Shown here in pieces: positions 1 through 64,000 of a stretch of DNA of 64,000 bases. Made by a program: the position numbers and the translations under genes. This DNA comes from a virus (taxonomy: Duplodnaviria; Heunggongvirae; Uroviricota; Caudoviricetes). Position 1 is the stretch's first letter, and each line of letters starts with the position of its first letter. The stretch is taken from positions 47,223 to 111,222 of the IMG/VR virus record IMGVR_UViG_3300000976_000008; one strand, written 5' to 3'. The notes below the pieces were generated by a model. The model did no database searches. It was not told the DNA's origin and worked only from the letters and a program-made list of their open reading frames with translations.

Positions 1-2456
1 GTAATCCCATCTTGGGGGAATTTCACAATTGGGTTCACTGAATTACCAGAACCATAAAGCAAATCGCGTTCACCTTGAGTAGGAGAATATTCAACATCAA
101 GTGCTGTTGTCAGGCGTCCACGTCGGATACCTGCTGGAGCAAACCACATTTCCGCGTCACGTGCTGTTCGTGAGAACACACTAGTAACATGGCCAGATGG
201 TGGAATCCAAATCTCATCGGAACTGAATTGGTCAAACGTTCTCAGCCAGCCCCAGTAAAGAGCACCGTAACTACTGTTGATTGCAGCTCTCAAGTCAGAA
301 AGCAACATTCCGTTGTGCCAATCGACAACCTGTTGAGGTCGAAGACCAAATGGTGGATCAACGATGTAAAGCACGTCACCACGGCTCTCACAAACCTGAA
401 GAGCAGTACCGATCACAGCACCAGTCGAAAACCCAGGTGTAGCAAGCAAATTAATGTCAATTGCTTCTGGGTTCTGGAAGGCATAAAGACCAGTCGATGT
501 TGATGGGTTACCAATCACAGCAGCATCAAGCTCACTTGAGAATGCTGGATCTGTTGGGATACCGTTAGCCTGACCAACGAAAGTTCGGCTTGAGAATTGA
601 GAAGGTTGTCGGACTTCGAAGCTCGACAAGTTCACATTGTTATTCAAGAACGCAGGACGTTCTTCCCAGTTCATGTAGGTATTTCCACTCGTGCCACCAA
701 GTGATGTTCCGGGATTAACAACATTTCCAATGTATCGGTCTTCGCGTTTATCAAAGCTGACATCTTCAACAACGTCCAGTGCCTCACCTTGAGGACCTGA
801 AACAACGATTCGATATCGACCAGCCGCGTCACCCAAAGCTTCAGTGTAAACTTCTACGTCAACACTGATACCATCGACCCAAGTACCGGGAGTAGGAGCA
901 ACGAGCCATCCAACGATATTGCTGAAGTAAGCGGAATCGACAGTACATTCGTTACTGAATGGGTCCATCTCACAAGCAAGTGGAGAAGACGCTGTTGTCT
1001 CACCAGATGACGGCAGCAATGATCTGTTATCTTCAAACCCTCTGTAAGCACGCTTATAAGGGAAAGAAATTTCAAGTTCTTCTGAGAACCGAAGACTTCG
1101 AAGATTAGACCAAGATGCCAATAGATGTAGAGTATCAAACTGGTGTTCAGGAGATGCAACAATAACAACGTGTGTTCTACCACCCGGAACAGTCAATTCT
1201 ATCGCATCAAACAGAACTTCACCAGCCACAATACCAGCAGCATCGATAGCTGCAGCAATTGAGGCAGTGCTCTGATCGATACCAATCGGAATATTGAAAC
1301 TAATGTCCAGAGTTTCGTTATCACCAATCAGGTTGATCCGAACTCTGTTGTTCGAGCTTGTGATGTCATATGGCCCTGGGTCTAGACCAACCAAGTACGA
1401 TCTCGGAATATCCCAAGCGTACTGTTGTGTTCCAAGCTCAAGTGCCCATGATTGAGTACCCATAATCTGAATTCGCTCACCAGCAACAGATGATCGAATT
1501 TGTGGGATTACAGTCACACCATCTTCAAGAATGAACTCAACAACTGAGTAATCTTCACCAATCAAGAGCGTGTTAATCGCATTCGAGAAGTCAGCAGAAG
1601 TGGTGTACGTAGCAACTGGCATCATGTAAGTTGCAGGAATCGCACCATCAACAGATACTTGGAATGATCTGTTATCTGGATTCACTGCAAATGAGAAAGT
1701 GTCATTCTCATCAAGAACACCAGCAGTAACTGAAACTTGAATTGACAAGCCGCTACCGATGGGGATGACATCCGACATTCCGTTATCGCCAGGGTCGCTC
1801 AAAGTTCCTTCGGCAACAACCAAACCATCGCCATTTCGAACCATTTGGAAACCGGCACCTGCTAAAGGTGCGGCAGCTGAAACATCTGGTGCATTCGTAA
1901 TGATCATCACGAATGAATCATCAACTGGACCAGTATAGGTTCCTGTTACGTTGAGCGTAGCAGCAGTTGGGCCATTTGTTGATGAAACATCAACATCTCG
2001 ATATTCCACAGCTCCAACAGATGAAGCATGGAAATCTAGCGGTCCAGCATTCCCATTTGTTCCATCGCCGACTTCTCGGAGGTTGATTCGACCAAAGTCG
2101 ATTCCTTGGAAAAGGGGAATTCTACCCCAACCTCTTCCACGACCACCTGTAGTGTCGATGCAAATCGATTCCAATTCAGGACTCTGACCTTCAGAGCATT
2201 CCACACCAACTCGCATGATGTAGCACTGATTGCCCTCTTCAAGATACGCCATGACGGCGTACATGAGATAGCTTTCTGGGAATGGTTCGCCAAAAGTGTT
2301 AATCGCCTGTTGCGAATTCGTAATTAGCGTAGCTTCGTTTACGGGTCCTTTATTGGCAGTTCCAATGAAGGCTGGACGAAGCGGCCCGATGGCTGTCGGA
2401 ATAACGCTAAGGTCGATTTCGCGTGGGAAAACACCCGGACTTAAAAATACTGCCAT
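1..2456 (-). CDS. Phage tail sheath protein (T4 gp18-like). Partial: the start codon is at 2456 and the C-terminus lies beyond the window start.
   Basis: I translated the minus strand from the ATG at 2456 to position 1 and found no in-frame stop. The ORF track omits it because it runs off the edge. The N-terminus MAVFLSPGVFPREIDLS...TFGEPFPESY...YLEEGNQCYIMRV matches T4 gp18 MTLLSPGIELKETTV...TFGQP...FLQYGNDLRVVRA. The C-terminal region ALYWGWLRTFDQ...SGHVTSVFSRTARDAEMWFAPAGIRRGRL is the conserved sheath C-terminal domain. Confidence 0.85.
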   Translation of the reverse strand, partial: MAVFLSPGVFPREIDLSVIPTAIGPLRPAFIGTANKGPVNEATLITNSQQAINTFGEPFPESYLMYAVMAYLEEGNQCYIMRVGVECSEGQSPELESICIDTTGGRGRGWGRIPLFQGIDFGRINLREVGDGTNGNAGPLDFHASSVGAVEYRDVDVSSTNGPTAATLNVTGTYTGPVDDSFVMIITNAPDVSAAAPLAGAGFQMVRNGDGLVVAEGTLSDPGDNGMSDVIPIGSGLSIQVSVTAGVLDENDTFSFAVNPDNRSFQVSVDGAIPATYMMPVATYTTSADFSNAINTLLIGEDYSVVEFILEDGVTVIPQIRSSVAGERIQIMGTQSWALELGTQQYAWDIPRSYLVGLDPGPYDITSSNNRVRINLIGDNETLDISFNIPIGIDQSTASIAAAIDAAGIVAGEVLFDAIELTVPGGRTHVVIVASPEHQFDTLHLLASWSNLRSLRFSEELEISFPYKRAYRGFEDNRSLLPSSGETTASSPLACEMDPFSNECTVDSAYFSNIVGWLVAPTPGTWVDGISVDVEVYTEALGDAAGRYRIVVSGPQGEALDVVEDVSFDKREDRYIGNVVNPGTSLGGTSGNTYMNWEERPAFLNNNVNLSSFEVRQPSQFSSRTFVGQANGIPTDPAFSSELDAAVIGNPSTSTGLYAFQNPEAIDINLLATPGFSTGAVIGTALQVCESRGDVLYIVDPPFGLRPQQVVDWHNGMLLSDLRAAINSSYGALYWGWLRTFDQFSSDEIWIPPSGHVTSVFSRTARDAEMWFAPAGIRRGRLTTALDVEYSPTQGERDLLYGSGNSVNPIVKFPQDGI

Positions 2457-2535
2457 TGGTGCCAGCTCCTACGTCAATTCTTGACTTCTGAGGTATTTTT
2501 GACAAGATGAGTAACTAAAACTTATTGTTTGCAAT

Positions 2536-2763
2536 CTACTCTTCATGCTCAGAGTCAAAAACAACCTTAATCATCTGTCTCTTTTGAAGATTGTCAATTT
2601 GATCAGCTCTTAGATGCGACTTAGGCAACGTCACATCAGTGCCAGGCAGCAATCGAACTTGTTGTTCATTCCGGTAGAAATCACCACCAGGAGGACGGAC
2701 TTGCAAAGGCAACATCTGATTTGAGCAATTATAAATTCTTTGGACTGCAGCTTTCTTAGCCAT
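2536..2763 (-). CDS. Hypothetical protein immediately upstream of the sheath gene
   Basis: 75-aa ORF that abuts the next ORF (shared base at 2763). I recognise no motif. Confidence 0.3.
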   Translation of the reverse strand: MAKKAAVQRIYNCSNQMLPLQVRPPGGDFYRNEQQVRLLPGTDVTLPKSHLRADQIDNLQKRQMIKVVFDSEHEE

Positions 2764-3641
2764 TAGTCAATAAGCTCCTTAGCTTTCACTACATTCTGTA
2801 TAGGTTCGTTCCAAGTATTACCACCAAGCCCAGAGACGGCTAGAATATCTCCAGCTCTCTCCTGTAAGGTTACAGCTCTTCCCAGAACAGTTTTCACAAT
2901 CTTCTCTGGAAGAGGTAACCAAGCTTCAGCAGTAATCGTTACTTCATATCGTACGTTTGCATGGGTATCATATCCTGATTCTTTATCGCTCGCATCGGTC
3001 GAGCCACCATACTTAATTTGTATATTTCCCTCTAATTTCCCATCAAACATTCTAAATTCTGCTAATGGGTTAAAGCGAATCAGAATTTGATATAAGATAT
3101 ATTCTATGTCACGTTTATGTTCTGCCCATATAGTTAATTGATAATCAACTAACCAAGGAGTAGGTCTGTAAACCTTAGCAACTTGATCACCACGGCTGCT
3201 CAGAAATCGAGCAGTCATAGCATGGAAATTCGGACTAAATTTCTCTTGATTAAATTGATGGCCATCTCTACTAATAGAGGCAACAGGTAATCTTGCTCTA
3301 CCTTGGACAATATCATCATTCCAAATCAAGACACTCTTGTCACCACCAGCAATTTTCACCCTCATGAATCGATAAGAATCTTTGGTTGGAACCCTAATCC
3401 CAGACCAATATTGCTTCATCGCATCATCAAGAGATCTAAATCCGGGCTGTAAGAATTCTTCAAGATGATATGGATACTGAGGAATACCAGCATCAGCCTG
3501 AATTCTATCTCTACCACCCTCTACATGGCTTAATTGTTTCATACCAGGAACAGAACGTAATCCATTCGGCACCTGTTGAGGACCTACCTGATATGCTCCC
3601 TGTTTCGCTGTAAAGTCAGCACCAAATTCATAAACTGGCAT
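2763..3641 (-). CDS. Hypothetical protein, probably virion-associated (tail or neck module)
   Basis: 292-aa ORF in a tight minus-strand array ending at the sheath gene. No family recognised. Confidence 0.35.
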   Translation of the reverse strand: MPVYEFGADFTAKQGAYQVGPQQVPNGLRSVPGMKQLSHVEGGRDRIQADAGIPQYPYHLEEFLQPGFRSLDDAMKQYWSGIRVPTKDSYRFMRVKIAGGDKSVLIWNDDIVQGRARLPVASISRDGHQFNQEKFSPNFHAMTARFLSSRGDQVAKVYRPTPWLVDYQLTIWAEHKRDIEYILYQILIRFNPLAEFRMFDGKLEGNIQIKYGGSTDASDKESGYDTHANVRYEVTITAEAWLPLPEKIVKTVLGRAVTLQERAGDILAVSGLGGNTWNEPIQNVVKAKELID

Positions 3642-3651
3642 TATTGACCAA

Positions 3652-3954
3652 CTATTCTAGCGTCGACAATAGGTCACTCTTGTTATTCAACCCATCAATC
3701 GCTTCACGCACATCTTTTTCAATTTGTTCTCTTTCCTCAGTAGTCTGAATTACTAAAGAACCAGTTATAGCTAATGATCCACCATTAGCAGTAACCCCAC
3801 CAGCAGTAATTTTCAATTCCAAATTAGGAACTTTTTCTGCTAAATGTCGCATTACTCCTTCAGAAATCTTATTCAGAAATCTGTGATTAGAGACAGCGTG
3901 GTGAGATCTGATATTTTTAACCTGATCAGAGACTTTCACGGTAAGCTCCTCCAC
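3652..3954 (-). CDS. Hypothetical protein
   Basis: 100-aa ORF in the structural array. Confidence 0.3.
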   Translation of the reverse strand: MEELTVKVSDQVKNIRSHHAVSNHRFLNKISEGVMRHLAEKVPNLELKITAGGVTANGGSLAITGSLVIQTTEEREQIEKDVREAIDGLNNKSDLLSTLE

Positions 3955-4552
3955 TCTTTATATGTTCTTCAACTGGCATATCCTTTTCAGTTCTGACAGT
4001 GATATCAGCAGTAAGTGCTTCAACCTGACAAGTGTAGTACAACCAGATATACCTGAAATTACCACTTGGAGTAGCATTAGTAATTCTGAATTGACTCGGA
4101 TTCACAGCAACAGCATTATATGGCAAATGCAAGACATCACCAGGTCTCAACATTCTTTCATTAAATCGGCTGTATAATTGTGCATGGCTGAATATTACTT
4201 CATTCTTATGAGATGCCATATCAACACCCCATTTGGTCAATTCTATTTCAATCGGAGCAGGCTTGAAAAAAGCCTTCATACCAATTGGCTGCCAATAAGT
4301 TGGATCAGGATCTTCGTCCCAAACTTCATCAACATCGGCATTCTCAGTCCTTTGATAGACTTGAATATTCGCTCCAGATACATTAATCATCTCATCGGCC
4401 AGTTTTTTGGCCGTAGCAATATCCGCTGAATCTGGATTATCCAGAGCCAGAGCAGTGTTGACTTGCTGGACATCAGTCCTGTTCGAAACAACAGAATCGA
4501 ACACTGACGCATTGACTTGCCCAGTTGTGCTTCCAAAGTTATGAATTGGCAT
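3926..4552 (-). CDS. Hypothetical protein (structural module)
   Basis: 208-aa ORF. It overlaps its neighbour by 29 nt, as expected in an operon. Confidence 0.35.
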   Translation of the reverse strand: MPIHNFGSTTGQVNASVFDSVVSNRTDVQQVNTALALDNPDSADIATAKKLADEMINVSGANIQVYQRTENADVDEVWDEDPDPTYWQPIGMKAFFKPAPIEIELTKWGVDMASHKNEVIFSHAQLYSRFNERMLRPGDVLHLPYNAVAVNPSQFRITNATPSGNFRYIWLYYTCQVEALTADITVRTEKDMPVEEHIKSGGAYRESL

Positions 4553-5263
4553 ACTTTATCTTTGTATTTGAAGGTAATGAGCAAAGAACGATCACAGATT
4601 GACTCCCTATGGGGTAACACTATTCCAATAGACACATGGATATTGGAAAATATTTCCTTCAATAAGAATAATTGGCACCAAAAAGTACCAATTGGCTCCA
4701 AATTCAAAGCATTTCATAATTCTACCAGAAATTGTGACATAATCCACTATTTCAGAGGTCCCGGATGCAAAGACAAGCCAATTTTTGGGATTCTATATTA
4801 TGAAACAGCTTGTGTTTGCACAGCAGAAACACCAGAAATCAATAATGGCTATAGACCAGCACTCGAAAATGCTGAAATTACAATGGAGTATACAGACCCC
4901 GGCTTCTTTGATCGATTAGAGAGCTGGATATGGAATGTGAGAACAATAGATTACATCATTGCAGATTTACACGCTGTGGCTCACAACATTAAAGAGATAG
5001 AGCACAAAATTTTACGTAGCAAAGAATCTACGGCAAAACAATTCAGTTTTATCAAACGTCTCTATGAGAAAACAGGTGAATTAGATCTCACGGTCAGAGA
5101 ATTAGCATTCACCAATGGAGATCCCGACAATGTTGCATTTCCAACAGTTGATGGGATAGTTATAAAAGACACTTTGAATGGAAAATCGATGCCCATGCGT
5201 ATGCATGGGACCTACGAAAAACCAAGACCAGAGAGCCATTATGATGATGACGTGCCGTTTTAA
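4517..5263 (+). CDS. Hypothetical protein encoded on the opposite strand
   Basis: 248-aa plus-strand ORF filling the gap between two minus-strand genes. The start is probably the internal Met (MSKERSQ, about 4577). Confidence 0.35.
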   Translation: MPSCASKVMNWHTLSLYLKVMSKERSQIDSLWGNTIPIDTWILENISFNKNNWHQKVPIGSKFKAFHNSTRNCDIIHYFRGPGCKDKPIFGILYYETACVCTAETPEINNGYRPALENAEITMEYTDPGFFDRLESWIWNVRTIDYIIADLHAVAHNIKEIEHKILRSKESTAKQFSFIKRLYEKTGELDLTVRELAFTNGDPDNVAFPTVDGIVIKDTLNGKSMPMRMHGTYEKPRPESHYDDDVPF

Positions 5264-5775
5264 GGACCAATAGCCCAAGGTGGAACCGGTGGCAAAACAC
5301 CAACATCGCCGGGAAAAGTGCCCTCTTCAATATATGGGCATTTAGGAGCAGGCTCATGTAGCCGCTCATCGAAATCAGGTGATGGGCAATATCCCATCCC
5401 TATAGTATCGCAAGCATCATAGCTTTCTTCGACTGGCAATTCTTCGTTAGCCAGACCCCTGAGAATAGAATAGTAATCAGGATATGAATTTGGCGGGCAA
5501 CCCGCACTAATACCAGGCAATACAAACCATTTCTGCCTAGTGTTCCCTCTATTGAAATTATTACCAAGTTTCACATATGATCCTGGTATAGCATTCAGTG
5601 CAGTAACCAGGTCGATAATAGCACTCCCACATCCAGATTCAGCTAAGTAACTGGATAATGCAGTAGAAGACAATGCGGAAGTAGGTTCACATCCTGGAAC
5701 CAATACTTTACCACCCGCCAAAACTTCTAATTGATGTTGCACGTAGATCTGAGCGTGAGACATTACCAGTTCCAA
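5260..5775 (-). CDS. Hypothetical Cys/Pro-rich protein
   Basis: 171-aa ORF with no recognised motif. Confidence 0.35.
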   Translation of the reverse strand: MELVMSHAQIYVQHQLEVLAGGKVLVPGCEPTSALSSTALSSYLAESGCGSAIIDLVTALNAIPGSYVKLGNNFNRGNTRQKWFVLPGISAGCPPNSYPDYYSILRGLANEELPVEESYDACDTIGMGYCPSPDFDERLHEPAPKCPYIEEGTFPGDVGVLPPVPPWAIGP

Positions 5776-6548
5776 ACGCCTAATGGTTCACCTAATTTAA
5801 TTGCCTTATCGATTATTTCTTCTCTATCTTTAGTCCCTTCTTGGACCAAGTCAGAACCTCCATAATCGATAGTGCTACCATCCGGTGTTGGCATCCCGTG
5901 AATCTTTCTACGAGCATTACCAACGGCAATTCTCGCCTCGGCGAACATCATGTCGTAAGTTAGTTGTCTGGCTTGAGGACTGCGGAAGTGGTTCACAACT
6001 GGCGTGTACAAGACGACTACGGGAAAAGCCCCCTTAGGGGTCGGATATAATCGGATCAATTGGTCCTTAGCAGACAATGAATCACCATACCCACTACCTT
6101 CACCCTCGCCAATTACTTCCCAATGTCCTTCAGTGCCAAGAATCTTCTGAGAGAATTTTCTGTAAGCTTGTAATAAATGATAATCGGTCAGGACATTCTG
6201 AATACCTGAAATATTACCAATATTGAACAAGAAAGACTCAGCACCAAAGACGTCGTCAATTCTCGTTGTTACAGGGTCCCAATTTACCTCTTGAATCCAA
6301 TAGGCATCCTTAGGCAAAGGATAAGTCGATTGGAGAGGCACAGTATAGAAAGTGGCGAGTTTCTGTTCTCGTGGAAAGTATCCAGCTATAAAATCGCCAG
6401 CTACTCTGAACATCACCTCCCATTGATCTTCAGTGATTTCTATTTCTGTATTAGGATGTCCCAACTTAGATAAGACATATTTTTTCATCGGGTCACTGCG
6501 GACCTTTAGAACAGAAGGTAAATCTGCAGGTGCTAATATAGCCATCAA
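5763..6548 (-). CDS. Hypothetical protein (structural module)
   Basis: 261-aa ORF that overlaps both neighbours in an operon-like way. Confidence 0.4.
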   Translation of the reverse strand: MMAILAPADLPSVLKVRSDPMKKYVLSKLGHPNTEIEITEDQWEVMFRVAGDFIAGYFPREQKLATFYTVPLQSTYPLPKDAYWIQEVNWDPVTTRIDDVFGAESFLFNIGNISGIQNVLTDYHLLQAYRKFSQKILGTEGHWEVIGEGEGSGYGDSLSAKDQLIRLYPTPKGAFPVVVLYTPVVNHFRSPQARQLTYDMMFAEARIAVGNARRKIHGMPTPDGSTIDYGGSDLVQEGTKDREEIIDKAIKLGEPLGVWNW

Positions 6549-6554
6549 TCACCA

Positions 6555-7094
6555 CTAAGAACCGAAGGAATGGCCTCTATTGCCGAAAATTATACCAGCA
6601 TAATCTATCCTATAGATAGTATACTCAACACCACCTGGTAGATCAGCATCCAATTCTAATTCTATCAAAGCTTTCATTGCCAACATAGCTGTTTGAATAC
6701 CAATTGGTGGCAGCTCTTCGTGGAATGCGTGACCAACGCCAGTAACAACTTCTCCAGCGTGGATCAATGTTCTTTGATTAGCTTGAAGATTTTCGCTAGT
6801 AGCATGAAAACCAGAAATCATGGCTTGAGCTGGGAATTTTTCATCTCCCAATTCTGGTTTCACTGCCGTACCACGTGTCAAACCACCAATTCCACCACGA
6901 CCAGCACCACTACGTGATGAGAATTGTCCACCACCTGGTTCTGTGATATTCAGGTCCGTAGTATTTTCAAGTGCTGAATAGATATGATTACCTATTCTTT
7001 GCATATCCCGCCAAGTCTCAAATCTCTTGACTTCGTCGCCAGCATCTGTGACTGGTGAAATTCTAATATGTGCAGTGAAAGGTGCCCATTTCAT
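6555..7094 (-). CDS. Hypothetical protein with a Gly-rich segment
   Basis: 179-aa ORF containing SGAGRGGIGGLTRG. No family assigned. Confidence 0.4.
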   Translation of the reverse strand: MKWAPFTAHIRISPVTDAGDEVKRFETWRDMQRIGNHIYSALENTTDLNITEPGGGQFSSRSGAGRGGIGGLTRGTAVKPELGDEKFPAQAMISGFHATSENLQANQRTLIHAGEVVTGVGHAFHEELPPIGIQTAMLAMKALIELELDADLPGGVEYTIYRIDYAGIIFGNRGHSFGS

Positions 7095-7273
7095 GTCGCA
7101 TCTCCTTACCTATATATTTGGTCGATTAGGTAATATTACAGACACCTACGGCTGAAGCCGCCAAAAATTGACGGCTTCGTTACTCACTCTACACATGGCA
7201 GATGAGTTATACGACAATGGCCCGGCATATGTCGCTACCGAGCCATGTCGAGGTTTTCACCACCGCTTGCTTC

Positions 7274-7759
7274 TTAGACCATCACGTCCGGTGTCAGAGC
7301 ACGAGCACCTTCATGGAGGTCAGTCGGAAGTCCAGCGACTGTGTTCTCCAGGAACTGATCGTGACCAATTTGGAACGCAAAGTCAACATCTGGGATGTTG
7401 GTCTGAGCATTTGCAAATGAAACTTGATCCTTAAGACCGATGACAATCGGAAAGCCTCGGCCTGCGTTATGACGAGCTTCACCCATGTACGGACTGAAAT
7501 CAGCCGTAGTAGTGTCGCGAGTCTTAACCTCGACCAAGATTTCGTCCGCAGGAATGCTCATGACCAGCGGACGGAGTCGTTTGATCAACGCAGCTACGGA
7601 CTCATGCCGATGCATCTGCCGGAAAGATCGAATCCTTCGGAACACCTGAATATCGGTGTTGGCAGGTTGTGCAGCCATGAGTAATTCTCCAAACTCGTTT
7701 AATTCGAAATCAGCAGTAGTTCTTCCGAACCTGTTACGAATTATATTTGAGTGGAGCAC
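7274..7759 (-). CDS. Putative PD-(D/E)xK-fold nuclease
   Basis: The spacing of HRHESVAALIKRL...IPADEILVEVKTRD looks like an E..D-x-EVK nuclease core. The GC content here is visibly higher than in flanking DNA. Confidence 0.35.
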   Translation of the reverse strand: MLHSNIIRNRFGRTTADFELNEFGELLMAAQPANTDIQVFRRIRSFRQMHRHESVAALIKRLRPLVMSIPADEILVEVKTRDTTTADFSPYMGEARHNAGRGFPIVIGLKDQVSFANAQTNIPDVDFAFQIGHDQFLENTVAGLPTDLHEGARALTPDVMV

Positions 7760-7771
7760 TCAATGTGAAAA

Positions 7772-8242
7772 CTAATTACATCTACGCATACACGTAACGA
7801 AACCATAACCATTCCATTGGTAATAATTCTGTGGCAAGTAATTATACGTCACTTGCCGAGTCTGAACAGGCTGCACCACTTGGACATATTGTGGTTGCTG
7901 GACTTGGATCGGTTGTTGCTGAACAGGGTACACTGTCGGAGTAATTGGATTCATCGAGTTAGGCTGAAAATTCACCGTTCTCGCTTGACCATTCTCTATA
8001 TAGCTCATCCGATGCGGATAAACAGTAACCTTATTCGGCTTCGAAATCGACGTTGACGTTGGTGCTGGCATACCGCACACACCATCAGCACAAACGGCTT
8101 TTTCTTGCACTGCATTAGCGACAGGTGCAGAGGTAGGAATAACTACTGGAGTTGCTGGCTTCGACTCGACCAATTCCCATTGTTGAGCTTGAACATTGGC
8201 ACAGCAAAAAACGACACACACGACGGCTAGAACAAATTTCAT
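7772..8242 (-). CDS. Secreted Gln/Pro/Val-rich protein
   Basis: The N-terminal signal peptide MKFVLAVVCVVFCCANVQA is followed by low-complexity Q/P/V-rich sequence. Confidence 0.45.
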   Translation of the reverse strand: MKFVLAVVCVVFCCANVQAQQWELVESKPATPVVIPTSAPVANAVQEKAVCADGVCGMPAPTSTSISKPNKVTVYPHRMSYIENGQARTVNFQPNSMNPITPTVYPVQQQPIQVQQPQYVQVVQPVQTRQVTYNYLPQNYYQWNGYGFVTCMRRCN

Positions 8243-8252
8243 TGCGATTCCT

Positions 8253-9230
8253 TTACGGTTGGGAATCGGTGACGGCTTTCAAATCCGAATCAACCATCAT
8301 CCCAACTAGATCCTTGAAAGTGACCCGTGGCTCCCACCCTAAACCTTCTTTGGCCTTTGATGGATCTCCACAAAGCAGATTAACTTCAGCTGGCCTCATG
8401 AATCTTTCATCAGTCACAACAAATTCTTCAGGATCAAGATCAACTCTGGAAAATGCTTCTTGAACAAAATCAGCGACACTGTGAGTTTCACCGGTTGCGA
8501 TCACATAGTCTACTGGTTTATCTTGTTGGAGCATCATCCACATGGCACGAACATAGTCGCCAGCGAATCCCCAATCCCTCTTTGAACCTTGGTAACCAAG
8601 AGCCAGAGAATCTTGAAGCCCCATTTTAATCCTAGCAACAGCATTTGTGATTTTTCGAGTCACAAATTCTAAACCGCGTCTAGGACTCTCATGGTTGAAC
8701 AAGATTCCAGAAACACAAAACATTCCGTGACTCTCTCGATAATTCACCGTCATCCAATGACCATAAAGCTTGGCAACACCATAAGGGCTTCGAGGGTAGA
8801 ATTTAGTGCTCTCCTTCTGAGGAGTTTCTTGCACTTTCCCATACATCTCGCTAGAGCTTGCTTGGTAAAACTTGATCTTATCATTCACCTGCCGAACAGC
8901 TTCAAGTAACCTGGTTACTCCCAATCCAGTCATATCAGAAGTCGATACCGGATGATCCCAACTCGCATGCACAAATGATTGTGCTGCCAGATTATAAACT
9001 TCATCTGGCTCGACATTTTCAACCAATCTCGTCAATGAACCTTGATCAGTAATATCAGATTGGTGGAGAGTTATGAAATCAGAAATATGGTCGATCCTCT
9101 GAGTGTTCGAAGAGCTTGACCTTCGAGTCACACCATGGACTTCATAACCTTTCTCTAATAAGAACTCAGCAAGATAACTGCCATCCTGACCAGTACAACC
9201 GGTTATAAGAGCTTTACGTTGAAGTGTCAT
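8253..9230 (-). CDS. gmd: GDP-mannose 4,6-dehydratase
   Basis: [27 protein letters not shown]...RRSS..NT.RIDH is the canonical GMD N-terminus. The rest aligns along the full length to short-chain dehydratases. Confidence 0.9.
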
Positions 9231-10008
9231 TCACTTTTTCCGATTGCTTGCAATGATCACCCCATTTATAATCATATTGAGATGAAATTTTCACGTTTGA
9301 AGAAATCCAGTTCAAAAAGTTTGGAGCAGATTTGCCGCAAATTCTCATTCTATTATTAGAAGGAGTTATTCTTGATTCAAATCCCAAGTCCCTCAATTTG
9401 ACCACTAAAACCTCTTGTGACTTGAAAGATTCAGTACAGAGTTGAAGTCCATAATCAACTTGATAACCATCACCAACAAACCACCAATATGCAGACAAAG
9501 GCGTTATTCTAACATCATTCGGAATAATCTTTTCGCCTTTAGAATCAACATACCATCTTTCTTTTTGTTTTTTCAAATCCAAGCAAAAAGAAGATTTAAA
9601 ATGCCAATAACCATTTTTAGATCTCCACGGATTTGAAAAATGAACTTGTTCAAAACATAATTCTATATCTTGCAAAGTTTCCAAATATTTGCAACCATAT
9701 GTCAAACGTGCAGACACAGAAGATCCATCCAAATGACCATCGCCAAGCATTATACCATCTAATATCTCTAATTGTCTTTCTTCTAAATTAGCTATCTTAG
9801 ATTCGTGAAGCACGTTAGCTTCTGACAAAGATCTTGTTGGTATATTATACTTACTAAAATGATTCTCTATAGTAGTGATATGAACTTGAAGTTTGGTTGC
9901 AATTTGTTGTTGCGATAACAAATCAACCCAGTACAAATCATGTAAATGAGAAACATACTGAGCTAAACTTAATCCAAGTTTTTTGTATGTTGGTTGCCAA
10001 GAACCCAT
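9214..10008 (-). CDS. LAGLIDADG homing endonuclease (double-motif, free-standing)
   Basis: There are two LAGLIDADG-type motifs, [11 protein letters not shown] and WWFVGDGY. Its 3' end overlaps the gmd start by 17 nt. Confidence 0.8.
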
Positions 10009-10052
10009 ATTTACGACTCAAACCAGTCATTCCCGTTATCTTTGAACGTGAA

Positions 10053-10928
10053 TCATTCTGCAAAGACATTAGTTATCCAATCACCATCAACCATCTTCTC
10101 ACCTTTGTAATAAACAACATCGGCAAATCCAGGCATGGATCGAAGATCAAAAGGACTCCACCCAGAACGAGTGTATAAAGCCCGACCATGATCTCCAGTC
10201 TTACCAAGATTCAAAACAGTCAATGATGCTTCATACCCAGGAAGAAGTCTACCTACTTTTCTACCAGTAAGTTTTTCAAAAATCACACCAGGATTTTTGC
10301 AGGCCAATTCAAAAACAGTCAATTTTGAAGTAATTCTCTCGACAATAAGCCAAGATATGAACATACTATATGTATCAAGAGCAGGCACACCCGGAATATC
10401 TAAATTGATTTTGTCAATAGCGGTATATGGAATATGCCCACTAATCAGTATATCAACCATATCTAAGTATTCAAACAATGAATCCCTCTCGCTTTTACTC
10501 GGCAAAGGTGGTTCAACGTTTAAATAATTATTGTTATATTCATCAGAAGTGAAAAACAAATGATGTGGAGTAACAGCAGTAAAAGGATTCTCCATTAAAT
10601 CATTAGAGTTGTTGATCACAACATATTCAGGCTCATAATCAACAATTTGGATTGCAGATGCTCCAGCAACCTCTAAACAAGAAATATCAGCAAGAGCAGT
10701 AATCCCACCACTCAAAGCCGCGATAGAAGATGAAATAGGAGTCTCTTCCCCAAAAGAGACGGTAGCACCCAAATCAATAAACCCTGGAAATATTAAGTGA
10801 TCGTCCGAAAAGATACGATCAGCAGAAGTATCCACACCCCTGTGAATACTCAATATCTCGCCATCAGCAATATTAATTGTTGCTTTACCTATATAATCCT
10901 CTTCAACAATCGTCCCACACAGTTTCAT
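10053..10928 (-). CDS. Dihydroorotase-like amidohydrolase with a degenerate metal-binding motif
   Basis: FPGFIDLGATVSFGEETPISSSIAALSGGITAL aligns to the DHOase signature PGxID-HVH..PG...E...S...AA..GG.T. The HxH pair is replaced here by L-G. A later ISGHIPYT aligns to SDHAPH. Confidence 0.5.
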   Translation of the reverse strand: MKLCGTIVEEDYIGKATINIADGEILSIHRGVDTSADRIFSDDHLIFPGFIDLGATVSFGEETPISSSIAALSGGITALADISCLEVAGASAIQIVDYEPEYVVINNSNDLMENPFTAVTPHHLFFTSDEYNNNYLNVEPPLPSKSERDSLFEYLDMVDILISGHIPYTAIDKINLDIPGVPALDTYSMFISWLIVERITSKLTVFELACKNPGVIFEKLTGRKVGRLLPGYEASLTVLNLGKTGDHGRALYTRSGWSPFDLRSMPGFADVVYYKGEKMVDGDWITNVFAE

Positions 10929-11622
10929 GCTTAAACCTCCTTGGAGTATCGCACTTTAAACGCTCAAAGATGATCCTGCCAACTGCTATGCAAAGATCAT
11001 CACCCACATCTAATATCGTCTCATCTTCACCAATCACAAAATACCATTCCTTGATAATCGATCTAAGATCGACATCAGATCTTTCTTTGCGATATTCGAT
11101 AACAAGACGATGGAAAATTTCAACATGATAATTGGTCTCCCCCAAGAGACCAATAACATTATCGTTAGAAAATTCCAACCCAGCTTTTTCTAATTTGTGA
11201 GCAATCAAAATCGCTCTACAAGACTCAGCGAAAATCTTCACAGATTCCGTTTTATTTTCTATTTCAGGATTACTATCTGAAAGCTCTAAAAGAGAAATCA
11301 AAATCCTGAATAATATATAATATGATTCTGGTTGTGAATCAGAAGAAATATCAGAAATTTCAAAATTGTCTTTGAATAAATCCAGATGTCGCAATGCATC
11401 GTCATAATCTACACATAAGTATGGCTTTGTTAAGACAACGCAAGAACCATCATCGTAATGGAGAATTCCCAAGATTGATAGAACAATATCAAGACTCTCA
11501 ATCTTGACGAAATCTCCCAAGGTCGGTCTATCAAAATACTGAATCGGAGAGGCAGTAAATTTACATAGAGGATCAGAGCTATGTGCTACTTGCAATTCAA
11601 CTCTGGTAGGCAATTCGATCAT
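10903..11622 (-). CDS. Hypothetical protein
   Basis: 239-aa ORF. Confidence 0.35.
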   Translation of the reverse strand: MIELPTRVELQVAHSSDPLCKFTASPIQYFDRPTLGDFVKIESLDIVLSILGILHYDDGSCVVLTKPYLCVDYDDALRHLDLFKDNFEISDISSDSQPESYYILFRILISLLELSDSNPEIENKTESVKIFAESCRAILIAHKLEKAGLEFSNDNVIGLLGETNYHVEIFHRLVIEYRKERSDVDLRSIIKEWYFVIGEDETILDVGDDLCIAVGRIIFERLKCDTPRRFKHETVWDDC

Positions 11623-11844
11623 ATTACACCTTCAGGTTAAATACCCAACCAGAAGGCTCGTCTTTGAATCGGATCGTTCTTATAAGAAAAGGGGGCCTCT
11701 GCTATTGATCATAGGTAGAAAGATCAAGAGAAACCAAAGGAGAAACTGAAAGATAGCGGCCAGTGGCTAGGATTTGCACCCGCGACATCCGACCCGGTAG
11801 GTCGTTACTCTGGACTGCCTCTAATGGGTAATACCCAAAAGCTG

Positions 11845-11860
11845 GCTCCCCGAAGGGCTG
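11845..11860 (-). terminator. Candidate intrinsic terminator hairpin (CCC-UUCG-GGG)
   Basis: The minus-strand sequence cccttcgggg (a UUCG tetraloop) is followed by a T-rich run. It sits in the 3' flank of the 11929..12300 gene. Confidence 0.25.
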
Positions 11861-11928
11861 AGTTACACTGGATGAATTACCATTTAAGCTAATTCATACT
11901 TCCGCCATGATTCGATTGACTCAAGAAC

Positions 11929-12300
11929 TTAGATGTTGTTCTTAATCTTCACCGAAGCTTGTGCTGGTGCGGTAACCTTCTTCTCTTCCTTGGCAACGCC
12001 CCTCTCGACGAGTAATTCCTTCAACCCAGGCGATTCAGCAACTCGATTCTCGTCAATGACGAAAACAATTCTCTCACTACCTTGACGTGGAGAAGAGACA
12101 TCAATACGACCCTTGCCAGGGACTTCAATGTTGAGTTTGCTTCCATTCGCAAGTTCTCGAAGTTCCAACTTCTTCGTCTCAAGTTTGTCTTGCAAAGCAG
12201 TCAGTTCAGCATTGATGTCCAATGCCTCCTCAGCAAGAGTTTGGGCGACGTCAGTAATTGTTCCAGCACTCATGACAACCTCGTAGATACAGCATGGCAA
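11929..12300 (-). CDS. Hypothetical coiled-coil protein
   Basis: 123-aa ORF. Confidence 0.35.
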   Translation of the reverse strand: MPCCIYEVVMSAGTITDVAQTLAEEALDINAELTALQDKLETKKLELRELANGSKLNIEVPGKGRIDVSSPRQGSERIVFVIDENRVAESPGLKELLVERGVAKEEKKVTAPAQASVKIKNNI

Positions 12301-12599
12301 TAAAAAAGATATCGCGTGTCACGACACCATTTCTCCAATCAATCCCTAAACAGATTGAAAGGTTTGACGCTTATATATACGCAGTGGTGGATAGAAAATC
12401 AGGAAATCAATTCCCCGATCAAGAGTATGGCACAAAAGCGATTATAGAACCATGCACTTTCGATTGGGACCACATGTCAATTCATATGACAATGATGGAG
12501 AAAGTGAACTATGGGATTAAGAGTTTTGATGACCTAGACCCACAATTCTTCGAAGCAATCGAAGCAGCTTTCTTATCGCTAATGTACAGCAGCCTTTAG
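12294..12599 (+). CDS. Hypothetical protein (opposite-strand island)
   Basis: 101-aa plus-strand ORF. Confidence 0.25.
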   Translation: MAIKKISRVTTPFLQSIPKQIERFDAYIYAVVDRKSGNQFPDQEYGTKAIIEPCTFDWDHMSIHMTMMEKVNYGIKSFDDLDPQFFEAIEAAFLSLMYSSL

Positions 12600-13429
12600 G
12601 TTATCGAAGAAAATAATAAAGAATAATCTTCGCTGGCCAAAGTAATTGACACATTGGGCAATGAATCAAAAGTTCTTGTAGCCCAATCATTAGGCCCAGG
12701 ATGATGTCTAATTGTCGCAATCGCTACAAAATTTACATTAGTACCATCATAAGTAGCTTGAAAATGGACACCATTCACAGTTCCGTTATGTGCAAGCCCA
12801 GGACCACCTGGCCCGTCAGTAGAAGCTCCAACAAGATAGAGATCCTTAGGCACACCCGTTTCCAAAGAAACCCCTTGGCCATATAAAGTACCAACAACTG
12901 AAGAATCTTCAGATAAGTGGAATGCAGAAGTTGCAATCCCAAATCCTGTGGCTGATGAATTACTAACAGTAATCAATTGTCTGTTAGCAACAGAATCCAA
13001 ATTGATTACTGTTGCAGTAACACCAGGGCCTTGGAAAGCAGCACCAGGCCAAATCTTGTCGATGAAAACAGTAATCTCAGAAGAATACAAAGAATCGAAA
13101 TGTTCCCATGAGCCGTTTCCATTGACTATTAAGATACCATCATCATCTCTGAAGGCAGAGAATTCATAAGTCTCTTCACCCTCAGTATATCGGCATGACA
13201 TTCTAGGAATAATTCGGCGAATCTCTAAACCAGAACCCGGTAGGTTAGGGATAGTAATTGTCGCTCCAATATCAGCGAATAGAGCAATAAATGCTGGGAT
13301 GCTATCATTATGAGCATCCATATCCTGATTATTCACCTCAAACTTGATGTCGTCAAGAGCGAGTGATGATTTAACTTCACTACCATCGATGTACGAAATC
13401 ACTGTTGATAGATTGAAAACATATGCCAT
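12596..13429 (-). CDS. Hypothetical protein
   Basis: 277-aa ORF rich in Gly and Thr. Confidence 0.4.
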   Translation of the reverse strand: MAYVFNLSTVISYIDGSEVKSSLALDDIKFEVNNQDMDAHNDSIPAFIALFADIGATITIPNLPGSGLEIRRIIPRMSCRYTEGEETYEFSAFRDDDGILIVNGNGSWEHFDSLYSSEITVFIDKIWPGAAFQGPGVTATVINLDSVANRQLITVSNSSATGFGIATSAFHLSEDSSVVGTLYGQGVSLETGVPKDLYLVGASTDGPGGPGLAHNGTVNGVHFQATYDGTNVNFVAIATIRHHPGPNDWATRTFDSLPNVSITLASEDYSLLFSSIT

Positions 13430-13835
13430 TATATTCTACCCAGCCAGAAATTCAACAACCGTGTTTACAAGTATTTTTACTTCCATGAGCCTAAACGCAA
13501 TCGAAGCAGTCAAAGATGATTATTCTGATAAGAATATCTTAGTGATGTTGATGTCAGAATTAGAGTATACAGTTGAAAGAGGTTTTGGGGGAATATATAG
13601 CGGCCAATTCATCGTTAAAAAAGAAAAGCCAGGTGGAAAAACGGCTTACTTTTCAGCCAGAACCCAAAATGGCAAAGTCTCTTTCACAATGAGAAATAGG
13701 TTGTCTTACAGCTTTGATTTATCAGATCCAAACGTTATAGAAGAAATCAAAGACGTCTTGTCAAATCCACTCCTTTGGTTATCATCTGATAAAAGCTTTT
13801 ACGAACCAATAGTCTACAAAGGTGTGGATAGATAG
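13344..13835 (+). CDS. Hypothetical protein (opposite-strand island)
   Basis: Plus-strand ORF. A likely real start is near 13486 (MSLNAIEAV), which would remove the overlap with the minus-strand gene. Confidence 0.3.
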   Translation: MMSSRASDDLTSLPSMYEITVDRLKTYAIIFYPARNSTTVFTSIFTSMSLNAIEAVKDDYSDKNILVMLMSELEYTVERGFGGIYSGQFIVKKEKPGGKTAYFSARTQNGKVSFTMRNRLSYSFDLSDPNVIEEIKDVLSNPLLWLSSDKSFYEPIVYKGVDR

Positions 13836-14298
13836 CATTCAGACATTTGTCGTATCTAGATGTTTTCATAAGCAAAGCTTATATGGGGCTTTACTTATGT
13901 CAGACTTCTGTGAATTCGGATTTGGCGAAGAACAAGCTGTCGTCGAATATGAATACACAGAGGAAGAGGAATTGACACTAACTCTAGAAGCAATGCTAGA
14001 GTACCTTCTGCGATCAAATCTGCAAGTCGCGGTCAATAAAACCAACAACACAAGAATGGTTGTTGAATATAATACCCAATGGTATCAAGATTTTTGTGGA
14101 TCTTATAAAAGTGTCTGCTACGTTTATAGAAATAGCAAGAAGACCAAGAGGATGAAAAGACCTCGAACCTTCATCAAAAGATGCTGCACGATAGCAGCTT
14201 TGAAAAGAATGATAAAGGGAAATCTTAAAGGCGAATATGCAGCAAGAATATTAGAATTCGCCGAAGTATTCTGGGAAAAATACGCCCCAGGATATTAA
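13822..14298 (+). CDS. Hypothetical acidic/basic protein (opposite-strand island)
   Basis: 158-aa plus-strand ORF. The start is probably the internal Met (MSDFCEF). Confidence 0.3.
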   Translation: MWIDSIQTFVVSRCFHKQSLYGALLMSDFCEFGFGEEQAVVEYEYTEEEELTLTLEAMLEYLLRSNLQVAVNKTNNTRMVVEYNTQWYQDFCGSYKSVCYVYRNSKKTKRMKRPRTFIKRCCTIAALKRMIKGNLKGEYAARILEFAEVFWEKYAPGY

Positions 14299-14374
14299 AA
14301 GAAGGCCGCGAGAACCAACACACGGCCTTCCCCCAACGCGACTCGGCCAAAGATAACCGAGCCACAGGCAATGA

Positions 14375-14848
14375 TCAATTGACAAATCTTGCCGTGCAGT
14401 GCCATCCCGATCCAGATGGATGGCATGCCTTAGCAATCATTCGCTTCTGCCCATAGTAGCAGACATTTCTCAGTGCATCGGCTGCAGATCTCGTCGAAAA
14501 ACCAACACCTTCGAATTGACCAGGTGGTGGAGATCCAATGTGGCCAGTTCGTCGATTCATAGCTTGAATTCGTGCTGATTCATGCACCGAAACCGTAGAT
14601 GTTGTTCGAGTCGTCACAGTATGTCGCACATGTCGCACATGTCGCACATGTCGCTGTTGACGAACTTGACGAAACTGACGGCATTGTGGCTGTCGAACTT
14701 GACGAAACTGCGGCTGACGAAAACGTGGCTGTCGGAATTGGCGTGTTTGACACGGATTACACATACCGCGTTGCCCGCCTCTTCGACCAGCTTCTACCTC
14801 AACACTCATACAACAGAGTACCAAAGCAATCATCAAAACAAAACGCAT
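14375..14848 (-). CDS. Secreted Arg/Gln-rich tandem-repeat protein
   Basis: Signal peptide MRFVLMIALVLCCMSVEVEA, then FRQPRFRQPQFRQVRQPQCRQFRQVRQQRHVRHVRHVRH. The underlying DNA carries tandem repeats gtcgcacat x3 and ttgacgaa-type units. Confidence 0.4.
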   Translation of the reverse strand: MRFVLMIALVLCCMSVEVEAGRRGGQRGMCNPCQTRQFRQPRFRQPQFRQVRQPQCRQFRQVRQQRHVRHVRHVRHTVTTRTTSTVSVHESARIQAMNRRTGHIGSPPPGQFEGVGFSTRSAADALRNVCYYGQKRMIAKACHPSGSGWHCTARFVN

Positions 14849-14903
14849 CCTCTACTCCTTCTCTCAAATTGGTTCGGAAGCTCAGCTTCCACATAAGGTT
14901 TAT

Positions 14904-14977
14904 TAGGCCGGGCGAGACTCGAACTCGCAACCTACGAATTATGAGTTCGGTGCTCTAACCGATTGAGCTACCGGCCC
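14904..14977 (-). tRNA. tRNA-Met (anticodon CAU)
   Basis: Manually folded cloverleaf. Acceptor GGGCCGG, D-arm GCTC..GAGC, anticodon loop CTCATAA, T-arm GCGAG-TTCGAGT-CTCGC. Confidence 0.8.
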
Positions 14978-15206
14978 TACCCCCGCAAGTTCTCAGTTTT
15001 GCATGATTTCCAAAATTTGGGTAACCACAGCTTGAGAGCTATATGGGACATAATGTGTTTTCACGGCATCAGTTGGTCGCCTATGATCAGCAATCAAATA
15101 AGCTTCTGGTTGCCTATGAACAACAAAAATCCGATTCCTACTTTGATCCTTGGCATCCTTATCAAATACATCTAAGCGATCGGGAAATTTAGTGACGAAA
15201 AGACCA

Positions 15207-15725
15207 TTATTTTCGATTTTTTCTGCGAGGTTTTGCAATTAACTTCTCGTATTCGATGTCACTGATACGCTCAATATAATCAGTAGGCTTATAGGGTGTT
15301 TTCTTAGGGGTTTCAAATACGAAGAGTTGCTTCTTCTTAAGCAGGGTATATCCAACTCTCTCTAGAAATGATGGCTTGAACCCAATTATCTTATGTAAGT
15401 CAGACGACGATGGAATCCGAAATTCATGCATTTCGGCTATTATCAATTTCCCATTCTTAGTACGACGAGGACGCCACCAAGTTGGTTCGTGCCTCCTATT
15501 GCTCTTCGGGACGCAATGGCACCAATCTAAACCGGGGCATTCTTCAGCAATAATACCAGAATATCGGAAATCTTGAATAGACGATGTAAGAAGATCAGTG
15601 CCGCCGTACTGTTTGGCCCACTTCAATGCTTTCCTTCGCACTTTCTTTCTTATGTCGAAATGTTCAACAATTTGAAGGTATTTTCCACCAGTCACTTTGT
15701 AGAAAGGCATATCAGTTTCCGGCAA
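15207..15725 (-). CDS. Hypothetical basic protein
   Basis: 172-aa ORF. Confidence 0.35.
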   Translation of the reverse strand: MPETDMPFYKVTGGKYLQIVEHFDIRKKVRRKALKWAKQYGGTDLLTSSIQDFRYSGIIAEECPGLDWCHCVPKSNRRHEPTWWRPRRTKNGKLIIAEMHEFRIPSSSDLHKIIGFKPSFLERVGYTLLKKKQLFVFETPKKTPYKPTDYIERISDIEYEKLIAKPRRKNRK

Positions 15726-16152
15726 GAATATGAGAATTGACTAAGGAAGTAGCTTGTTCCTCTGAAAATCCTTCTTCGACACATCCCTTGAAAAGATGCC
15801 ACCATTTTTTCGGAAGCGAAGTTCTAGGAGTTTTTTCGACCTTGAAAGTTTCAGAAGACGGGAGGGTAAAGCTTCGAAAATTGACTTTCAAGAATAAAAA
15901 GTCATCAGCATCGAATTTATCTTCAACAGATTCAAATATTTTCTTTTTAGCTCTAGAAAGTCTCACCCTAGCAGAATTGGGAGTCGTATTATCTAGAAGC
16001 ATCGCCAGATAATCTTCAGTCCAACGGTATTGATCACTTGACCAATAAACTAGCAGCACAGTGCGAAGTTTTTCAGGCAAGCTATAATAGGCTTCAAGAA
16101 CAAAATTTCTCTGTTTGCTAGTGAAATAATCAAATGGATCACTCATCTTCAA
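15712..16152 (-). CDS. Sigma-70 region-4-like HTH protein (putative transcription factor)
   Basis: SLPEKLRTVLLVYW...TEDYLAMLLDNTTPNSARVRLSRAKKKI matches the region-4 pattern LPeR.R.V..L........EIA..LG.S...V...LsRAr..L. Confidence 0.4.
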   Translation of the reverse strand: MKMSDPFDYFTSKQRNFVLEAYYSLPEKLRTVLLVYWSSDQYRWTEDYLAMLLDNTTPNSARVRLSRAKKKIFESVEDKFDADDFLFLKVNFRSFTLPSSETFKVEKTPRTSLPKKWWHLFKGCVEEGFSEEQATSLVNSHILAGN

Positions 16153-16681
16153 ACCCTACGACACTCTTCTTTCTCTTCACAAACCACTCTGCAGCGGAGG
16201 ATGCGAACGAACGAAGAAACTCACCAAACAGGAAATTAGGAACAGCAATTGGCCAGAAGAACAATCGTTCAAAGAAACCTTCCCAACTCGGCTCGCCGTG
16301 GTAACGATTGTACAATTCACTCGGAATTTTGCTATTGTACTTGCCCTCTTTAAGCTCTTCGCCGATTTGTTTCTTGGACATATGGTTCTTTTTGGCGAAT
16401 GCGAGCAAATCTTTCCTCACCAGCCTAATGCTGATCGAATAAAGAGCAACGAATGAAGCAAGACCAATGCCCAAGTAGATGCCGATGTTCGTAAATGTCT
16501 CAGCATTCAATCCCAAACTGAGAACATCTATGAAATTGGTGAAAGCTCCAAAAACAAAGACAGATACGCAGGAGACACCAATCCTCACTCCGTTGTCTTT
16601 GGTCCCGACGAGGAATAATCCATCGAGAAGCATTATGATGTAAAGAATTGTGTCGCCAAGCTCTAGAATCTCGTAAATCAT
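16139..16681 (-). CDS. Membrane protein
   Basis: Multiple hydrophobic helices in the N-terminal 100 aa. Confidence 0.4.
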   Translation of the reverse strand: MIYEILELGDTILYIIMLLDGLFLVGTKDNGVRIGVSCVSVFVFGAFTNFIDVLSLGLNAETFTNIGIYLGIGLASFVALYSISIRLVRKDLLAFAKKNHMSKKQIGEELKEGKYNSKIPSELYNRYHGEPSWEGFFERLFFWPIAVPNFLFGEFLRSFASSAAEWFVKRKKSVVGFEDE

Positions 16682-17319
16682 GAAGAAGCCTCTTGCAATA
16701 CAGGAATCAACTCACTAACTTCAGAGATACTAGTGAATTCGTTACCGCTGTGAAATTTTGAAAAATCGAATGAAGATTGCACCAGAATAACTGGCACACC
16801 AACACTATGAGCGAGATGACTCATCCCGCTATCGATACCAATAAAGAACTTAGAAGCGGCCATTTCGGAAATACACTGTTCCAAAGTCAAATGGCCACCA
16901 ACAGGAACTGATTCAACATTAAAATCGGTAGTACACGACTCAAAAGTATCAAGCCATTCTTGACTAACACACTTCTGATCGTTAAAAAGACGACCACCAA
17001 CTAGTTGGTGCGTGAATTTATTAGACGTACCAACATGCTGAATTTTAGTAGGAAGGTACTTTGTATTCCAAGCCTCCCATTGATCAACAAAATCAGTAGT
17101 GATCTCATCGGTAACATCCAGAGTAAAGTCGCTCTCTATAAGCGGTCTTATCTCCGAAATTTTGCCCGAAATAGAAACACCATCAGCAGCAATTGAAGAG
17201 ATACTGGAGATCTCATTGATTAGGCAATAATTGATGAAAGCCCAAACATCTCCAAGGTGGCTCCCCCAACAACCCTTCACCGACTGTCTAACCATTGTTT
17301 GATCACATCCCCATGACAT
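16678..17319 (-). CDS. Glycosyltransferase family 9-like (heptosyltransferase fold)
   Basis: The C-terminal motif FFIGIDSGMSHLAHSVGVPVILV resembles the GT9 signature lig.DSGpmHLAaAlg.P.v.l. Confidence 0.5.
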   Translation of the reverse strand: MSWGCDQTMVRQSVKGCWGSHLGDVWAFINYCLINEISSISSIAADGVSISGKISEIRPLIESDFTLDVTDEITTDFVDQWEAWNTKYLPTKIQHVGTSNKFTHQLVGGRLFNDQKCVSQEWLDTFESCTTDFNVESVPVGGHLTLEQCISEMAASKFFIGIDSGMSHLAHSVGVPVILVQSSFDFSKFHSGNEFTSISEVSELIPVLQEASS

Positions 17320-17573
17320 TCGAGAGGTTTACAAAAGCAACCCAATTTCAAGTCTTTTAGAGCAAGAACAGCATCTCTAAATTCTGAATCACTCTCAACT
17401 CTATCATAGAAATACACTACGAATCTCTCAACAGAATTCTTCCGACCATAACGCCTTACAGAGAAAGGATTACCAAAACAACCAGCATTGGGAGGGTCTG
17501 GGATATTACCATTCTTCCCTCTACCAATATAAACATCACATTTCTTTTTCGAAATGTTTACTATCGTTGTCAT
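17277..17573 (-). CDS. DUF4326-family protein
   Basis: CDVYIGRGKNG...GCFGNPF...LGCFCKPLECHGDVI matches the DUF4326 pattern as I remember it. Confidence 0.5.
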   Translation of the reverse strand: MTTIVNISKKKCDVYIGRGKNGNIPDPPNAGCFGNPFSVRRYGRKNSVERFVVYFYDRVESDSEFRDAVLALKDLKLGCFCKPLECHGDVIKQWLDSR

Positions 17574-17620
17574 AAGTCCTCCACAAAGCTAAAGAAATCA
17601 GCATTCAAATCGGACACACA

Positions 17621-18241
17621 ATGAACCAAGAAGAAATAGAACAAAAACTCCAAGAAGAATTGAAATTATATGATAACCTGTGGAAAGGTGGTTATACTGA
17701 AGTAGAATGTGCAGCCACGCTCAGAATAAAAGAATACCTCACCAAAGCAATAAAGAAAAATCACTTAGTTTTTGAGATAGGTTGTGGAGGCGGATTTTGG
17801 ACTCCAATCTTGGCAAAAGCTGCTAAATCTGTCCATGCCAACGACATTCAAACAGCCGAATACAATCGATTTTGGGAAAGATGCCCAAACATCAATAATA
17901 TTACATACCACCACGTGAGCAATTTTAAAGTCGACTATTTAGAGGATAATTCAATCGACGTAGTCTTCAGTTATGGAGTATTGTGCCACGTTTCTAGAAC
18001 AGGAACACGTGAATATCTGAAAAATCTACGCCGCAAAATAACCAAGACTGGAAAATTGATTCTAATGTACGCAGATGCTGCCAAGTATGCAAAAGCTGGC
18101 GGCACAGTAAAAGAAGGGCCTAGATGGGATTGGCTAGGAATAGAAAACTTTTGCAAAATGGCAAAAGACTTAGGCTATAAAATCGTAACAGAGGATTTAC
18201 AAATAGATCCAAGATTCCCAATTACTGTTTTAGAGGTTTAG
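17621..18241 (+). CDS. Class I SAM-dependent methyltransferase
   Basis: Motif I VFEIGCGGGFWT is present. Post-I acidic residue D at ANDIQ. Confidence 0.7.
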   Translation: MNQEEIEQKLQEELKLYDNLWKGGYTEVECAATLRIKEYLTKAIKKNHLVFEIGCGGGFWTPILAKAAKSVHANDIQTAEYNRFWERCPNINNITYHHVSNFKVDYLEDNSIDVVFSYGVLCHVSRTGTREYLKNLRRKITKTGKLILMYADAAKYAKAGGTVKEGPRWDWLGIENFCKMAKDLGYKIVTEDLQIDPRFPITVLEV

Positions 18242-18287
18242 CCTCTGGTGGTATGCTTCATAGGTTCAACGATGTCAACACCACATA

Positions 18288-18650
18288 CTACCCTACTAAT
18301 TTGAGTTCCTCAAGCTTTCGATAAACGTTGTCAATAGACTTTGGATCTTTAAGATCGAAAGCTATGCTTTCACTCTTGCCGACCATCGCATCAAGCACCA
18401 CACCAGGCAGATTTGTAATGGGGCCAGCATATCGTCTATCAGCGGTAGTGCTAGGATGTAAAGTAATCCTGCCTGCCATGACAGATATTGTGAAGCCATT
18501 CGCCTTTATCGACCATGAATTGACCTCTGGCTTATCATGCTGTTCTTGTGGATCATGCAAAATGAAAGTCATACCAGGTGTCATGGTCGGTTCGAGACCA
18601 TACTTTTCTCTCAGTTCTTCAACGATTCCTGTAGCAACTTCGCCAATCAT
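18288..18650 (-). CDS. Hypothetical protein
   Basis: 120-aa ORF. Confidence 0.3.
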   Translation of the reverse strand: MIGEVATGIVEELREKYGLEPTMTPGMTFILHDPQEQHDKPEVNSWSIKANGFTISVMAGRITLHPSTTADRRYAGPITNLPGVVLDAMVGKSESIAFDLKDPKSIDNVYRKLEELKLVG

Positions 18651-18674
18651 TCCACTTTTCCCAATCTTTCGAAA

Positions 18675-18866
18675 TCAATCTTCTAATTCCCTCTGACGTC
18701 TCCTAGATTCAAGCGTCCTTCGGACAGCCATCACACCATTGCCTTTATGTGGACCTCTGATGTAAACCATGTCACGAGGATGATATACACCATTAGCATC
18801 TTGCTTATATCCTGGGAATAACTTCGGATCTGGAAGAAGATTATCCAATTCGACGTCTTTTGCCAC
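18675..18866 (-). CDS. Hypothetical small protein
   Basis: 63-aa ORF. Confidence 0.25.
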   Translation of the reverse strand: MAKDVELDNLLPDPKLFPGYKQDANGVYHPRDMVYIRGPHKGNGVMAVRRTLESRRRQRELED

Positions 18867-18875
18867 GTGCCCCTC

Positions 18876-19172
18876 CTATTGAGCAGAGATGAAAAGTCCA
18901 AAGATTGATTTTCTAGAAGTCCAACCATTGATACCACCACGATTGTTTCCGATTTGATATCGGTTACCATTGATGGCTTTAATAAGATGAAGGTATTGTC
19001 TACCCTTCACTTTACATAGCACAATATCTCCGACTTTCAATTCGTCTTTAATCGGGATTATGGTACAAAGCTGGCCAGACTCGATTATTCCTGACATCGA
19101 GTTGCCGCCAGGGCGGCATTGAATAATTTCACCGTTTGCTAATTGTTCAATATAGTGAGAAGCCCAACCCAT
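18876..19172 (-). CDS. S24 (LexA/UmuD-like) peptidase-domain protein
   Basis: GNSMSGIIESGQLCTI...VGDIVLCKV...HLIKAI resembles UmuD' GDSMIDGGISDGDLLIVD...GDIVIA...VKKL with the Ser-Lys dyad context. The protein is only 98 aa and has no DNA-binding domain. Confidence 0.5.
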   Translation of the reverse strand: MGWASHYIEQLANGEIIQCRPGGNSMSGIIESGQLCTIIPIKDELKVGDIVLCKVKGRQYLHLIKAINGNRYQIGNNRGGINGWTSRKSIFGLFISAQ

Positions 19173-19202
19173 TTATTATTTTCCTATACGGGTCTAGTTG
19201 AT

Positions 19203-19276
19203 TGCATCAGGCTGGATTCGAACCAGCAATCTCCGCCTTATCAGGACGGTGCATTAACCAATTATGCTACTGACGC
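19203..19276 (-). tRNA. tRNA-Ile (anticodon GAU)
   Basis: Manual cloverleaf. Acceptor GCGTCAG/CTGATGC, anticodon loop CTGATAA, T-loop TTCGAAT. Confidence 0.8.
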
Positions 19277-19315
19277 TAAACGTGACAAACACTGCATCCC
19301 TGTTTGCCACGCAAG

Positions 19316-19367
19316 AGAGTTGGGTGGATTCGAACCATATAGTGCCTCCATCTAGGCGACCAACTCT
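19316..19367 (-). pseudogene. Truncated tRNA-like element with acceptor, D-arm and T-arm but no anticodon arm
   Basis: The minus strand reads AGAGTTGG..GCCT-AGATGG-AGGC..TTCGAAT..CCAACTCT. An 8-bp terminal helix and a T-loop are present, but only about 52 nt lie between them. Confidence 0.3.
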
Positions 19368-19605
19368 ATATCCACCGCTAAAGCGGAAATCACATAATAG
19401 AAACACATTCGCTAGAGTACCTCAAATTCTGCATAGAGATACGCTGTAATCTGATGGAAATTACCAATCGGCATCACTGGTTCACCATCGCACAGTAACT
19501 CAAATACGCTATCGCAATGTCGGTAAATAGAAACGCGACCTTTACGCCACATCTCACCAGGTCCAACATTTCCCATCTCAGGTGATGTCAAACTCATGAT
19601 TTCCC

Positions 19606-19770
19606 TTAAATCTTGGTATCCTTATTCCCAAGGTCTTTGGCAGTGATCTCACAACCACACCAACCGCATTTCAATTCAAACTCGTCAACCACCTTCTTAC
19701 AAGAGGCACAAAAGTCCCATCTTACAGAAGTGACGAATTTGATCATTTCTTGTTTTGCTTTTTTAGGCAT
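19606..19770 (-). CDS. Small zinc-ribbon protein (54 aa, not in the ORF track)
   Basis: I translated MPKKAKQEMIKFVTSVRWDFCASCKKVVDEFELKCGWCGC..., which has two CxxC pairs. Confidence 0.3.
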   Translation of the reverse strand: MPKKAKQEMIKFVTSVRWDFCASCKKVVDEFELKCGWCGCEITAKDLGNKDTKI

Positions 19771-19895
19771 GGATCTTCTTCAACCTTGAATTCGGAGAGA
19801 CCAGCTTCGATAGCTACTGGTTCCATATGATCCAAGTTCTTTTCAAACCAATCTCTAGGAAGTTCAAGTTTCATTTTTCATCTCTCAAATTGGAC

Positions 19896-19977
19896 TGGCT
19901 AAGGCGGGACTCGAACCCGCAATCCGCTAGGCGTCGGTTCTTAAAACCGATGTGTATACCAATTCCACCACTTAGCC
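19896..19977 (-). tRNA. tRNA-Leu (anticodon UAA), type II with a long variable arm
   Basis: Anticodon stem-loop TCGGT-TTTAAGA-ACCGA, variable arm CGCCTAGCGGATT, T-arm GCGGG-TTCGAGT-CCCGC. Confidence 0.75.
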
Positions 19978-20085
19978 TTTAGCCTACTAATTCACAGCAG
20001 CACTGGCTATCACGACACAGCCTGGTTGATCACTTTCGGCAAGGAATCGAGATCTTCAACTGATTAAGAATCAATCGCGAAACCT

Positions 20086-20700
20086 TTATTCTTCGAGAGG
20101 CACGTTCCAGTACATCTCGCTAACAAACTTCTCCCAAGAATCCAACGCAATACCTGAATGGAAAGTTGGTCTCCATTTAGGTCGAATTGGCTCTTTCCTC
20201 AATCTCATTCCGCTCTCTTTGAGAGTTTTTGCAGCTTTGCGATGATTACACTTAATGCACGCAGCGGCACAATTATCCCAAGAAGTAAGACCACCACGTG
20301 ATCGTGGCAGAATATGGTCAATCGTCAAATTGCGAAGACCAGGCTTGATCCCACAATACTGACAAGTTTCTTCATCTCTCTGAAACAAATTCCGTCTACT
20401 AAACGAAAGCGTAGTCTGAGGGAATTTGCTGTAATTAGCCAGTGTAATGACTTCAGGAACACGAAGTTTGAAACCGACACATTGAATGAATAATTCATCC
20501 TCATCGGGCTTCAATTTGGACCAATCATCCCATGCATACTGGCAATAATCATTAGGATCAACAACTTTCGCGTTGTCTGCCCATACTTTCTTCAAAGCGT
20601 CGGCAACTGGAGCTACATCAATAGCCTGCCAGTTCTTGTTCAGGATCAAAGTCGGCCTAGTAAGTGTTGCAGTCATCATTACCTCCATAGTCGAAATCAT
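20086..20700 (-). CDS. HNH homing endonuclease
   Basis: CQYCG...LTIDHILPRSRGG...WDNCAAACIKCNHRK is an HNH core. It sits next to tRNA-Leu. Confidence 0.8.
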   Translation of the reverse strand: MISTMEVMMTATLTRPTLILNKNWQAIDVAPVADALKKVWADNAKVVDPNDYCQYAWDDWSKLKPDEDELFIQCVGFKLRVPEVITLANYSKFPQTTLSFSRRNLFQRDEETCQYCGIKPGLRNLTIDHILPRSRGGLTSWDNCAAACIKCNHRKAAKTLKESGMRLRKEPIRPKWRPTFHSGIALDSWEKFVSEMYWNVPLEE

Positions 20701-20715
20701 CCACTTTAGATTCGA

Positions 20716-21360
20716 CTAAACACTCTCTTTCCAGCAATTGATCCAAGTAATGAGACGCCAATAAAGACGCCAATCACTGATTTTTAATTGAAATCTTCCA
20801 TTCTGACATCTCCCAGACCATTCAATTTTGGATCTGATGTCAGTATTCTCACGCATAGAGATGCTAACATATGGTAACAAATCTTGCCAAAATTTTTTGC
20901 ACTTCACAGGATTGTGATTGCGATAAAATATCACATCCGCTTTCAAATTCTTGATAGTCATTGTTCTCAGTTGATCACAAACTTTTAAAACCAATTGATG
21001 ATCATTATTTGTGATACCAACAACACCTGTGCCTATCTCGCTACTGCCAGAAGCCTTATTCCCTTCACCCCAATAGATTCCCAAGAATCCCATAAAAACA
21101 GGATCAGATTTTAACTCATCCCATCTCGCCCTAGCATCGGCACACACATCTTGAATCCGATTTTCCCAGATTTCTTTAGCTTTTTTGGAACCTGGTAAAT
21201 TGTTGGTTTTCCTAGTATTATTCGTAGTTCCTTTGCAGTGATAAGAAACACTAGATTTAGAACAATTAAGTTCTTTAGCTATTTCTCTAACACTCATCCC
21301 ATTTGCCCGCAATTCTTTAATTCGAGCATTTCTATCTTTGTTCTTTTTCCATTCAGCCAT
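20716..21360 (-). CDS. HTH-domain protein with a possible single LAGLIDADG-like motif
   Basis: The N-terminal HTH is MSVREIAKELNCSKSSVSYH. MGFLGIYWGEGN resembles one LAGLIDADG motif. Confidence 0.35.
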   Translation of the reverse strand: MAEWKKNKDRNARIKELRANGMSVREIAKELNCSKSSVSYHCKGTTNNTRKTNNLPGSKKAKEIWENRIQDVCADARARWDELKSDPVFMGFLGIYWGEGNKASGSSEIGTGVVGITNNDHQLVLKVCDQLRTMTIKNLKADVIFYRNHNPVKCKKFWQDLLPYVSISMRENTDIRSKIEWSGRCQNGRFQLKISDWRLYWRLITWINCWKESV

Positions 21361-21407
21361 TTGAACCCATGATCTATATCTAGATAAAATATAGATTTGA
21401 TCAGGGC

Positions 21408-21791
21408 CTAAAATTTCTTAATTCGTCGTGTTTGTCCAAACATTCGTCTGTTGATTTTACAGTCAGATTCGATAAATCTATCTAATCCGATCATACATTC
21501 AGGATCATTTATTTGGCAGTTATAACTAGTTCTATTGTGAGAATACCCAGCAATAATACCATCAACTACCAAAACATCCATAAACATGATGGCTCTATCG
21601 TTAATAATTTCACCATCATTAGATGCTAATTCAAAAACAACCCTAAAACCGCTATCTTGTCCATCCCAAACAGATGCAACATCAGATCTGGTTCTAAATT
21701 CAGATACCAAGACATCAAGAATAAACGCATCAGATTTGTGGTCATCTCCTATCAAGAGATCTGTATCCAAGTTGAACTGATTAATCGTCAT
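21408..21791 (-). CDS. Hypothetical protein
   Basis: 127-aa ORF. Confidence 0.3.
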   Translation of the reverse strand: MTINQFNLDTDLLIGDDHKSDAFILDVLVSEFRTRSDVASVWDGQDSGFRVVFELASNDGEIINDRAIMFMDVLVVDGIIAGYSHNRTSYNCQINDPECMIGLDRFIESDCKINRRMFGQTRRIKKF

Positions 21792-21792
21792 A

Positions 21793-21820
21793 ATGGAACC
21801 GACGGGATTCGAACCCGCCC
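21793..21820 (-). pseudogene. tRNA 3'-half remnant (T-arm plus 3' acceptor strand)
   Basis: The minus strand reads GGGGCGGGTTCGAATCCCGTCGGTTCCA. No complementary 5' acceptor sequence lies upstream. Confidence 0.3.
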
Positions 21821-21827
21821 CAATCTT

Positions 21828-22088
21828 CTACCTCCAGAAAGCCAGCCTAGCCAAACCTGTTTTCTTCGTCTTCATCATCTCTTTCCGTCGATCGGCGATA
21901 TCTTGGAAGATCTTCATCTCTTCCCGACGATCACGTAGAGAGAGACCAAGCATGTCTTTACGATAATCCGCTCTCTTCGAACTATTCATTCGATACTTAC
22001 ACCAAGCACCGATGCGATTGATGAAATCATGGAGCCACAAGTAGCCCTTCTCATCTTCACGAATCTTATCATCAACTGACGACATCAT
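21828..22088 (-). CDS. Hypothetical protein
   Basis: 86-aa ORF. Confidence 0.3.
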   Translation of the reverse strand: MMSSVDDKIREDEKGYLWLHDFINRIGAWCKYRMNSSKRADYRKDMLGLSLRDRREEMKIFQDIADRRKEMMKTKKTGLARLAFWR

Positions 22089-22115
22089 CTACCTCCTAAA
22101 GACAATTGACAGAAA

Positions 22116-22190
22116 TAGGCGTGGTGAGACTCGAACTCACGTACTCTTCCTTGTAAGGGAAGCTCCATTGCCGCTAGGAACCACACGCCT
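22116..22190 (-). tRNA. tRNA-Val (anticodon UAC)
   Basis: Acceptor AGGCGTG/CACGCCT, anticodon loop CTTACAA, T-arm GTGAG-TTCGAGT-CTCAC. The D-arm register is slightly ambiguous. Confidence 0.7.
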
Positions 22191-22549
22191 CAACTTGGCA
22201 TTCTTTCCAAGATTCTTTGAGCAACCAAAGATCTCGCTTCATCTGTTGGGACCCAATCACCCATCAAATGGGCTGGAATATTATCCCAAGCCTCGACATA
22301 ATCTGTAACTTTATATCCACGATCGTAGCACTCATTTCTGATTTGAATATAACGATCTTTCAGATAACCAAGTTTATCATAGAAAAATTTCACATGACCA
22401 GGACCCAATCGAAATGTCTTTGGCAGATTTTTTACAACCGCCTTCCCAGAATTAATACTGTTAGGCACTCTCTTGATCTCTCTATGTTCAGCAATGAGAT
22501 GCTGCCTACAAAGATCTGAAGGTTTAATACCAGCATTAATTCTTGTCAT
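22190..22549 (-). CDS. denV: Pyrimidine-dimer DNA glycosylase (T4 endonuclease V homolog)
   Basis: MTRINAGIKPSDLCRQHLIAEHREIKRV...GPGHVKFFYDKLGYLKDRYIQIRNEC aligns to T4 DenV [26 protein letters not shown]...[26 protein letters not shown]. Confidence 0.9.
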   Translation of the reverse strand: MTRINAGIKPSDLCRQHLIAEHREIKRVPNSINSGKAVVKNLPKTFRLGPGHVKFFYDKLGYLKDRYIQIRNECYDRGYKVTDYVEAWDNIPAHLMGDWVPTDEARSLVAQRILERMPS

Positions 22550-22575
22550 TAAACTATCTCAAATAATCTTTCAAA

Positions 22576-22652
22576 TCACCCAGCCAGGAATTGAACCTGA
22601 ATCTAGCTCCCCATTCGCGGTGAGGATCTCGTGTTACATTACACCACCGGGT
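22576..22652 (-). tRNA. Atypical tRNA with an unassigned anticodon
   Basis: The acceptor CACCCGG/CTGGGTG and the T-arm TCAGG-TTCAATT-CCTGG are clear. The best anticodon hairpin is TCCTCA-CCGCGAA-TGGGGA, which implies GCG (Arg), but C33 and the spacer lengths are non-canonical. Confidence 0.4.
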
Positions 22653-22656
22653 GCGA

Positions 22657-22727
22657 ATACGGGTAGGGAGAGTCGAACTCCCGCTTCCAGGTTGGAAACC
22701 TGGTGTGCTACCATAACACTTCACCCG
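22657..22727 (-). tRNA. tRNA-Gly (anticodon UCC)
   Basis: Acceptor GCGGGTG/TACCCGT, anticodon stem-loop CCAGG-TTTCCAA-CCTGG, T-arm GGGAG-TTCGACT-CTCCC. Confidence 0.75.
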
Positions 22728-22736
22728 CACAATGAC

Positions 22737-23300
22737 TCACCTAATACGAATCTTGAATTTGTTCAAATGTTCTTGCAATTCACTGGACGTCATCTTATCC
22801 AGATCTTTACCCTTAGTTGTTGGTGCATTTTCATGCTGATTCTCAAACGGAACCCCATTCACCATAATCGAATAACACTCTGTCAATGGTTGAACCGAAT
22901 GCCAAGTGAGAGGATTCGTAATAACGTAAACAGAACCAACACCTAGTTCGGTTGTGATTACGTTAGAAGGTTCTCCAGATGCTTGAGACGACATGCCAAC
23001 ATGCATGAGGTAACGACCATCCAAAACAGTAAAAGCTCCAGGCCATGGATGAGGATGCGGAAAAGCATCGGACGCCTCACATGTTGTAAATCTGTGAAGG
23101 CAAATCCTCACTCCACTTTCCAGAAAATGAAAAGCACGATAAGTGTGTGGCTTCCTCTTGTTGACAATCAAAGAATCCCAATTGCTTATATCATCCAACA
23201 ATCCGGATTGCAAAGAATCAATTGCCGACGCCAATTGGCTTCGCCAAAACATGTCTTTTTCGTTCGCCGCCATCCACTTATCGTAATCGTACTTCATCAA
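22737..23300 (-). CDS. Hypothetical protein, possibly cupin-like
   Basis: 187-aa ORF with an HPHPW segment. Confidence 0.35.
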   Translation of the reverse strand: MMKYDYDKWMAANEKDMFWRSQLASAIDSLQSGLLDDISNWDSLIVNKRKPHTYRAFHFLESGVRICLHRFTTCEASDAFPHPHPWPGAFTVLDGRYLMHVGMSSQASGEPSNVITTELGVGSVYVITNPLTWHSVQPLTECYSIMVNGVPFENQHENAPTTKGKDLDKMTSSELQEHLNKFKIRIR

Positions 23301-23302
23301 AT

Positions 23303-23372
23303 TGCTCCACCAAGAATCGAACTCGGGCCTGAAGGACCAAAACCTTCCGTGCTACCATTACACCACAGAGCA
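23303..23372 (-). tRNA. tRNA-Gln (anticodon UUG)
   Basis: Anticodon stem-loop GAAGG-TTTTGGT-CCTTC. T-arm CCGAG-TTCGATT-CTTGG. Confidence 0.75.
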
Positions 23373-23373
23373 G

Positions 23374-23448
23374 TGGCAGGTGTGAGAATCGAACTCACAG
23401 GGGGAATATCTTCCAAACGGCTCATGAGACCGTCCCTACCAGCCTGCC
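23374..23448 (-). ncRNA. Atypical tRNA-like RNA with a CAU anticodon hairpin, no recognisable D-arm and an extra GGAA-GATA-TTCC hairpin
   Basis: Acceptor GGCAGGC/ACCTGCC, hairpin ACGGT-CTCATGA-GCCGT, T-arm GTGAG-TTCGATT-CTCAC. Confidence 0.4.
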
Positions 23449-23727
23449 TTATTTCACCTTCAACTTGATCAGGACCTTGTCAATGACTTCATTGAATGTT
23501 TCAGGATTACCAATCTCAACAGAGCCAAGATCAATCTTCTTCACATTCGCAACATCATGGTCAACAGATTCATAAAGAGTAGTCTGCAAACGATCATTTT
23601 GCACTGAAAAACAAACTGCATTTCTCCCACCGGAGATAGCAAGCTTATCACCATCAATCCTACAAATGAAGCCATTATCGCAAAAATCAGCTTCAATTGC
23701 GTGAAGTGTATCTGTTGTAACTGTCAT
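23449..23727 (-). CDS. Hypothetical protein
   Basis: 92-aa ORF. Confidence 0.3.
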   Translation of the reverse strand: MTVTTDTLHAIEADFCDNGFICRIDGDKLAISGGRNAVCFSVQNDRLQTTLYESVDHDVANVKKIDLGSVEIGNPETFNEVIDKVLIKLKVK

Positions 23728-23733
23728 GTCTAC

Positions 23734-24327
23734 CTAGCAACTGCAAGTGAAAAAATTGCCGCGATTGTGATTGTCAATCTTGGTGCCAGTAATGACTTCA
23801 TAGTGGTTCCAAAATTCATCTGGAGTGCTGTGACCTTCCCACTTTCCCCCATCGCATTGATAATCACCATGCTGCATCCAAGATCGAGCAGCATCCATCA
23901 ATTCATCGTAATGCATATCAGATTTATTGGCGAAATCATCAAGCCAATTCCTCGATATGACATAGCCAACATCGATCTGGAAATATCCACCCTTTGGTGG
24001 CGTCGAAAATGCCGGGTGAGTCCAATGGTGAGCCAGAGAAGTGACACTGTTCTGGTAAAGAAACAACCAAAACCTGTCACCTTTCTTAACTCTTTCGGTT
24101 AAGAATGGGTCAACAATACCGAAGCAGACCGCAGATGGACCAGCCACAGAATCACCATCAACCAAACCAACATGTTCGCCAGGATCAAGGTCACAAGCTG
24201 CAGTCACTGGAGCAATAGCTGAGTGAATTGCATCTCTTGTAGCATTTGATGGCGGAGTTTTTCCAACTTCAACAGCAGACATAACTGTCTCCCTAAGTAG
24301 TACCCCCAGCAGGGTTCGAACCTGCAA
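23734..24327 (-). CDS. Hypothetical protein
   Basis: 197-aa ORF. The annotated start overlaps tRNA-Arg, so the true start is probably the Met near 24282. Confidence 0.4.
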   Translation of the reverse strand: MQVRTLLGVLLRETVMSAVEVGKTPPSNATRDAIHSAIAPVTAACDLDPGEHVGLVDGDSVAGPSAVCFGIVDPFLTERVKKGDRFWLFLYQNSVTSLAHHWTHPAFSTPPKGGYFQIDVGYVISRNWLDDFANKSDMHYDELMDAARSWMQHGDYQCDGGKWEGHSTPDEFWNHYEVITGTKIDNHNRGNFFTCSC

Positions 24328-24374
24328 CCTACGCTTTAGAAGAGCGTTGCTCTATCCAATTGAGCTATGGAGGC
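24301..24374 (-). tRNA. tRNA-Arg (anticodon UCU)
   Basis: Acceptor GCCTCCA/TGGGGGT, anticodon stem-loop ACGCT-CTTCTAA-AGCGT, T-arm GCAGG-TTCGAAC-CCTGC. Confidence 0.75.
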
Positions 24375-24473
24375 ATGATCAAAATAAAAAGATGATTGCT
24401 GCAATCACCCAACCGTAACCAATAGTGATCGATTGTTCATCTTTTGTCCAAGTGAACTTCAATGTGAACATGC

Positions 24474-24869
24474 TCATTTGCGGACTCGTTTACGCGATTT
24501 CTTCCTAATTCTTTTCTTCTTTTTGCAATTTCTCTTGCAGTTGTTAATTTTCTTTTTTGGTTCATCCCAATGAAATTTTAAATGACAATTGGAACAAAGC
24601 ACATCACATTTTGCTATCTCTTCCTTCAATTTCTTCAGAGACCAATTCCTAACAGCAAAAGAAATATTTGCTAATTTTTGTTCTGGATCTCTGTGATGGA
24701 ATTGCAAACAAGCCGGGTGGTTTTCTCCACATTTTGAGCATTTACAAGAACTTTTATAACGTCTGAACCAAGCCTTGACTTTATTACGCTGTTCTGAGAC
24801 TCTAAAAACAAAGCCATCATCAGCTTTTAGATTGTGGACTTTCTTATACTTCCGTTGACCTTTGGCCAT
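24474..24869 (-). CDS. HNH endonuclease
   Basis: CKCSKCGENHPACLQFHHRDP...NISFAVRN...LCSNCH is an HNH motif with paired zinc-binding CxxC. Confidence 0.75.
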   Translation of the reverse strand: MAKGQRKYKKVHNLKADDGFVFRVSEQRNKVKAWFRRYKSSCKCSKCGENHPACLQFHHRDPEQKLANISFAVRNWSLKKLKEEIAKCDVLCSNCHLKFHWDEPKKKINNCKRNCKKKKRIRKKSRKRVRK

Positions 24870-25308
24870 TTGTTATTCCTTGGTTCAAAACTCCTACTTT
24901 AGCTTTGAACCAAAGAATAACAAATATCCTATTCAAGGACTGAAAAGCATGTCATTTAATTATACCCCATACCATTACAGAGCAACCGTTGTCAGAATTT
25001 ATGATGCGGACACCATGACTCTCAAAATTGATTTAGGATTCAAAATCAATTTTGAAGAAAATTTCAGAATTCGTGGAATCAATGCACCAGAAGTAAGAGG
25101 ACCAGAAAAGCAAGAAGGAATAATTGCTAGAGACTGGCTCAGAAACAAATGCCAAAATGGATCTCAAGTCTTCATTGAGACCTTCAAAGATAAAAAGGGA
25201 AAGTACGGTAGATACTTAGCCGATGTCTACTTCAAAGAAAATGATGAATTCTTCAGTGTTGCTGATGAACTCGTGAAACTTGGTTACGCAGTTTACAAGA
25301 ATTACTAA
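24862..25308 (+). CDS. Staphylococcal-nuclease-fold (thermonuclease) protein
   Basis: RIRGINAPE is the SNase catalytic-site motif (RLLGIDTPE-like). The start is probably the internal Met at about 24949. Confidence 0.75.
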   Translation: MAICYSLVQNSYFSFEPKNNKYPIQGLKSMSFNYTPYHYRATVVRIYDADTMTLKIDLGFKINFEENFRIRGINAPEVRGPEKQEGIIARDWLRNKCQNGSQVFIETFKDKKGKYGRYLADVYFKENDEFFSVADELVKLGYAVYKNY

Positions 25309-25730
25309 TGAAATTACAAGCAATCAACGAATCCAATGATCCATTACAATCAGTCGGTGAGTTCGATGTCGTTCTACCATTAGATCCAATGATTCAAAGC
25401 AGAGATGAAGCACTTAAGCATCTCACTGCTCAATTCACAACGGAGCCAGCTCCAGGTGTCACACCAATCAAGGGAATTGTGACTTCATTTGAACCGCCAG
25501 ATGAAAATGGCCTAGTAAACGCCAAAGTCAGAACAACTGTTGAAAGCTACATCAGAAATTCAATCGAGTTCGACATTGGTCCTTACGAAATCCTAAAAGT
25601 TATCAAAGATGCGACAACACCAGAAATTACTGCAGCAGCAATGGAATTCATGAAAACTGGTGATTTTAAAGTCGTCAAACTTGGAGCACCAGGAACAGAC
25701 GCTGATACCACCGCCAAATTAAAATGGTAA
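25308..25730 (+). CDS. Hypothetical protein
   Basis: 140-aa plus-strand ORF, apparently translationally coupled to the nuclease gene. Confidence 0.4.
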   Translation: MKLQAINESNDPLQSVGEFDVVLPLDPMIQSRDEALKHLTAQFTTEPAPGVTPIKGIVTSFEPPDENGLVNAKVRTTVESYIRNSIEFDIGPYEILKVIKDATTPEITAAAMEFMKTGDFKVVKLGAPGTDADTTAKLKW

Positions 25731-25970
25731 TCAGAAAACTGTCTTCAAAGCTTCCCAAACAGTTTTCCATGCAGAAACAGCAGATGAATTCCACTCACTG
25801 AGAAAACCAGATCTCAATAATCTGGGTTTATCTCCTCTTGAGTAGAGATCAACTTTATAATTCTGTTTTTTACCAATTCCTTTACCATCGTTGGTGATGG
25901 TTGCTAAACCAAGTGATTTCGCTTTGCTACCATCACCACCAGGCCAAAGTTCAACTCTCACAACTATCAT
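25731..25970 (-). CDS. Hypothetical small protein
   Basis: 79-aa ORF. Confidence 0.25.
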   Translation of the reverse strand: MIVVRVELWPGGDGSKAKSLGLATITNDGKGIGKKQNYKVDLYSRGDKPRLLRSGFLSEWNSSAVSAWKTVWEALKTVF

Positions 25971-26160
25971 GCGATCTTCCTAAGGAGTATTGACGGTCTG
26001 GCGGGTCTCAGCCAGGTCTTCAATCGTCCAATTATGTCGTTGTTCGACTCAAACAACTTTCAGACTTTCTTAGAATGTCCTTTCGAGTCTCGGCCTCATA
26101 CAACCCACCAGTCTAGTAGGTCTGGTCCGCCCACCCGTCAATACTCTCGTAAATACTCAC

Positions 26161-26472
26161 ATGAATGGCTATGATATAGACGGCGTCCTCAGTTCAGGTC
26201 TAGAACCAAAAGGTGATTTTGTCATCATCTCTGGAAGAACATTTGCAGAATATGACCAACTGTGCCAAGATCTCGCTAAGAAGGCACCGCTCTACATAAG
26301 AGGAAGCGGCAAATTCGGAGACAGAGAAGACGCGGGACGATTCAAGGCAATGATGATCAAGCATCTTGGAGTAAGTCACTACTACGAAGATGATCAAGTT
26401 CAAGCCAGAATCATCATGGAGTTATGCCCAAAGACACAAGTCCACATTCACAGAGCCACCGACAGGATTTGA
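26161..26472 (+). CDS. Small HAD-like (DxDG motif) protein
   Basis: YDIDGVL resembles HAD motif I. The ORF is only 103 aa. Confidence 0.3.
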   Translation: MNGYDIDGVLSSGLEPKGDFVIISGRTFAEYDQLCQDLAKKAPLYIRGSGKFGDREDAGRFKAMMIKHLGVSHYYEDDQVQARIIMELCPKTQVHIHRATDRI

Positions 26473-26525
26473 ACCTGCAACCCGCTCATTACAAATGAGC
26501 CGCACTCCCATTGTGCTACGGTGGC
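26454..26525 (-). tRNA. tRNA-Thr (anticodon UGU)
   Basis: Acceptor GCCACCG/CGGTGGC, anticodon stem-loop GCTCA-TTTGTAA-TGAGC, T-loop TTCAAAT. Confidence 0.8.
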
Positions 26526-26818
26526 TTAACTTTTCAAATTATCAAGGATCAGTGCGATACTGAGTTTTTCTGTATCGCTTCCAGCATCTATTACAACGCC
26601 AAAATTGTCTTTCGAGAATACCCCAAGGATCTAATTGCGATTTTGATCTCGATGGTCTGTAAACTCTGACCATAATCTCGTCAAAATACTGAATCGAATT
26701 CCCTTGGTTCGCTCTTCGTTCTTGTTGTACACGCATAGTAGCACCTTTCAGTTAATTGATAACTAAAAGACGCACCTTCTGCTTTTCATCAAGATCTCCT
26801 GATTAATAGTCATTCGGG

Positions 26819-26940
26819 CGGGACTCGAACCCGCATCAAATGGTGGATTCGAACCACCTTTCCAGCCTTCCGGCCAGCTTGGAACCCAGCCCAAGCCCCG
26901 GCCTTCGCCAGGGGAGTCTCCCAATTCCTCAACCAAACAA
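26819..26940 (-). ncRNA. GC-rich structured element with two consecutive T-arm-like hairpins (tRNA-derived or novel RNA)
   Basis: The minus strand contains GGTGG-TTCGAAT-CCACC followed by GCGGG-TTCGAGT-CCCGC. Neither hairpin has a matching 5' acceptor strand. Local GC is far above the genome background. Confidence 0.35.
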
Positions 26941-26945
26941 CTAAA

Positions 26946-27019
26946 TCGGGATGACATGACTTGAACATGCGACTTCCGCGTCCCAAACGCGACGCTCTAC
27001 CAAACTGAGCTACATCCCG
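26946..27019 (-). tRNA. tRNA-Pro (anticodon UGG)
   Basis: Acceptor CGGGATG/CATCCCG, anticodon stem-loop TCGCG-TTTGGGA-CGCGG, T-arm GCATG-TTCAAGT-CATGT. Confidence 0.8.
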
Positions 27020-27030
27020 TCAAATTAAAG

Positions 27031-27104
27031 CTCCTCAGGTAGGATTCGAACCTACGACATAACGCTTAACAGGCGTCCGCTCTGACCAACTGAGCTACTG
27101 AGGA
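27031..27104 (-). tRNA. tRNA-Asn (anticodon GUU)
   Basis: Acceptor TCCTCAG/CTGAGGA, anticodon stem-loop GACGC-CTGTTAA-GCGTT, T-arm GTAGG-TTCGAAT-CCTAC. Confidence 0.8.
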
Positions 27105-27110
27105 AAATTG

Positions 27111-27296
27111 TTACATTCTTGCGAGACCGTATCCGATTATAAACGCTGCCATTGAATTGTAAATCGCTAAATTACCATTCTGTGGCCATGATACTGAGAA
27201 AGTGAGCATCCCAGCACCAATTAATAACGCAATAACTGCGGCATAATTGGCTCTTTTTGGAGTTTGCTCTTGTTCTGTTTTTTCTTCAGTCATCAT
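27111..27296 (-). CDS. Small membrane protein
   Basis: 61-aa ORF with one hydrophobic helix. Confidence 0.3.
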   Translation of the reverse strand: MMTEEKTEQEQTPKRANYAAVIALLIGAGMLTFSVSWPQNGNLAIYNSMAAFIIGYGLARM

Positions 27297-27306
27297 TAAC
27301 CTTTGT

Positions 27307-27459
27307 TTGGATAGCGGTGCGGAATCGAACCGCAGTCTCTAGTCATCGGCAGGCAATGTCCTCAGAGTTAGCTAACATCCCTAACCTCGTAGTGTTCTTT
27401 CCAGTTGAACTACCGCATGAGCTGACGGAGTGACTTCGAAGCCACTATCCTGATCATCA
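27307..27459 (-). ncRNA. tRNA-like stable RNA of about 153 nt with a 9-bp terminal helix, a canonical T-arm and a large internal insertion
   Basis: 5' GGATAGTGG pairs with 3' CCGCTATCC, just after TGCGG-TTCGATT-CCGCA. An internal hairpin AGTTC-AACTGGAAA-GAACT looks like a D-arm. Confidence 0.4.
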
Positions 27460-27525
27460 ATCTCGTCCTGATGTGTCACCAATCCGAAATTTCACAGTGT
27501 TTTGCCTTAAACTACCGCCCTTAAG

Positions 27526-27597
27526 TGGAAGCGACCGGATTCGAACCGGCAACCACCTGCGTGCAAAGCAGGCACTCTCCCATTGAGTTACGCCCCC
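27526..27597 (-). tRNA. tRNA-Ala (anticodon UGC)
   Basis: Acceptor GGGGGCG/CGCTTCC (with GU pairs), anticodon stem-loop CCTGC-TTTGCAC-GCAGG, T-loop TTCGAAT. Confidence 0.75.
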
Positions 27598-27736
27598 CTA
27601 ATTTATCTCTTTTTGATTCTTTCTGAAGGGTTAGCAGACCGGGGTTTCACCGGCATCTTTCTGATCTTCAACGAGGGGTTTGCAATCCCCAATTTCACAA
27701 ACTGTTTTAATTAAACTACCGCTTTCGCCTTCGAAG

Positions 27737-27851
27737 ATGTGCGGGACGGATTTGAACCGGCGACCTCCTGGTCATGGGAAGTTCATTTTCCACCATCTTA
27801 GTTTCCAAATTCTCCCTCATCAAGTGCTCTGCCTGACTGAGCTACCGCACA
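27737..27851 (-). tRNA. tRNA gene with an insertion of about 41 nt in the anticodon-arm region (intron-like or disrupted)
   Basis: Acceptor TGTGCGG/CCGCACA, D-arm GCTC-AGTCAGGCA-GAGC, variable AGGTC and T-arm GCCGG-TTCAAAT-CCGTC are all canonical. However, 64 nt sit between the D-arm and the variable loop where about 18 are expected. The T-arm is almost identical to that of the adjacent tRNA-Phe. Confidence 0.5.
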
Positions 27852-27856
27852 ATGAG

Positions 27857-27930
27857 TGGTACAGGCCGGATTTGAACCGGCGACCACCTGATTTTCAGTC
27901 AGGCACTCTACCGAGCTGAGTTACTGTACC
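27857..27930 (-). tRNA. tRNA-Phe (anticodon GAA)
   Basis: Acceptor GGTACAG/CTGTACC, anticodon stem-loop CCTGA-CTGAAAA-TCAGG, T-arm GCCGG-TTCAAAT-CCGGC. Confidence 0.8.
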
Positions 27931-28229
27931 AAAATAGCTTGATAAATGGTAAAAGTGGTATGCTTTTCGACTTTAATAATCCGATAAGCATCTTCCATTT
28001 TACACACTATGATATCACCAATTTCAAAACCTTCCATTACAATGATTTCTTCCATACCCGAACAAACGAAATTCGGATCATCTAGAAATGTCTGCCTATC
28101 ATGATGAACATAAAACGCTGATGTGAAACTGGCATTGTAATAGATGGTTTTTGAAATTTTTGGGATACCATTAATTTCATCTGCCCCATCATTTTGTTTC
28201 GTCTGTGGCCATTTTGTTTGATTCTGCAA
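27921..28229 (-). CDS. Hypothetical protein
   Basis: 102-aa ORF lying between tRNA genes. Confidence 0.3.
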   Translation of the reverse strand: MQNQTKWPQTKQNDGADEINGIPKISKTIYYNASFTSAFYVHHDRQTFLDDPNFVCSGMEEIIVMEGFEIGDIIVCKMEDAYRIIKVEKHTTFTIYQAILVQ

Positions 28230-28443
28230 TCAAGGCCAAAGTCTGTGTTGTTTGTTCTGCGAGTCTCGCGGCAAATCCTTCGGGCCACCAGATATCGTGA
28301 GTAACACTCTTTTCCGTAATTTCTTGGCAAGCGGCATCCAAGTGTTTTGCGAGAATTTGCTTAACCGCAAGTTCTTGATCTTTATCCATTATCTTCATCA
28401 ATCTTGAATAAACACACTGGAAGACGAGCATGAAAAATACCAA
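28189..28443 (-). CDS. Hypothetical protein
   Basis: 84-aa ORF. Confidence 0.3.
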   Translation of the reverse strand: MVFFMLVFQCVYSRLMKIMDKDQELAVKQILAKHLDAACQEITEKSVTHDIWWPEGFAARLAEQTTQTLALIAESNKMATDETK

Positions 28444-28588
28444 ATGTCGAACCAGCGAATAGTGAGCCAGACAATACTAAAAATGCAACTAGTGGGTAGT
28501 CTAAGATAGTAGATGTGGCGAAAAATCCTGCTCCAACAAAGGCTCCTATTGCCCCATAAAAAGCAAAAGCTAATAATCGTTCTACCAT
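28382..28588 (-). CDS. Small membrane protein
   Basis: 68-aa ORF, Gly/Ala-rich and hydrophobic. Confidence 0.3.
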   Translation of the reverse strand: MVERLLAFAFYGAIGAFVGAGFFATSTILDYPLVAFLVLSGSLFAGSTFGIFHARLPVCLFKIDEDNG

Positions 28589-28604
28589 CTAAAGTCTCCT
28601 TCAA

Positions 28605-28675
28605 TGACCCATATCGGATTCGAACCGATGTCAGCAGATAGAAAGTCTGCCATGCTACCACTGCACCAATGGGCC
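28605..28675 (-). tRNA. tRNA-Glu (anticodon UUC)
   Basis: Acceptor GGCCCAT/ATGGGTC, anticodon stem-loop GCAGA-CTTTCTA-TCTGC, T-arm ATCGG-TTCGAAT-CCGAT. Confidence 0.75.
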
Positions 28676-28699
28676 TAATTTAAGAATACATATGGAATC

Positions 28700-28885
28700 T
28701 CCGCAACTGGGTCGCCGGGTCTCATCGGCTGTCTCAATGGGAAGGAAAGAGTTGCTTAAGCTTTCCTGGCCCTCAACAGCCACCCGGCACGAGGTTCCGG
28801 GTTCTCCGGATCACTCTGAAAGGGGACTGTGGCCGGAAAGGTTTGTAAATTGCCCCCAATGGCGATGTTAGCACACGCCACCTGA
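28700..28885. ncRNA. GC-rich structured segment next to the tRNA island, a candidate small stable RNA
   Basis: The segment has a sharp GC excess over the AT-rich flanks. It contains several local hairpins, e.g. CCCGG-AACCTCGTG-CCGGG. It shares the motif CCTT(T)CCGGCCA with the element at 26819 in inverted orientation. Confidence 0.3.
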
Positions 28886-29042
28886 ATATTATCGTTATAT
28901 CTCAAAGAGAATAACATGGGCAATACAATTTCCTGTAGAAGAATCTTATCTTTGATTCAAATACATCAGATGAAAAGTGAAAAACTTCTCTACAAAAGAG
29001 ACCCAAAAAGAAGAACCAAGGTTCGTTTTTCGAAGGCAATTT

Positions 29043-30866
29043 TCAAGTATAGCTATTTATGGTACCACCATTGGTAGCATTTGTTGTTACACCATTAAGA
29101 GATGTATGAACATTAACAGTTCCACCACTCAGTACAGTAGAGCCCGCTTGCACATCAACAACTGTATTACCACTAAATGTGGAATTTTGACCAATCCAAA
29201 TCTCGGTATTATTGCCAGTTGCTAACACTCCAATACCTGTATCTACACCATTAGTCTCTGCATCGCGAATAGTGCAACCTGCAATCCAGCATTTGGATGA
29301 ACCAATATTATGTATGGTTCTTTTCCCACCTATAAAATCGACACAGCATAAAATCGAATTGCCCTTATGGATAGTAAATGCATTGTGATTATCACCAGGA
29401 CCAACAGATTGGATTTGACCACCATAGACCAAAACCATTCCACCATCAGAACTAACACTTATCGCATCTGTATTAGAGGAACCACTACAATTACAAAATA
29501 CAGTGAAACCAGATCCTTCTAAGTCACCACCAATACCACAGTTCAGAAAAAATGTATCCGCTTTAGCATCTGAACCACTTGTCGAATAATTGCTGTTTAT
29601 CAAAATATTAAAAAAACTGGTTTCATGCCCTGGCGTGTTATATGTAGGCCGTGCTGTACCCGACAAATTAGCGATAGTGGCCATATCACCACCATCAGGC
29701 GAGTACAAAATAAGCGATCTATTTCTGCTACGTTCATCGCCATATTGGCCAGAAAAGTCTTGCCCATTGGCAAGTTGAATATAGTGCCATGTGCCATCAT
29801 CAAGGCCAGTTGTTAATGATGTATATGGATTCAATTCTGAACCATCGCCTCCAAGAGCTGCCGTTTGATCTACATACAAAACTTTATTGGTTGGATTAGG
29901 ACGCAAAACTGACCAATCATTCAGCTTTACAGTATTATCGATGGATGTGCCATCAAACGTCTTGACACCAAATGGTGAAATCCAATCAAAACCGGCTGGG
30001 CGTGGTAGAGCATTTTGAACAGGAAAACAATAATTAGAATCAGCCCATGTGATCAATTCATCCTGTTGATTTGTCGATAGTGCTTGATCAAGTCGAATCA
30101 ATTCACATAAATTAACACGACCTAATCGTGATACAGTAGTACCAATAATTTGACCATTTACAACAGATTTATCAAAAGCCCATGTTGCATTCGTAGACTT
30201 ACTTCGTATCGCAGATTGCATGAACGAACGAAATTGGAACTCAGAACCATCCCATGTGACCATACACCAAGTTGGATGATCAACTAGATTGTAATCAACA
30301 TTATCAACAAAATTCACGATTGTGGAACCACCAACACGCAATTGACAATTCCAAGAACCGTTGTAGTTTCCAAGCAAAAAATAATCCGTTGAATTTGAAC
30401 TATCACTAGCCCCAAATGTCGAACGGTTCGGTCGCAGACCACCATATCCTATAAATAGCAAGGTAAATGGTGAGATAGAACTAAGACCTGGTGCTAAACC
30501 ATCGCATTCCGCTTGCAATTCGCCAGCAATGGATAGAATATGTGTTCCATTTGATGCACGTCGCACACCAATTGGTGCATCATCGGGACGTACCAACACA
30601 TTATTATCTGTGCCAATATCTGGGATCGTTACAAGCGAACCATGGTTATAAGAACCATAAGCACTCAAACGTGTCGTTGGTGCAGGCAAAGAAGAAGGAA
30701 ATTCAGGTGGTGGAGTCATGCCATCATTTGGAGGCGGAGGATCACCACCAGATTGAGAAGAACCACCACCGGCTACCACAGCAAGTCTAGACACTAGCAA
30801 GATCTCCAAACAAAGTCCAAACGTTTGCAGCTTTTTTCTTAAGACCAATAACAGAGAATTGACCAT
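29043..30866 (-). CDS. Secreted or structural beta-helix protein (pectate-lyase-like fold); candidate tail fibre or depolymerase
   Basis: The N-terminus is hydrophobic. The C-terminal third carries repeated GNNTEIWIGQNSTFSGNTVVD / NIGSSKCWIAGCTIRD beta-helix-type repeats. The start may instead be at 30719. Confidence 0.45.
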   Translation of the reverse strand: MVNSLLLVLRKKLQTFGLCLEILLVSRLAVVAGGGSSQSGGDPPPPNDGMTPPPEFPSSLPAPTTRLSAYGSYNHGSLVTIPDIGTDNNVLVRPDDAPIGVRRASNGTHILSIAGELQAECDGLAPGLSSISPFTLLFIGYGGLRPNRSTFGASDSSNSTDYFLLGNYNGSWNCQLRVGGSTIVNFVDNVDYNLVDHPTWCMVTWDGSEFQFRSFMQSAIRSKSTNATWAFDKSVVNGQIIGTTVSRLGRVNLCELIRLDQALSTNQQDELITWADSNYCFPVQNALPRPAGFDWISPFGVKTFDGTSIDNTVKLNDWSVLRPNPTNKVLYVDQTAALGGDGSELNPYTSLTTGLDDGTWHYIQLANGQDFSGQYGDERSRNRSLILYSPDGGDMATIANLSGTARPTYNTPGHETSFFNILINSNYSTSGSDAKADTFFLNCGIGGDLEGSGFTVFCNCSGSSNTDAISVSSDGGMVLVYGGQIQSVGPGDNHNAFTIHKGNSILCCVDFIGGKRTIHNIGSSKCWIAGCTIRDAETNGVDTGIGVLATGNNTEIWIGQNSTFSGNTVVDVQAGSTVLSGGTVNVHTSLNGVTTNATNGGTINSYT

Positions 30867-31107
30867 TGGTTGACATCAACCGTGCTGCATTCACATTTAC
30901 AGTTACACCAGGGGCGGCAGAAATAGTAACCAAGCCAGTTCCAGCTTGTTCAATCGTAATTTCTGAACCGATGGGCAATTCTTCTGTTGCATTATCGGGA
31001 ACAGTGATTATGATATCGGAATCCGACGTAGATTCTAGGTATCGAGAACCATCTTTCAAAGCCAATGTTCTAGATGCTGTGACCTGAAGTGGTTGTGGAT
31101 TGCTCAA
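30787..31107 (-). CDS. Hypothetical protein
   Basis: 106-aa ORF. Confidence 0.3.
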   Translation of the reverse strand: MSNPQPLQVTASRTLALKDGSRYLESTSDSDIIITVPDNATEELPIGSEITIEQAGTGLVTISAAPGVTVNVNAARLMSTNGQFSVIGLKKKAANVWTLFGDLASV

Positions 31108-31240
31108 TTTAATTTCTCCAGTATATTGAATTAATCATTGCTTGCAGATGTTTTTATGTACGTCTCTATGTACGTCTCTAAAGAATCCCAACATACTGAT
31201 TCATCCTGGTCATCTCCATCGTAGTCTCTGGCATCTGAAA

Positions 31241-31669
31241 TCATCTAACATCTCCAGCATCGATGATTTCAATTTCAACGCCACAATTGGGAAATATAAC
31301 TATCATCTCACTATCAGAAATCGTCTGCAAGGCTTGATATCCTTTTGCTTTCAATTTCTCGATATATAACGGTAATGCTTTATAATCTCTATCCATTAAA
31401 ATATCAAAAATTGAATAATCAAATTGATCATTATAATCAACTTTGTAAAGTCTTTCAATTTCGATTTGTACCGCTATAATGGTTGAGCCGTAATTTTTAG
31501 CCCATTCAATATGTGGAGTAAAGAACACACCGTAAGAAGGGATTTCAAAATTTTCTATCGGTTGATTAGTACCATGATACACAATACCAGAAAATTTCTC
31601 TGATATCTGATTTAGTTTCATTTCTATATCCAGCAAAATGGTTAGGATTGCCGTGCCGATCGACACCAA
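31241..31669 (-). CDS. Hypothetical protein
   Basis: 142-aa ORF. Confidence 0.35.
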   Translation of the reverse strand: MVSIGTAILTILLDIEMKLNQISEKFSGIVYHGTNQPIENFEIPSYGVFFTPHIEWAKNYGSTIIAVQIEIERLYKVDYNDQFDYSIFDILMDRDYKALPLYIEKLKAKGYQALQTISDSEMIVIFPNCGVEIEIIDAGDVR

Positions 31670-31693
31670 GGAATGCCTCTAGATTATTTACCA

Positions 31694-32290
31694 TTATTCC
31701 ATCACTGTATCGCCGCCAACACCCCAAAGTCCTAGGACTTTACACTGGCTGAAATCACTTAGAGTGACTCTTATAGTTTTGACGCCGAACCTTTTCAACT
31801 GTTCGCGGAGTTTCTTGGTCAACTCTTTATCTATCGTTTGACCCTCTTCTTGCAGATATTTGAAGTCATACTTGATTATAACTTCTTTTACAGCGGCCAG
31901 TGCCAAATCTCTGATCGTGTCTTCATAGTCGTATGTTTCGACCAATAATTTCACAACGTCGGCTATCTCATATACTAATATACCACTTACACCAATAGTC
32001 TTATTATCAGCGGTACACAGATATTGAGCTTCTAGATTTGTCGTCTGCCTCTTGATGGGGACGACTTCGCATTCGGTAACCAAAGGCCAGTAGAAGTGGA
32101 TGCCGGTCTTGGTGAATCTAAATGGGCTAAATCGTGGAAATCTAATCCCATTTAAATGGGTAATCATTATTATATCAGTTCCGCACGCAAATTTGACTCC
32201 TGCGTGTGTAGCTCTAACCAAGATGATATGGGGGAACACTCGAATGAATGTCCTTATTATATCACCTAACCACCCTAATGCAGCTTCCAC
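31694..32290 (-). CDS. SPFH/band-7 (stomatin/prohibitin-like) domain protein
   Basis: VPIKRQTTNLEAQYLCTADNKTIGVSGILVYEIADV is the typical SPFH core. Confidence 0.5.
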   Translation of the reverse strand: MEAALGWLGDIIRTFIRVFPHIILVRATHAGVKFACGTDIIMITHLNGIRFPRFSPFRFTKTGIHFYWPLVTECEVVPIKRQTTNLEAQYLCTADNKTIGVSGILVYEIADVVKLLVETYDYEDTIRDLALAAVKEVIIKYDFKYLQEEGQTIDKELTKKLREQLKRFGVKTIRVTLSDFSQCKVLGLWGVGGDTVME

Positions 32291-32310
32291 AATTGATCCG
32301 TTATTTTAGG

Positions 32311-32646
32311 TCAATCTCCAGAAGCACCAACTTTCCGGCTTCCTGTTTCCTTCTTCAACAGGATTTTCATCATTAAGACGCTGCCTTCTGTTGTTGCTAT
32401 CACGTAGATGACGCTCATTGGAACGAGCCAGAAATAGCTTCCAGATTCGAATGCACCCCAAATCTGTTTCCAAACAATCATATGACAGACGAGCCAAACG
32501 CTATTTGAACACCAAGCTGCTTTCCGGTGGTAAGAGGGATCTCCTGAATTTCTCGATCTGCTTGTCCAGGTGAAAGCCATATTTTGGCCAAAAGCTACTA
32601 GGGCTAGTAAAGCTAACCAGCCTATTTGCTGAAGAATTTCTGTCAT
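32311..32646 (-). CDS. Membrane protein, possibly NfeD-like partner of the SPFH protein
   Basis: Two hydrophobic helices, placed immediately upstream of the SPFH gene. Confidence 0.35.
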   Translation of the reverse strand: MTEILQQIGWLALLALVAFGQNMAFTWTSRSRNSGDPSYHRKAAWCSNSVWLVCHMIVWKQIWGAFESGSYFWLVPMSVIYVIATTEGSVLMMKILLKKETGSRKVGASGD

Positions 32647-33977
32647 TGTGGAGGCCGTTTCGATCCTGTTGGTTTCCCAGTATAACTATTAAGATTAACT
32701 TGAAGACGAGCCATTGGTCCAGTGTCATAATCCCAAACGTAAGCCATCGCTCCTCGTTTTTGCCAGTTGAATGACTTCGTCCTATGCCATTGATTTGGCG
32801 GAGTCAATGCCGGAAGATATTCGACACTAACACCTTGTTCTTCCATAGTGTGAGGCTTCGATGATCCCTTTCGGTGTTGATCACCTAAATGCCATTCCCT
32901 ATAAGAAGTCTCAGCCCAATCCTGGGGCCGTTCATTCGCCATAAGTGCTGCCAATCGTATAGGGGCAACACTATGACCATGCTCGTAGCCAATCAAATTG
33001 GTTCCGAATCTGTGGAATTTGTAAGGAGAGGCGGATGCATCAACTTCAACATTCGCATCATTCCGATAATAAGCCTTCAGAACTCTAGCCAAAGTGAAAG
33101 CTGCTTGAGTATCGTGATTACCAGGTACCTCAATAATCTTGGTATTACCATATTTCTTGATAGCATCAATCATCTGGATCGCTAGCATTTCTGCACGTTC
33201 ATAGACATGATGCCAAGAAACAGCTTCTGGTTGTAATGTCCCTGCAGTTGTGGCATGATTGATGCCATCATGATGCATATAATCATTACCAAATGGGAAT
33301 ATTACCTCTTCAAATGGACCATACTTACTTGCCAGTTTAAGCAAGCCGTCTACCGCCCACATGCAAATCGATTCACAATCGTCTAAGCTCCATGCTTGGT
33401 CAGATGACGGTTTAAAGCACTGGAGACCAAGGTGGGGGTCCATTATTGAGATTTCAAGACATCGACGAGTGCTTTTTACAGCCTTTGGTCTTTTAATCTT
33501 AGAGACTATCGGAGAAGACTTTGAAATCCGATCAATTAATGACTCTAACGCGAGAGCCTCGTTTATTTTTCTCTTCAGCCTTATCTTAATTTGGCGAAGA
33601 GGAGTCTTCCAAAGTTCTTGAGATCCATCTCTTTTTATCTTTCCGGCAACCTCCCAGTTATTGACAGTCACTTCAGAAACTTCCCAGATTTCAAGATCGA
33701 TATCAGAATCTGCTAGGAGGTCTTCTGGAGTAGAGATTTTCGTACCAACATAGTCTATGCTGATACTATTTGCAGTTTGAGTTTTCTTGTTTTTCTCTTT
33801 TGGCTTTCCGTCTTTTCCTGTCAAATTAAGTTCAATCGCTTTGTTGTAGCGACCAAACAATGTCGATCGTGGTATACCCAAAGTCCTTGCGGCCTCTGAA
33901 ATATTACCATTGTGTTCGTCGACGGTTTCCTTAGCTTGAAGTAGTAGTACAGTGTCTACCTGTCTCGGCATAACCAA
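32643..33977 (-). CDS. HTH-domain plus calcineurin-like metallophosphoesterase
   Basis: The N-terminal Fis-type HTH is NISEAARTLGIPRSTLFGRYNK. GNDYMHHD and GNHD are phosphoesterase motifs. Confidence 0.5.
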   Translation of the reverse strand: MVMPRQVDTVLLLQAKETVDEHNGNISEAARTLGIPRSTLFGRYNKAIELNLTGKDGKPKEKNKKTQTANSISIDYVGTKISTPEDLLADSDIDLEIWEVSEVTVNNWEVAGKIKRDGSQELWKTPLRQIKIRLKRKINEALALESLIDRISKSSPIVSKIKRPKAVKSTRRCLEISIMDPHLGLQCFKPSSDQAWSLDDCESICMWAVDGLLKLASKYGPFEEVIFPFGNDYMHHDGINHATTAGTLQPEAVSWHHVYERAEMLAIQMIDAIKKYGNTKIIEVPGNHDTQAAFTLARVLKAYYRNDANVEVDASASPYKFHRFGTNLIGYEHGHSVAPIRLAALMANERPQDWAETSYREWHLGDQHRKGSSKPHTMEEQGVSVEYLPALTPPNQWHRTKSFNWQKRGAMAYVWDYDTGPMARLQVNLNSYTGKPTGSKRPPQ

Positions 33978-34159
33978 ATCCTCTATCCGTACTGTCCTTG
34001 GATAAGAAAGAGCTATTTGGGATACATGTCATCTGCATCAAACAGACCAGAGCTTAAATTTATATCAAAACTTGATAAATGGTGGGGTTGTTCAATCTAA
34101 ACAACACCCGATCTTTAATATATGTTTTAAAGAATAGCAGAAAGGTAAAGATATAAGTC

Positions 34160-34699
34160 TTAGACGTTTTCTTCCGGGTTTTCCAACCGCAAGAGATTCC
34201 TCTTAATATCTTGGCCCCAATGATATCCTCCAAGGCCCTTCTTGGGTACCACCCTATGACAAGGGATGATGAAAGCAACTGGGTTTGCACCACATGCTTG
34301 AGCAACTGCTCTATAGGATCTAGGAGACCCAATCATTTTAGCTATTTCACCATATTGAATGGTCTGACCCGGTGAGGTATTATCTATAGCCTTCCAAACC
34401 TTCATTTGAAAATCGGTGCCAGAAAGACCAACAGCCATATGTTGGAACAATCTACCTCTGCGTTTATTTGGATCAGCTATAGCCGCCGCAATAGCATCAC
34501 CCCAACTATCAAGCATGCGAGATTTTTCATGCGGAGCATTCGGAAACCGCTTCTCAGCTTCTTCCAAAAGAGAGGCTTCATCAGACCCAAAAAACAGATA
34601 TCGAACACCCATAATCATACCAATATGGACACCAAGCAGAGCTGGTCCAACAGCAGTATCAAAAAAGTTATACGTCATCAATGGTTTTGGAGTTAGCAC
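34160..34699 (-). CDS. Methylated-DNA-protein-cysteine methyltransferase (O6-methylguanine-DNA methyltransferase, MGMT/Ogt)
   Basis: The IPCHRVV active site and TDFQMKVWKAI...YGEIA...RAVAQACGANP helix-turn-helix are present. Confidence 0.85.
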   Translation of the reverse strand: MLTPKPLMTYNFFDTAVGPALLGVHIGMIMGVRYLFFGSDEASLLEEAEKRFPNAPHEKSRMLDSWGDAIAAAIADPNKRRGRLFQHMAVGLSGTDFQMKVWKAIDNTSPGQTIQYGEIAKMIGSPRSYRAVAQACGANPVAFIIPCHRVVPKKGLGGYHWGQDIKRNLLRLENPEENV

Positions 34700-35501
34700 G
34701 AGTAGAAACCTTGTAATACTTCAAAGGTCTTGGCCCATAGAGACTCAATTCACCAGGACCAGCAACAGCAGATGAAGCATGATGCCAAAAAGCTGTTGAA
34801 AGAATAGGGTCTCCACCATACTTAGTCAGAATGAGAGAAATCAACCTCTCAAACATATGGGGTGTCCAAAACCCAATATCACCAAGACGTAATCGACTCG
34901 CTATCTTATATAGTTCATTACCCAAATGATCGAACGTCAATCTAGAGCAAGCAAATTGGTGCGAGTAAATCATGCTAGGTTTGACATCCATAGCATAATG
35001 CCACAAATCCAAGCTATAGTCCTTAATAAAATCCCAAACATGCACATCATTATCAAATTGATGACGCATGAAAGGATCTTGATCCACAGTTACAGGATAA
35101 TCGTCTGGAATAGTCCAATCATCCCACAACCCTATAGCATTCGCTGGTGCAATTAGCCCAATCGACCTCTTATTATTTTCCTTGATCCATTTGGAAATCT
35201 TCTTCCAAATATCTGTCGGTTTGAAATGAGGTTCTATATCGGTATGCATGATGGCGACATCATTATCACCAATCAATTGATCTGCATGTTCCCAAACAGT
35301 CAAAATAACAGATGTCTCGAATAGACATGAATTCCAAGATGCATAAGTTGGAAAGAAATCACTGGATTCAAAAAGATCAGCACCTTTTGGTTTAGTAGTA
35401 CCACAAGCAATCCGGTATTTCTCTACCAGTTTCGATCTAAATACAGAATCTCGCAACAAATTGATCGATTGCGGATGTGATAATACTATTGAGGTAATCA
35501 A
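34668..35501 (-). CDS. Hypothetical protein (in the glycan-modification cluster)
   Basis: 277-aa ORF, operon-linked to glycosyltransferases. Confidence 0.35.
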   Translation of the reverse strand: MITSIVLSHPQSINLLRDSVFRSKLVEKYRIACGTTKPKGADLFESSDFFPTYASWNSCLFETSVILTVWEHADQLIGDNDVAIMHTDIEPHFKPTDIWKKISKWIKENNKRSIGLIAPANAIGLWDDWTIPDDYPVTVDQDPFMRHQFDNDVHVWDFIKDYSLDLWHYAMDVKPSMIYSHQFACSRLTFDHLGNELYKIASRLRLGDIGFWTPHMFERLISLILTKYGGDPILSTAFWHHASSAVAGPGELSLYGPRPLKYYKVSTRANSKTIDDV

Positions 35502-35698
35502 CTTCTATCGCCATACTTCTTAATGAAATTCTTAAGGGGACCACGACAAACAAAAACCACGATTGTTATCGATATCCCAATCATAAACAAGCTCGAAATA
35601 GTTGTGAACACTACAACACGAATCTTATTCAGTAGAACCAAAGCAATAATTATCCCAGCGATCCAAAGAAGGCTGTTCAACGATCCTTTACCCATCAC
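35498..35698 (-). CDS. Small membrane protein
   Basis: 66-aa hydrophobic ORF. Confidence 0.3.
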   Translation of the reverse strand: MMGKGSLNSLLWIAGIIIALVLLNKIRVVVFTTISSLFMIGISITIVVFVCRGPLKNFIKKYGDRS

Positions 35699-36512
35699 GA
35701 ACTTTCATTTTTGAGATACCCATCGATTTCAATTGTAACTCGAAACCATCTTCGGATACTATCTCGACGGGGATGTAACTTGTCATTTCGTCATCTGCCC
35801 AATGCATGTGGGTTCCAAACAATTGAGGAAACATCAAATCCCATTTAGCCTTCAATTTTCTAAAGAAAGACCAATATCTGGAATCGTCGGTAAAACTAGC
35901 AGAGTATTTCCCATAATGAACTATGGGTAAATCGGCACAGTATACCCCATAACCAGCAGCTCTTGCCTGAAGGCAGATATCGACACCGTAGAAATGGAAT
36001 CCATTGAAAGATGGATCAAATCGGAGACCGGTGCTCTTTCTCAATACAAAAAGACATTCGTCTACACAATGTACTTTAGTAATCTCCTTTATCCCATTCC
36101 AATATGGTAATTCCCCCAGTTTGCTATCATCATCCCAGACAGAACCAACTATAAATTCTTCATCACCCTTGGTTCCACCCCAGAATCCAACATCTCTCCT
36201 GGAGCATTCCAAAGAGATGCCAGCAGAACCTAGAATAGCCCAATCGTCTGGCAATTTGGCGATCGTCTTCTCAAGAATCTCGAACCAATTTCCAACCAAA
36301 GAAACATCTTGATGACAAATAATTATAATATCAGATCTTGACGAGTCAAGACCAACATTCAAAGCAAGAGAGGCAGAGTATAGTCCCTCAGAATTTAATA
36401 TGGGCACAAATTCTATATCGAAACCGTGGCGACATGAATTAGCAGATGTCAAGACACATCTATCATACACGTCAGGCTTAGAGATGCAAGAAACTATCGA
36501 ATAATCTGGCAC
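35688..36512 (-). CDS. GT-A-fold glycosyltransferase
   Basis: The N-terminal nucleotide-sugar-binding region and DECLFV...GFHFYGVDICLQARAAGY are typical of GT2/GT-A enzymes. Confidence 0.5.
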   Translation of the reverse strand: MPDYSIVSCISKPDVYDRCVLTSANSCRHGFDIEFVPILNSEGLYSASLALNVGLDSSRSDIIIICHQDVSLVGNWFEILEKTIAKLPDDWAILGSAGISLECSRRDVGFWGGTKGDEEFIVGSVWDDDSKLGELPYWNGIKEITKVHCVDECLFVLRKSTGLRFDPSFNGFHFYGVDICLQARAAGYGVYCADLPIVHYGKYSASFTDDSRYWSFFRKLKAKWDLMFPQLFGTHMHWADDEMTSYIPVEIVSEDGFELQLKSMGISKMKVRDG

Positions 36513-36762
36513 TTATCAAAACTACCGTAGGAGAATAAATCATGTCATTGACAAGTATCACAAACGTTTCGTCACAAACTGTACCAATTCTGCTGCATAA
36601 TATCCCACTCGAAAGTGCGATCGCAGGCTCAAGTTTGCCATCACATTTGGCACAACAATTGTCTATAGCACCTGGTGCCGAAATAGAAGTCGAAAGTTCA
36701 CGAATCGATCTTGCTCAACTTGAGCAATTGCAAAAGCTACGATTACTTACTTTCGTCAGACG

Positions 36763-37254
36763 CTAAGATAGTTCAAACAGGACGAACCTATCGTCCAAGT
36801 ATGTTCTCAGTATAGGCAGAACATCATCGGGATCAAGGTTCCCATTCCCACACCCTGGGAGTGGGAGACCTACCTCTTTTAAATTGAACTCGTCCTCGAT
36901 GTTATCAACAAGTGCGGATAATTGCATGGTTGATCGCTTAATCAATTCTAAGCAAGAATCACTCCGCCAAGAAAGCCAAGGCTTCTCTTCATTAAATGGC
37001 TTGGTCGGAAATAGAAAAAGATTCGAATCAGAATCGTAACATACAGCAGTAGCTGCACATTCCAGCTTACAAATAGTACCATACCACGCTGGTAAATGCG
37101 GATACCTCTTTGCAGCTTCTTTAGCAATACCAGCACCCATCGGATTACAACCATCTTTTTTCCAACCGATATTTGTGGTAATCATCGCAGGATAACCTTC
37201 ATCATGCAAAGACCACAAATCTCCAGCGGCTTCAAGCATAAGGACAATCTCCAA
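36763..37254 (-). CDS. Macro-domain-like protein (ADP-ribose binding/processing)
   Basis: ITTNIGWKKDGCNPMGAGIAKEAAKRYP and LPLPGCGNGNL resemble the two macro-domain Gly-rich motifs. Confidence 0.4.
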   Translation of the reverse strand: MEIVLMLEAAGDLWSLHDEGYPAMITTNIGWKKDGCNPMGAGIAKEAAKRYPHLPAWYGTICKLECAATAVCYDSDSNLFLFPTKPFNEEKPWLSWRSDSCLELIKRSTMQLSALVDNIEDEFNLKEVGLPLPGCGNGNLDPDDVLPILRTYLDDRFVLFELS

Positions 37255-37888
37255 TATACCGATCCAAATCTATTTCTAAATTTGGATAATAATTTCTAAT
37301 GACGTCAGTTTCAACAGACACAACCCTGTTCAAAAGCTCTGGTGTATACTTAGCCCAATAACTTGAGGAGAATCCACCCATAGAAGACGAATTCTGATTT
37401 TCATAACTTCTAAACACATCCTCATCAAATTCTTCACCCGCCAAGTGTAAAGCTTCAACCATATCATCAACAATATTCTCTGTCGTTGCTACATAGTCAG
37501 CTGGGTGAACGCTCGATTTATTATACAAATCATATAGCCAATTTACCCATCCATCTGGTCTAAATTTCAGAACATTATCCACAAATGAGGGGAAGTCGTT
37601 ACTACAACAATTTAGATCGAGTGGGTGCTTGCTATGCCAACCATTCTTGACTCTAAAGCACCATCTAGATTGATACCACGATAATGGATGACGAACTATT
37701 GTAAAAACAAAGCGGTCATCAAACCATTCTTCATCTTTACCTAATTCAACCATCTTATCGATGCCACCATGCTGGTCACCGAATTCGGCCAATTTGACGC
37801 CAGCGGCCAACGCAGCTTGTTTGAACCACGTACCACCAGTCTTTGGTATATGCAGAAATACAGCACCGTTTTCGAGGATAAGTGGCAT
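37232..37888 (-). CDS. Sulfotransferase-family protein
   Basis: FLHIPKTGGTWF is the 5'-PSB (PAPS-binding) motif of the sulfotransferase fold. Confidence 0.6.
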   Translation of the reverse strand: MPLILENGAVFLHIPKTGGTWFKQAALAAGVKLAEFGDQHGGIDKMVELGKDEEWFDDRFVFTIVRHPLSWYQSRWCFRVKNGWHSKHPLDLNCCSNDFPSFVDNVLKFRPDGWVNWLYDLYNKSSVHPADYVATTENIVDDMVEALHLAGEEFDEDVFRSYENQNSSSMGGFSSSYWAKYTPELLNRVVSVETDVIRNYYPNLEIDLDRYIGDCPYA

Positions 37889-38835
37889 TAGGCAACCATC
37901 AACTCTGCTTCAGCATCAAAACCAACAGCCCGCAGTAATGTGCTCATCCTATGGTGATATGTGTGGTCAGCCAATACTTCCGATCGTTGCTGCTGGGCTA
38001 ACTCTATTCGTTCTCTATCAGACACATCCTTCGACCAATGAACACATTTGTCGACGAAATCTTCAGGGCTCGATGAAACCACCGCAGAAGGTATCAAATT
38101 CTTCAAATTTGGAACAGAATCATGAACTATCAAAGCTCCGCATATCGCGAGTTTAAAAGCTCTCTCTGGAATATCGATACCATACATTTGAGTATGTTGT
38201 TCAGAGATACATGGACCAACTTTGCCAGAATTTAAAAATGCGTTTGCACGATCAGTCGCAAGAACACCCTCACAAACACCATCGGGCCAATCGCCCCATC
38301 CATGGGTTTTAGACACAACATCTTCTCTACTCAAGAGAGGGAGAAGATAAGTATCGATAGTCTTAGCTTTATATGGCCATCTGCCTCCTAAGTAGACAAT
38401 ATCATTCGGTTTGTCTTCATATTCCACGATAGAGCTAAAAAATATGCGATCCGCAGCTGTTGGCATTGGAACCCATTTGATTCCTGAATCTTCCCATCCG
38501 GACCAAACAATCCTATCACCCTCATGACCATATCCAAACACAGCATCTGGATTTTGATTCATGACCCACGTAACGGTCTGTTCCTCTTCCATGATGCCAG
38601 GTATAGTAACAGGACCTTTAGGATTAACATGAATAACTATTTTAGCGTCTGATTTCGGAATTGGCTGTTTATGACCAGAGCAACCAATATATAAATCTGG
38701 GCGAAAATCACGCCACGATTTCTCTATCCCATCCCATCTGCGAACTTCATGGCCCTTATCCATGAGAGCAGATGCCCAACCATCGCTTATATAACCGAAT
38801 GCTCCGCCAGGACGATGGCATAATAGAATTTTCAA
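37888..38835 (-). CDS. Hypothetical protein in the glycan cluster
   Basis: 315-aa ORF translationally coupled to its neighbours. Confidence 0.35.
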   Translation of the reverse strand: MKILLCHRPGGAFGYISDGWASALMDKGHEVRRWDGIEKSWRDFRPDLYIGCSGHKQPIPKSDAKIVIHVNPKGPVTIPGIMEEEQTVTWVMNQNPDAVFGYGHEGDRIVWSGWEDSGIKWVPMPTAADRIFFSSIVEYEDKPNDIVYLGGRWPYKAKTIDTYLLPLLSREDVVSKTHGWGDWPDGVCEGVLATDRANAFLNSGKVGPCISEQHTQMYGIDIPERAFKLAICGALIVHDSVPNLKNLIPSAVVSSSPEDFVDKCVHWSKDVSDRERIELAQQQRSEVLADHTYHHRMSTLLRAVGFDAEAELMVA

Positions 38836-40757
38836 GTTTTTCTCCCGAGAAATTCGCTATAACCATTCTTTCTCAATTGGTTATATTGCTTTGAAATTCT
38901 CGTGTTCATATCTAGTGATTTAAGGGATGATTCAATATCTCTATTTATTTTGTGGTGATCATCCCAACCTTCAACACGTCCATGCCACATATGAAGAAAA
39001 TCGAATATACGGTTCTCTTTCCACGACCTAGAAGCCAGCCTAGAATAAAAGTCACAGTCTTCGCAGCCATAGCCCCAAAAATCTTCATTGAAAGCACCAC
39101 ACTGCCAATAGGCACTTACAGTGCAAGCTAATGATCCGCCCTCAAAGTAACCTACAACTCTTTCACATTTGCAGGATTTGTCAATTTCTCCAGTGATATT
39201 AATCTGTTCTGCAGAGCTTTGAGTTGTATAAACAACAGTCCCACCAAGGTGACAAGCCTCTACTTCGTCGAGTGTTTCAAATACCTTGGTTGTATAATCG
39301 CCTTGAACCAACATATCAGCATCGTGTAAGATGACACTCCTGGTTTCGACTTTTGAAACTCCAAGATTAAACGCAAGAGACTTATTGAACAATTTATTAC
39401 TAGAACCATCAGCAAAATGGTAGTCAACTGGATCATAATTCTCAATCTCGATCCTACTTTGAGAATCTTGTTCAACCAAGATTATTTCAATGCTTGGAAA
39501 TCGTTGAGATCGGATATTGGAAACCACAGTTCTAATAGATTCATCCCGACCAATATTTCTCAATGGAATCACATAAGAAATAGCCGGAACTTCAGATTTT
39601 TCGGTTGGAGCAGATGCTTTAGATTCTCGATTTGCGAATAACTTTTTTGAACCTTTGAGAAGATCAGCTCGATCTTCGACAGCAGAAAAATCATCGTGTA
39701 TCTTAAAATAACTCGATGATCCTTCGACATCAAAGAAGCCTTCGCTCTGTAGATCGAATTCCCACGCTCTCATAGACCAATCTACATGTTCCATTCCATA
39801 TAAACCATATGACTCGTCAAAATGACCAGAACGTAAAAGCATCTCATTAGTGAATGCTAATACCGCCCCTTGCGGTTTCTTGTCATTCATCCTTAAAGAG
39901 ATCTCATCATTTTGAACGATCTCTCCAAGGCTGGCACCATAAACACCTGGTTGACGATAAATTAAATGGTGCATACCAGTTTTATACATGACTTCAGGAT
40001 AGAAATATTCCCACGTTGGTTGTAAAACTTCCACATCATCATTCAACAATAGGCAATTTTTAAATCGAGATAAGCATCTCAAAAGCCTATTGGTGTTAAC
40101 AGCTATGCCGCCTCTCTCGGGGTTCCTTAGAATAACAAAATTCTTGTCTTTAGAAAGTGCGTCAAGATAATCGATGGTTTCTTGTTCGGTGCTGCCATCA
40201 TCACTGATGAAAACAGTTGTCTTCTTCAAATTGGTGAATTTGACGATCGAACCGATCAATCGCTTGAGAGAAGAAGCTCTATTGTAAGAGAGGATACCCA
40301 CACCGATATTATTACTGAGTGGGAAAATATTAGAGTCCAAATTCTTCTGCAGAAGCTCATTTGGATCTACTGACAAACGCTTGCCAACTACAAATTTGTT
40401 TGTCTTTGGTGTTTCTAGGCTTTGTTTCCTCTTTATGCGAGAAGCATTTACTATCTTTCTCGCTTTTTGTATATTAATTTGTTTGCGAATATTGTCATTG
40501 CCAAGTTGAGCACTATTTTTCGGCTTCCTTGGTATTTTCTTTTGCCGCACTTGACCTAAAGTAAGTTGCTGCGGCTTTTTCTTCATAGACACTTGCGAAG
40601 GTGTAGAATCTTTTGTTCTTCTGATAAATCCTCTTGAGCAGTATCGATCAAAATATTCGGATAACAAAATCCTCTGCCTAGACTTAATCCGAACAGTTTT
40701 ACCATCTTCGCCAGTCAAATGAACCGTATGAGAATTGTGGTTGATATACTCTGGCAC
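38832..40757 (-). CDS. Two-domain family-2 glycosyltransferase
   Basis: Two GT2-type modules are present: ILSYNRASSL...VFISDDGSTEQ and ISYVIPLRNIGRDE...EIILVEQDS. Confidence 0.6.
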   Translation of the reverse strand: MPEYINHNSHTVHLTGEDGKTVRIKSRQRILLSEYFDRYCSRGFIRRTKDSTPSQVSMKKKPQQLTLGQVRQKKIPRKPKNSAQLGNDNIRKQINIQKARKIVNASRIKRKQSLETPKTNKFVVGKRLSVDPNELLQKNLDSNIFPLSNNIGVGILSYNRASSLKRLIGSIVKFTNLKKTTVFISDDGSTEQETIDYLDALSKDKNFVILRNPERGGIAVNTNRLLRCLSRFKNCLLLNDDVEVLQPTWEYFYPEVMYKTGMHHLIYRQPGVYGASLGEIVQNDEISLRMNDKKPQGAVLAFTNEMLLRSGHFDESYGLYGMEHVDWSMRAWEFDLQSEGFFDVEGSSSYFKIHDDFSAVEDRADLLKGSKKLFANRESKASAPTEKSEVPAISYVIPLRNIGRDESIRTVVSNIRSQRFPSIEIILVEQDSQSRIEIENYDPVDYHFADGSSNKLFNKSLAFNLGVSKVETRSVILHDADMLVQGDYTTKVFETLDEVEACHLGGTVVYTTQSSAEQINITGEIDKSCKCERVVGYFEGGSLACTVSAYWQCGAFNEDFWGYGCEDCDFYSRLASRSWKENRIFDFLHMWHGRVEGWDDHHKINRDIESSLKSLDMNTRISKQYNQLRKNGYSEFLGRKT

Positions 40758-41404
40758 TATCTTCTAACCTCAGAATACAAAGGGCTAAAAACGTTTGCAT
40801 CAGGATCATGATACATCCGAAATTTGCTTGGTTTAATAAGCAAATCGCCTTCATAAGAACCAGTACCCCTTTCGATGTACTCTAGAGATCTTTCATCAAT
40901 TATTTCAATTTTCAAAACTTCTTGAGTACGAATCAACTTCCCAAAAATATCTTGAATCATGCCCGGACCAACGAATTTATTCAGTGAAACCTGAACATCT
41001 ACAAGAAAAAGACCTTCATCGTCGATACCAAAAAAGAATTGGGCTTGCTCTACACCAATCAAGCTCACTGATTTGAACAATTTAAGAGCATCATCACTCT
41101 TCAAAAAATCAGAAGCTAAATCAGCAAGAGGCGATTTGGCCATCAGATCAATTGAATTACCAGACCAATCACCACATATGACAGCAGCTTGATCTTTTTT
41201 GGGTTCTCTATACAAAAGCAACGATAACCCATTATCACCAGGATGCTTCAATATGTAAGAAAACAGATCCTTTGCATTTCTTACATCTAGAAGCTTTGGG
41301 TATTCAAGCAAACTCGGCAGTTCAGAATTTCTAATTGGTACATCAGATATACCAGACTGCTGAGGGGGGATTTTGGTTTTGTCTTTGAATCGCGAATGTA
41401 CCAT
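40757..41404 (-). CDS. Hypothetical protein
   Basis: 215-aa ORF. Confidence 0.35.
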   Translation of the reverse strand: MVHSRFKDKTKIPPQQSGISDVPIRNSELPSLLEYPKLLDVRNAKDLFSYILKHPGDNGLSLLLYREPKKDQAAVICGDWSGNSIDLMAKSPLADLASDFLKSDDALKLFKSVSLIGVEQAQFFFGIDDEGLFLVDVQVSLNKFVGPGMIQDIFGKLIRTQEVLKIEIIDERSLEYIERGTGSYEGDLLIKPSKFRMYHDPDANVFSPLYSEVRR

Positions 41405-41660
41405 TAGAAGAAGTCCGAATCTTACTTAATTTTACTTTTTTCGTTTCTGATTCTTGTTCTTCATCAGTAAAATTAAAGAGAAGATAAGGAACTCCAGAAA
41501 AGACTATAGATATCTCATTAGATTCAGGATCAAAGTTGGTAACCACTCCATGCCAAGTTGTGATCCAGCCGGACCAGACAACATAATCGCCATATTGCGG
41601 CGAATATTTTTTCCTATCAAGATACTGAGCTAGTGGTGGTAGATCTACTTCCATTTTCAA
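41343..41660 (-). CDS. Hypothetical protein
   Basis: 105-aa ORF. Confidence 0.3.
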   Translation of the reverse strand: MKMEVDLPPLAQYLDRKKYSPQYGDYVVWSGWITTWHGVVTNFDPESNEISIVFSGVPYLLFNFTDEEQESETKKVKLSKIRTSSNGTFAIQRQNQNPPSAVWYI

Positions 41661-42144
41661 CTCTCGTCAGTTTGTGCTCGAAAATGTCATACTTATATTT
41701 AAAACCATCGAGATCCCAGCAGATATTAATACCATCCCTGTACCCGCCAGTCCACTGACTAATCAATGGATCGACCCAACTTCTACCACTAGCTCCTCCG
41801 CTACCAACCGGAATATTTCTCATCGCAACACCATTGATTTCAACAGGTTGCCCAATATCTTCGAATTCTTTTTGAGCATCGATCCTATTCTGAATGATAC
41901 TCAAGCCATCTACTAACATATCTCTCTTACTTCGAGATTTAGTATTGGCTCTAACTTCGTAAGTTTTACCTTCGAATTCCAAATTGGTCGCAATTTCGAT
42001 ATTTTCTTGTTGTGGATTTTTCTTAGGGTCTAGTTCTGCTACAACCCTTTTAATATCTTGAACATTCCGCACCACAACAGGATCGAGAATATTCTTACTC
42101 AATCTTTGAGCTTCTCTTGCTTTGGCTCTATCTAGTTGTTCCAT
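41617..42144 (-). CDS. Hypothetical protein
   Basis: 175-aa ORF. Confidence 0.35.
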   Translation of the reverse strand: MEQLDRAKAREAQRLSKNILDPVVVRNVQDIKRVVAELDPKKNPQQENIEIATNLEFEGKTYEVRANTKSRSKRDMLVDGLSIIQNRIDAQKEFEDIGQPVEINGVAMRNIPVGSGGASGRSWVDPLISQWTGGYRDGINICWDLDGFKYKYDIFEHKLTRVENGSRSTTTSSVS

Positions 42145-42145
42145 C

Positions 42146-42592
42146 TCAATCTCCCTTTAACGTCTCAACCAGATCAGATTCAGAATCTGATTCAGAATCC
42201 TTACTCAAGCTTAAAGCAATATCGTACGTCTTGACTCTACCTTTTCTCAACAATTCATAAGAAACATGAATCATATTAGAAAGACGGTGAATCAAGAATG
42301 TGTGGCATACCCAATTTATGAAAGGATTGGGAATTATAATAAATGAGAACAATGCAAAGAACGCAGCGACCCAAACACTAAAACAATAACCACATGAAAT
42401 GAGTCTATGAAAGAAGACAATTGATCTATGCTTTAAATCATTCCTAGGTGTGTCTGGTAATGCGATTCTAGCGACCATTTCTCTGATATCAGAGAACAAT
42501 GGAAATTCAGAATCGACCATTATCTCAGTTACAGCTTCTGTCGCCATAGCCAAAACAATTATTGTGAAAGCAGCTAGGAGGACAATTGTCAT
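42146..42592 (-). CDS. Membrane protein
   Basis: 148-aa ORF with several hydrophobic helices. Confidence 0.35.
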   Translation of the reverse strand: MTIVLLAAFTIIVLAMATEAVTEIMVDSEFPLFSDIREMVARIALPDTPRNDLKHRSIVFFHRLISCGYCFSVWVAAFFALFSFIIIPNPFINWVCHTFLIHRLSNMIHVSYELLRKGRVKTYDIALSLSKDSESDSESDLVETLKGD

Positions 42593-42846
42593 TTGACGAT
42601 ACGCCTACAATTAACATTACTACATTGTTGTCGTTCACGCCCACCAATATTTACGAGCATTGTTGGGTATCCGCATTCAGTGCATCGTGAACGGGGAACA
42701 ACATTTTGTCTAGTAATACTAATTTTGCGATCGTTGCTTGGGGTCCTACTAATTCTTTGGACCTTGACTGTCTTATCGCGAGTAACGGATTTCGGCTTGA
42801 TCTTCTGGGATCTTATATTCTTCTTACCACCGCTACAGCATCCCAT
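42589..42846 (-). CDS. Small basic protein with an N-terminal MGCCSGG motif and a C-terminal zinc ribbon
   Basis: The N-terminus is MGCCSGGKK. The C-terminus has CTECG...CSNVNC. Confidence 0.4.
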   Translation of the reverse strand: MGCCSGGKKNIRSQKIKPKSVTRDKTVKVQRISRTPSNDRKISITRQNVVPRSRCTECGYPTMLVNIGGRERQQCSNVNCRRIVK

Positions 42847-42856
42847 GATTCCGCTT

Positions 42857-43009
42857 TCAAGATTTAGGTCGCAAAGATGCGATCAACTTATTCAACGAGT
42901 TTTTCGATCCAAGATGTTGAACTCGCCTTGTCCTAGCGACTTTTTGCGAAGAAACAGTAGGAACTCTGACAACTTTGATAGCAGAAGGAGTACCACCACA
43001 GCAAGACAT
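42857..43009 (-). CDS. Small basic protein with an N-terminal MSCCGG motif, paralogous to the downstream gene
   Basis: The internal start ATG at 43009 is preceded by GAGGTG. The product begins MSCCGGTPSAIKVVRV. The ORF track's upstream-extended start is probably spurious. Confidence 0.35.
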   Translation of the reverse strand: MSCCGGTPSAIKVVRVPTVSSQKVARTRRVQHLGSKNSLNKLIASLRPKS

Positions 43010-43022
43010 TTCACACCTCATT

Positions 43023-43694
43023 TTAATTTTGTACGAATATCGAATCAGCATCGACATACGCACCAAAATCCTTCCAACGGCAGATATAGCACGGTGAAAG
43101 ATTCATAGAATGCATTACTTTATTTTTACTGGAGTGTGCAATATTCTTCGTGACTTCACCGCAAAAAGAGAAAGCGTTGAACGCTAAATGCGGAAACCAA
43201 ATATCCTTAGATTGATCCCAATTATCTGGAAGTGTAATCCCAGGTTTAGGTTTAATCGTGCCATCTAGAAATGGTTTCTGATCGACCGCAATCCAATCCC
43301 AACTTGGATTAGGTTTAAAAAATAATAATGGGAATTTATCCTTGCCAGTTTTGGTCGTCAACAAATGGGCATCATAACAAGTCTGGTGCCACCATTTTGT
43401 GAATTTCTGATTTCCGGCAGTATTACCTAGTAAACTATCGAAGCTGAAGCCTTTTTCCTTCTTGGCTTCAATAGCAAATATTATTTCTCCCTCAACAGGA
43501 ATGACGTCAGCAACACCTTCAACGACGGACACATCGTCGCCTCTCCCTTCAACTCTTCTCCGACGAAACTCTTTGCCCGACCATTCGCTCAAGAGTTTTT
43601 TCACACGCCTTTCGTGAGCTTTCGCGGTACTCACGTTAGATTTCCCAATCTTGGAAAATTTCTTACGTTGTTCTTCGGTCATTTCAGCCATCAT
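43023..43694 (-). CDS. Putative Hjc/restriction-endonuclease-like (PD-(D/E)xK) nuclease
   Basis: AHERRVKKLLSEWSG...GRGDDVSVV...ADVIPVEGEIIFAIEAKKEKG follows the G.ER...L...G...R.G..DV......E....IEVK pattern. Confidence 0.4.
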   Translation of the reverse strand: MMAEMTEEQRKKFSKIGKSNVSTAKAHERRVKKLLSEWSGKEFRRRRVEGRGDDVSVVEGVADVIPVEGEIIFAIEAKKEKGFSFDSLLGNTAGNQKFTKWWHQTCYDAHLLTTKTGKDKFPLLFFKPNPSWDWIAVDQKPFLDGTIKPKPGITLPDNWDQSKDIWFPHLAFNAFSFCGEVTKNIAHSSKNKVMHSMNLSPCYICRWKDFGAYVDADSIFVQN

Positions 43695-43710
43695 ATTCCC
43701 AATTTTATTA

Positions 43711-44475
43711 CTATATACTCCTTAATTTTGGATCAAATAACCATTGGACAAAACCGAGGCGTTCTCGACCATTGCTAGGTGTAACACTGTGATATGCAGG
43801 ATTATTCTGAAAATTGCATATGAATAATTTATTATATGATGGTATAATTTGATCTATCAGAATTAAATCATGCTCTTTACCATCTGGAAATCCACCACCA
43901 GGAGTCTTTGTGCGGATTCTATCATTCTCATTCAAGAAATCTAGTCTACCAGAAGGTGCCTCAAAAACAGGAGTATCAGGATTTGCATCATCAACTTTCC
44001 ATAACTGGAGTATGCCCCCATCATCCGAAAGCCACCTTTTATTGAAATAACAAATCGCCACAAGGGATCTGATAGTGCTATCCGTATGAATCCAAAATCC
44101 GTCTGCCATGGGTCGATGATAACGTAATTTGATTTCTGTGCCAATCGGTTCTTGTAATTCAGCACTAGTCAAATAACAACAGTATTCTTGCCATTCTTCA
44201 TTGTAGAATAATTCAGAACCAAAATGATTTTCTTGAGCGAATACAACAGACCCATCATATGGCAACAATGTTCCATCCTTGGTAATTCTATCGTTCGCTT
44301 CGCTGAATTTTAGAGTTTTATGCTGTTCAATTAATTGTTCTAGTTTTTCTTCTCGAAAGAAATCATCAAGAACAGCGTATTTGATTATTGGTTTTATGGC
44401 GATCGAATCACGAATCGATTCTACTACATGTGGGTCTAAATATTTAGGATTAACCCACTCATCTATTATCGCCAT
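43711..44475 (-). CDS. 2OG-Fe(II) oxygenase superfamily protein
   Basis: An HxD...H arrangement is present (WIHTDS ... PAYHSV), with surrounding double-stranded beta-helix fold hallmarks. Confidence 0.5.
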   Translation of the reverse strand: MAIIDEWVNPKYLDPHVVESIRDSIAIKPIIKYAVLDDFFREEKLEQLIEQHKTLKFSEANDRITKDGTLLPYDGSVVFAQENHFGSELFYNEEWQEYCCYLTSAELQEPIGTEIKLRYHRPMADGFWIHTDSTIRSLVAICYFNKRWLSDDGGILQLWKVDDANPDTPVFEAPSGRLDFLNENDRIRTKTPGGGFPDGKEHDLILIDQIIPSYNKLFICNFQNNPAYHSVTPSNGRERLGFVQWLFDPKLRSI

Positions 44476-45160
44476 GAAACTTACTCGCTTCTTTCCAATT
44501 ACTTATATGTGTCGGTATCTTAGCACCACCGGGAGTAAGACCTTTGAAATAATCCAGATCTTTTTTGTAATCAGGACGATTCCGTTTACGTCTCCATTCT
44601 TCATGCCCAGCCGGATATCCATCTATAAACTGCATTTCAGCAGCACCAGCAGAACCACGGTATAAGAAAATTTGAGCTATTGGTTGGCCCATGTAAACAG
44701 TAAAATCGCATGGTTGATTTAGAATGAAAACTAAACCAAAATGTCCAACATTCCACCATGCCTCTATCACAGCTTCCATACATGAAAAAGGAGTACACCT
44801 CTCATTGGGAATACCCTTCACATAAACGAAGTCACCGGGATCATCAGTTACTGGTATGAATTTAGCCTGAACAGTGAACCCACCGAAACTCGCATGATCA
44901 TCAACATCGTAGTGACTACTTTTCTCAATATGATGAATCACAGCACGGCGGTGCTTATCTCCATCCCATGTGACTCTGAAAGTTCCTGGTGATCTGATAT
45001 AATATCCTAAGCTATTGGCCATAATGAGCGGCAAACAATGGCGTGCATGGTTCTTGGTTGCTCTATTATCTTCAAACCACTTCTTGTTCCTTGTAGCTTT
45101 AATAGGAACCAGACTCTTGTCAAAATCTGGAGACAAATGGAATTTTATTTGATTACCCAT
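44459..45160 (-). CDS. Hypothetical protein, possibly a second cupin/oxygenase-like
   Basis: 233-aa ORF with HYDVDDH and later His residues. Confidence 0.3.
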   Translation of the reverse strand: MGNQIKFHLSPDFDKSLVPIKATRNKKWFEDNRATKNHARHCLPLIMANSLGYYIRSPGTFRVTWDGDKHRRAVIHHIEKSSHYDVDDHASFGGFTVQAKFIPVTDDPGDFVYVKGIPNERCTPFSCMEAVIEAWWNVGHFGLVFILNQPCDFTVYMGQPIAQIFLYRGSAGAAEMQFIDGYPAGHEEWRRKRNRPDYKKDLDYFKGLTPGGAKIPTHISNWKEASKFHGDNR

Positions 45161-46002
45161 TAAGCAAGCTTTTTGAATGGCGGAACTAGGTTAGGACCTT
45201 CTTGCATCATCCCATTAACCTTATATTTCATCGTAAGATCATTTATTTCTTTCGATGAAAAAGCCACTTCTTCAGCAAATTTCTTTTGAATATACAATCT
45301 ATTCGCTAAAAGTTTGGGACAAAGACTTAAATCAATAAGCAACATATTGAACCCGAAAGTTCTTCTGCCATTAGCCTTCAAGAATTTGTGTAATTCTCCC
45401 AGATCAGCCAACAATTTCGCACTCTTTTTAGGACCGATACCTTTATAACCGACAATCGAGTCCGCTTTATCGCCCACTAAAGATTTCTGCAGAACAGGAC
45501 TTATCGTCGGTGTTTCTACATCCTCTTTGCGATGTGGATGGTAGACTTTCGAACTTGAAAAACGAAAAGGAATCTGCGTCATATCACTATCAGTTGAAAC
45601 AATCACTGACGGATAAGGATGCAATTGCTCAACAGCGGAATAGATCAGATCATCCGCTTCCATCGTATCACGTGAATATTGCCTAACATTCATATGTTCA
45701 AGAAATTTCATTGCTACTTCGGTGGTTGACGATAGCTCTGCAGAAATGTCTTCGATATTAGGGTTATTATCTCTATCCTTATAAGTAGGATGTAACTTTC
45801 GTCTCCAAACAGTCTTTCTGGGTGCATCCCAAAAAACGTGCACAGAAACAGGATCATGAATTCTTATGAAACTTGTCAATTGACGAAGAAAGATCACAAA
45901 ATAGTGATATTTAACATCATATCGCCTATCATTCTTCGTAGCAAAAATAGCACGATACATGATATTTCTGGCATCGATTAACAAAGCTGGTCTAGCACTC
46001 AT
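45160..46002 (-). CDS. rnh: 5'-3' exonuclease / flap endonuclease (T4 RNase H homolog)
   Basis: LLIDARNIMYRA, EADDLIY, STDSDMTQI and the H3TH motif GYKGIGPKKSAKLL align to T4 RNase H ICLIDFSQIA / EADDHIA / SSDGDFTQL. Confidence 0.85.
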   Translation of the reverse strand: MSARPALLIDARNIMYRAIFATKNDRRYDVKYHYFVIFLRQLTSFIRIHDPVSVHVFWDAPRKTVWRRKLHPTYKDRDNNPNIEDISAELSSTTEVAMKFLEHMNVRQYSRDTMEADDLIYSAVEQLHPYPSVIVSTDSDMTQIPFRFSSSKVYHPHRKEDVETPTISPVLQKSLVGDKADSIVGYKGIGPKKSAKLLADLGELHKFLKANGRRTFGFNMLLIDLSLCPKLLANRLYIQKKFAEEVAFSSKEINDLTMKYKVNGMMQEGPNLVPPFKKLA

Positions 46003-46081
46003 AGCAAACCTTACATAGCAGTGGCCCGGTTAACCGGGCCACTGCGTCTCATAATAAGAGAAGTCGCTTCACTCCAATCTC

Positions 46082-47236
46082 TTAATCTTCGTCTTCAAGT
46101 TGCTCAAGCAGCGAAGCAATCTCGTCGGATTCTCCTTCGTCATCATCGCCAGATTCTTCGGCTAACTTCTCAGCGTCAGTTTTACCAGCTTCTTCTGCTT
46201 CTGGCTCTTCTTCAAGAGGAGTTTCATCTGCTAGAGAATCTCCTTCATCATCGGCAGCTGCTTTCTCAAGCTGATCTACCACATCGACGTCATCGTCTTC
46301 TTCAGCTTCGGTTTCTGCCTTCTTCTTTTCTTCAGCCTTCTTCTTTGCAGCTTTAGCCTTTGCTTCAGCCTTAGCTTCAGCTTTAGCCTTCTTCTCAGCA
46401 TCATCCTTCGTAGCAGTTTCATCCTCGTCGAAACCACCACTTTCATCTTCATCATCGCCATCGACCATCACACTGAAGAGTTTCTTAACCTTCACTGGGT
46501 CTGGCGTTTCGAGTTTGCTCCATAGATTGTGACGAAGCTTGAGAAGAGCAGAAAGTGCTTTCTTATTTGCAGCACCTTCGGAATCCTTCACCATTGGTTG
46601 ACCTTCGCCCCCATTAGCCAAGAATTTACTGGTCTTGTAACTGTTTTGTCTGCCTTGGCGGGAAACTTCCAGTTGGAACAAGAATCCATTATTCTCATCG
46701 AAGAAGACACCGTGTGCTTCTGGCTCTTCCGGATCTCCAGCATCTTCACGAAGAAGAGCAGCGGTCCACTTGTCAAAACAAGTCTTTGGTGCGTTATACC
46801 ATTTGACCTTACCTCGCAATTCTTCTGGATTTCCCTTCCAATTAGTGAAGTAGATGTTGGTAGCATAATACGTAGTCGGCATCCATGTTCGAATGATCTT
46901 GCTACGCACATCTTGGTCGCTTTTGTTCTCCTTCAAGAGATCAAAGCCAAATTGGCAAATTGGACATTCTTCACCATTCCACACGCGGGGACATGGGTGA
47001 GGTCTATCGTTTACCCAGTGGTTAGCGTGAGCGATGAAGAACTGATCCATGTCCTTCTCTACTTCACCACTCTTGAGAATATCACCATTCATCAAAGGCG
47101 GAAGAACAAAGAATCGATACTTGATTTCTTTATTGTCGTCTTTAGCCTTCGCTGGTTTGAACTCATCTGGGTCAGTGAATTTACCAGATTGTGATTGTTT
47201 CAGTTTCTTGCGAATTGCTTCTACATCGTAAGCCAT
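46082..47236 (-). CDS. gp32-type single-stranded DNA-binding protein (SSB)
   Basis: YRFFVLPP...FFIAHANHW...PCPRVWNGEECPICQ matches T4 gp32 RFLP...NHGF plus Cys-x-Cys-xx-Cys zinc ligands. KVKWYNAPKTCFDKW matches KVFKYRFGKKIWDKI. The C-terminal tail is long and acidic. Confidence 0.9.
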   Translation of the reverse strand: MAYDVEAIRKKLKQSQSGKFTDPDEFKPAKAKDDNKEIKYRFFVLPPLMNGDILKSGEVEKDMDQFFIAHANHWVNDRPHPCPRVWNGEECPICQFGFDLLKENKSDQDVRSKIIRTWMPTTYYATNIYFTNWKGNPEELRGKVKWYNAPKTCFDKWTAALLREDAGDPEEPEAHGVFFDENNGFLFQLEVSRQGRQNSYKTSKFLANGGEGQPMVKDSEGAANKKALSALLKLRHNLWSKLETPDPVKVKKLFSVMVDGDDEDESGGFDEDETATKDDAEKKAKAEAKAEAKAKAAKKKAEEKKKAETEAEEDDDVDVVDQLEKAAADDEGDSLADETPLEEEPEAEEAGKTDAEKLAEESGDDDEGESDEIASLLEQLEDED

Positions 47237-47253
47237 TGTCGTATGTTCCTAAG

Positions 47254-47310
47254 CGTTGTTGAACGAATTTTGTTTAACGAATTTGTTGAACGAATTTGTT
47301 GAACGAATGT
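47254..47310 (-). promoter_or_regulatory. Tandem 13-nt repeats in the 5' leader of the gp32-like gene, a candidate translational operator
   Basis: The mRNA-sense sequence AUUCGUUCAACAA occurs four times, in a leader almost free of G, immediately upstream of the start codon at 47236. Confidence 0.45.
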
Positions 47311-47313
47311 TGT

Positions 47314-47877
47314 TTAAGTTGTTTTGTCAAATTCTTGTCGTTTACTGGCTGAAAGAGATCTACCTAAATCGGCTTTCATCTCCAATGCCTTGACTAGATG
47401 GTAAACCTTCCCAGTATGCATTTGCACTTTAGCAAGATTTTCTTCCAGTCTGATCAATTGGGAATCTTCTTCGACAACGACTTTGACTTGTTCGCCAGTA
47501 AGATTGACTCCCTCATCTTTCAATTTCTGTTTTATTTCACGTATCGCCTTTCCTTTCCGAATCTTAACAGCTTTTTCAAGAACTGCCACATTCATCCTAA
47601 GTTCAGAGTAAACCGCTGACCAGAACATATATTGAGTAGGAAGCTCTTCTAGCTGATACTCAACCAACTCCCTATCAAGAGCAAGTCCTGGCAACAAATC
47701 AAGTGTGATTGTCTTCGCTTTCTTGGTCTCAGGATCTTTCGTCCGAAGAGTAACTTTGAAAGTGAAAAGATCTGTACCCAAAAGTTCTTCAGGAATATTT
47801 TCCTCAGCCCAAAAGGGGAGGTCTAAATCTTTCTTTGGAACTTTATTCACCAGGTGGCTCCCAAGCATCTTTAACAA
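47314..47877 (-). CDS. Hypothetical protein at the position of T4 gene 59
   Basis: 187-aa ORF directly upstream of the gp32-like gene. I see no recognisable similarity to gp59. Confidence 0.35.
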   Translation of the reverse strand: MLKMLGSHLVNKVPKKDLDLPFWAEENIPEELLGTDLFTFKVTLRTKDPETKKAKTITLDLLPGLALDRELVEYQLEELPTQYMFWSAVYSELRMNVAVLEKAVKIRKGKAIREIKQKLKDEGVNLTGEQVKVVVEEDSQLIRLEENLAKVQMHTGKVYHLVKALEMKADLGRSLSASKRQEFDKTT

Positions 47878-48127
47878 ACCCAGTGGGTTTGGGCTTTTTA
47901 TTCAATACAGGCACTTTTTTAGCACCTGCCATAGCATTATTCGAATCAGGCGACATAGAAAAAGACCCCCGATCAAAAGTTGTTTCTTCAATATGTTCGA
48001 CTGGTTCAGTTTCCTCTGAAAGCATATTTCTCTTACTGGTCCGAAGCTTCAGACGTTTGATTCTCTTCAACTTCTTGGACGCTCGCCTTCTTTCCGCCTT
48101 CAGTTGTTTTTGCCTTTTTGCCGACAT
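47843..48127 (-). CDS. Small highly basic protein
   Basis: 94-aa ORF with a Lys/Arg-rich N-terminus. Confidence 0.3.
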   Translation of the reverse strand: MSAKRQKQLKAERRRASKKLKRIKRLKLRTSKRNMLSEETEPVEHIEETTFDRGSFSMSPDSNNAMAGAKKVPVLNKKPKPTGFVKDAWEPPGE

Positions 48128-49367
48128 GCGTCACGCCACTTTCTCGATAAACTCTAATTGTTTTCCATTTCTTCCATTTTCGACCCATACCCACTTTCAA
48201 CGGAAATGCAGGATTATCATCTAAAACGCCTTCAAAAGGATACAACATTATAGATGAAACTTTGTCAATTACCTTTTCCAGCAATTTCTCATCGGGTGGA
48301 CACGCCATAACAAGCGAGTCATGGATCTCAGCCACAATATATTGTGGATATATATCCCAAATGTGTCTTATACATAATTGCATAGCATGGGCCACAGAAC
48401 CTTGCATAGCACCATTCAACACAGCGAGAGCATTTTTAGCAAAAGCGAGTCGGAATCTGCGGTGCAACAAAGTTTCTAAAAATGCACCATCTTTGTTCAG
48501 TTTCTGCTTACATTGCCTAATCCATTTACCCAAACCAGGGTAGATGAAAGTCAAAGCATCACTGCTGAAGTCCATCGAGTTAATCGATTTCAACAAATAC
48601 GTCTTGCATTCATCTCTATCGATTTTCTCTTCAGATTCACTATTCAACTCTTCCATCATGAGTTGATATGGATCTGAAATTTCAAAAGCTCTCTGGAGTT
48701 GAGTATCACCAGATAGTAAGGATGCAACCCTAATATCAGCACAGATCCAGTCGAAATGGAGAAGTACCGCAGTATCACTCATACCAGTTGGTCGGATATT
48801 TGCTGGTTCAGAATATCCCTGAATGTTAAAACCAGTAGTTTTACTTCTCCCAGAAAAAGTTTTCTGTGACCAAATGGGTTTCCTATGAGAATAATTTATA
48901 AGAAGACCATGTCTCTCTAGATCCGCATAAACAAAAGCTGCACGAGCTAGAATCTTTTGATACTCGCAGAATGGTCTTTTTTCCATCCGCAGTATAGCAC
49001 CTCTAATAAAGGCATGGTCCTCTTGCCTAGATAGTAGAGTTTTGACATCGCCAAGGTGAATATCATAGACATCATAATCATGTTCATCCGGCAGATCAAA
49101 TGCCTTAATATGCGACATGAAGTCATTGATAACAATAGGCTTTGATTTCTTAGCTGCAGAAATCATCAATTTGCGAATAATCTTGATATTTTTAAAGATT
49201 TTCGCTAATGGTTTATTCTCACCAGATCTGTGAAATTCAACCAATATGATATCACCACCATCTTTAACACCAGCACAACGCGGTAATCCCGAATTGCGGT
49301 CAAACAGAGTAAAGATGTAAAGTGTTTCGTCCATGGTCTCGAATAACAAAACACAGCCGAGAACCAA
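48033..49367 (-). CDS. Minimal family-A DNA polymerase-like protein (palm/fingers only)
   Basis: LLHFDWICADIRV resembles motif A. RDECKTYLLKSINSMDFSS resembles motif B. IVAEIHDSLV resembles motif C (HDE). At 444 aa it has no exonuclease domain. Confidence 0.5.
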   Translation of the reverse strand: MVLGCVLLFETMDETLYIFTLFDRNSGLPRCAGVKDGGDIILVEFHRSGENKPLAKIFKNIKIIRKLMISAAKKSKPIVINDFMSHIKAFDLPDEHDYDVYDIHLGDVKTLLSRQEDHAFIRGAILRMEKRPFCEYQKILARAAFVYADLERHGLLINYSHRKPIWSQKTFSGRSKTTGFNIQGYSEPANIRPTGMSDTAVLLHFDWICADIRVASLLSGDTQLQRAFEISDPYQLMMEELNSESEEKIDRDECKTYLLKSINSMDFSSDALTFIYPGLGKWIRQCKQKLNKDGAFLETLLHRRFRLAFAKNALAVLNGAMQGSVAHAMQLCIRHIWDIYPQYIVAEIHDSLVMACPPDEKLLEKVIDKVSSIMLYPFEGVLDDNPAFPLKVGMGRKWKKWKTIRVYRESGVTHVGKKAKTTEGGKKASVQEVEENQTSEASDQ

Positions 49368-49406
49368 GATATATAGTGTTAATTGCTAGACCCAAAAGCC
49401 GAAGAG

Positions 49407-49919
49407 CTAAGTATCAGACTTCGGTGGCGGTTTCGAGACCACTTTATCGACAGCATCCTCAATAGTTTTACCCGTACGCGAACCGTAATGTCTCCTTTTG
49501 GAATTTCCATTACTATCATAACCATGTTGACCAGCTTTTTTCAACTTATTGTCAATATGATCGACTTCGCCAGGGACACGGTATTGGGCATATGGATCAT
49601 CGTTCGCCAATTTATGACGATTCATATCACGTTTCACACCGGCCTTATCAAGCCAGCCATATCCCTTAGTATATCCAGAGACTCTACACCCATACACAGT
49701 CTTAACTGCATTAGTGCTTTTACAGCGTGGGCACTCTGTGGCTTTCAGCAATTCTTCTTCAGTGGGAGACATTGGATGAGAAGTTTGAAAAAGAATCAAA
49801 CTCTCATACATCTCATCTGGTAATTGCCGATCACCAAAAGCATCCTCCGTGACATGCTCTGAATGTTTAGCGAATGCCGTTTCTTTGCAATCTAGGCATT
49901 CATAGTTATAATCGGGCAT
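49407..49919 (-). CDS. Zinc-ribbon protein
   Basis: Paired CxxC motifs: YECLDCKE ... CPRCKS. Confidence 0.35.
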   Translation of the reverse strand: MPDYNYECLDCKETAFAKHSEHVTEDAFGDRQLPDEMYESLILFQTSHPMSPTEEELLKATECPRCKSTNAVKTVYGCRVSGYTKGYGWLDKAGVKRDMNRHKLANDDPYAQYRVPGEVDHIDNKLKKAGQHGYDSNGNSKRRHYGSRTGKTIEDAVDKVVSKPPPKSDT

Positions 49920-49922
49920 CGT

Positions 49923-50369
49923 TTATCCCTTATATGACTCCCACTCAATCTTACGATGTAATTTGCAAAGAGTGTTCTTCTCCGACATCAGAACAACTCT
50001 ATGCCCAGCGTAAGGTGGGCTATCGGAGGCGATTTCCATAATAACGTTCTTACCGAACATCACCACATCGCCAATTTCAAGTTGCGACTTGGTTCGACCA
50101 CCAGCATTATCCGGAAGACCGCATCCAACCCCAACAACAATTCCTTCATTCTTGTATTTAGATTCAGAATCTGGAACAACAATGCTCCCCGAATCATGTT
50201 CGAACACAAGAATAGCAACAAAATCATTCAGACATTCTACTTCGCGAATCTGAACAACTGATCTTGCGTTTGCTTCACCTTCCATTAGAGCAGATGGTGC
50301 GACTGGTGTATCAACTTCTTCCTGAGCATTCAATTTATCAGAGTGATGCTCATTTTGTGGTATAGTCAT
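49923..50369 (-). CDS. GroES-like co-chaperonin with an N-terminal extension
   Basis: GIVVGVGCGLPDNAGGRTKSQLEIGDVVMF...VVLMSEKNTLC resembles the GroES mobile-loop and roof region. This is functionally analogous to T4 gp31. Confidence 0.55.
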   Translation of the reverse strand: MTIPQNEHHSDKLNAQEEVDTPVAPSALMEGEANARSVVQIREVECLNDFVAILVFEHDSGSIVVPDSESKYKNEGIVVGVGCGLPDNAGGRTKSQLEIGDVVMFGKNVIMEIASDSPPYAGHRVVLMSEKNTLCKLHRKIEWESYKG

Positions 50370-50399
50370 ATCGATCCTTTTCCCTTGTGACTCTGATAT

Positions 50400-50636
50400 C
50401 TACTCTTCAGAGTCTGGGGAAAGACTATGCATACCCTGAATCTCATCTATTTCATCCAACTCTACTATTGGATTTTCTATAAACCTAACGTTCGTCTTAC
50501 GTTTCGGCACCGAAGGTGAATTACCAACTTGTACTTGAAATCCGCTTCCATCTTTGGCTAATGTAAACCCAACTCTCTCGATAGTTTTCCGCACAGTTGG
50601 GGATACATCAACATCAATGGCGATTCGTAACTTCAT
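50400..50636 (-). CDS. Hypothetical protein
   Basis: 78-aa ORF. Confidence 0.3.
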   Translation of the reverse strand: MKLRIAIDVDVSPTVRKTIERVGFTLAKDGSGFQVQVGNSPSVPKRKTNVRFIENPIVELDEIDEIQGMHSLSPDSEE

Positions 50637-51973
50637 TACTCTTCTTTCACGTGCATCGTGTTATAATTGATTACACAATCGACTGTTTGATGCTTTGGAC
50701 CATTTCGGTTTTTAGCAATAAACATGCTCAATCGCGGTGGAGTAGCTTTTCTCTGCGAATCGTTCTGATTCAAACTGACAACATAATCAAGAGAGAATTG
50801 CTTTGCAAAACTCTCAGCAGCCTTTGATAAGTCAGCATATCCTTCTTCGGAAGCACCACTACGGTTAGTTTGGGTAGCAGTAAAAACAAGAACATTTTCA
50901 TTTTTGGCTAAACCACGCACTTCGTTAGCAACATGCTTTTGCCGTGTGTAGTCATCCTTATTATAATCAACATTTCTACTGACCATCAAATCCATATAAT
51001 CTAGGATAACAACATCCGGCTTGAAACCTTCTGTTCTTCTCAAATTATCCAGCAAAGCATAGATATGACTAACACTACATTCATCTGGTGGCCACTCAAA
51101 GATGACAAATCTCTTGTTGTACGTCCTCTTCATTTGTTCGACAACCCTATCGACATATGGTTGCCGATCCGCCAAATCGTTCAAAGGTACATCAGTACAT
51201 GCCGCACCAAGGCATCTCATAGCAGTTTTGAGTGTGTCAAGCTCGAAAGTGATTAGTAGAACATCTTGGCCAGGTGTCCCGTCGCGGCCAGTACCCTTCA
51301 ACGAGGATATAGCATTATTACACAACAGAATTGACTTACCAACGTTCGTAGCAGCAAGCCAGCATAAAACCTCTTTGGGAGAAGGACCGCCGTTATTTAG
51401 ATACTTATCAAGTTTGGCAAAACCTGTTGTGCGATGCTCGATAGCATCAGCTTCGAACAATATCTTATAATTATCAAGAAACCAGAAACCTTGTTGACCA
51501 ACATCAGCGATTCTATTCGCCTCATTAACGATAGAATCTAGTTGATCATAATCACCACGTGCATAAGCTTCTTGGGCTTCATCACCGAACAACAAACCAT
51601 AAGCTCTATCTTTCGCCCAGCGTAGGAGAGTTTCCTTAATAATAGGCACTTCTCTTGGATCAGATTGCTTTTCAACAAGCTCTAAGATTCGTTCCCAAGG
51701 GTCATCCTCAGTCATTGAACCAATTAAGCGATCACGTAGCAATGGTCTAGAAGGAACTACGCTGAATTTCTCAAAAGAATTCAGAACTTCAGCTATGATC
51801 CATCGGCATTCCAATGAGCCAAACATTTCCGGCTTCATGAAGCGACCAACAGATGTAAAAAACTCTGGGTGGTCTAAAGCAAGAGATATTATAGATTCTT
51901 CTTCATAAGGACCAAACGGTTTGATTTCGTCATCATCACCCAGTCCCTTTAATCTATCAAGCGTAGTCGCCAT
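50636..51973 (-). CDS. dnaB: Replicative DNA helicase (DnaB / T4 gp41 family)
   Basis: The C-terminal RecA-like domain has Walker A LAATNVGKS and a DnaB-type N-terminal helical domain. Its length of 445 aa fits the family. Confidence 0.85.
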   Translation of the reverse strand: MATTLDRLKGLGDDDEIKPFGPYEEESIISLALDHPEFFTSVGRFMKPEMFGSLECRWIIAEVLNSFEKFSVVPSRPLLRDRLIGSMTEDDPWERILELVEKQSDPREVPIIKETLLRWAKDRAYGLLFGDEAQEAYARGDYDQLDSIVNEANRIADVGQQGFWFLDNYKILFEADAIEHRTTGFAKLDKYLNNGGPSPKEVLCWLAATNVGKSILLCNNAISSLKGTGRDGTPGQDVLLITFELDTLKTAMRCLGAACTDVPLNDLADRQPYVDRVVEQMKRTYNKRFVIFEWPPDECSVSHIYALLDNLRRTEGFKPDVVILDYMDLMVSRNVDYNKDDYTRQKHVANEVRGLAKNENVLVFTATQTNRSGASEEGYADLSKAAESFAKQFSLDYVVSLNQNDSQRKATPPRLSMFIAKNRNGPKHQTVDCVINYNTMHVKEE

Positions 51974-52302
51974 TATCCGTCCAATGTGGGATTCTCACCA
52001 AGAATGCTAATTCTTCTCTGCCTGATGCTATCAAGCTGTCTTTGAGCATTCGCTTCAGCCAAAAGTAAAGCCTCGCCTAAATCGACGAATTCTGCCTCGC
52101 TGAATTGCAAAATAGCACCATTTACGCCAGAACCAAGATGATTCATCGGCCTCTGCATCGAGTTGACGTAAATCGTATAAGTCCAACCATTTAAGCCGCG
52201 AGTAACACCACTAATAGTCACGGCTTCCAGATGTCCTAGAGCTGCTGATTCTTTCAAATACAGAGTGTCTTTGACATCATACAATGGTGGTTCAATCGAC
52301 AT
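51973..52302 (-). CDS. Hypothetical protein
   Basis: 109-aa ORF lying between recA and dnaB. Confidence 0.3.
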   Translation of the reverse strand: MSIEPPLYDVKDTLYLKESAALGHLEAVTISGVTRGLNGWTYTIYVNSMQRPMNHLGSGVNGAILQFSEAEFVDLGEALLLAEANAQRQLDSIRQRRISILGENPTLDG

Positions 52303-53428
52303 CGTCTAAAATCTCCGAAGTATCAAGGGTAGACTCTTGGGGGATCTTTCTCCTATCCCTTGCTCTAGTTTTCTTCTCTTCAATTGCATCAAAAAGACCA
52401 GCGTATATTTGGTTCTTAAGCGTATTCAATGTCTCTTCGTCTTCTCTCAAAGCAGCAGCTGCCTTTGCTATGCCATTCCCCAAACTCTTACCATCAAGAC
52501 TAATAAAATTCCCCTTTCTAGTCAATATGTTGTATTCCAGACCAATATCTATAAATGATTGAACAGTATCAATCCCAGATACAGGATTACCACTATAGAT
52601 AAAGTATTCTGCCTCGGCAAAAGGCTTACCACCCACTTTGGTCTTAATAATCTTAGCCTTAGGACTAAATCCTTGTACCTCTCCGCCATCGTTAATTTTA
52701 GAGCCTTTGTTTACTTGAATCCTAACAGACGCAGCAAATTTCAATGCCTTGCCACCAGGAGTGGTAGTAGGATCACCAAACATCACTCCAATCTTTTCTC
52801 TAGTTTGGTTAATGAAGATCAAAGTGCATTGGTTCTTATTGACTTCTTTATATAATTTACGCATTGCTTGGCTCATCATGCGAGCTTGAGCACCGACATG
52901 ATGATCGCCAATTTCGCCTTCCAATTCAGCTTTGGGGATTAGTGCGGCAACAGAGTCAACCACAATGAGATCAACAAGACCACTAGCTGCCAATTTCTCA
53001 GCAATCTGCAGAGCCTGCTCACCATAATCTGGTTGCGAGAATAACAAATTGTCCCAATCAACACCAATCAACTGTGCCCAAGTAGGATCGACAGCATGTT
53101 CAGCATCAACAAATGCCGCAACCCCATGACGACCCTCTTCCCCTTTTTCTTTGAAGAAATGCTTCTGGCAAGATGCTACAATATGAAGACATAAAGTTGT
53201 TTTTCCACAGCTCTCCGTGCCAAATATTTCCATAATCCTGCCTTGAGGAACTCCACCACATCCCAAAGCTCTATCAAGAGAAGCAATACCAGATGGGAAA
53301 ACATCCACATCAACAATAGCTTCTGCACCCATAATAATAGAATTCTCGCCATACTGAGAATCTATTTGTTGTAATAGACCAGAAATAGATTCTGGTTTAG
53401 GAGCTTTCTTTTTTTGTGCTTTTGCCAT
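52292..53428 (-). CDS. recA: RecA recombinase (bacterial type)
   Basis: The protein is co-linear with E. coli RecA from SLDRALGCGGVPQGRIMEIFGTESCGKTT through AFVDAEHAVDP, SQPDYGEQALQIAEKLAASG, VVDSVAAL, AQARMMSQAMRKL and IFINQTREKIGVMFG. Confidence 0.95.
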   Translation of the reverse strand: MAKAQKKKAPKPESISGLLQQIDSQYGENSIIMGAEAIVDVDVFPSGIASLDRALGCGGVPQGRIMEIFGTESCGKTTLCLHIVASCQKHFFKEKGEEGRHGVAAFVDAEHAVDPTWAQLIGVDWDNLLFSQPDYGEQALQIAEKLAASGLVDLIVVDSVAALIPKAELEGEIGDHHVGAQARMMSQAMRKLYKEVNKNQCTLIFINQTREKIGVMFGDPTTTPGGKALKFAASVRIQVNKGSKINDGGEVQGFSPKAKIIKTKVGGKPFAEAEYFIYSGNPVSGIDTVQSFIDIGLEYNILTRKGNFISLDGKSLGNGIAKAAAALREDEETLNTLKNQIYAGLFDAIEEKKTRARDRRKIPQESTLDTSEILDDVD

Positions 53429-53693
53429 TGGATAAATTCCCTAGATTCTTTATGATCTTTTCAATGCTGTAGTCAGCTATTTTTAACACATCCGCAGCCG
53501 GTATCTTTATGACCACATTGTTCTGTACCACCAACAATTCATCATTGCCAATCGCCGCAGTCACAGACCATATTCCAGAAGGAGTTGGATTACTAGCATT
53601 TTCTCCAGATGGTGGAGCAGATAAATAGGAAACCCGACGAGTTGTGACCAATCGAACTTGATCGAAGATTCCAATTTTCGTTGAATTGTCCAT
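53397..53693 (-). CDS. Hypothetical protein upstream of recA
   Basis: 98-aa ORF that overlaps the recA start. Confidence 0.3.
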   Translation of the reverse strand: MDNSTKIGIFDQVRLVTTRRVSYLSAPPSGENASNPTPSGIWSVTAAIGNDELLVVQNNVVIKIPAADVLKIADYSIEKIIKNLGNLSNGKSTKKESS

Positions 53694-53744
53694 CAGTAAT
53701 CACTCTTCGTTCAAAACTAATTATGAGTCCTATGGAGAAACAAC

Positions 53745-54287
53745 ATGGCATTGAGTAAAACAGAATTATTAATAGCTGAAGCTGTCGGATCGATGCTGAA
53801 GCAAGATGCGATGCTGGGGCTATCAGTACATTCCTCAGATCATGAGGAAATGGGATCTACAGAAAGAGGCTATGAATATCTACATGGCCAAATCGACGAC
53901 ATGTTTCAAGTGAAGGCAGCAGAATTGGTACACGCCGAAAGTGTTTGCCAAGCCTTCAGATCTGTCCATAATTACAAATATGTCGATGATCCAAGCTTTC
54001 TAACCGCTATGGAAAAACAAATGGTCGCCCAAGCGGTACCGGCAGAAGATCGGCAGAAAGCAAGTGGGTTTGTTCCAACAATCATCAAAGAATTGAAAGC
54101 GGAACAGGCAGAATGGGCAGAAAAAGATTTTGGATTCAATCCGAAGCTAAACGAAATCAGAGAGCACAGTAAACCAGATCAGCCACTAGACTTCAACATC
54201 GAAGAGGTAGACGGTTGGCCAACTAAAGCCAATGTCGAGTGGGATAAGGGCAACGCAAGCCCAGGTAGAATCTCTGAAAACGAATGA
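53745..54287 (+). CDS. Hypothetical acidic protein (opposite strand)
   Basis: 180-aa plus-strand ORF. Confidence 0.35.
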   Translation: MALSKTELLIAEAVGSMLKQDAMLGLSVHSSDHEEMGSTERGYEYLHGQIDDMFQVKAAELVHAESVCQAFRSVHNYKYVDDPSFLTAMEKQMVAQAVPAEDRQKASGFVPTIIKELKAEQAEWAEKDFGFNPKLNEIREHSKPDQPLDFNIEEVDGWPTKANVEWDKGNASPGRISENE

Positions 54288-54526
54288 AACTCCGCCAAAT
54301 AACAGAAAATCTGTTAACACAACAGATGCGGGGCCAATTCCTAAAATCAAGCTCTTATGTCTACAGACCATTCCTAAGAGCAGATATGCTATATAATCCC
54401 CAAGGTGGTAGTGACTTTGGGACTAGAATAAATAGTAGCATATCGTCAGCATCTGGAGTCCCAACAAAACCCAGAAATAGGCAATATCTTGGAATGGAAA
54501 ATCGACCAGGGTCCATCAGACTCTAA
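54284..54526 (+). CDS. Hypothetical small protein
   Basis: 80-aa ORF coupled to the previous gene. Confidence 0.25.
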   Translation: MKLRQITENLLTQQMRGQFLKSSSYVYRPFLRADMLYNPQGGSDFGTRINSSISSASGVPTKPRNRQYLGMENRPGSIRL

Positions 54527-55344
54527 TAAGTCGAGATAAGTCCTTGCCCATCACATTTAGGGCAGTCTATCGTTTCACCAGCATTTTTCAGCCGACCGAC
54601 ACCACGGCACATTGGGCAATTAACCGTGGTGTTTGAATATCCATTCCTAGCAAAGTTTGGCACTTTATTTTGATGAATTGAGTCATCTGCCATCTTTTTG
54701 AAACGGTCTTGAAGAGTTCTATCATTTTCTTTATTTGAAACCCTAATGCGGGTTGTGCCGGTCCCATCCACACGCTTTTCTGGAATAGCAATAGGCATAC
54801 CTTCTCGTGCCTCAACCATCGCCATCTTAGCCTTGCCTTGCAATAATTCTGGCGACAAAACATCCTCATTACCTGATACAACATGAGAGCTATGGGAAGA
54901 AACAGCACCCATGGAGGTAGATCCACCCACAGATTGCATTCCAGAATTTCCGTCGATAACAGATGTCGATACTACATCAGGATCAGCAATATCCATGACT
55001 TCGCCTGACGGCGTTTTTGGAACCTCAGTTATAAGAGTTGGCGTAGGCTTTGGCGTTTCCGCTTTTTGCTCCTGAGGAGCCATAGTGACTAAAGAATTAC
55101 CACTAGCTGGTGCCAATTCAAAACCCATCGCTTTTGCTTGGGCTAAAAATTCTTCAACTTTCTTCTGTTTGACTATATATGCTTCTCGCACAGTCTTTAT
55201 AGTAGCATCTTCGGCATGCTCGTCGCAAATATCGACAGAAACTTTAGCATCATCAACAGTGATTATCATCTCATTGTTGAGATTACTTGTGGTCTCGCAA
55301 AATACACATTGTTTCATCATAATCCTCACAAACTCACAGAACAC
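54523..55344 (-). CDS. Zinc-finger protein with DnaJ-type CxxCxGxG repeats
   Basis: The N-terminus has CVFCE...CDEH. The C-terminus has CPMCRGVGRL...CPKCDGQG. Confidence 0.4.
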   Translation of the reverse strand: MFCEFVRIMMKQCVFCETTSNLNNEMIITVDDAKVSVDICDEHAEDATIKTVREAYIVKQKKVEEFLAQAKAMGFELAPASGNSLVTMAPQEQKAETPKPTPTLITEVPKTPSGEVMDIADPDVVSTSVIDGNSGMQSVGGSTSMGAVSSHSSHVVSGNEDVLSPELLQGKAKMAMVEAREGMPIAIPEKRVDGTGTTRIRVSNKENDRTLQDRFKKMADDSIHQNKVPNFARNGYSNTTVNCPMCRGVGRLKNAGETIDCPKCDGQGLISTY

Positions 55345-55394
55345 ATAGACGTGTTAGTAAATATACTAAGCATCCTGGAAATCGAGTAATCCAA

Positions 55395-55826
55395 ATGACT
55401 AAAGTATCTATCATAGAAGTAGATCTCGGCTTACGCATCAGTGACATCATAAAAGATGACGTCATTGCTCTAACGGGTGCCGCACAAGTTCAATTGACTG
55501 AAGCGATTGCTGAAAGAAAACAAATCGAAAAGGTCAAAATAGAAAGATCCAATGCAAAAAAGAAAGCCAGCGACAAAATAGTAAATGCTCTCACAAAGGC
55601 ATATGAAGCATTAGAAGAAGCTGCAAAAAATGGTGATGGTGTAACCGTTGAAACAATTATGGAAATCATAGACGGAGCAGTACCAAATACTTCAGCATTC
55701 ACCTTAAGAATGAAAAAATTCCTGAAGGACAAAGACAACCCATATATGATCACTAGGAAGAAGATCTCAAAAGTGGCACATTATTTCTTTGAGGCTTTCA
55801 ACGAAGATCCTCAAGAATCGCCATAA
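55395..55826 (+). CDS. Hypothetical protein (opposite strand)
   Basis: 143-aa ORF. Confidence 0.35.
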   Translation: MTKVSIIEVDLGLRISDIIKDDVIALTGAAQVQLTEAIAERKQIEKVKIERSNAKKKASDKIVNALTKAYEALEEAAKNGDGVTVETIMEIIDGAVPNTSAFTLRMKKFLKDKDNPYMITRKKISKVAHYFFEAFNEDPQESP

Positions 55827-56167
55827 TAAATATTGTAATCCCAAAGGTCTTTCAAACCAGATTTGACAAGACACTCATAGATCGTACCTACAGCAATCTC
55901 ACCCATATTTCTCTGGCGTTTCACTTCAACGGCTGAAATCTTTAAAAGATCGCCGACATACATTATTCCAAGTTTCTCAAGAGCATTCGCAACTTTTGAC
56001 GGTATACCTATTCCTAGAGTAGATAGATTCTTTCTCTCAATAATTGTCATTCTTCGAATGGTATCATAATCTATAAATTCATTGCCCTGCTCTCGGGAGA
56101 TCTTCATCCCGTAAGTTTTAAATTCTTCAGGAAACAAATTGGAAGAATTATCTATTCGTTTTGACAC
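55811..56167 (-). CDS. RNA polymerase alpha-CTD-like helix-hairpin-helix protein
   Basis: LSTLGIGIPSKVANALEKLGIMYVGDLLKISAVEVKRQRNMGEIAVGTIYECL resembles E. coli alpha-CTD [42 protein letters not shown]. Confidence 0.4.
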   Translation of the reverse strand: MSKRIDNSSNLFPEEFKTYGMKISREQGNEFIDYDTIRRMTIIERKNLSTLGIGIPSKVANALEKLGIMYVGDLLKISAVEVKRQRNMGEIAVGTIYECLVKSGLKDLWDYNIYYGDS

Positions 56168-56921
56168 GTTTCTTGAAACCTTTTATCAGATCACAGATGA
56201 ATGTAATATCATCGAGAAAATCATTCTCAGATGGATCAGATATTGCCGTAACAAGATTTCCATATACAGAACTCACAGCAATTTTCCTGAATCCAGATTC
56301 AAAAGAAAGATCTGGACATAACTCTCCAAATACGGTCCTGCCTAGAGCAATCACTAATTTAGGCTGCAGAACATTCATCTCCATTTGCAAAAAAGGTTGA
56401 CACTGTTTCCTGTGAATGGCCTCCAACTTCTTAGAATAGCATTTAGCGACATTCGTTATATATAAATCATCGTTGCTTAACCCATTTTTCACTATCTCAG
56501 AGTGAAATGAACTATTAGCAAACGGGACACGTTGTTCAACTTCATCCCAACCAGGATTAAGGCCAACAACCATAAATTTAGAAATAGCAACATTACTGAA
56601 GATATGAGGATCTCTAAGATCATCCCCATTTTCAGCCATTTCCAATCCAAGGTCACACATAGAGCATGCGAGACATGTCTTAGACAATTGAAGTAGCATT
56701 CTAGATTTATGATCGTCAGCCGTTTGTTCAGATGGCAATTGCATGATGCTTATGAGTGTTGGTTCGGGAAAATTATATGCCTTATTATCGTGACCAAACC
56801 AATCGAAATTCCTAAGCTCCCTCAAAAGAGCTAAATCTCGCGGCGAAGGAGGTTCAGAAGGTGGCTTATTATCGTGCAAAAACTTCTTCGTCCTTTGCAC
56901 GTGACTAGCATATTTAGTCAT
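56148..56921 (-). CDS. Uracil-DNA glycosylase (UDG), family 4/5
   Basis: CLACSMCDL, VVGLNPGWDEVEQRVPF, SEIVKNGL, LYITNVAKC and LVIALGRTVF follow the family-4 UDG motif order. Confidence 0.75.
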   Translation of the reverse strand: MTKYASHVQRTKKFLHDNKPPSEPPSPRDLALLRELRNFDWFGHDNKAYNFPEPTLISIMQLPSEQTADDHKSRMLLQLSKTCLACSMCDLGLEMAENGDDLRDPHIFSNVAISKFMVVGLNPGWDEVEQRVPFANSSFHSEIVKNGLSNDDLYITNVAKCYSKKLEAIHRKQCQPFLQMEMNVLQPKLVIALGRTVFGELCPDLSFESGFRKIAVSSVYGNLVTAISDPSENDFLDDITFICDLIKGFKKRVKTNR

Positions 56922-57636
56922 CTAGAAACCTAGCGACAAAGGCATCATACTCAGCTCTTGTGTCAATCCCAGATAAATCAGCGTCGAGTTCAACTAACTT
57001 AACTCTAAATCCACTTTGTAACCATTGCAATTGCTCTAAAGACTCGCACTGTAAAGTTGTCTCTTCCATAGCTTTCAGAGCGACAAGAAAATCCATCCTA
57101 TATGCGTAGGCACCAATATGTTTCAATGCTGTGTCGCTACCATGCGGAATCGAGCAACGACTAAAGTACATTGCATTACCACCATGATCAGCAACCACTT
57201 TCACAACATTTGGTGATTCATAATCATCTTTAGATGCGTCCACAACAAAAGTAGAAACATCGCTGGTAGAATCATTTAACAGATTCTGAATCAGATAATC
57301 AATCTGAGCACCAGATAGTTCTGGTTCATCTCCTTGAAGATTGATTATCACATCAACATCTCCAACCAATCTGTTCGCTACCCAAGAAACACGCTCTGTA
57401 CCAGACGCACATTTGGGAGTAAGAAATGTGATCACATCGGGAACATGAAAACTGTTAGAAACAATATCCAAGATCTTTTGATCTTCTGATGCAACAACAA
57501 CAGATTTTGCTAAAGAAGAATCACATGCATTTCTAATAGCATGAAATATCAAAGGTTGCCCAGTATCATCGAGCAACAATTTATTCGGCAATCTAGATGA
57601 ATCTAATCTAGCGGGTATTACTATTATGGGTAGCAT
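56914..57636 (-). CDS. kdsB: 3-deoxy-manno-octulosonate cytidylyltransferase (CMP-Kdo synthetase)
   Basis: IVIPARLDSSRLPNKLL, GTERV, IINLQGDEP, VKVV...ALYFSR, GAYAYR and ESLEQLQWL are the KdsB signature blocks. Confidence 0.85.
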   Translation of the reverse strand: MLPIIVIPARLDSSRLPNKLLLDDTGQPLIFHAIRNACDSSLAKSVVVASEDQKILDIVSNSFHVPDVITFLTPKCASGTERVSWVANRLVGDVDVIINLQGDEPELSGAQIDYLIQNLLNDSTSDVSTFVVDASKDDYESPNVVKVVADHGGNAMYFSRCSIPHGSDTALKHIGAYAYRMDFLVALKAMEETTLQCESLEQLQWLQSGFRVKLVELDADLSGIDTRAEYDAFVARFLDD

Positions 57637-57639
57637 TAT

Positions 57640-58566
57640 CTATGGCTGGCTACCTCTCTGAGCATATTTCAAAAGTCTAATGATACAAGAACCAACATCC
57701 ATGCACCAATCCCATTGTGCAGAACTACCTACACTAAATATACCACGATTCTCTACTGCATCTAATTTAGGAATATCTCCAAGAGGAATAGCACCTTCTA
57801 TAGATGTGCCATCAAGAATCTCGAATTTATCCATAAAGCTCATAAAATAAATCCCAGGATTTGGGATCTCATTGTGGCAATAGAAAAGATATCTATTTGG
57901 TGCAACGTTGGTGACCTTATAAAAATCAAACAATTGATCGGTCACCAAAGTCTGATTTGAGCCTTCAAAATCCAGACTCTCTGTTTCCATATGCAAATAA
58001 TGGATCGTCCTAGCTTTTAGAGAATGCTCAGTATTCATCAACCCAAGAAGAGCATCTAATGGGATGGTGCTCACACACTGATCAAAATCTTCTCTGACAC
58101 CATCTCTAACAAAATGATGATCGCCCACCTCAGTTATTAATCCTTTTCCGGATTCAGCTTTGAGTTCTTCTATAAATGTTTGTTGTAGAGATCCATATAA
58201 ATTATTGGCACGGATATCATAAACCCTCAAATCCATCCTACTCTTCATATATGGGACAGTTTGAGATGGTACATCCATCCCAAACAATTTATGTGCCCAA
58301 TCTTTGCAAAGGCCATCGTCCCATTGGCGGACCAATCCACCCCCAACAGACCATGCCAATTTATATTCGAATTTCTGCAAGCTGCGACTCTTCATTAGAT
58401 CTAGAATAAATTGATCTAATGTTTCGTCGCAGATTATGAAATTATCATCTAAGGCTGGATTAAAGCTGAAAAAACGACTCCTGTAGAATGGAATTACCTT
58501 CCATGAGTCGCCTAGAATAATTCTGGCCAGTAGGGCTACAATCCCCGATCCGAAAATCACATTCAT
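57640..58566 (-). CDS. FAD/NAD(P)-binding Rossmann-fold protein
   Basis: The N-terminal GxGxxA dinucleotide-binding motif is IFGSGIVALLA. Confidence 0.4.
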   Translation of the reverse strand: MNVIFGSGIVALLARIILGDSWKVIPFYRSRFFSFNPALDDNFIICDETLDQFILDLMKSRSLQKFEYKLAWSVGGGLVRQWDDGLCKDWAHKLFGMDVPSQTVPYMKSRMDLRVYDIRANNLYGSLQQTFIEELKAESGKGLITEVGDHHFVRDGVREDFDQCVSTIPLDALLGLMNTEHSLKARTIHYLHMETESLDFEGSNQTLVTDQLFDFYKVTNVAPNRYLFYCHNEIPNPGIYFMSFMDKFEILDGTSIEGAIPLGDIPKLDAVENRGIFSVGSSAQWDWCMDVGSCIIRLLKYAQRGSQP

Positions 58567-59465
58567 TAATCATCGTCTTCTTCGGGAGACATTCCATCCG
58601 CCGCTTCAACATTTGATTTTGGTTTCGTGACCGTCAGAGGACTTTCCTCTGGCTTTTCTGTAACTTCTTCTCCATCATCCGAAGCCTTGGCTTCGTCTTT
58701 CTTAGGAGCTTTCTTGGCGGTTTTCTTTTTCTTCTTCGGCTTCTTTTTAGGCTCGTCCTTGGCCTCTTCGTCCTTGACTACCTCGTCCTTGACTACCTCG
58801 CCCTTGACTTCCTCGTCCTTGACTTCCTCGTCCTTGATTACCTCTTCTTTAGGTTCTTCATTGACTTCCTCGCTCTTGACCTCTTCGACTACTTCGTCCT
58901 TGATTTCCTCGCTCTTAGACTCTTCATTATCAGATTTTTCGCCCTCAGGCTCATCTTTCTTAGGTTCCTTAGGTTCGCCATCTTCGCCAACCTCCTTCTT
59001 CTCTGCATCAGGATCTAGCTCAGAGTCGTCTGTCTTCTTCTCATCTGGGTTTTCTGGGTTTTCATTTGTTCCAGAACCTTTCAACCTGTCTGCGACAGTT
59101 GATCCATCACCCAAATCAATTGATTCATCTGGGTCTTGCAAAAGAGGATCTAATTCATGCTCTTCAATCCGCCCTTCCTCAAGAGGATTCATGAACACAT
59201 CTTGTGGAGGTTCCCATTCTGGATTGCAATTAACGCAAGACCATTCAATCACAGGAAATGGCGGTTCAGGAAGCGATACGATAATATCAACTCCTTGACC
59301 GCAAGATGGGCAAATAGTCGAAAGCTTGGTCGGTCGGACCATGACGCCTTCAGCATTTTGCATAGCAGAATTGACAGGTTCAGAATCAAACTCATATGGT
59401 CTCGCCGTAGTCTCTTGACCATCCATGAGAACATCAACGAGAGAAAATGGGTTGTACTCAGTCAT
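58566..59465 (-). CDS. Zinc-ribbon protein with a long acidic Lys/Glu/Asp/Val tandem-repeat tail
   Basis: CPSCGQG...CVNCNPEWE is followed by EEVKDEEVKGEVVKDEVVKDEE repeats. The DNA carries tandem repeats of about 15 nt at 58770-58860. Confidence 0.45.
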   Translation of the reverse strand: MTEYNPFSLVDVLMDGQETTARPYEFDSEPVNSAMQNAEGVMVRPTKLSTICPSCGQGVDIIVSLPEPPFPVIEWSCVNCNPEWEPPQDVFMNPLEEGRIEEHELDPLLQDPDESIDLGDGSTVADRLKGSGTNENPENPDEKKTDDSELDPDAEKKEVGEDGEPKEPKKDEPEGEKSDNEESKSEEIKDEVVEEVKSEEVNEEPKEEVIKDEEVKDEEVKGEVVKDEVVKDEEAKDEPKKKPKKKKKTAKKAPKKDEAKASDDGEEVTEKPEESPLTVTKPKSNVEAADGMSPEEDDD

Positions 59466-59769
59466 CGCTTGATTCTTCTTTCACTAGTTTGGCGATAGTA
59501 CCATCTGGGTGTAGAATTTCAATATCACCATTATTGTACTCAATAATATAAGTACCTTTTGGTGCATCTTTAACAGGCTTTACAACTCCAGAAAGAACTA
59601 TTTTCAGTTCTTCATCATGTGGATTAGATTCCTCTTTCTCAGAGGAGCTAGATTCCTCTAATATTTGATGAGAGATATCTAATCCTGATTTATCTGTGTA
59701 GACACCAATTATTATACTAAGTAGTATCGCAGTGGCCAATAATCCCAATGCTAACTTGAAGTTGCCCAT
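59458..59769 (-). CDS. Small exported or membrane-anchored protein
   Basis: The N-terminus is hydrophobic: MGNFKLALGLLATAILLSIIIGVY. Confidence 0.3.
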   Translation of the reverse strand: MGNFKLALGLLATAILLSIIIGVYTDKSGLDISHQILEESSSSEKEESNPHDEELKIVLSGVVKPVKDAPKGTYIIEYNNGDIEILHPDGTIAKLVKEESSDD

Positions 59770-60296
59770 TCTCCAGCCATTTTTCTGACTTGCTCAGCTT
59801 TGTCCTTCAGATGATCGAAAGAATCGGAAGAAACATGCACTTCTACAAATCTTTTATCTTGAGTCGTTGCCGCAGCACAAACAAATTGATCGCTGCCACA
59901 TTTACATGGTTTATCTGTATCAAAAGTTCTCTTCTCACATTTGACGCATATACTAGGCTGACCAGTGATTTTAACTTCAACCTTTGTAACCTCTACATAG
60001 TAAAAATTACAATTACCAACAATGCCAGAACCAGACAATTCACAAACCACGGTCCGACTTTTCTTATCCATGGTCTTCTTGTAGTTTTCGACTATCTTGT
60101 TCTTGAATTTGTCGAAGCAAGCAGTACAAATGTCAAGAGAAAAAATTACTCCACTATTCAGCATATGATTTAATGGGGGTTTTTTACCACCATTCATGCT
60201 GACATTTCTGAAGTCCCAAGAGTAGTATGAGAAATCGCTCCTATGTTGCATACCGCAATAATCACAAGCGATACCATCTCTATCCTTAAGTTGCAT
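59751..60296 (-). CDS. Cys-rich putative zinc-binding protein
   Basis: Multiple CxxC pairs: CDYCG, CTAC, CVKC, CKCG. Confidence 0.35.
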   Translation of the reverse strand: MQLKDRDGIACDYCGMQHRSDFSYYSWDFRNVSMNGGKKPPLNHMLNSGVIFSLDICTACFDKFKNKIVENYKKTMDKKSRTVVCELSGSGIVGNCNFYYVEVTKVEVKITGQPSICVKCEKRTFDTDKPCKCGSDQFVCAAATTQDKRFVEVHVSSDSFDHLKDKAEQVRKMAGEWATSS

Positions 60297-60335
60297 TTCA
60301 CACTCCTACACGATTATCTACAACAAACATAAATT

Positions 60336-60698
60336 ATGAAATTGAGCCAGATAACCGAATCATTAGACCAATATTTACCGGAACCACGTCAATTCAAGTA
60401 TGGCGATTGTGGTTACGAAGTATATTTTATGGCGGTGAAAGCGGTCAAATCAGGATTTGACAAATTCATTGTCGTAGACGGCATGGTCGATATTGGCAAC
60501 AATAGACTGATGCCCCATACCTGGATAGAATTACTAGATGGGACAGTAAAAGATCCCACGCAAAACCAATTTAATAGCCAGGACTTATTATATAGCCCAC
60601 CTGATGAATATAGGGAAGAATATTCTCCCACCGAATATATCGAATATTTTATAGAGGAAGTCGATGATGATCCTAAACCTCGTCAACTTCATCAATGA
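60336..60698 (+). CDS. Hypothetical protein (opposite strand)
   Basis: 120-aa ORF. Confidence 0.35.
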   Translation: MKLSQITESLDQYLPEPRQFKYGDCGYEVYFMAVKAVKSGFDKFIVVDGMVDIGNNRLMPHTWIELLDGTVKDPTQNQFNSQDLLYSPPDEYREEYSPTEYIEYFIEEVDDDPKPRQLHQ

Positions 60699-60891
60699 GA
60701 CGATCAGCATAATCACTTGCAAGAGCTGCAAGATGTGGATTAGTAAAGACTCTTTCCGGTTCCAACGAGTCTGCATCCAAGATTGTTTTGGCGATTTCGC
60801 CTGTGGGCACGACATCACGCATCATCAAATAGAGGAAAGTTACTAGCTTACTTTTGCTCTTTATGTCGTTCTTTGTGGAGGAGTTTGACAA
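60673..60891 (-). CDS. Hypothetical small protein
   Basis: 72-aa ORF. Confidence 0.25.
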   Translation of the reverse strand: MSNSSTKNDIKSKSKLVTFLYLMMRDVVPTGEIAKTILDADSLEPERVFTNPHLAALASDYADRLIDEVDEV

Positions 60892-63610
60892 TTGTTTGAT
60901 TCCTTCTCATCGTAAAAGTGCCTCTCATCTCATCATAATCAACCCACATCTCAATCCCTGTACCAACTAATAGAGATTCAGGATTTTGCAAAGCTAATTC
61001 ATTGTTGAAAATGAGAACTAAGGCTGTTTGAACACCGTCACTAACAAATAACCTAGCATACTCTTTGTTATTCTTAGATACGGCGAATTCTAAATCAGTG
61101 ATCACAACTTCAAGTTTAACTCCGTCATACTGACCACCACGCTTCGCAGCATCAATATCACAATTACCCTGTGTGAGATAAAGATCAAGTGGTGAATGCA
61201 AATAGTAACCAAGATATTGCTTCTCAAAAGCCAGAGTCTCTTCTAAAGTGAATTCTTTGTCAGAGTAAAGACTGATCACATTATCTCTACTGTCATTTGG
61301 TTTTGGCTTCCAATTCTTGATCTTCGCAGGGATTTTGCGGCGATTTGGATATTGCTTCTTATACTCTGCCTCTTGCCGCTGCCTCTCCTCTTCAATTGTT
61401 GTTTCGTTCCAACCATCTTTTTCAACCAGTTTGGCCCTGATTTCTCTTCGAAGTTGAGTTATATCCTTGCCACTACAGTATTTATATTCATACCATTTCC
61501 AAGTCGCATAAATGTTCTCATGTCCTTCAAGAACAGTGAATGCACCAAGTTTGATAAACCTTTCAAGAACGGTTTTGCTCTTACCGCCCTTCTTTTCAAT
61601 AAAATCATCAATATCAGTAAAATCGCCACGCCCAGCAAAACTTTCGGCTGCACTTTCACCAATTCCTTTAATGCCGATCATCCCCTGATTCACAACATCA
61701 TTTGTAACAGTAAAGTCTGTCGTCAAATTGAAAATGTTGATAGTTCCAAAGACAACTGTATCAGCTGGCTTTTCAGGATTGTAAGATCCACTATATGTAA
61801 CATGATCAGTCGGTTTCCATTCTTCAGATCTAGCAATGCCCATATATCTTACTAGTTTATCCGAATGACAATCGCTCATGACAGCGGCCCACCACTCTGG
61901 AGCAAAGTGAGCTTTCAACCATAAACATCTCTGAGCAACTAAGCAATAAGAAACAGCGTGAGAACGATTGAACGCATAGCGACCAAATGTTTCCATCTTG
62001 GTCCACCAGTTCTCTGATTCTTTCTGTCCTAAAACTCTAGATGCACCAACAATCCAATGCTCTCTAATGGGTTTCAACTTATGAACCCATTTCTTAGCAA
62101 CAGCTTTCCTAGCCTCTTGTGCTTGTGGTGCGGTAAAACCAGCTACTCGTTGCCAAATTGCCTGCAATTGTTCCTGATAGACAATTACACCATAGGTATC
62201 CTTCAAAACATCCAATATCTTAGGATGTAATCGATTCTTCCAAGAATCCGATCCACCATCACGATTCTCTACAGCTTCCGGTATAGAAGCCATCGGTCCT
62301 GGGTGCCCCATAGCATTGAAAAGCATCAAATCTTCAAAGTTTCTAACCCCATTCGCCAAAATGCTCTTCGCCAGATCAGTATCAAATTGGAAAATACCAT
62401 CTGTTTTCTGTTCATTAGCAAGACGTAATGCATCTTCATCATTGAGACTAATATAATGCTTGTTGCCCTCTGAATCGAAAAAATGACCAGCCCTATTCAA
62501 ATTAGGATTAATATCGTCCCATCCAGTCATAGCTGGTGGTAGTTCCTGACCGTGTTCAGATTCAGATTCTTTTCTCTCACCAAACGTGATACCTCTATTT
62601 TGCTCAATAAGCCTGCAACACTCGAAGATATATTTAAGCGTTTTGAGGCCAAGAATATCCCACTTAATATAACCAAATTTTGAAAGCTGAGTGTTCCTAC
62701 CCTCGGACCACATGCTTACCCAATAACCTTTGTTGTTACTCTTGGCTAAAGGAATATTTCCGAACAAAGTACGATCAGCGATAATGAGGGCACCAGCGTG
62801 CATACCCATGTTTCGCACTCGACCAATGATCTGAACAGCATAATCTATAACATCTGGATATTTAGCAGTAAACGAGGCAAGTTGCTCATATTCAGCTATC
62901 AGCTTACCGATAGTCGGGCCATCTGTAGCTTCTGATTGACAATTTGGACATCTGACTTCATTGTGAGAAGTACCACATTCTTTATCTTCGCCATCGGTTT
63001 TGATGCGACCTTTACAATTTGAATAACCACCATCTTTCAAATCATCAACATCATCCGGCAATTTAGTTGTAAGCTCATAGGCTTCAGCCTTATCAACCAT
63101 ACCAGTGGCAACACAAACATCGATCACAGATGATTTGAATTTATATGTCTGCCACGTTCCGACAGAACAAACAGGCCCATACCCATCAGTTATGCCCATC
63201 CCATACTTCTCAGCAGCATAGGTTTTAATTGGGTCGCGAGCTTCAGGAAGACAGTCGAGATCAATATCCGGCATATCCGGATCTTTTACAAAGTCTGGCG
63301 GAACAACTCCGTTCCTTTCTCGATATTTAACAACTTCAGCAGCTTTGACAGTACAAAGAATCTCATCATCTCTACCACTAATCGGGTCACCTTCGGCCAT
63401 ACCAAGCAACCAAGGCAAGACCAAACTATTGGGATTTGATCCAAATCGCTTCTTATCGTTGTAGAGATTCAGCCAATATGTAGTAGCACCTTGCTTCTCG
63501 ATCTCCTTAAATTCAAACTTCAAGCGTTTTGCGTAAGTTTCATCTAAAGATCGACCGTCAAGCTCACCATTAGCAAGCTCTTTTAATTCTTCCCAAGTGA
63601 CGCTAGCCAT
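60848..63610 (-). CDS. DnaE-family (Pol III alpha-type, C-family) DNA polymerase catalytic core lacking the N-terminal PHP domain
   Basis: Aligned to E. coli DnaE: [25 protein letters not shown] ~ [38 protein letters not shown] ~ [26 protein letters not shown] ~ PDFDVDFC (catalytic Asp pair); [10 protein letters not shown] ~ [20 protein letters not shown] ~ Gx[20 protein letters not shown] ~ KMDFLGLRTLT. The ORF begins at the equivalent of about DnaE residue 290. Confidence 0.8.
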   Translation of the reverse strand: [920 protein letters not shown]

Positions 63611-63987
63611 ACTTTATACTCTTCGTATTTCTCCGGATGCTTACTCTTTACATGCAAAGTCCGACCGGGTGTACTATTAATAGGATGAGTACAATACGGA
63701 CAACATAAAACTTCTTCCGGATTTTGTCTCGGGATTTCTCTCTTCGGCAAAGGTGGTGCATCTTTGAACTGAACTCTCGGTTTCCCGTTTTCATCGTAGA
63801 GAGCATCGACAGATTCCCAATCAATCGCCCAAGGATATGATGATTGGTGATTGCCTTCGCTGTCTTTTTTCACATCAGACAGATAAACATAACAGTGCTT
63901 TTTGAAAGCTTTCGCTAGAACTTCCTGATGACCTTTTCGATTCTTTACTCTATGGTGTGATAACACTCTTTTAGAATATCTTGGCAC
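63583..63987 (-). CDS. Hypothetical basic protein with a C-terminal CxxC
   Basis: 134-aa ORF upstream of the DnaE-like gene. It is not a PHP domain. Confidence 0.3.
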   Translation of the reverse strand: MPRYSKRVLSHHRVKNRKGHQEVLAKAFKKHCYVYLSDVKKDSEGNHQSSYPWAIDWESVDALYDENGKPRVQFKDAPPLPKREIPRQNPEEVLCCPYCTHPINSTPGRTLHVKSKHPEKYEEYKVWLASLGKN

Positions 63988-64000
63988 AATAAGAAGAACG

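Follow-up and report, generated by a model that had tools for sequence, protein, structure and literature searches.

A very divergent, pared-down family-A DNA polymerase homologue in a conserved replication-recombination cassette of uncultured jumbo phages

The 64-kb stretch of phage DNA analysed here (hereafter the window) matches part of a 408-kb public contig and covers about a sixth of the genome. A 433-residue protein, which we call mini-PolA, is encoded on the minus strand at positions 48033–49334, with its stop codon at 48033–48035 and its likely start at ATG 49334. The preliminary description had found this reading frame, which is real, but had opened it at a TTG at 49367 (48033–49367; 444 aa). 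The 11 extra residues are absent from all homologues, and the start was moved to ATG 49334 because both the homologues and the public gene call begin there. The last 26 residues (48036–48113) are charged, unconserved and predicted to be disordered (pLDDT <50).

Mini-PolA is surrounded by replication and recombination genes, all of them on the minus strand. The gene immediately upstream encodes a 170-residue Cys4 zinc-ribbon protein (49407–49919). Beyond it are found genes for a GroES (Cpn10)-like protein (49923–50369), a DnaB-type replicative helicase (50636–51973) and the RecA recombinase (52292–53428). On the downstream side lie a UvsY-like recombination mediator (47314–47877), assigned from a weak match (phrog_231, E = 4e-4), a gp32-type single-stranded-DNA-binding protein (46082–47236) and, as a separate gene, a Pol I-type 5'-3' exonuclease or flap endonuclease (FEN; 45160–46002). 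The window is also rich in repair genes, including UDG and a DenV-like glycosylase.

The order RecA, DnaB, (GroES), zinc ribbon, mini-PolA, UvsY-like mediator, gp32, FEN is conserved across 75 IMG/VR loci spanning 60 to 29% identity. The gp32 gene is a neighbour in 74 of these loci, DnaB in 70, RecA in 62 and FEN in 61; the UvsY-like gene is the downstream neighbour in 70, and GroES is syntenic in 44. In a subgroup of loci (L055–L057, L059, L060 and L067), FEN does not adjoin mini-PolA. The zinc-ribbon gene, usually 0–70 nt away, is immediately upstream of mini-PolA in 67 of the 75 loci, and its product is a candidate partner of mini-PolA on this ground. Searches with a zinc-ribbon profile against the PDB, Pfam and a set of 5.8 billion proteins returned generic zinc-ribbon matches only and no fusions. 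Neither an OB fold nor homology to a primase zinc-binding domain was detectable in this protein (best PDB E = 0.28). A likeness to cold-shock domains (E about 0.8) was put down to chance.

A second polymerase is encoded 11.5 kb from mini-PolA, in line with the DnaE-like gene previously placed at 11 kb. This DnaE-type gene (60848–63610, minus strand) specifies the 920-residue C-terminal part of a split Pol III alpha subunit, the N-terminal part of which, carrying the PHP domain, lies just past the window end. The suggestion that family-A and family-C polymerases occur in one phage is borne out: both are encoded, and the pairing is conserved across the whole phage group. For at least 30 of the 75 loci, the most divergent among them, the split DnaE was detected on the same contig, and no other polymerase was found in the flanks examined. 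Among window ORFs of at least 90 aa, searched as concatenated pseudo-proteins, no canonical primase, clamp, clamp loader, DnaQ or PolB was found. No ligase was seen in the 64-kb window, and no DnaG/Toprim or AEP domain in the window or the 9 kb beyond it. The claim that the phage has no gp43 is correct as far as these ORFs go, but holds for the 64-kb window only.

The assignment of mini-PolA to family A, made at the outset from motifs, is confirmed by profile searches. Pfam DNA_pol_A matches with 36.5 bits, above the gathering cut-off of 34.3 (E = 3.7e-9), and PF00476 is precomputed on nearly all homologues. The lack of a DNA_pol_A match, named at the outset as refuting the assignment, was thus not observed. 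A phmmer search of PDB sequences with the single protein gave nothing useful, and a profile was needed. With the family profile, the Klenow, Taq and Bst Pol I structures were matched (E = 2e-7). All 53 PDB matches are bacterial Pol I, and T7 DNA polymerase, Pol gamma and Pol theta are not matched at E ≤1. The score of the profile against Klenow is only about 33 bits. The AlphaFold2 model of mini-PolA (pLDDT 92, pTM 0.90) shows a right-hand Klenow-type fold with fingers and palm, for which Foldseek retrieves Pol theta, apPol (apicoplast Pol), KlenTaq and Pol nu (E about 1e-14, probability 1.0). Overall, profile matches and predicted fold identify mini-PolA as a genuine, very divergent and stripped-down family-A DNA polymerase homologue. 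A single-subunit T7-like RNA polymerase was also considered and rejected: only DNA_pol_A was matched, and not Pfam RNA_pol (PF00940); the protein has 433 residues as against about 800–1100; and its PDB profile matches are all Pol I.

The protein had been thought to be a minimal palm with neither exonuclease nor N-terminal domains. The absence of an active exonuclease stands, but the model shows more than a palm: fingers (motif B and motif 6), a two-helix thumb stub and an exonuclease remnant are also there. Residues 1 to about 120 (48975–49334, minus strand) form a confident beta-beta-beta-alpha-beta-alpha-beta-alpha domain. Its matches to PDB structures are weak (best E = 0.03) and are all RNase H-like or DnaQ-like; they comprise the exo-like domain of Pol theta (TMq 0.51; 95 columns at an rmsd of 3.7 Å), exonuclease domains of PolB, RNase H and the arenavirus NP exonuclease. 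The DxE motif is absent, and acidic positions are unconserved across the wider family of 210 sequences. A partial DEDD site (D12, D71, D91 and D106), apparent in the close subfamily, was dropped since conservation at these positions does not extend to the wider family. The RNase H-like fold, the missing DxE and the unconserved acidic sites together point to a vestigial, inactivated 3'-5' exonuclease domain. The secondary structure of the model further defines the thumb stub, made of two helices (residues 103–119 and 124–142; 48906–49028, minus strand), which replaces an N-terminal palm/thumb region of approximately 137 residues in Klenow. In the profile alignment, position 151 falls on residue 331 of the Klenow chain, and 150 residues take the place of about 330.

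The three motif-like segments noticed from the sequence alone, DWICADIRV, RDECKTYLLKSINSMDF and IHDSLV, were all found where they had been reported, and two further motifs were recognised. Residues were mapped to Klenow from alignments. From the N-terminal side, on the minus strand, these are the TGR motif TFSGR (48846–48860; R163 corresponding to Klenow R668), motif A DWICADIRV (48726–48752; D195, corresponding to the metal ligand D705, and D200 at the steric-gate position E710), motif B or O-helix RDECKTYLLKSINSMDF (48567–48617; R240, K244, L248 and N252 for R754, K758, F762 and Y766), motif 6 NGAMQGSVAH (48387–48416; N307 and Q311 for N845 and Q849) and motif C IHDSLV (48309–48326; H338 for H881, D339 for the metal ligand D882, and S340 replacing E883). 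Across 120 close members, and across the wider set of 210, which reaches down to about 30% identity, little or no variation is seen at R163, D195, R240, K244, N307, Q311, H338 and D339. The motif A and motif C aspartates, whose conservation had been named as a check, are among them. The essential invariance of this catalytic set argues that mini-PolA is very probably an active polymerase, contrary to the non-catalytic option raised earlier. The other option raised there, a specialised role, is the likely one.

Three other positions set the family apart. Position 340 (E883) is Ser in 182 members, Gly in 12, Ala in 8, Cys in 6 and Glu in one, so that 208 of the 210 carry Ser, Gly, Ala or Cys. 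Hence, the change of HDE to HDS, first read as a peculiarity of this gene, is a family-wide trait. At position 200, the steric gate, Asp is found in 207 members and Glu in two; at position 252 (Y766), Asn in 106 and Tyr in 103. As judged from the alignment, Asp at E710 and Ser/Gly/Ala/Cys at E883 are family hallmarks. The idea that Y766N is a further hallmark was rejected, as half of the wider family keeps Tyr; Asn there marks only the subclade of the window. By these three positions, the aligned family falls outside the described family-A clusters, and its superfamily membership stands because the residues concerned are accessory and not metal-binding.

The family comprises about 180–200 clusters at 50% identity, all metagenomic. 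No member was found in GenBank phage records or in BFVD, where a fold search recovered regular PolAs only, at ≤20% identity, and no close relative. Among INPHARED phages, megablast with the locus and tblastn with the protein revealed no relative, only SPO1-like PolAs at E about 0.01. The carriers are a widespread group of uncultured jumbo phages, apparently of marine origin. A large sequence family is thereby defined; in the collections searched, none of its members is cultured, named or represented by a structure.

An extra minimal PolA is a kind of second polymerase first described in 2024, in 14 phages (Yutin et al., Virol J 21:200, PMC11348598). This divPolA1 is a divergent PolA of about 430–440 aa with a conserved palm, a truncated thumb and an inactivated 3'-5' exonuclease; large myovirus-like phages encode it alongside a regular polymerase of family A, B or C (Yutin et al. 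2024, PMC11348598). Mini-PolA shares all three structural traits, and it too accompanies a regular polymerase (DnaE, on at least 30 of the 75 contigs) in a large phage. SSB, RecA, a 5'-3' exonuclease and DnaB surround both, and GroES/GroEL are found near divPolA1. In contrast, gene orders are unlike and the cassette proteins are only 21–35% identical. Mini-PolA genomes reach about 400 kb, with DnaE as the other polymerase wherever one is detected, and the motifs DYDAFHLR and YDA of divPolA1 stand against DWICADIR and HDS in the mini-PolA family. BLASTP against the divPolA1 sequences of immuto, LR756508 and Mel-JY01 gave no match, and HMM scores were below 7 bits both ways. An hhalign comparison with these three of the published divPolA1 representatives, which also include CAB4155247 and QDP51333, gave E = 1e-3 at 16% identity; the corresponding value for one regular PolA was 0.059, a profile against a single sequence and not strictly comparable with 1e-3. 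Architecture and context match divPolA1, and as far as these alignments go no specific sequence similarity to immuto, LR756508 or Mel-JY01 was found.

Other known systems resemble mini-PolA in part. Bacterial Pol I (the Klenow, Taq and Bst large fragments) is the best PDB sequence match, with the TGR, A, B, 6 and C motifs in the same order, and Taq likewise has a dead exonuclease domain. However, bacterial Pol I carries a fused N-terminal 5'-3' exonuclease, encoded separately in the phage (45160–46002). Its 3'-5' exonuclease domain measures about 190 aa, whereas the mini-PolA remnant has about 100–120 aa and most of the thumb is gone; Klenow E710, E883 and Y766 are Asp, Ser and Asn in mini-PolA. 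Pol theta, Pol nu and apicoplast Pol are the top Foldseek matches across the exo-like and polymerase domains, and Pol theta and Pol nu also lack proofreading. These enzymes are, however, only 12–15% identical and far larger; their thumbs are complete, they contain lineage-specific inserts, and HDE is retained in them. The split T7-like PolA of the S-SBP1-type pol gene (Czernecki et al. 2023) is also a phage PolA product without an active exonuclease domain. In that case, a recent fission left the exonuclease in the neighbouring gene, and the enzyme serves as the replicase. In mini-PolA the remnant has degenerated, and the gene has no neighbour encoding a complementary exonuclease. The CcPol-MP or PolA-SSB primases of SCCmec and other Bacillota elements likewise pair an N-terminally truncated PolA, next to a helicase, with a small conserved partner gene. 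Their helicase is of the D5/COG3378 or DUF927 type on an integrative element, as compared to a DnaB type in a jumbo phage here, and their partner is an OB-fold ssDNA-binding protein in place of a Cys4 zinc ribbon with no recognisable OB fold. In addition, the polymerase domain of CcPol is described as a close relative of housekeeping Pol I (Bebel et al. 2020; Rice 2023; PMC7581432, PMC10061031), from which the mini-PolA family is very divergent.

We propose, with a probability of roughly 0.5, that mini-PolA is the phage's own Pol I, a polymerase for gap filling, Okazaki maturation and recombination that would work with the separate FEN, DnaE being the replicase. This role appears the most likely because mini-PolA is kept beside the helicase, RecA, SSB and FEN genes, together with DnaE. 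The protein, of which fingers, palm, a thumb stub of two helices and an inactive exonuclease remnant are left, would be an active, proofreading-deficient and probably distributive DNA-dependent DNA polymerase, of low processivity and fidelity. It would act from within a fixed replication-recombination cassette of RecA, DnaB, the zinc-ribbon protein, the UvsY-like mediator, the gp32 SSB and FEN. We infer a division of labour in which the DnaE-type (family C) enzyme would be the processive replicase of the carrier phages, and mini-PolA with FEN would serve the lagging strand through gap filling and the replacement of RNA primers. Mini-PolA would also carry out short-patch synthesis after recombination (RecA/UvsY/gp32) and after base excision (UDG, DenV-like glycosylase). 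The job of Pol I in bacteria that replicate with Pol III is the model for this proposed role. Substrate choice may differ from that of Pol I, because E883 is missing, E710 is Asp throughout and Y766 is Asn in the window's subclade. The subgroup of loci in which FEN lies apart from mini-PolA speaks against a Pol I-like role, as do two observations on divPolA1 phages. The immuto phage has a mini-PolA plus a full-length PolA that might itself fill gaps, which argues that the role of mini-PolA is independent of the replicase type. Moreover, the conserved replication context is that of the mini-PolA and not of the regular polymerase (Yutin et al. 2024, PMC11348598).

It is possible, if unlikely, that mini-PolA is instead a core replisome or recombination-dependent-replication polymerase, extending the D-loops made by RecA, UvsY and gp32 behind DnaB. 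Its place inside a helicase-recombinase-SSB block in nearly every locus fits this well, but a thumb stub without proofreading seems poorly suited to copying a genome of at least 400 kb. Mini-PolA would then be the constant polymerase of the cassette and DnaE exchangeable or auxiliary. The divPolA1 cassette is indeed constant while the regular polymerases of related phages vary (A, B or C; PMC11348598); here, however, DnaE looks non-exchangeable because it is retained with mini-PolA down to about 30% identity. That mini-PolA has lost catalysis altogether and survives as a PolA relic, serving as a structural or DNA-binding subunit, is highly improbable. The loss of E883 and the decay of thumb and exonuclease would be compatible with it, but the residues contacting metal, triphosphate and primer terminus are all invariant over about 200 clusters, which would be unexpected in a dead enzyme.

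Two further readings concern what the enzyme synthesises. We regard as quite improbable a low-fidelity or altered-substrate polymerase, serving translesion synthesis, tolerance of ribonucleotides or modified nucleotides, or even RNA synthesis. In its favour, mini-PolA lacks proofreading; Pol theta and Pol nu, close to it in structure, act in translesion synthesis or repair, the window holds many repair genes, and motif C of T7 RNA polymerase also reads IHDS. The near-universal Asp for the steric-gate Glu and the Asn for Y766 in half of the family point the same way, the equivalents of E710 and Y766 (A2 and B4) being dNTP/NTP discrimination residues (Czernecki et al. 2023). Nevertheless, a carboxylate is retained at the steric gate, half of the family has the canonical Tyr, RNA-polymerase domains and a Pfam RNA_pol match are lacking, and the tight linkage to helicase, SSB and FEN speaks for a housekeeping role over a damage-specific one. 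A long shot is that mini-PolA with the zinc-ribbon protein and/or gp32 forms a family-A primase or initiating polymerase coupled to DnaB, which would prime on DnaB-unwound, gp32-coated DNA in place of DnaG. Mini-PolA comes directly after the helicase, the usual place of a primase, with the zinc-ribbon gene so constantly upstream; residues at or near the sugar pocket are altered, and the window and the 9 kb beyond it hold no DnaG/Toprim or AEP domain. There is also a precedent in CcPol-MP, a truncated PolA that primes once bound to its small ssDNA-binding partner (PMC7581432, PMC10061031). With about a sixth of the genome covered, though, a primase may be encoded elsewhere, and in the analogous immuto phage DnaG is encoded far from the mini-PolA. 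The zinc-ribbon protein, moreover, offers neither a detectable OB fold, primase zinc-binding-domain homology nor fusions, and the mini-PolA family has no specific similarity to CcPol. If priming were nonetheless true, the CcPol-MP principle would have been invented twice, independently, and in view of E710D, E883S and Y766N sugar selectivity might be relaxed here.

A natural PolA of 433 aa that does without most of the thumb and without the third motif C carboxylate provides a test case for the minimum of a family-A polymerase, and such a compact protein may be a scaffold for enzyme engineering. Priming or ribonucleotide use, if true, would make it of much greater interest. For phage biology, the extra-minimal-PolA idea also holds in a second lineage, distinct in sequence and much bigger, whose partner polymerase, wherever detected, is of family C. 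In its uncultured jumbo-phage carriers, which would use a split DnaE for replication, mini-PolA is a fixed part of the replication cassette.

The minus-strand ORF at 48033..49367 stands as previously described, with 444 aa when counted from a TTG codon. The likely start of mini-PolA is however ATG 49334, which yields 433 aa and is shared by all close homologues and by the public gene call for the identical protein (P0001, on a 408,349-bp contig). Residues are numbered here on the 433-aa version. The segments quoted in the preliminary description lie at the implied sites (DWICADIRV, 48726-48752; RDECKTYLLKSINSMDF, 48567-48617; IHDSLV, 48309-48326), and the A-family assignment holds. Pfam DNA_pol_A is matched at 36.5 bits (curated cut-off 34.3), DNA-polymerase families are matched in PHROGs, and a profile built from 120 homologues matches 53 distinct PDB sequences (best E 2e-7), every one a bacterial DNA polymerase I (Klenow, Taq, Bst). 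The resemblance to PolA is therefore not due to chance, and mini-PolA belongs to the family-A superfamily.

The AlphaFold2 model of mini-PolA, computed on a 120-sequence alignment, has a mean pLDDT of 92 and a pTM of 0.90, with disorder limited to the C-terminal 26 residues. Foldseek comparison of this model with the PDB retrieved Pol theta, apicoplast Pol, KlenTaq and Pol nu (E ~1e-14, probability 1.0). Profile position 151 pairs with residue 331 of the Klenow chain, so that ~150 residues of mini-PolA replace ~330 of Klenow. In the model, residues 1 to ~120 form a β-β-β-α-β-α-β-α domain and the N-terminal palm/thumb region is reduced to two helices (103-119 and 124-142). When the N-terminal 127 residues were modelled separately (pLDDT 88), PDB fold matches were weak (best E 0.03) and uniformly RNase H-like or DnaQ-like. 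They comprised the exo-like domain of Pol theta (TMq 0.51, rmsd 3.7 Å, 95 columns), family-B exonuclease domains, RNase H and the arenavirus NP exonuclease. No DxE motif was found in the N-terminal domain, and D71, D91 and D106, seemingly conserved in close relatives, vary across the wider family, which argues for a vestigial exonuclease domain. Overall, mini-PolA combines a complete palm with somewhat shortened fingers, a thumb stub and this exonuclease remnant. The earlier picture of a palm without N-terminal domains must thus be corrected, since an RNase H-like N-terminal domain, a thumb stub and fingers are present.

Residue equivalences were set by alignments to Klenow and to regular phage PolA. 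They relate R163 of the TGR motif to Klenow R668, D195 and the steric-gate position D200 of motif A to D705 and E710, and R240, K244, L248 and N252 of motif B to R754, K758, F762 and Y766. In motif 6, N307 and Q311 correspond to N845 and Q849, and in motif C, H338, D339 and S340 correspond to H881, D882 and E883. Conservation was analyzed in the 120 closest homologues (44-59% identity) and in 210 distinct sequences, IMG/VR and representative-library members among them, with identities as low as ~30%. In both sets, R163, D195, R240, K244, N307, Q311, H338 and D339 show no or almost no variation. The motif A aspartate is thus retained, as is the aspartate of motif C; the neighbouring motif C glutamate is replaced, in the larger set by Ser (182), Gly (12), Ala (8) or Cys (6), Glu occurring once. 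Position 200 is Asp in 207 of the 210 sequences, and position 248 is Leu in most members. At position 252, Asn (106) and Tyr (103) are about equally frequent, so that Asn marks the subclade of the window and not the whole family.

The crucial catalytic residues are strictly conserved across all 19 described PolA clusters, and the equivalents of E710 and Y766 (positions A2 and B4) discriminate dNTP from NTP (Czernecki et al. 2023, PMC10201439). Mini-PolA deviates from these clusters at three accessory positions, the equivalents of E710, Y766 and E883. The motif C of T7 RNA polymerase is also IHDS, and this enzyme works with two aspartates. The conservation pattern points to an active polymerase using the two canonical aspartates, with family-specific changes surrounding the sugar pocket and the third carboxylate; mini-PolA does not look like a decaying gene. 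A non-catalytic protein, proposed earlier from the HDE to HDS change, is unlikely given the near-invariance of the catalytic residues in both sets.

A search of 5.8 billion proteins returned 276 mini-PolA matches; among the matches listed, all are 395-457 aa long, and PF00476 is annotated on nearly all of them. When 1.84 billion cluster representatives were searched exhaustively with the profile, 183 clusters fell at E≤1e-30, 209 at ≤1e-10 and 868 at ≤1e-3. The family is discrete and sharply separated from other PolAs. Its members derive from metagenomes, Pacific Ocean Virome and Tara records among them, on contigs of up to 408 kb. GenBank phage records contained no mini-PolA relative, and the PolAs retrieved from BFVD were all regular ones with no more than 20% identity.

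On the minus strand, the DnaE C-part (60848..63610) is followed by two ORFs without assigned function, a CMP-KDO-synthetase-like gene, UDG (56148-56921), an alpha-CTD-like ORF, an Anti-TRAP-like zinc protein (54523-55344), RecA, a 109-aa ORF, DnaB, a 78-aa ORF and a GroES-like gene. Then come a 170-aa Cys4 zinc ribbon (49407-49919), mini-PolA, a weakly UvsY-like ORF, gp32 (46082-47236), a Pol I-type 5'-3' exonuclease (FEN), DUF6065 and a 2OG-Fe(II) oxygenase (together in 43711-45160), and a PD-(D/E)XK / RusA-like nuclease (43023-43694). This order recurs on independent public contigs. Scanning IMG/VR with the family profile identified 75 loci (60 to 29% identity), where local tblastn of the window's proteins detected gp32 at 74, DnaB and the UvsY-like ORF at 70 each, the zinc ribbon at 67, RecA at 62 and FEN at 61, most misses being short contigs. 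At those 67 loci the zinc-ribbon gene is immediately upstream of mini-PolA, usually with a gap of 0-70 nt. The zinc-ribbon protein has a conserved C-terminal motif, RDM..L..DPY...R.PGE, and 87 stand-alone homologues; neither fusions nor a known relative were found.

Several other features of these loci were observed. In a divergent relative (locus L041, 8347-9942), an SF2 (ResIII/Helicase_C) helicase lies directly upstream of mini-PolA instead of DnaB and the zinc ribbon. The Anti-TRAP-like zinc-binding region is the C-terminus of a 273-aa protein whose gene is kept upstream of RecA in 49 of the 75 loci. The alpha-CTD-like ORF (118 aa, 55811-56167, minus strand) weakly matches PF03118, the C-terminal domain of bacterial RNA polymerase alpha, and keeps its position on related contigs. 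Two related phages (L049:3170-5416 and L054:5008-7230) have a RecA with a LAGLIDADG intein. The gp32-type SSB has a ~130-residue low-complexity C-terminal tail rich in Lys/Ala/Glu/Asp, which greatly exceeds the acidic tail of T4 gp32 in length. Directly downstream of FEN, the DUF6065/oxygenase pair might serve to modify nucleic acids or nucleotides; tblastn found the oxygenase at 16 of the 75 loci and DUF6065 at 11.

The DnaE-type gene reported near mini-PolA is confirmed, 11.5 kb away, with PF07733, PF17657 and HHH_6. DnaE is found at the upstream edge of 19 loci, the most divergent ones included, and with two further DnaE scans at least 30 contigs carry both genes. No other polymerase was found among the large unexplained ORFs examined at six of the loci. 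DnaE is split into a 472-aa N-part (PHP and the start of pol3_alpha), just past the window end, and a 920-aa C-part; the split gene spans 7033-12763 in locus L011. Three small ORFs of 160, 146 and 201 aa separate the two parts, and the third, which is window ORF 63583-63987, overlaps the C-part at its start. The interruption may be a mobile insertion or intron-like element, or DnaE may be a genuine two-subunit enzyme. In the window, which is only ~1/6 of the genome, no ORF of at least 90 aa was found to encode a primase, clamp, clamp loader, DnaQ or family-B polymerase domain.

The closest described counterpart of mini-PolA is divPolA1, a divergent PolA with a conserved palm, a truncated thumb and an inactivated exonuclease (Yutin et al. 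2024, PMC11348598; preprint PMC11188092). Gene 1 of Flavobacterium phage immuto_3-5A, a 441-aa "DNA polymerase family A", is followed by two small ORFs, SSB, RecA, a 5'-3' exonuclease and DnaB; this phage also has a regular 777-aa PolA beside GroES/GroEL, 38 kb from gene 1. Homologues of the immuto protein occur in the 484-kb uncultured phage LR756508 and in Microcystis phage Mel-JY01, where a similar cassette is annotated around it. Architecture and gene context therefore match those of mini-PolA. In contrast, comparison with these three divPolA1 sequences (CAB4155247 and QDP51333 not included) gave no BLASTP match, and HMM searches in both directions stayed below 7 bits, as against regular PolA. 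Profile-profile alignment gave E 1e-3 (16% identity, 287 columns), compared with E 0.059 for one regular PolA, a single-sequence target not strictly comparable with the divPolA1 profile. Moreover, divPolA1 has the motifs DYDAFHLR and YDA where mini-PolA has DWICADIR and HDS, and identity between the cassette proteins common to both is only 21-35%. Hence, mini-PolA is a sequence-distinct variant of the auxiliary minimal PolAs of large phages and not a demonstrated divPolA1 member; it could represent a very deep branch of that lineage or a parallel reduction. It is neither CcPol, Pol I proper nor a T7-like RNA polymerase.

In bacteria replicating with Pol III, Pol I removes primers, fills gaps and synthesises the patches needed in repair or recombination. 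It combines a PolA polymerase domain with a 5' nuclease, its proofreading domain being dead in some species. We favor, with a probability of about 0.5, a "split Pol I" role in which these two activities would be divided between mini-PolA and FEN within one cassette. This cassette unites helicase, SSB, recombinase and mediator, flap nuclease and mini-PolA, with the C-family replicase 10-16 kb off. Mini-PolA looks distributive, given its stub thumb, and lacks proofreading. The two activities in one cassette, the stub thumb, the loss of proofreading and the restriction of PDB sequence matches to bacterial Pol I argue for this role; we infer that mini-PolA is active, of low processivity and coupled with FEN.

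Its position within the cassette, and the varied regular polymerases published for related divPolA1 phages, would also suit a core replisome or recombination-dependent-replication polymerase; this is doubtful, because thumb and proofreading are gone and DnaE is constant in the mini-PolA family. An enzyme for translesion synthesis or with altered sugar selectivity is improbable. A primase built from mini-PolA and the zinc-ribbon protein has a precedent in CcPol-MP of SCCmec elements (PMC7581432, PMC10061031) and would agree with the placement after the helicase, the regular presence of the small zinc-ribbon neighbour and a window devoid of primase. It is nonetheless improbable, as the window covers only a small part of the genome, a DnaG primase is encoded elsewhere in the immuto phage, and the zinc ribbon shows no OB-fold, no primase zinc-domain homology and no fusions. 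A dead relic is contradicted by the conservation pattern and can hardly be entertained.

Elsewhere in the window, 14 tRNA genes (14904-28675, minus strand; Met, Ile, Leu, Val, two Arg, Gly, Gln, Thr, Pro, Asn, Ala, Phe, Glu) are interspersed with small ORFs. The repair set is unusually rich, all on the minus strand: UDG, a DenV-like pyrimidine-dimer glycosylase (22190-22549), an Ogt-like O6-methylguanine-transferase DNA-binding domain (34160-34699) and the PD-(D/E)XK / RusA-like nuclease. Free-standing LAGLIDADG and HNH endonuclease ORFs lie at 9214-10008 and 20086-20700 (-). A T4 gp15-like tail-sheath stabiliser gene (2763-3641, minus strand), which indicates a contractile-tailed myovirus, adjoins an 818-aa ORF (3-2456, minus strand) that continues beyond the window start and is without a Pfam match.

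The mini-PolA finding is solid and moderately surprising, the surprise being tempered by the publication of a similar class in 2024 and by the use of the same C-plus-A division of labour in bacteria. What is new is the definition of a large uncharacterised PolA family with hallmark substitutions, regularly partnered with a zinc-ribbon protein, in a conserved cassette and co-occurring with a split DnaE.

Follow-up and report, generated by a model that had tools for sequence, protein, structure and literature searches.

A DnaE-type DNA polymerase encoded as two genes and divided within the palm in giant marine phages

Results

The DNA analysed here, called the window, is a stretch of 64,000 nucleotides from the ~408-kb genome of a virus of the Caudoviricetes (IMG/VR record IMGVR_UViG_3300000976_000008, positions 47,223 to 111,222). 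Close to its end lies an ORF for a C-family (DnaE-type) polymerase of 920 residues, which the original prediction described as a stand-alone enzyme lacking the PHP domain. The ORF was confirmed, and Pfam matched three regions of the product: DNA_pol3_alpha at residues 4–321 (E 3e-20), DNA_pol3_finger at residues 385–524, and HHH_6 at residues 629–697 (Table 1). No PHP match was found on this polypeptide even at E≤1, as had been claimed. The gene is called dnaE-C here. Its product consists of a degenerate copy of the first palm segment (N'), the catalytic palm, thumb, fingers, HhH, and OB, and nothing in it corresponds to the E. coli tau-binding tail. Among the features of a C-family DnaE, the fingers with the HLH motif, the HhH, and the OB fold are present on dnaE-C, and the PHP domain and the GS motif are absent. 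The NCBIfam scores are far under the DnaE equivalog cutoffs.

Table 1. Features of the locus in window positions (window-equivalent positions for genes beyond the window end)
Feature	Position	Strand	Remarks
Family-A polymerase-like gene, 433 aa	48033..49334		PF00476, 36.6 bits
dnaE-C, C-terminal piece of the split DnaE	60848..63610	-	920 aa
OB fold, C-terminal	60896..61123	-	dnaE-C ends directly after it
Helix-hairpin-helix DNA-binding module	61520..61726	-	PF14579, 33 bits against a cutoff of 25.6
Fingers domain	62039..62458	-	PF17657, Pfam E 4e-29; includes the basic cluster R501/K502/K506/K507
K316-W-D318	62657..62665	-	D318 is the third catalytic Asp (E. coli D555); K316 is the K553 equivalent; KxDxLGLxTL motif from 62657
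GMHAGALII, palm motif	62780..62806	-	E. coli GKHAGGVVI region; pairs with Taq 'svhaagvvia'
Cys-rich insert C199..C212..H216..C221-P-x-C224, thumb region	62939..63016	-	Not in canonical DnaE
PDIDLDC, catalytic strand P-beta-2	63251..63271	-	D115/D117 correspond to E. coli D401/D403; translation checked
N' segment, dnaE-C residues 1–111	63278..63610	-	Degenerate duplicate of the palm N-terminal helices and P-beta-1/alpha-2
orfC, 201 aa, C2H2 zinc finger	63583..64000 (3' two-thirds)	-	Window edge cuts the gene
orfB, RNase H fold, predicted dead	64188..64628 (window-equivalent)	-	Fold comparison
orfA, no family match	64625..65107 (window-equivalent)	-	Gene call
dnaE-N, 472 aa, PHP and palm-N with GS loop	65160..66578 (window-equivalent)	-	Gene calls and Pfam

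All three catalytic aspartates of the Pol-beta-like nucleotidyltransferase palm (D115, D117, and D318) are on dnaE-C. They are intact on alignment and invariant in 70 homologs. The PDIDLDC, GMHAGALII, and KxDxLGLxTL motifs are found where the original prediction placed them; GMHAGALII, which had been taken as a fingers motif, lies in the palm. The first of these pairs with SMPDIDTDF of Taq (from residue 460), and P114, D115, D117, D119, and C120 are invariant among the dnaE-C homologs (n=70 sequences). H271 and A274 of the second are invariant, as are K316, W317, and D318 in the stretch KWDILGLKTL, which pairs with 'lkmdflglrtl' of Taq. The K553A mutant of E. coli Pol III alpha is inactive. 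Also invariant are the basic residues R501, K502, K506, and K507 of the fingers and the HLH residues Y545, F547, N548, and H551 directly past the fingers domain, whose E. coli equivalents contact dGTP. In the thumb insert, C199, C212, C221, and C224 are invariant and H216 nearly so, and the structure model has three short strands at residues 197–211. This insert is a probable zinc ribbon.

The GS motif is carried by P-beta-1 (R362-G363-S364 in E. coli), and residues of the GS loop together with R390 and R396 bind the incoming dNTP. The E. coli R362A mutation abolishes activity. At this place dnaE-C reads F-G-S-N-P-N; GS is not conserved among its homologs, and NPN is. The GS loop is instead found on a second gene, dnaE-N, which lies on the source contig just beyond the window end, on the same strand and 1.55 kb upstream of dnaE-C. 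The overlap of this contig with the window is identical in sequence, and the Logan and JGI assemblies give identical protein. dnaE-N carries a PHP domain (PF02811, E 1e-35), followed by a segment that matches positions 1–98 of the palm profile. It holds the GS loop PRGSAGGS (R424-G425-S426) and the equivalents of R390 and R396, all invariant in dnaE-N homologs. No catalytic aspartate is present on dnaE-N. A search for a separate PHP gene had been set beforehand as a check on the PHP-less reading, and this partner refutes it: PHP and palm-N are encoded beyond the window, so the enzyme is not PHP-less but split.

The nine PHP metal ligands of dnaE-N (H16, H18, D27, H52, E77, H118, C173, D257, and H259) are the same residues as in Mtb DnaE1 in the alignment, and they are at least 90% conserved in 120 homologs. 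A full set of nine ligands is the criterion for an active PHP, and an intact set is typical of replicative DnaE1 and PolC, not of DnaE2 or DnaE3 (PMC3919608). Because all nine are kept, the domain probably has proofreading 3'-5' exonuclease activity, like the PHP of Mtb and Thermus DnaE1.

The break falls between palm strands P-beta-1 (GS) and P-beta-2 (DxD), and the active site is therefore bisected, with the GS loop on one chain and the DxD strand on the other. The junction segment of either piece also has a degenerate counterpart on the other. On dnaE-C, N' has lost GRGS and has NPN in place of that loop. The tail of dnaE-N, RGGYMLNxKM, has lost the aspartates, with L463, V465, and M467 at the Asp positions. 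The homology is seen in several ways. The Pfam palm match in dnaE-C begins at residue 4, which is profile position 6. In tblastn against fused DnaE genes, the match starts at query residues 4 to 23 and runs over a region also matched by the dnaE-N tail. Direct comparison of N' with palm-N gave E 0.0045 over 72 columns (hhalign) and E 0.001 (BLASTP). These statistics are individually weak (E 0.001–0.05), and several independent alignments agree. N' is predicted to fold with confidence (pLDDT 84–94), and N59, N61, and L63 in it are invariant or nearly so in dnaE-C homologs. It is conserved across the wider superfamily, including PHP-less relatives at 32–35% identity. The proposal that the ORF starts directly after the point where PHP ends thus holds for similarity only; residues 1–111 are the degenerate palm-N copy without GS, and the true counterpart is on the other gene.

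Three conserved genes, orfA, orfB, and orfC, occupy the 1.5 kb between the halves. The ORF at 63583..63987 had been read as the gene immediately upstream and as not a PHP domain. Profile searches agree on the latter point, but the ORF is cut by the window edge, and the real gene encodes the C2H2 zinc-finger protein orfC. Its 3' end and the start of dnaE-C share 28 nt, and a homolog matched zf-C2H2 at 26.5 bits. The zinc-finger orfC belongs to the closer subclade. orfB is modeled with an RNase H fold (AF2 pLDDT 88.9), and Foldseek aligned it to 4e19 with E 9e-10 and TM 0.73–0.81. We scored its family against E. coli RNase H1, whose catalytic carboxylates are D10, E48, D70, and D134. Of the 24 members, 2 keep D10, 1 keeps D70, and none keeps D134, which marks orfB as catalytically dead. 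No Pfam or PHROG match was found for orfA or for up227. The three intervening genes probably encode co-expressed accessory subunits.

As proposed, the polymerase of this myovirus has T4-like replication and recombination neighbors. These include gp32, a FEN/RNase H-type 5'-3' exonuclease, a DnaB-family helicase, and a RecA/UvsX-like protein, and a weak UvsY-like match, gp13/gp15, and the sheath are also present. The protein of the family-A polymerase-like gene aligns with just the final third of the family-A profile and has the appearance of a gap-filling partner for the separate FEN. No family-B polymerase was found in the ~84 kb examined (window and flank) of the ~408-kb genome, and no sliding-clamp gene was identified in the same region.

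The split architecture is present in all 31 related viral loci (46–82% identity, on contigs of up to 395 kb). In the set of 49 distant relatives (~30% identity), the gene is fused wherever the contig extends to the stop. Each piece forms more than 120 clusters from independent metagenomes, and both are strongly conserved across homologs. The two pieces occur together on about 37 contigs. A DNA search with 24 kb of the window gave no match to annotated phages, and the nearest annotated phage proteins are below 32% identity. The hosts of the split DnaE are a widespread group of giant marine phages. In one locus (L018), dnaE-C is not within 8 kb of dnaE-N; the linkage is therefore not obligatory. 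Some lineages (L030, L037, L038, and L042) have three polymerase polypeptides, and in some relatives the third carries the duplicated adaptor only. Inteins are abundant in the family. They interrupt the PHP NDxHY motif in L039 and L040, follow PRG in L025, L033, L034, and P0225, and occur at several more sites within dnaE-C of relatives. The separate N' ORFs of L030, L037, and L038 bear beta-rich tails of ~55 residues, in which no Hint or intein match was found. In Cellulophaga phiST, a cultured marine example, the dnaE-like locus is an unannotated gap.

Discussion

We consider it likely that the two genes encode one DnaE-type replicative polymerase, whose halves reassemble around a composite active site. 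dnaE-N would supply the PHP domain and the start of the palm, where the GS loop and the R390/R396 equivalents would bind the incoming dNTP. dnaE-C would supply the two-metal triad D115, D117, and D318, the K553 equivalent, the thumb, fingers, HhH, and OB. The polypeptides are expected to associate non-covalently into a single polymerase with an active site drawn from both chains, within which PHP proofreading would act in cis. The degenerate junction copies, N' and the RGGYMLNxKM tail, are probably the docking interface. The replisome is still an unusual one, as first proposed, but the reason would be an active site shared by two polypeptides and not the loss of PHP.

A more elaborate arrangement can be put forward tentatively. 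The chains may form an obligate heteromer through a domain-swapped duplicated junction, in which GS and DxD make the live site, and the degenerate strands of N' and of the N-piece make a dead pseudo-site that acts as a clasp. With orfA, orfB, and, in one subclade, orfC, this would amount to a phage-specific multi-subunit Pol III core.

The two genes might also encode independent enzymes, which we regard as unlikely. N' may fill the place that palm-N takes in canonical DnaE and so exclude the palm-N of dnaE-N; if so, dnaE-C could be a self-sufficient PHP-less polymerase, with the NPN loop of N' replacing palm-N and GS. dnaE-N would then be a separate PHP nuclease or pyrophosphatase acting in trans, or a loose epsilon-like proofreader. 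The confident fold of N', the near-invariance of N59, N61, and L63, its conservation through the superfamily including the 32–35% PHP-less relatives, and the unlinked genes of L018 all agree with this. So do PHP-less DnaE-like polymerases of cultured phages, such as those of Pbunavirus and related phages (vB_PaeM_PAO1_Ab27 ORF74, 1035 aa), which are also C-family enzymes with no detectable PHP match. However, the palm-N of dnaE-N (q296/391-458, including the GS loop) matches inside ORF74, so the polymerase chain itself carries the GS loop there. Pbunavirus-type and Trina-type PHP-less proteins have a true GS loop on that chain, unlike the split family. Independence would leave the invariant GS loop and the R390 and R396 equivalents on an Asp-less dnaE-N unexplained. 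Moreover, E. coli R362A is inactive, yet dnaE-C has no Arg-Gly-Ser equivalent.

A two-chain polymerase could still be an accessory repair or translesion enzyme, with replication left to a gp43-like family-B polymerase or to the family-A-like protein of the window. Another polymerase could be the main replicase, since the window encodes the PolA-like protein and ~84 of ~408 kb was covered. The low NCBIfam scores fit an accessory role, as does the split minimal Pol III of Iyer et al., which accompanies a PolB (PMC7824862). Set against this are the place of dnaE in a replication and recombination cluster with DnaB, gp32, FEN, and RecA, and PHP ligands typical of replicative DnaE1/PolC rather than DnaE2/DnaE3 (PMC3919608). 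The PolA-like protein covers just the last third of its profile and has the look of a partner for FEN, and no PolB was found in the window or flank. Overall, an accessory role appears quite improbable.

Cyanobacterial DnaE is likewise encoded by two genes (dnaE-n/dnaE-c); its split is within the fingers region, and trans-splicing restores the full protein. A split intein could in principle join the phage halves in the same manner after translation, and inteins are abundant in the family, at the PHP and PRG sites and in several dnaE-C. Here, however, the junction has no intein blocks: dnaE-N ends in ...RGGYMLNVKMPSPIN and dnaE-C starts with MASVTWEEL, without a Cys/Ser/Thr +1 context, and neither protein has an intein, Hint, or splicing-block match at E≤1. 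N' is homologous to palm-N and not to IntC. Because the two ends share a homologous stretch, their ligation would leave a segment in duplicate. Protein trans-splicing is very improbable here. A frameshifted or mis-assembled single dnaE is effectively refuted: fragmented dnaE genes from sequencing errors are known (PMC3919608) and the phiST locus has its gap, but the same architecture recurs in 31 of 31 related loci and in the clusters from independent metagenomes, three conserved genes fill the space between two strongly conserved pieces, and two assemblies give identical protein.

Once concatenated, the pieces have the same domain order and content as bacterial DnaE1 with an active PHP (Mtb, 5lew/7pu7; Thermus Pol III alpha, 2hpi): PHP with nine ligands, a beta-NT palm with GS, DxD, and D, thumb, fingers, HhH, and OB. 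Unlike DnaE1, the phage enzyme consists of two polypeptides with a duplicated and complementarily degenerated junction; it carries a Cys4 insert in the thumb region and lacks the tau-binding tail. The identity to bacterial DnaE1 is 22–27%.

Split phage DnaE is already known, and the GS|DxD cut of a full-length DnaE is a further variant. In actinophages (Rhodococcus phages Trina, gp101/gp102, and ChewyVIII, gp72/gp70; Corynebacterium phage P1201, gp60/59/58), PHP is likewise on a separate gene upstream of the polymerase gene, immediately so. The break there is at the PHP/palm border (~residue 303–310), with no junction duplication and no conserved intervening genes; Trina gp102 has ARGSAGGS and PDIDIDI on one chain, and its active site is intact. 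Iyer, Anantharaman, Krishnan, Burroughs and Aravind described in 2021 a split minimal Pol III alpha in group 2.2 (T4-like) jumbo phages. Its catalytic module is divided into an N-terminal protein that binds NTP and a C-terminal one that binds Mg2+ and the template, and the pair is predicted to restore the enzyme (PMC7824862). The present system shares with it the jumbo myovirus hosts and a break between the NTP-binding and Mg2+-binding parts. By its description that version is set apart, being minimal, without PHP or other Pol III domains, encoded by distant genes, and accompanied by a family-B polymerase. In the present case, genes 1.55 kb apart in a conserved module encode all the DnaE domains, and no PolB was found in the region examined. 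A paper on PaBG deals with the genes for the clamp and its loader and not with the alpha subunit. No earlier description of a full-length phage DnaE split at GS|DxD was found in open-access papers and preprints.

To our knowledge, C-family replicases have been treated as single-chain catalytic subunits. If the two-chain reading is correct, an ancient and widespread lineage places a nucleotidyltransferase site on two polypeptides, which would show where the fold tolerates a cut. It would also let the coupling between PHP proofreading and polymerization be studied in a natural system, and would provide a scaffold for protein-fragment complementation. Iyer et al. proposed that split Pol III modules of phages look like ancestral, modular replicases (PMC7824862), and the present split is relevant to that idea. 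The complementary decay of the duplicated junction speaks rather for a full-length gene that was later broken in two. In annotation terms, hundreds of metagenomic proteins named 'DNA polymerase III alpha' (~900 aa and ~470 aa) would be halves of one enzyme. At the present locus, the effect of a window edge was to turn a split gene into an apparent domain loss.

The polymerase gene and its missing half

The window encodes a 920-residue ORF (called dnaE-C here), predicted originally to be a C-family polymerase without a PHP domain on that chain. Pfam searches bore this out: a Pol III α palm/'NTPase' domain (residues 4-321, E 3e-20), a fingers domain (385-524, E 4e-29) and an HhH module (629-697) were identified, and relaxing the threshold to E<=1 brought up no PHP match. 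The alignment with the E. coli-type DnaE model of NCBIfam starts at protein residue 113, which is model position 401, and runs to model position 1057. At 277 bits, where the equivalog cutoff is 1002, the match indicates a divergent C-family polymerase, not an orthologue-grade DnaE. Residues D115, D117, D119, K316, D318, R501, K502, K506, K507, Y545, F547, N548 and H551 are invariant in 70 homologs, across which no GS is conserved. On dnaE-C lie the catalytic DxD strand, K316-W-D318 (the third Asp together with the counterpart of K553), the basic residues of the fingers and the Y-F-N-H helix-loop-helix motif. A Cys-rich insert in the thumb region, which canonical DnaE does not have, is probably a zinc ribbon. 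In the structural model, very-low-confidence stretches are confined to palm loops 264-271 and 302-307 and the short segment 350-352.

Two contigs have the dnaE-C protein on record, one from JGI (408 kb) and one from Logan (155 kb), and the Logan locus (L001) matches the window base for base in their overlap. The window end truncates a 201-residue gene (orfC), leaving its 3' part as the ORF seen at 63583..63987. Beyond it, 1.55 kb upstream of dnaE-C, lies a 472-residue gene (dnaE-N), whose residues 16-227 are a PHP domain (PF02811, E 1e-35) and whose residues 356-458 match the first 98 positions of the palm profile (E 2e-20). The idea of a stand-alone PHP-less polymerase therefore falls; the PHP domain sought next to the polymerase ORF is found just past the window end. 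At each of the nine PHP metal-ligand positions, dnaE-N has the residue that aligns in Mtb DnaE1, and conservation across 120 homologs is 90% or higher. The full pattern goes with replicative DnaE1/PolC rather than DnaE2/DnaE3 (Timinskas et al., PMC3919608). On the full-length PHROG DnaE profile phrog_405 (1190 positions), dnaE-N spans 41-439 and dnaE-C 440-1045. Against solved structures, dnaE-N aligned to Mtb DnaE1 residues 6-417, up to FERFLNPER, and the dnaE-C alignment begins at residue 112 (DMPDIDLD) versus Thermus residue 460 (SMPDIDTDF). As the two cover complementary parts of DnaE, the gene is split, not truncated.

Coordinates of the polymerase genes and other features
Feature	Position	Strand	Remark
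dnaE-C, 920 aa	60848..63610	-	ORF call
Cys-rich insert, dnaE-C residues 199-224	62939..63016	-	invariant C..C..H..CPxC
dnaE-N, 472 aa	window-equivalent 65160..66578	same as dnaE-C	L001
orfB	L001 8983..9423; window-equivalent 64188..64628		outside window
up227, 227 aa	L001 6375..7058; window-equivalent 66553..67236		overlaps dnaE-N start by 26 nt
Three-polypeptide DnaE	L030 10102..12960; L037 4864..7582; L038 10304..13824; L042		C-piece itself divided
Family-A polymerase-like protein, 433 aa	48033..49334	-	PF00476, phrog_17
FEN gene	45160..46002
299-aa protein	58566..59465	-	N-terminal CxxC...CxxC zinc-ribbon-like segment
14 tRNA genes	14904..28675	-	among small ORFs; coding strand
LAGLIDADG_2 homing-endonuclease gene	9214..10008	-	free-standing
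HNH homing-endonuclease gene	20086..20676	-	free-standing
Three adjoining genes	31241..33977	-	ART-PolyVal-like, SPFH/Band-7, SbcD/Mre11-like
534-aa gene	L001 1..1032		~9 kb past window end; Volactin (PF25216, archaeal actin-like)

The active site and the duplicated junction

dnaE-N contains GWPFSPRGSAGGSLVC and LSFDRFLSPSR, which correspond to the dNTP-binding GS motif (E. coli R362-G363-S364) and to the R390 and R396 equivalents; R424, G425, S426, R452 and R458 are invariant among 35 homologs. In E. coli Pol III, palm strand P-beta-1 bears the GS motif and P-beta-2 bears D401/D403, dGTP is contacted by the GS motif and R390, and the mutants R362A and K553A are inactive, with R390A 27-fold impaired (2026 cryo-EM preprint). 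Because the GS/R390/R396 set sits on dnaE-N and the Asp residues on dnaE-C, the cut runs through the polymerase active site and bisects it. The catalytic residues conserved in each half are exactly those missing from the other.

The first 111 residues of dnaE-C (called N' here) precede the DxD strand. They form a conserved helical segment, Y..RL.FE..EIEKQGA..YW...NPN.L.LPWLLGM..DPI, in which the near-invariant NPN stands where the GRGS loop would be. The model folds N' with high confidence (pLDDT 84-94), and Pfam aligned it to the palm profile from position 6 on. When dnaE-C was compared by tblastn with fused phage DnaE genes, the match reached back from q4-q23 over DNA also matched by the dnaE-N tail, an overlap seen in Sujidade and about 30 fused IMG/VR loci. 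The two segments are collinear by profile-profile alignment (E 0.0045, 72 columns, 29% identity) and match by BLASTP (E 0.001). These statistics are individually weak and the alignments mutually consistent, and they point to homology of N' with the first palm segment. The conserved C-terminal end of dnaE-N, RGGYMLN(V/L)xMP, falls on the catalytic strand when the ungapped tblastn register of the fused locus L045 is extended, and the three Asp positions are then occupied by L463, V465 and M467. The homology and this register together argue that both pieces carry a copy of the junction segment, each having lost what the other piece retains.

We consider it likely that dnaE-N and dnaE-C assemble non-covalently into one DnaE1-like enzyme. 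dnaE-N would contribute proofreading by PHP together with the half of the active site that binds dNTP, and dnaE-C metal catalysis, DNA binding and the processivity modules; the duplicated junction is probably a clasp between them. The main rival is a self-sufficient dnaE-C, with N' in the canonical position and dnaE-N a separate PHP nuclease. This seems rather unlikely, as it leaves unexplained the invariant GS/R390/R396 set on a chain without catalytic Asp. The split polymerase might also have a non-replicative role. Trans-splicing was rejected, since Pfam found no intein blocks at the junction and the ends overlap in homology.

Distribution of the split

A large database holds more than 120 clusters (90% identity) of dnaE-C homologs of ~880-1000 residues, down to 47% identity; some contain inteins and none a PHP domain. 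There are at least 120 clusters of dnaE-N homologs (423-539 residues, down to 64% identity), with no fused gene among the matches listed. Many homologs of the two halves are on contigs whose lengths are identical, 320-408 kb contigs included. We surveyed 80 IMG/VR loci with a dnaE-N alignment. Every one of the 31 loci at 46-82% identity, on contigs of up to 395 kb, has the gene split, and 30 of these have dnaE-C on the same strand, 0.8-4.1 kb downstream. In L018 (IMGVR_UViG_3300013121_000020, 354 kb), dnaE-N is followed by the small genes orfB and a two-finger orfC, and the 8 kb downstream contain no dnaE-C; some genomes can therefore have the two halves unlinked. The split layout is absent from the 49 loci with about 30% identity: 43 have contigs that extend to the stop, each with a single fused ORF (the dnaE-N frame continuing for about 1,100 codons), and the other six are truncated at a contig end. 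The breadth of conservation rules out an artefact. dnaE-N is consistently better conserved than dnaE-C.

The PHP-less, N'-bearing, GS-less layout also occurs in ~800-920-residue proteins at just 32-35% identity (exhaustive search, 1.8 billion representatives). In a distant subgroup (L030, L037, L038, L042), N' is its own ORF of 131-152 residues and the catalytic part a third ORF; the three pieces match palm positions 4-98, ~13-91 (weak, E~0.05) and 101-260 in Pfam. The catalytic ORF (~700 residues) starts just before DIDxD, 0.15-1 kb downstream of the N' ORF, which carries a ~55-residue beta-rich tail (TLEDGS.VS.P...L..GDE) with no match in Pfam. Being separately encoded there, N' is a separable module, nevertheless always retained.

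Split phage Pol III α is already known as a kind, and the form described here is a variant of it. The split minimal Pol III of T4-like jumbo phages is divided at the same subdomain boundary, but PHP and other domains are missing from it, its genes lie at a distance from each other and a PolB is encoded as well (Iyer et al. 2021, PMC7824862). The cultured actinophages Trina (gp101/gp102) and ChewyVIII (gp72/gp70) have PHP on a separate gene, as here. However, their cut is at the PHP/palm border, and Trina gp102 has ARGSAGGS and PDIDIDI on one chain. In Pbunavirus-type PHP-less polymerases, the GS loop likewise stays on the polymerase chain, whereas here it is on dnaE-N. Weinheimer & Aylward (2022) singled out PF07733 as the one domain that sets the largest cluster of marine jumbo phages apart, and gave no account of the architecture. 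A limited literature search found no description of a full-length DnaE that is cut between GS and DxD, has its junction duplicated and keeps conserved genes between the halves.

Neighboring genes and inteins

The gene order on one strand is up227, dnaE-N, orfA (160 aa), orfB (146 aa), orfC (201 aa), dnaE-C and dn72, with overlaps of 1-44 nt and a single 52-nt gap. This tight packing suggests that the genes are transcribed together and coupled in translation. In nearly all split loci, an ORF of orfA size comes next after dnaE-N; orfB was found in 24/30 (iterated HMM search), and orfC in 12, the closer subclade. Their conservation between the halves argues that all three belong to the polymerase module, with roles that are putative. 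None of the three is a homing endonuclease. orfB has no match in Pfam or PHROG; its model (pLDDT 88.9) adopts a type-1 RNase H fold, matching Halobacterium RNase H1 (4e19, E 9e-10, TM 0.73-0.81, Foldseek). Its carboxylates are kept at D10 in 2/24, D70 in 1/24 and D134 in 0/24 members (positions of the E. coli reference sequence), which makes the family an RNase H fold that has lost its catalytic carboxylates. orfC ends in a C-terminal C2H2 zinc finger (homolog at 26.5 bits). The up227 gene has no family match, is conserved upstream of dnaE-N in the closer loci (23-49% identity) and is possibly part of the module as well.

Judged by their sequences, both halves are intein hot spots. The inserts, which match Hint, LAGLIDADG and intein-splicing domains, lie in dnaE-N after residue ~425 (GRG^S loop; protein P0225 and loci L025, L033, L034) or ~258 (PHP NDxHY motif; L039, L040). 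The dnaE-C sites are 549/550 (L022, L028, L039, L040), ~441 (L026, L034) and ~480 (L024). The related proteins P0015, P0036 and P0112 also carry inteins. The P0225 ORF stops ~100 aa into its insert, which may therefore be a split or broken intein.

Genome context

The T4-like context proposed originally was partly right. The window encodes gp32, a FEN-type 5'-3' exonuclease, a RecA/UvsX-like protein, a DnaB-family helicase, T4 gp13/gp15-like neck proteins and a tail sheath; a UvsY-like match is weak. Across the ~84 kb examined, we saw neither a family-B polymerase nor DnaQ, a clamp or a clamp loader. The replication cluster has a second polymerase-like gene, whose 433-residue product matches just the C-terminal third of the family-A profile (36.6 bits, cutoff 34.3). 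It may be a small gap-filling polymerase partnering the FEN gene.

GroES, UDG, an SbcD-like nuclease and many glycosyltransferases are also encoded. The tRNAs are Met, Ile, Leu, Val, Arg x2, Gly, Gln, Thr, Pro, Asn, Ala, Phe and Glu, and the HNH gene sits inside their region. The 299-residue protein has no family match and continues after its ribbon into a long acidic/Lys-rich low-complexity tail with EEVKDE repeats. Among the three adjoining genes, the ADP-ribosyltransferase match is weak (25 bits), and the SbcD/Mre11-like exonuclease (phrog_704, E 1.5e-57) has a Fis-type HTH at its N-terminus. The 534-residue Volactin-match gene, which may encode a phage actin homolog, adjoins a radical SAM/SPASM gene and glycosyltransferases.
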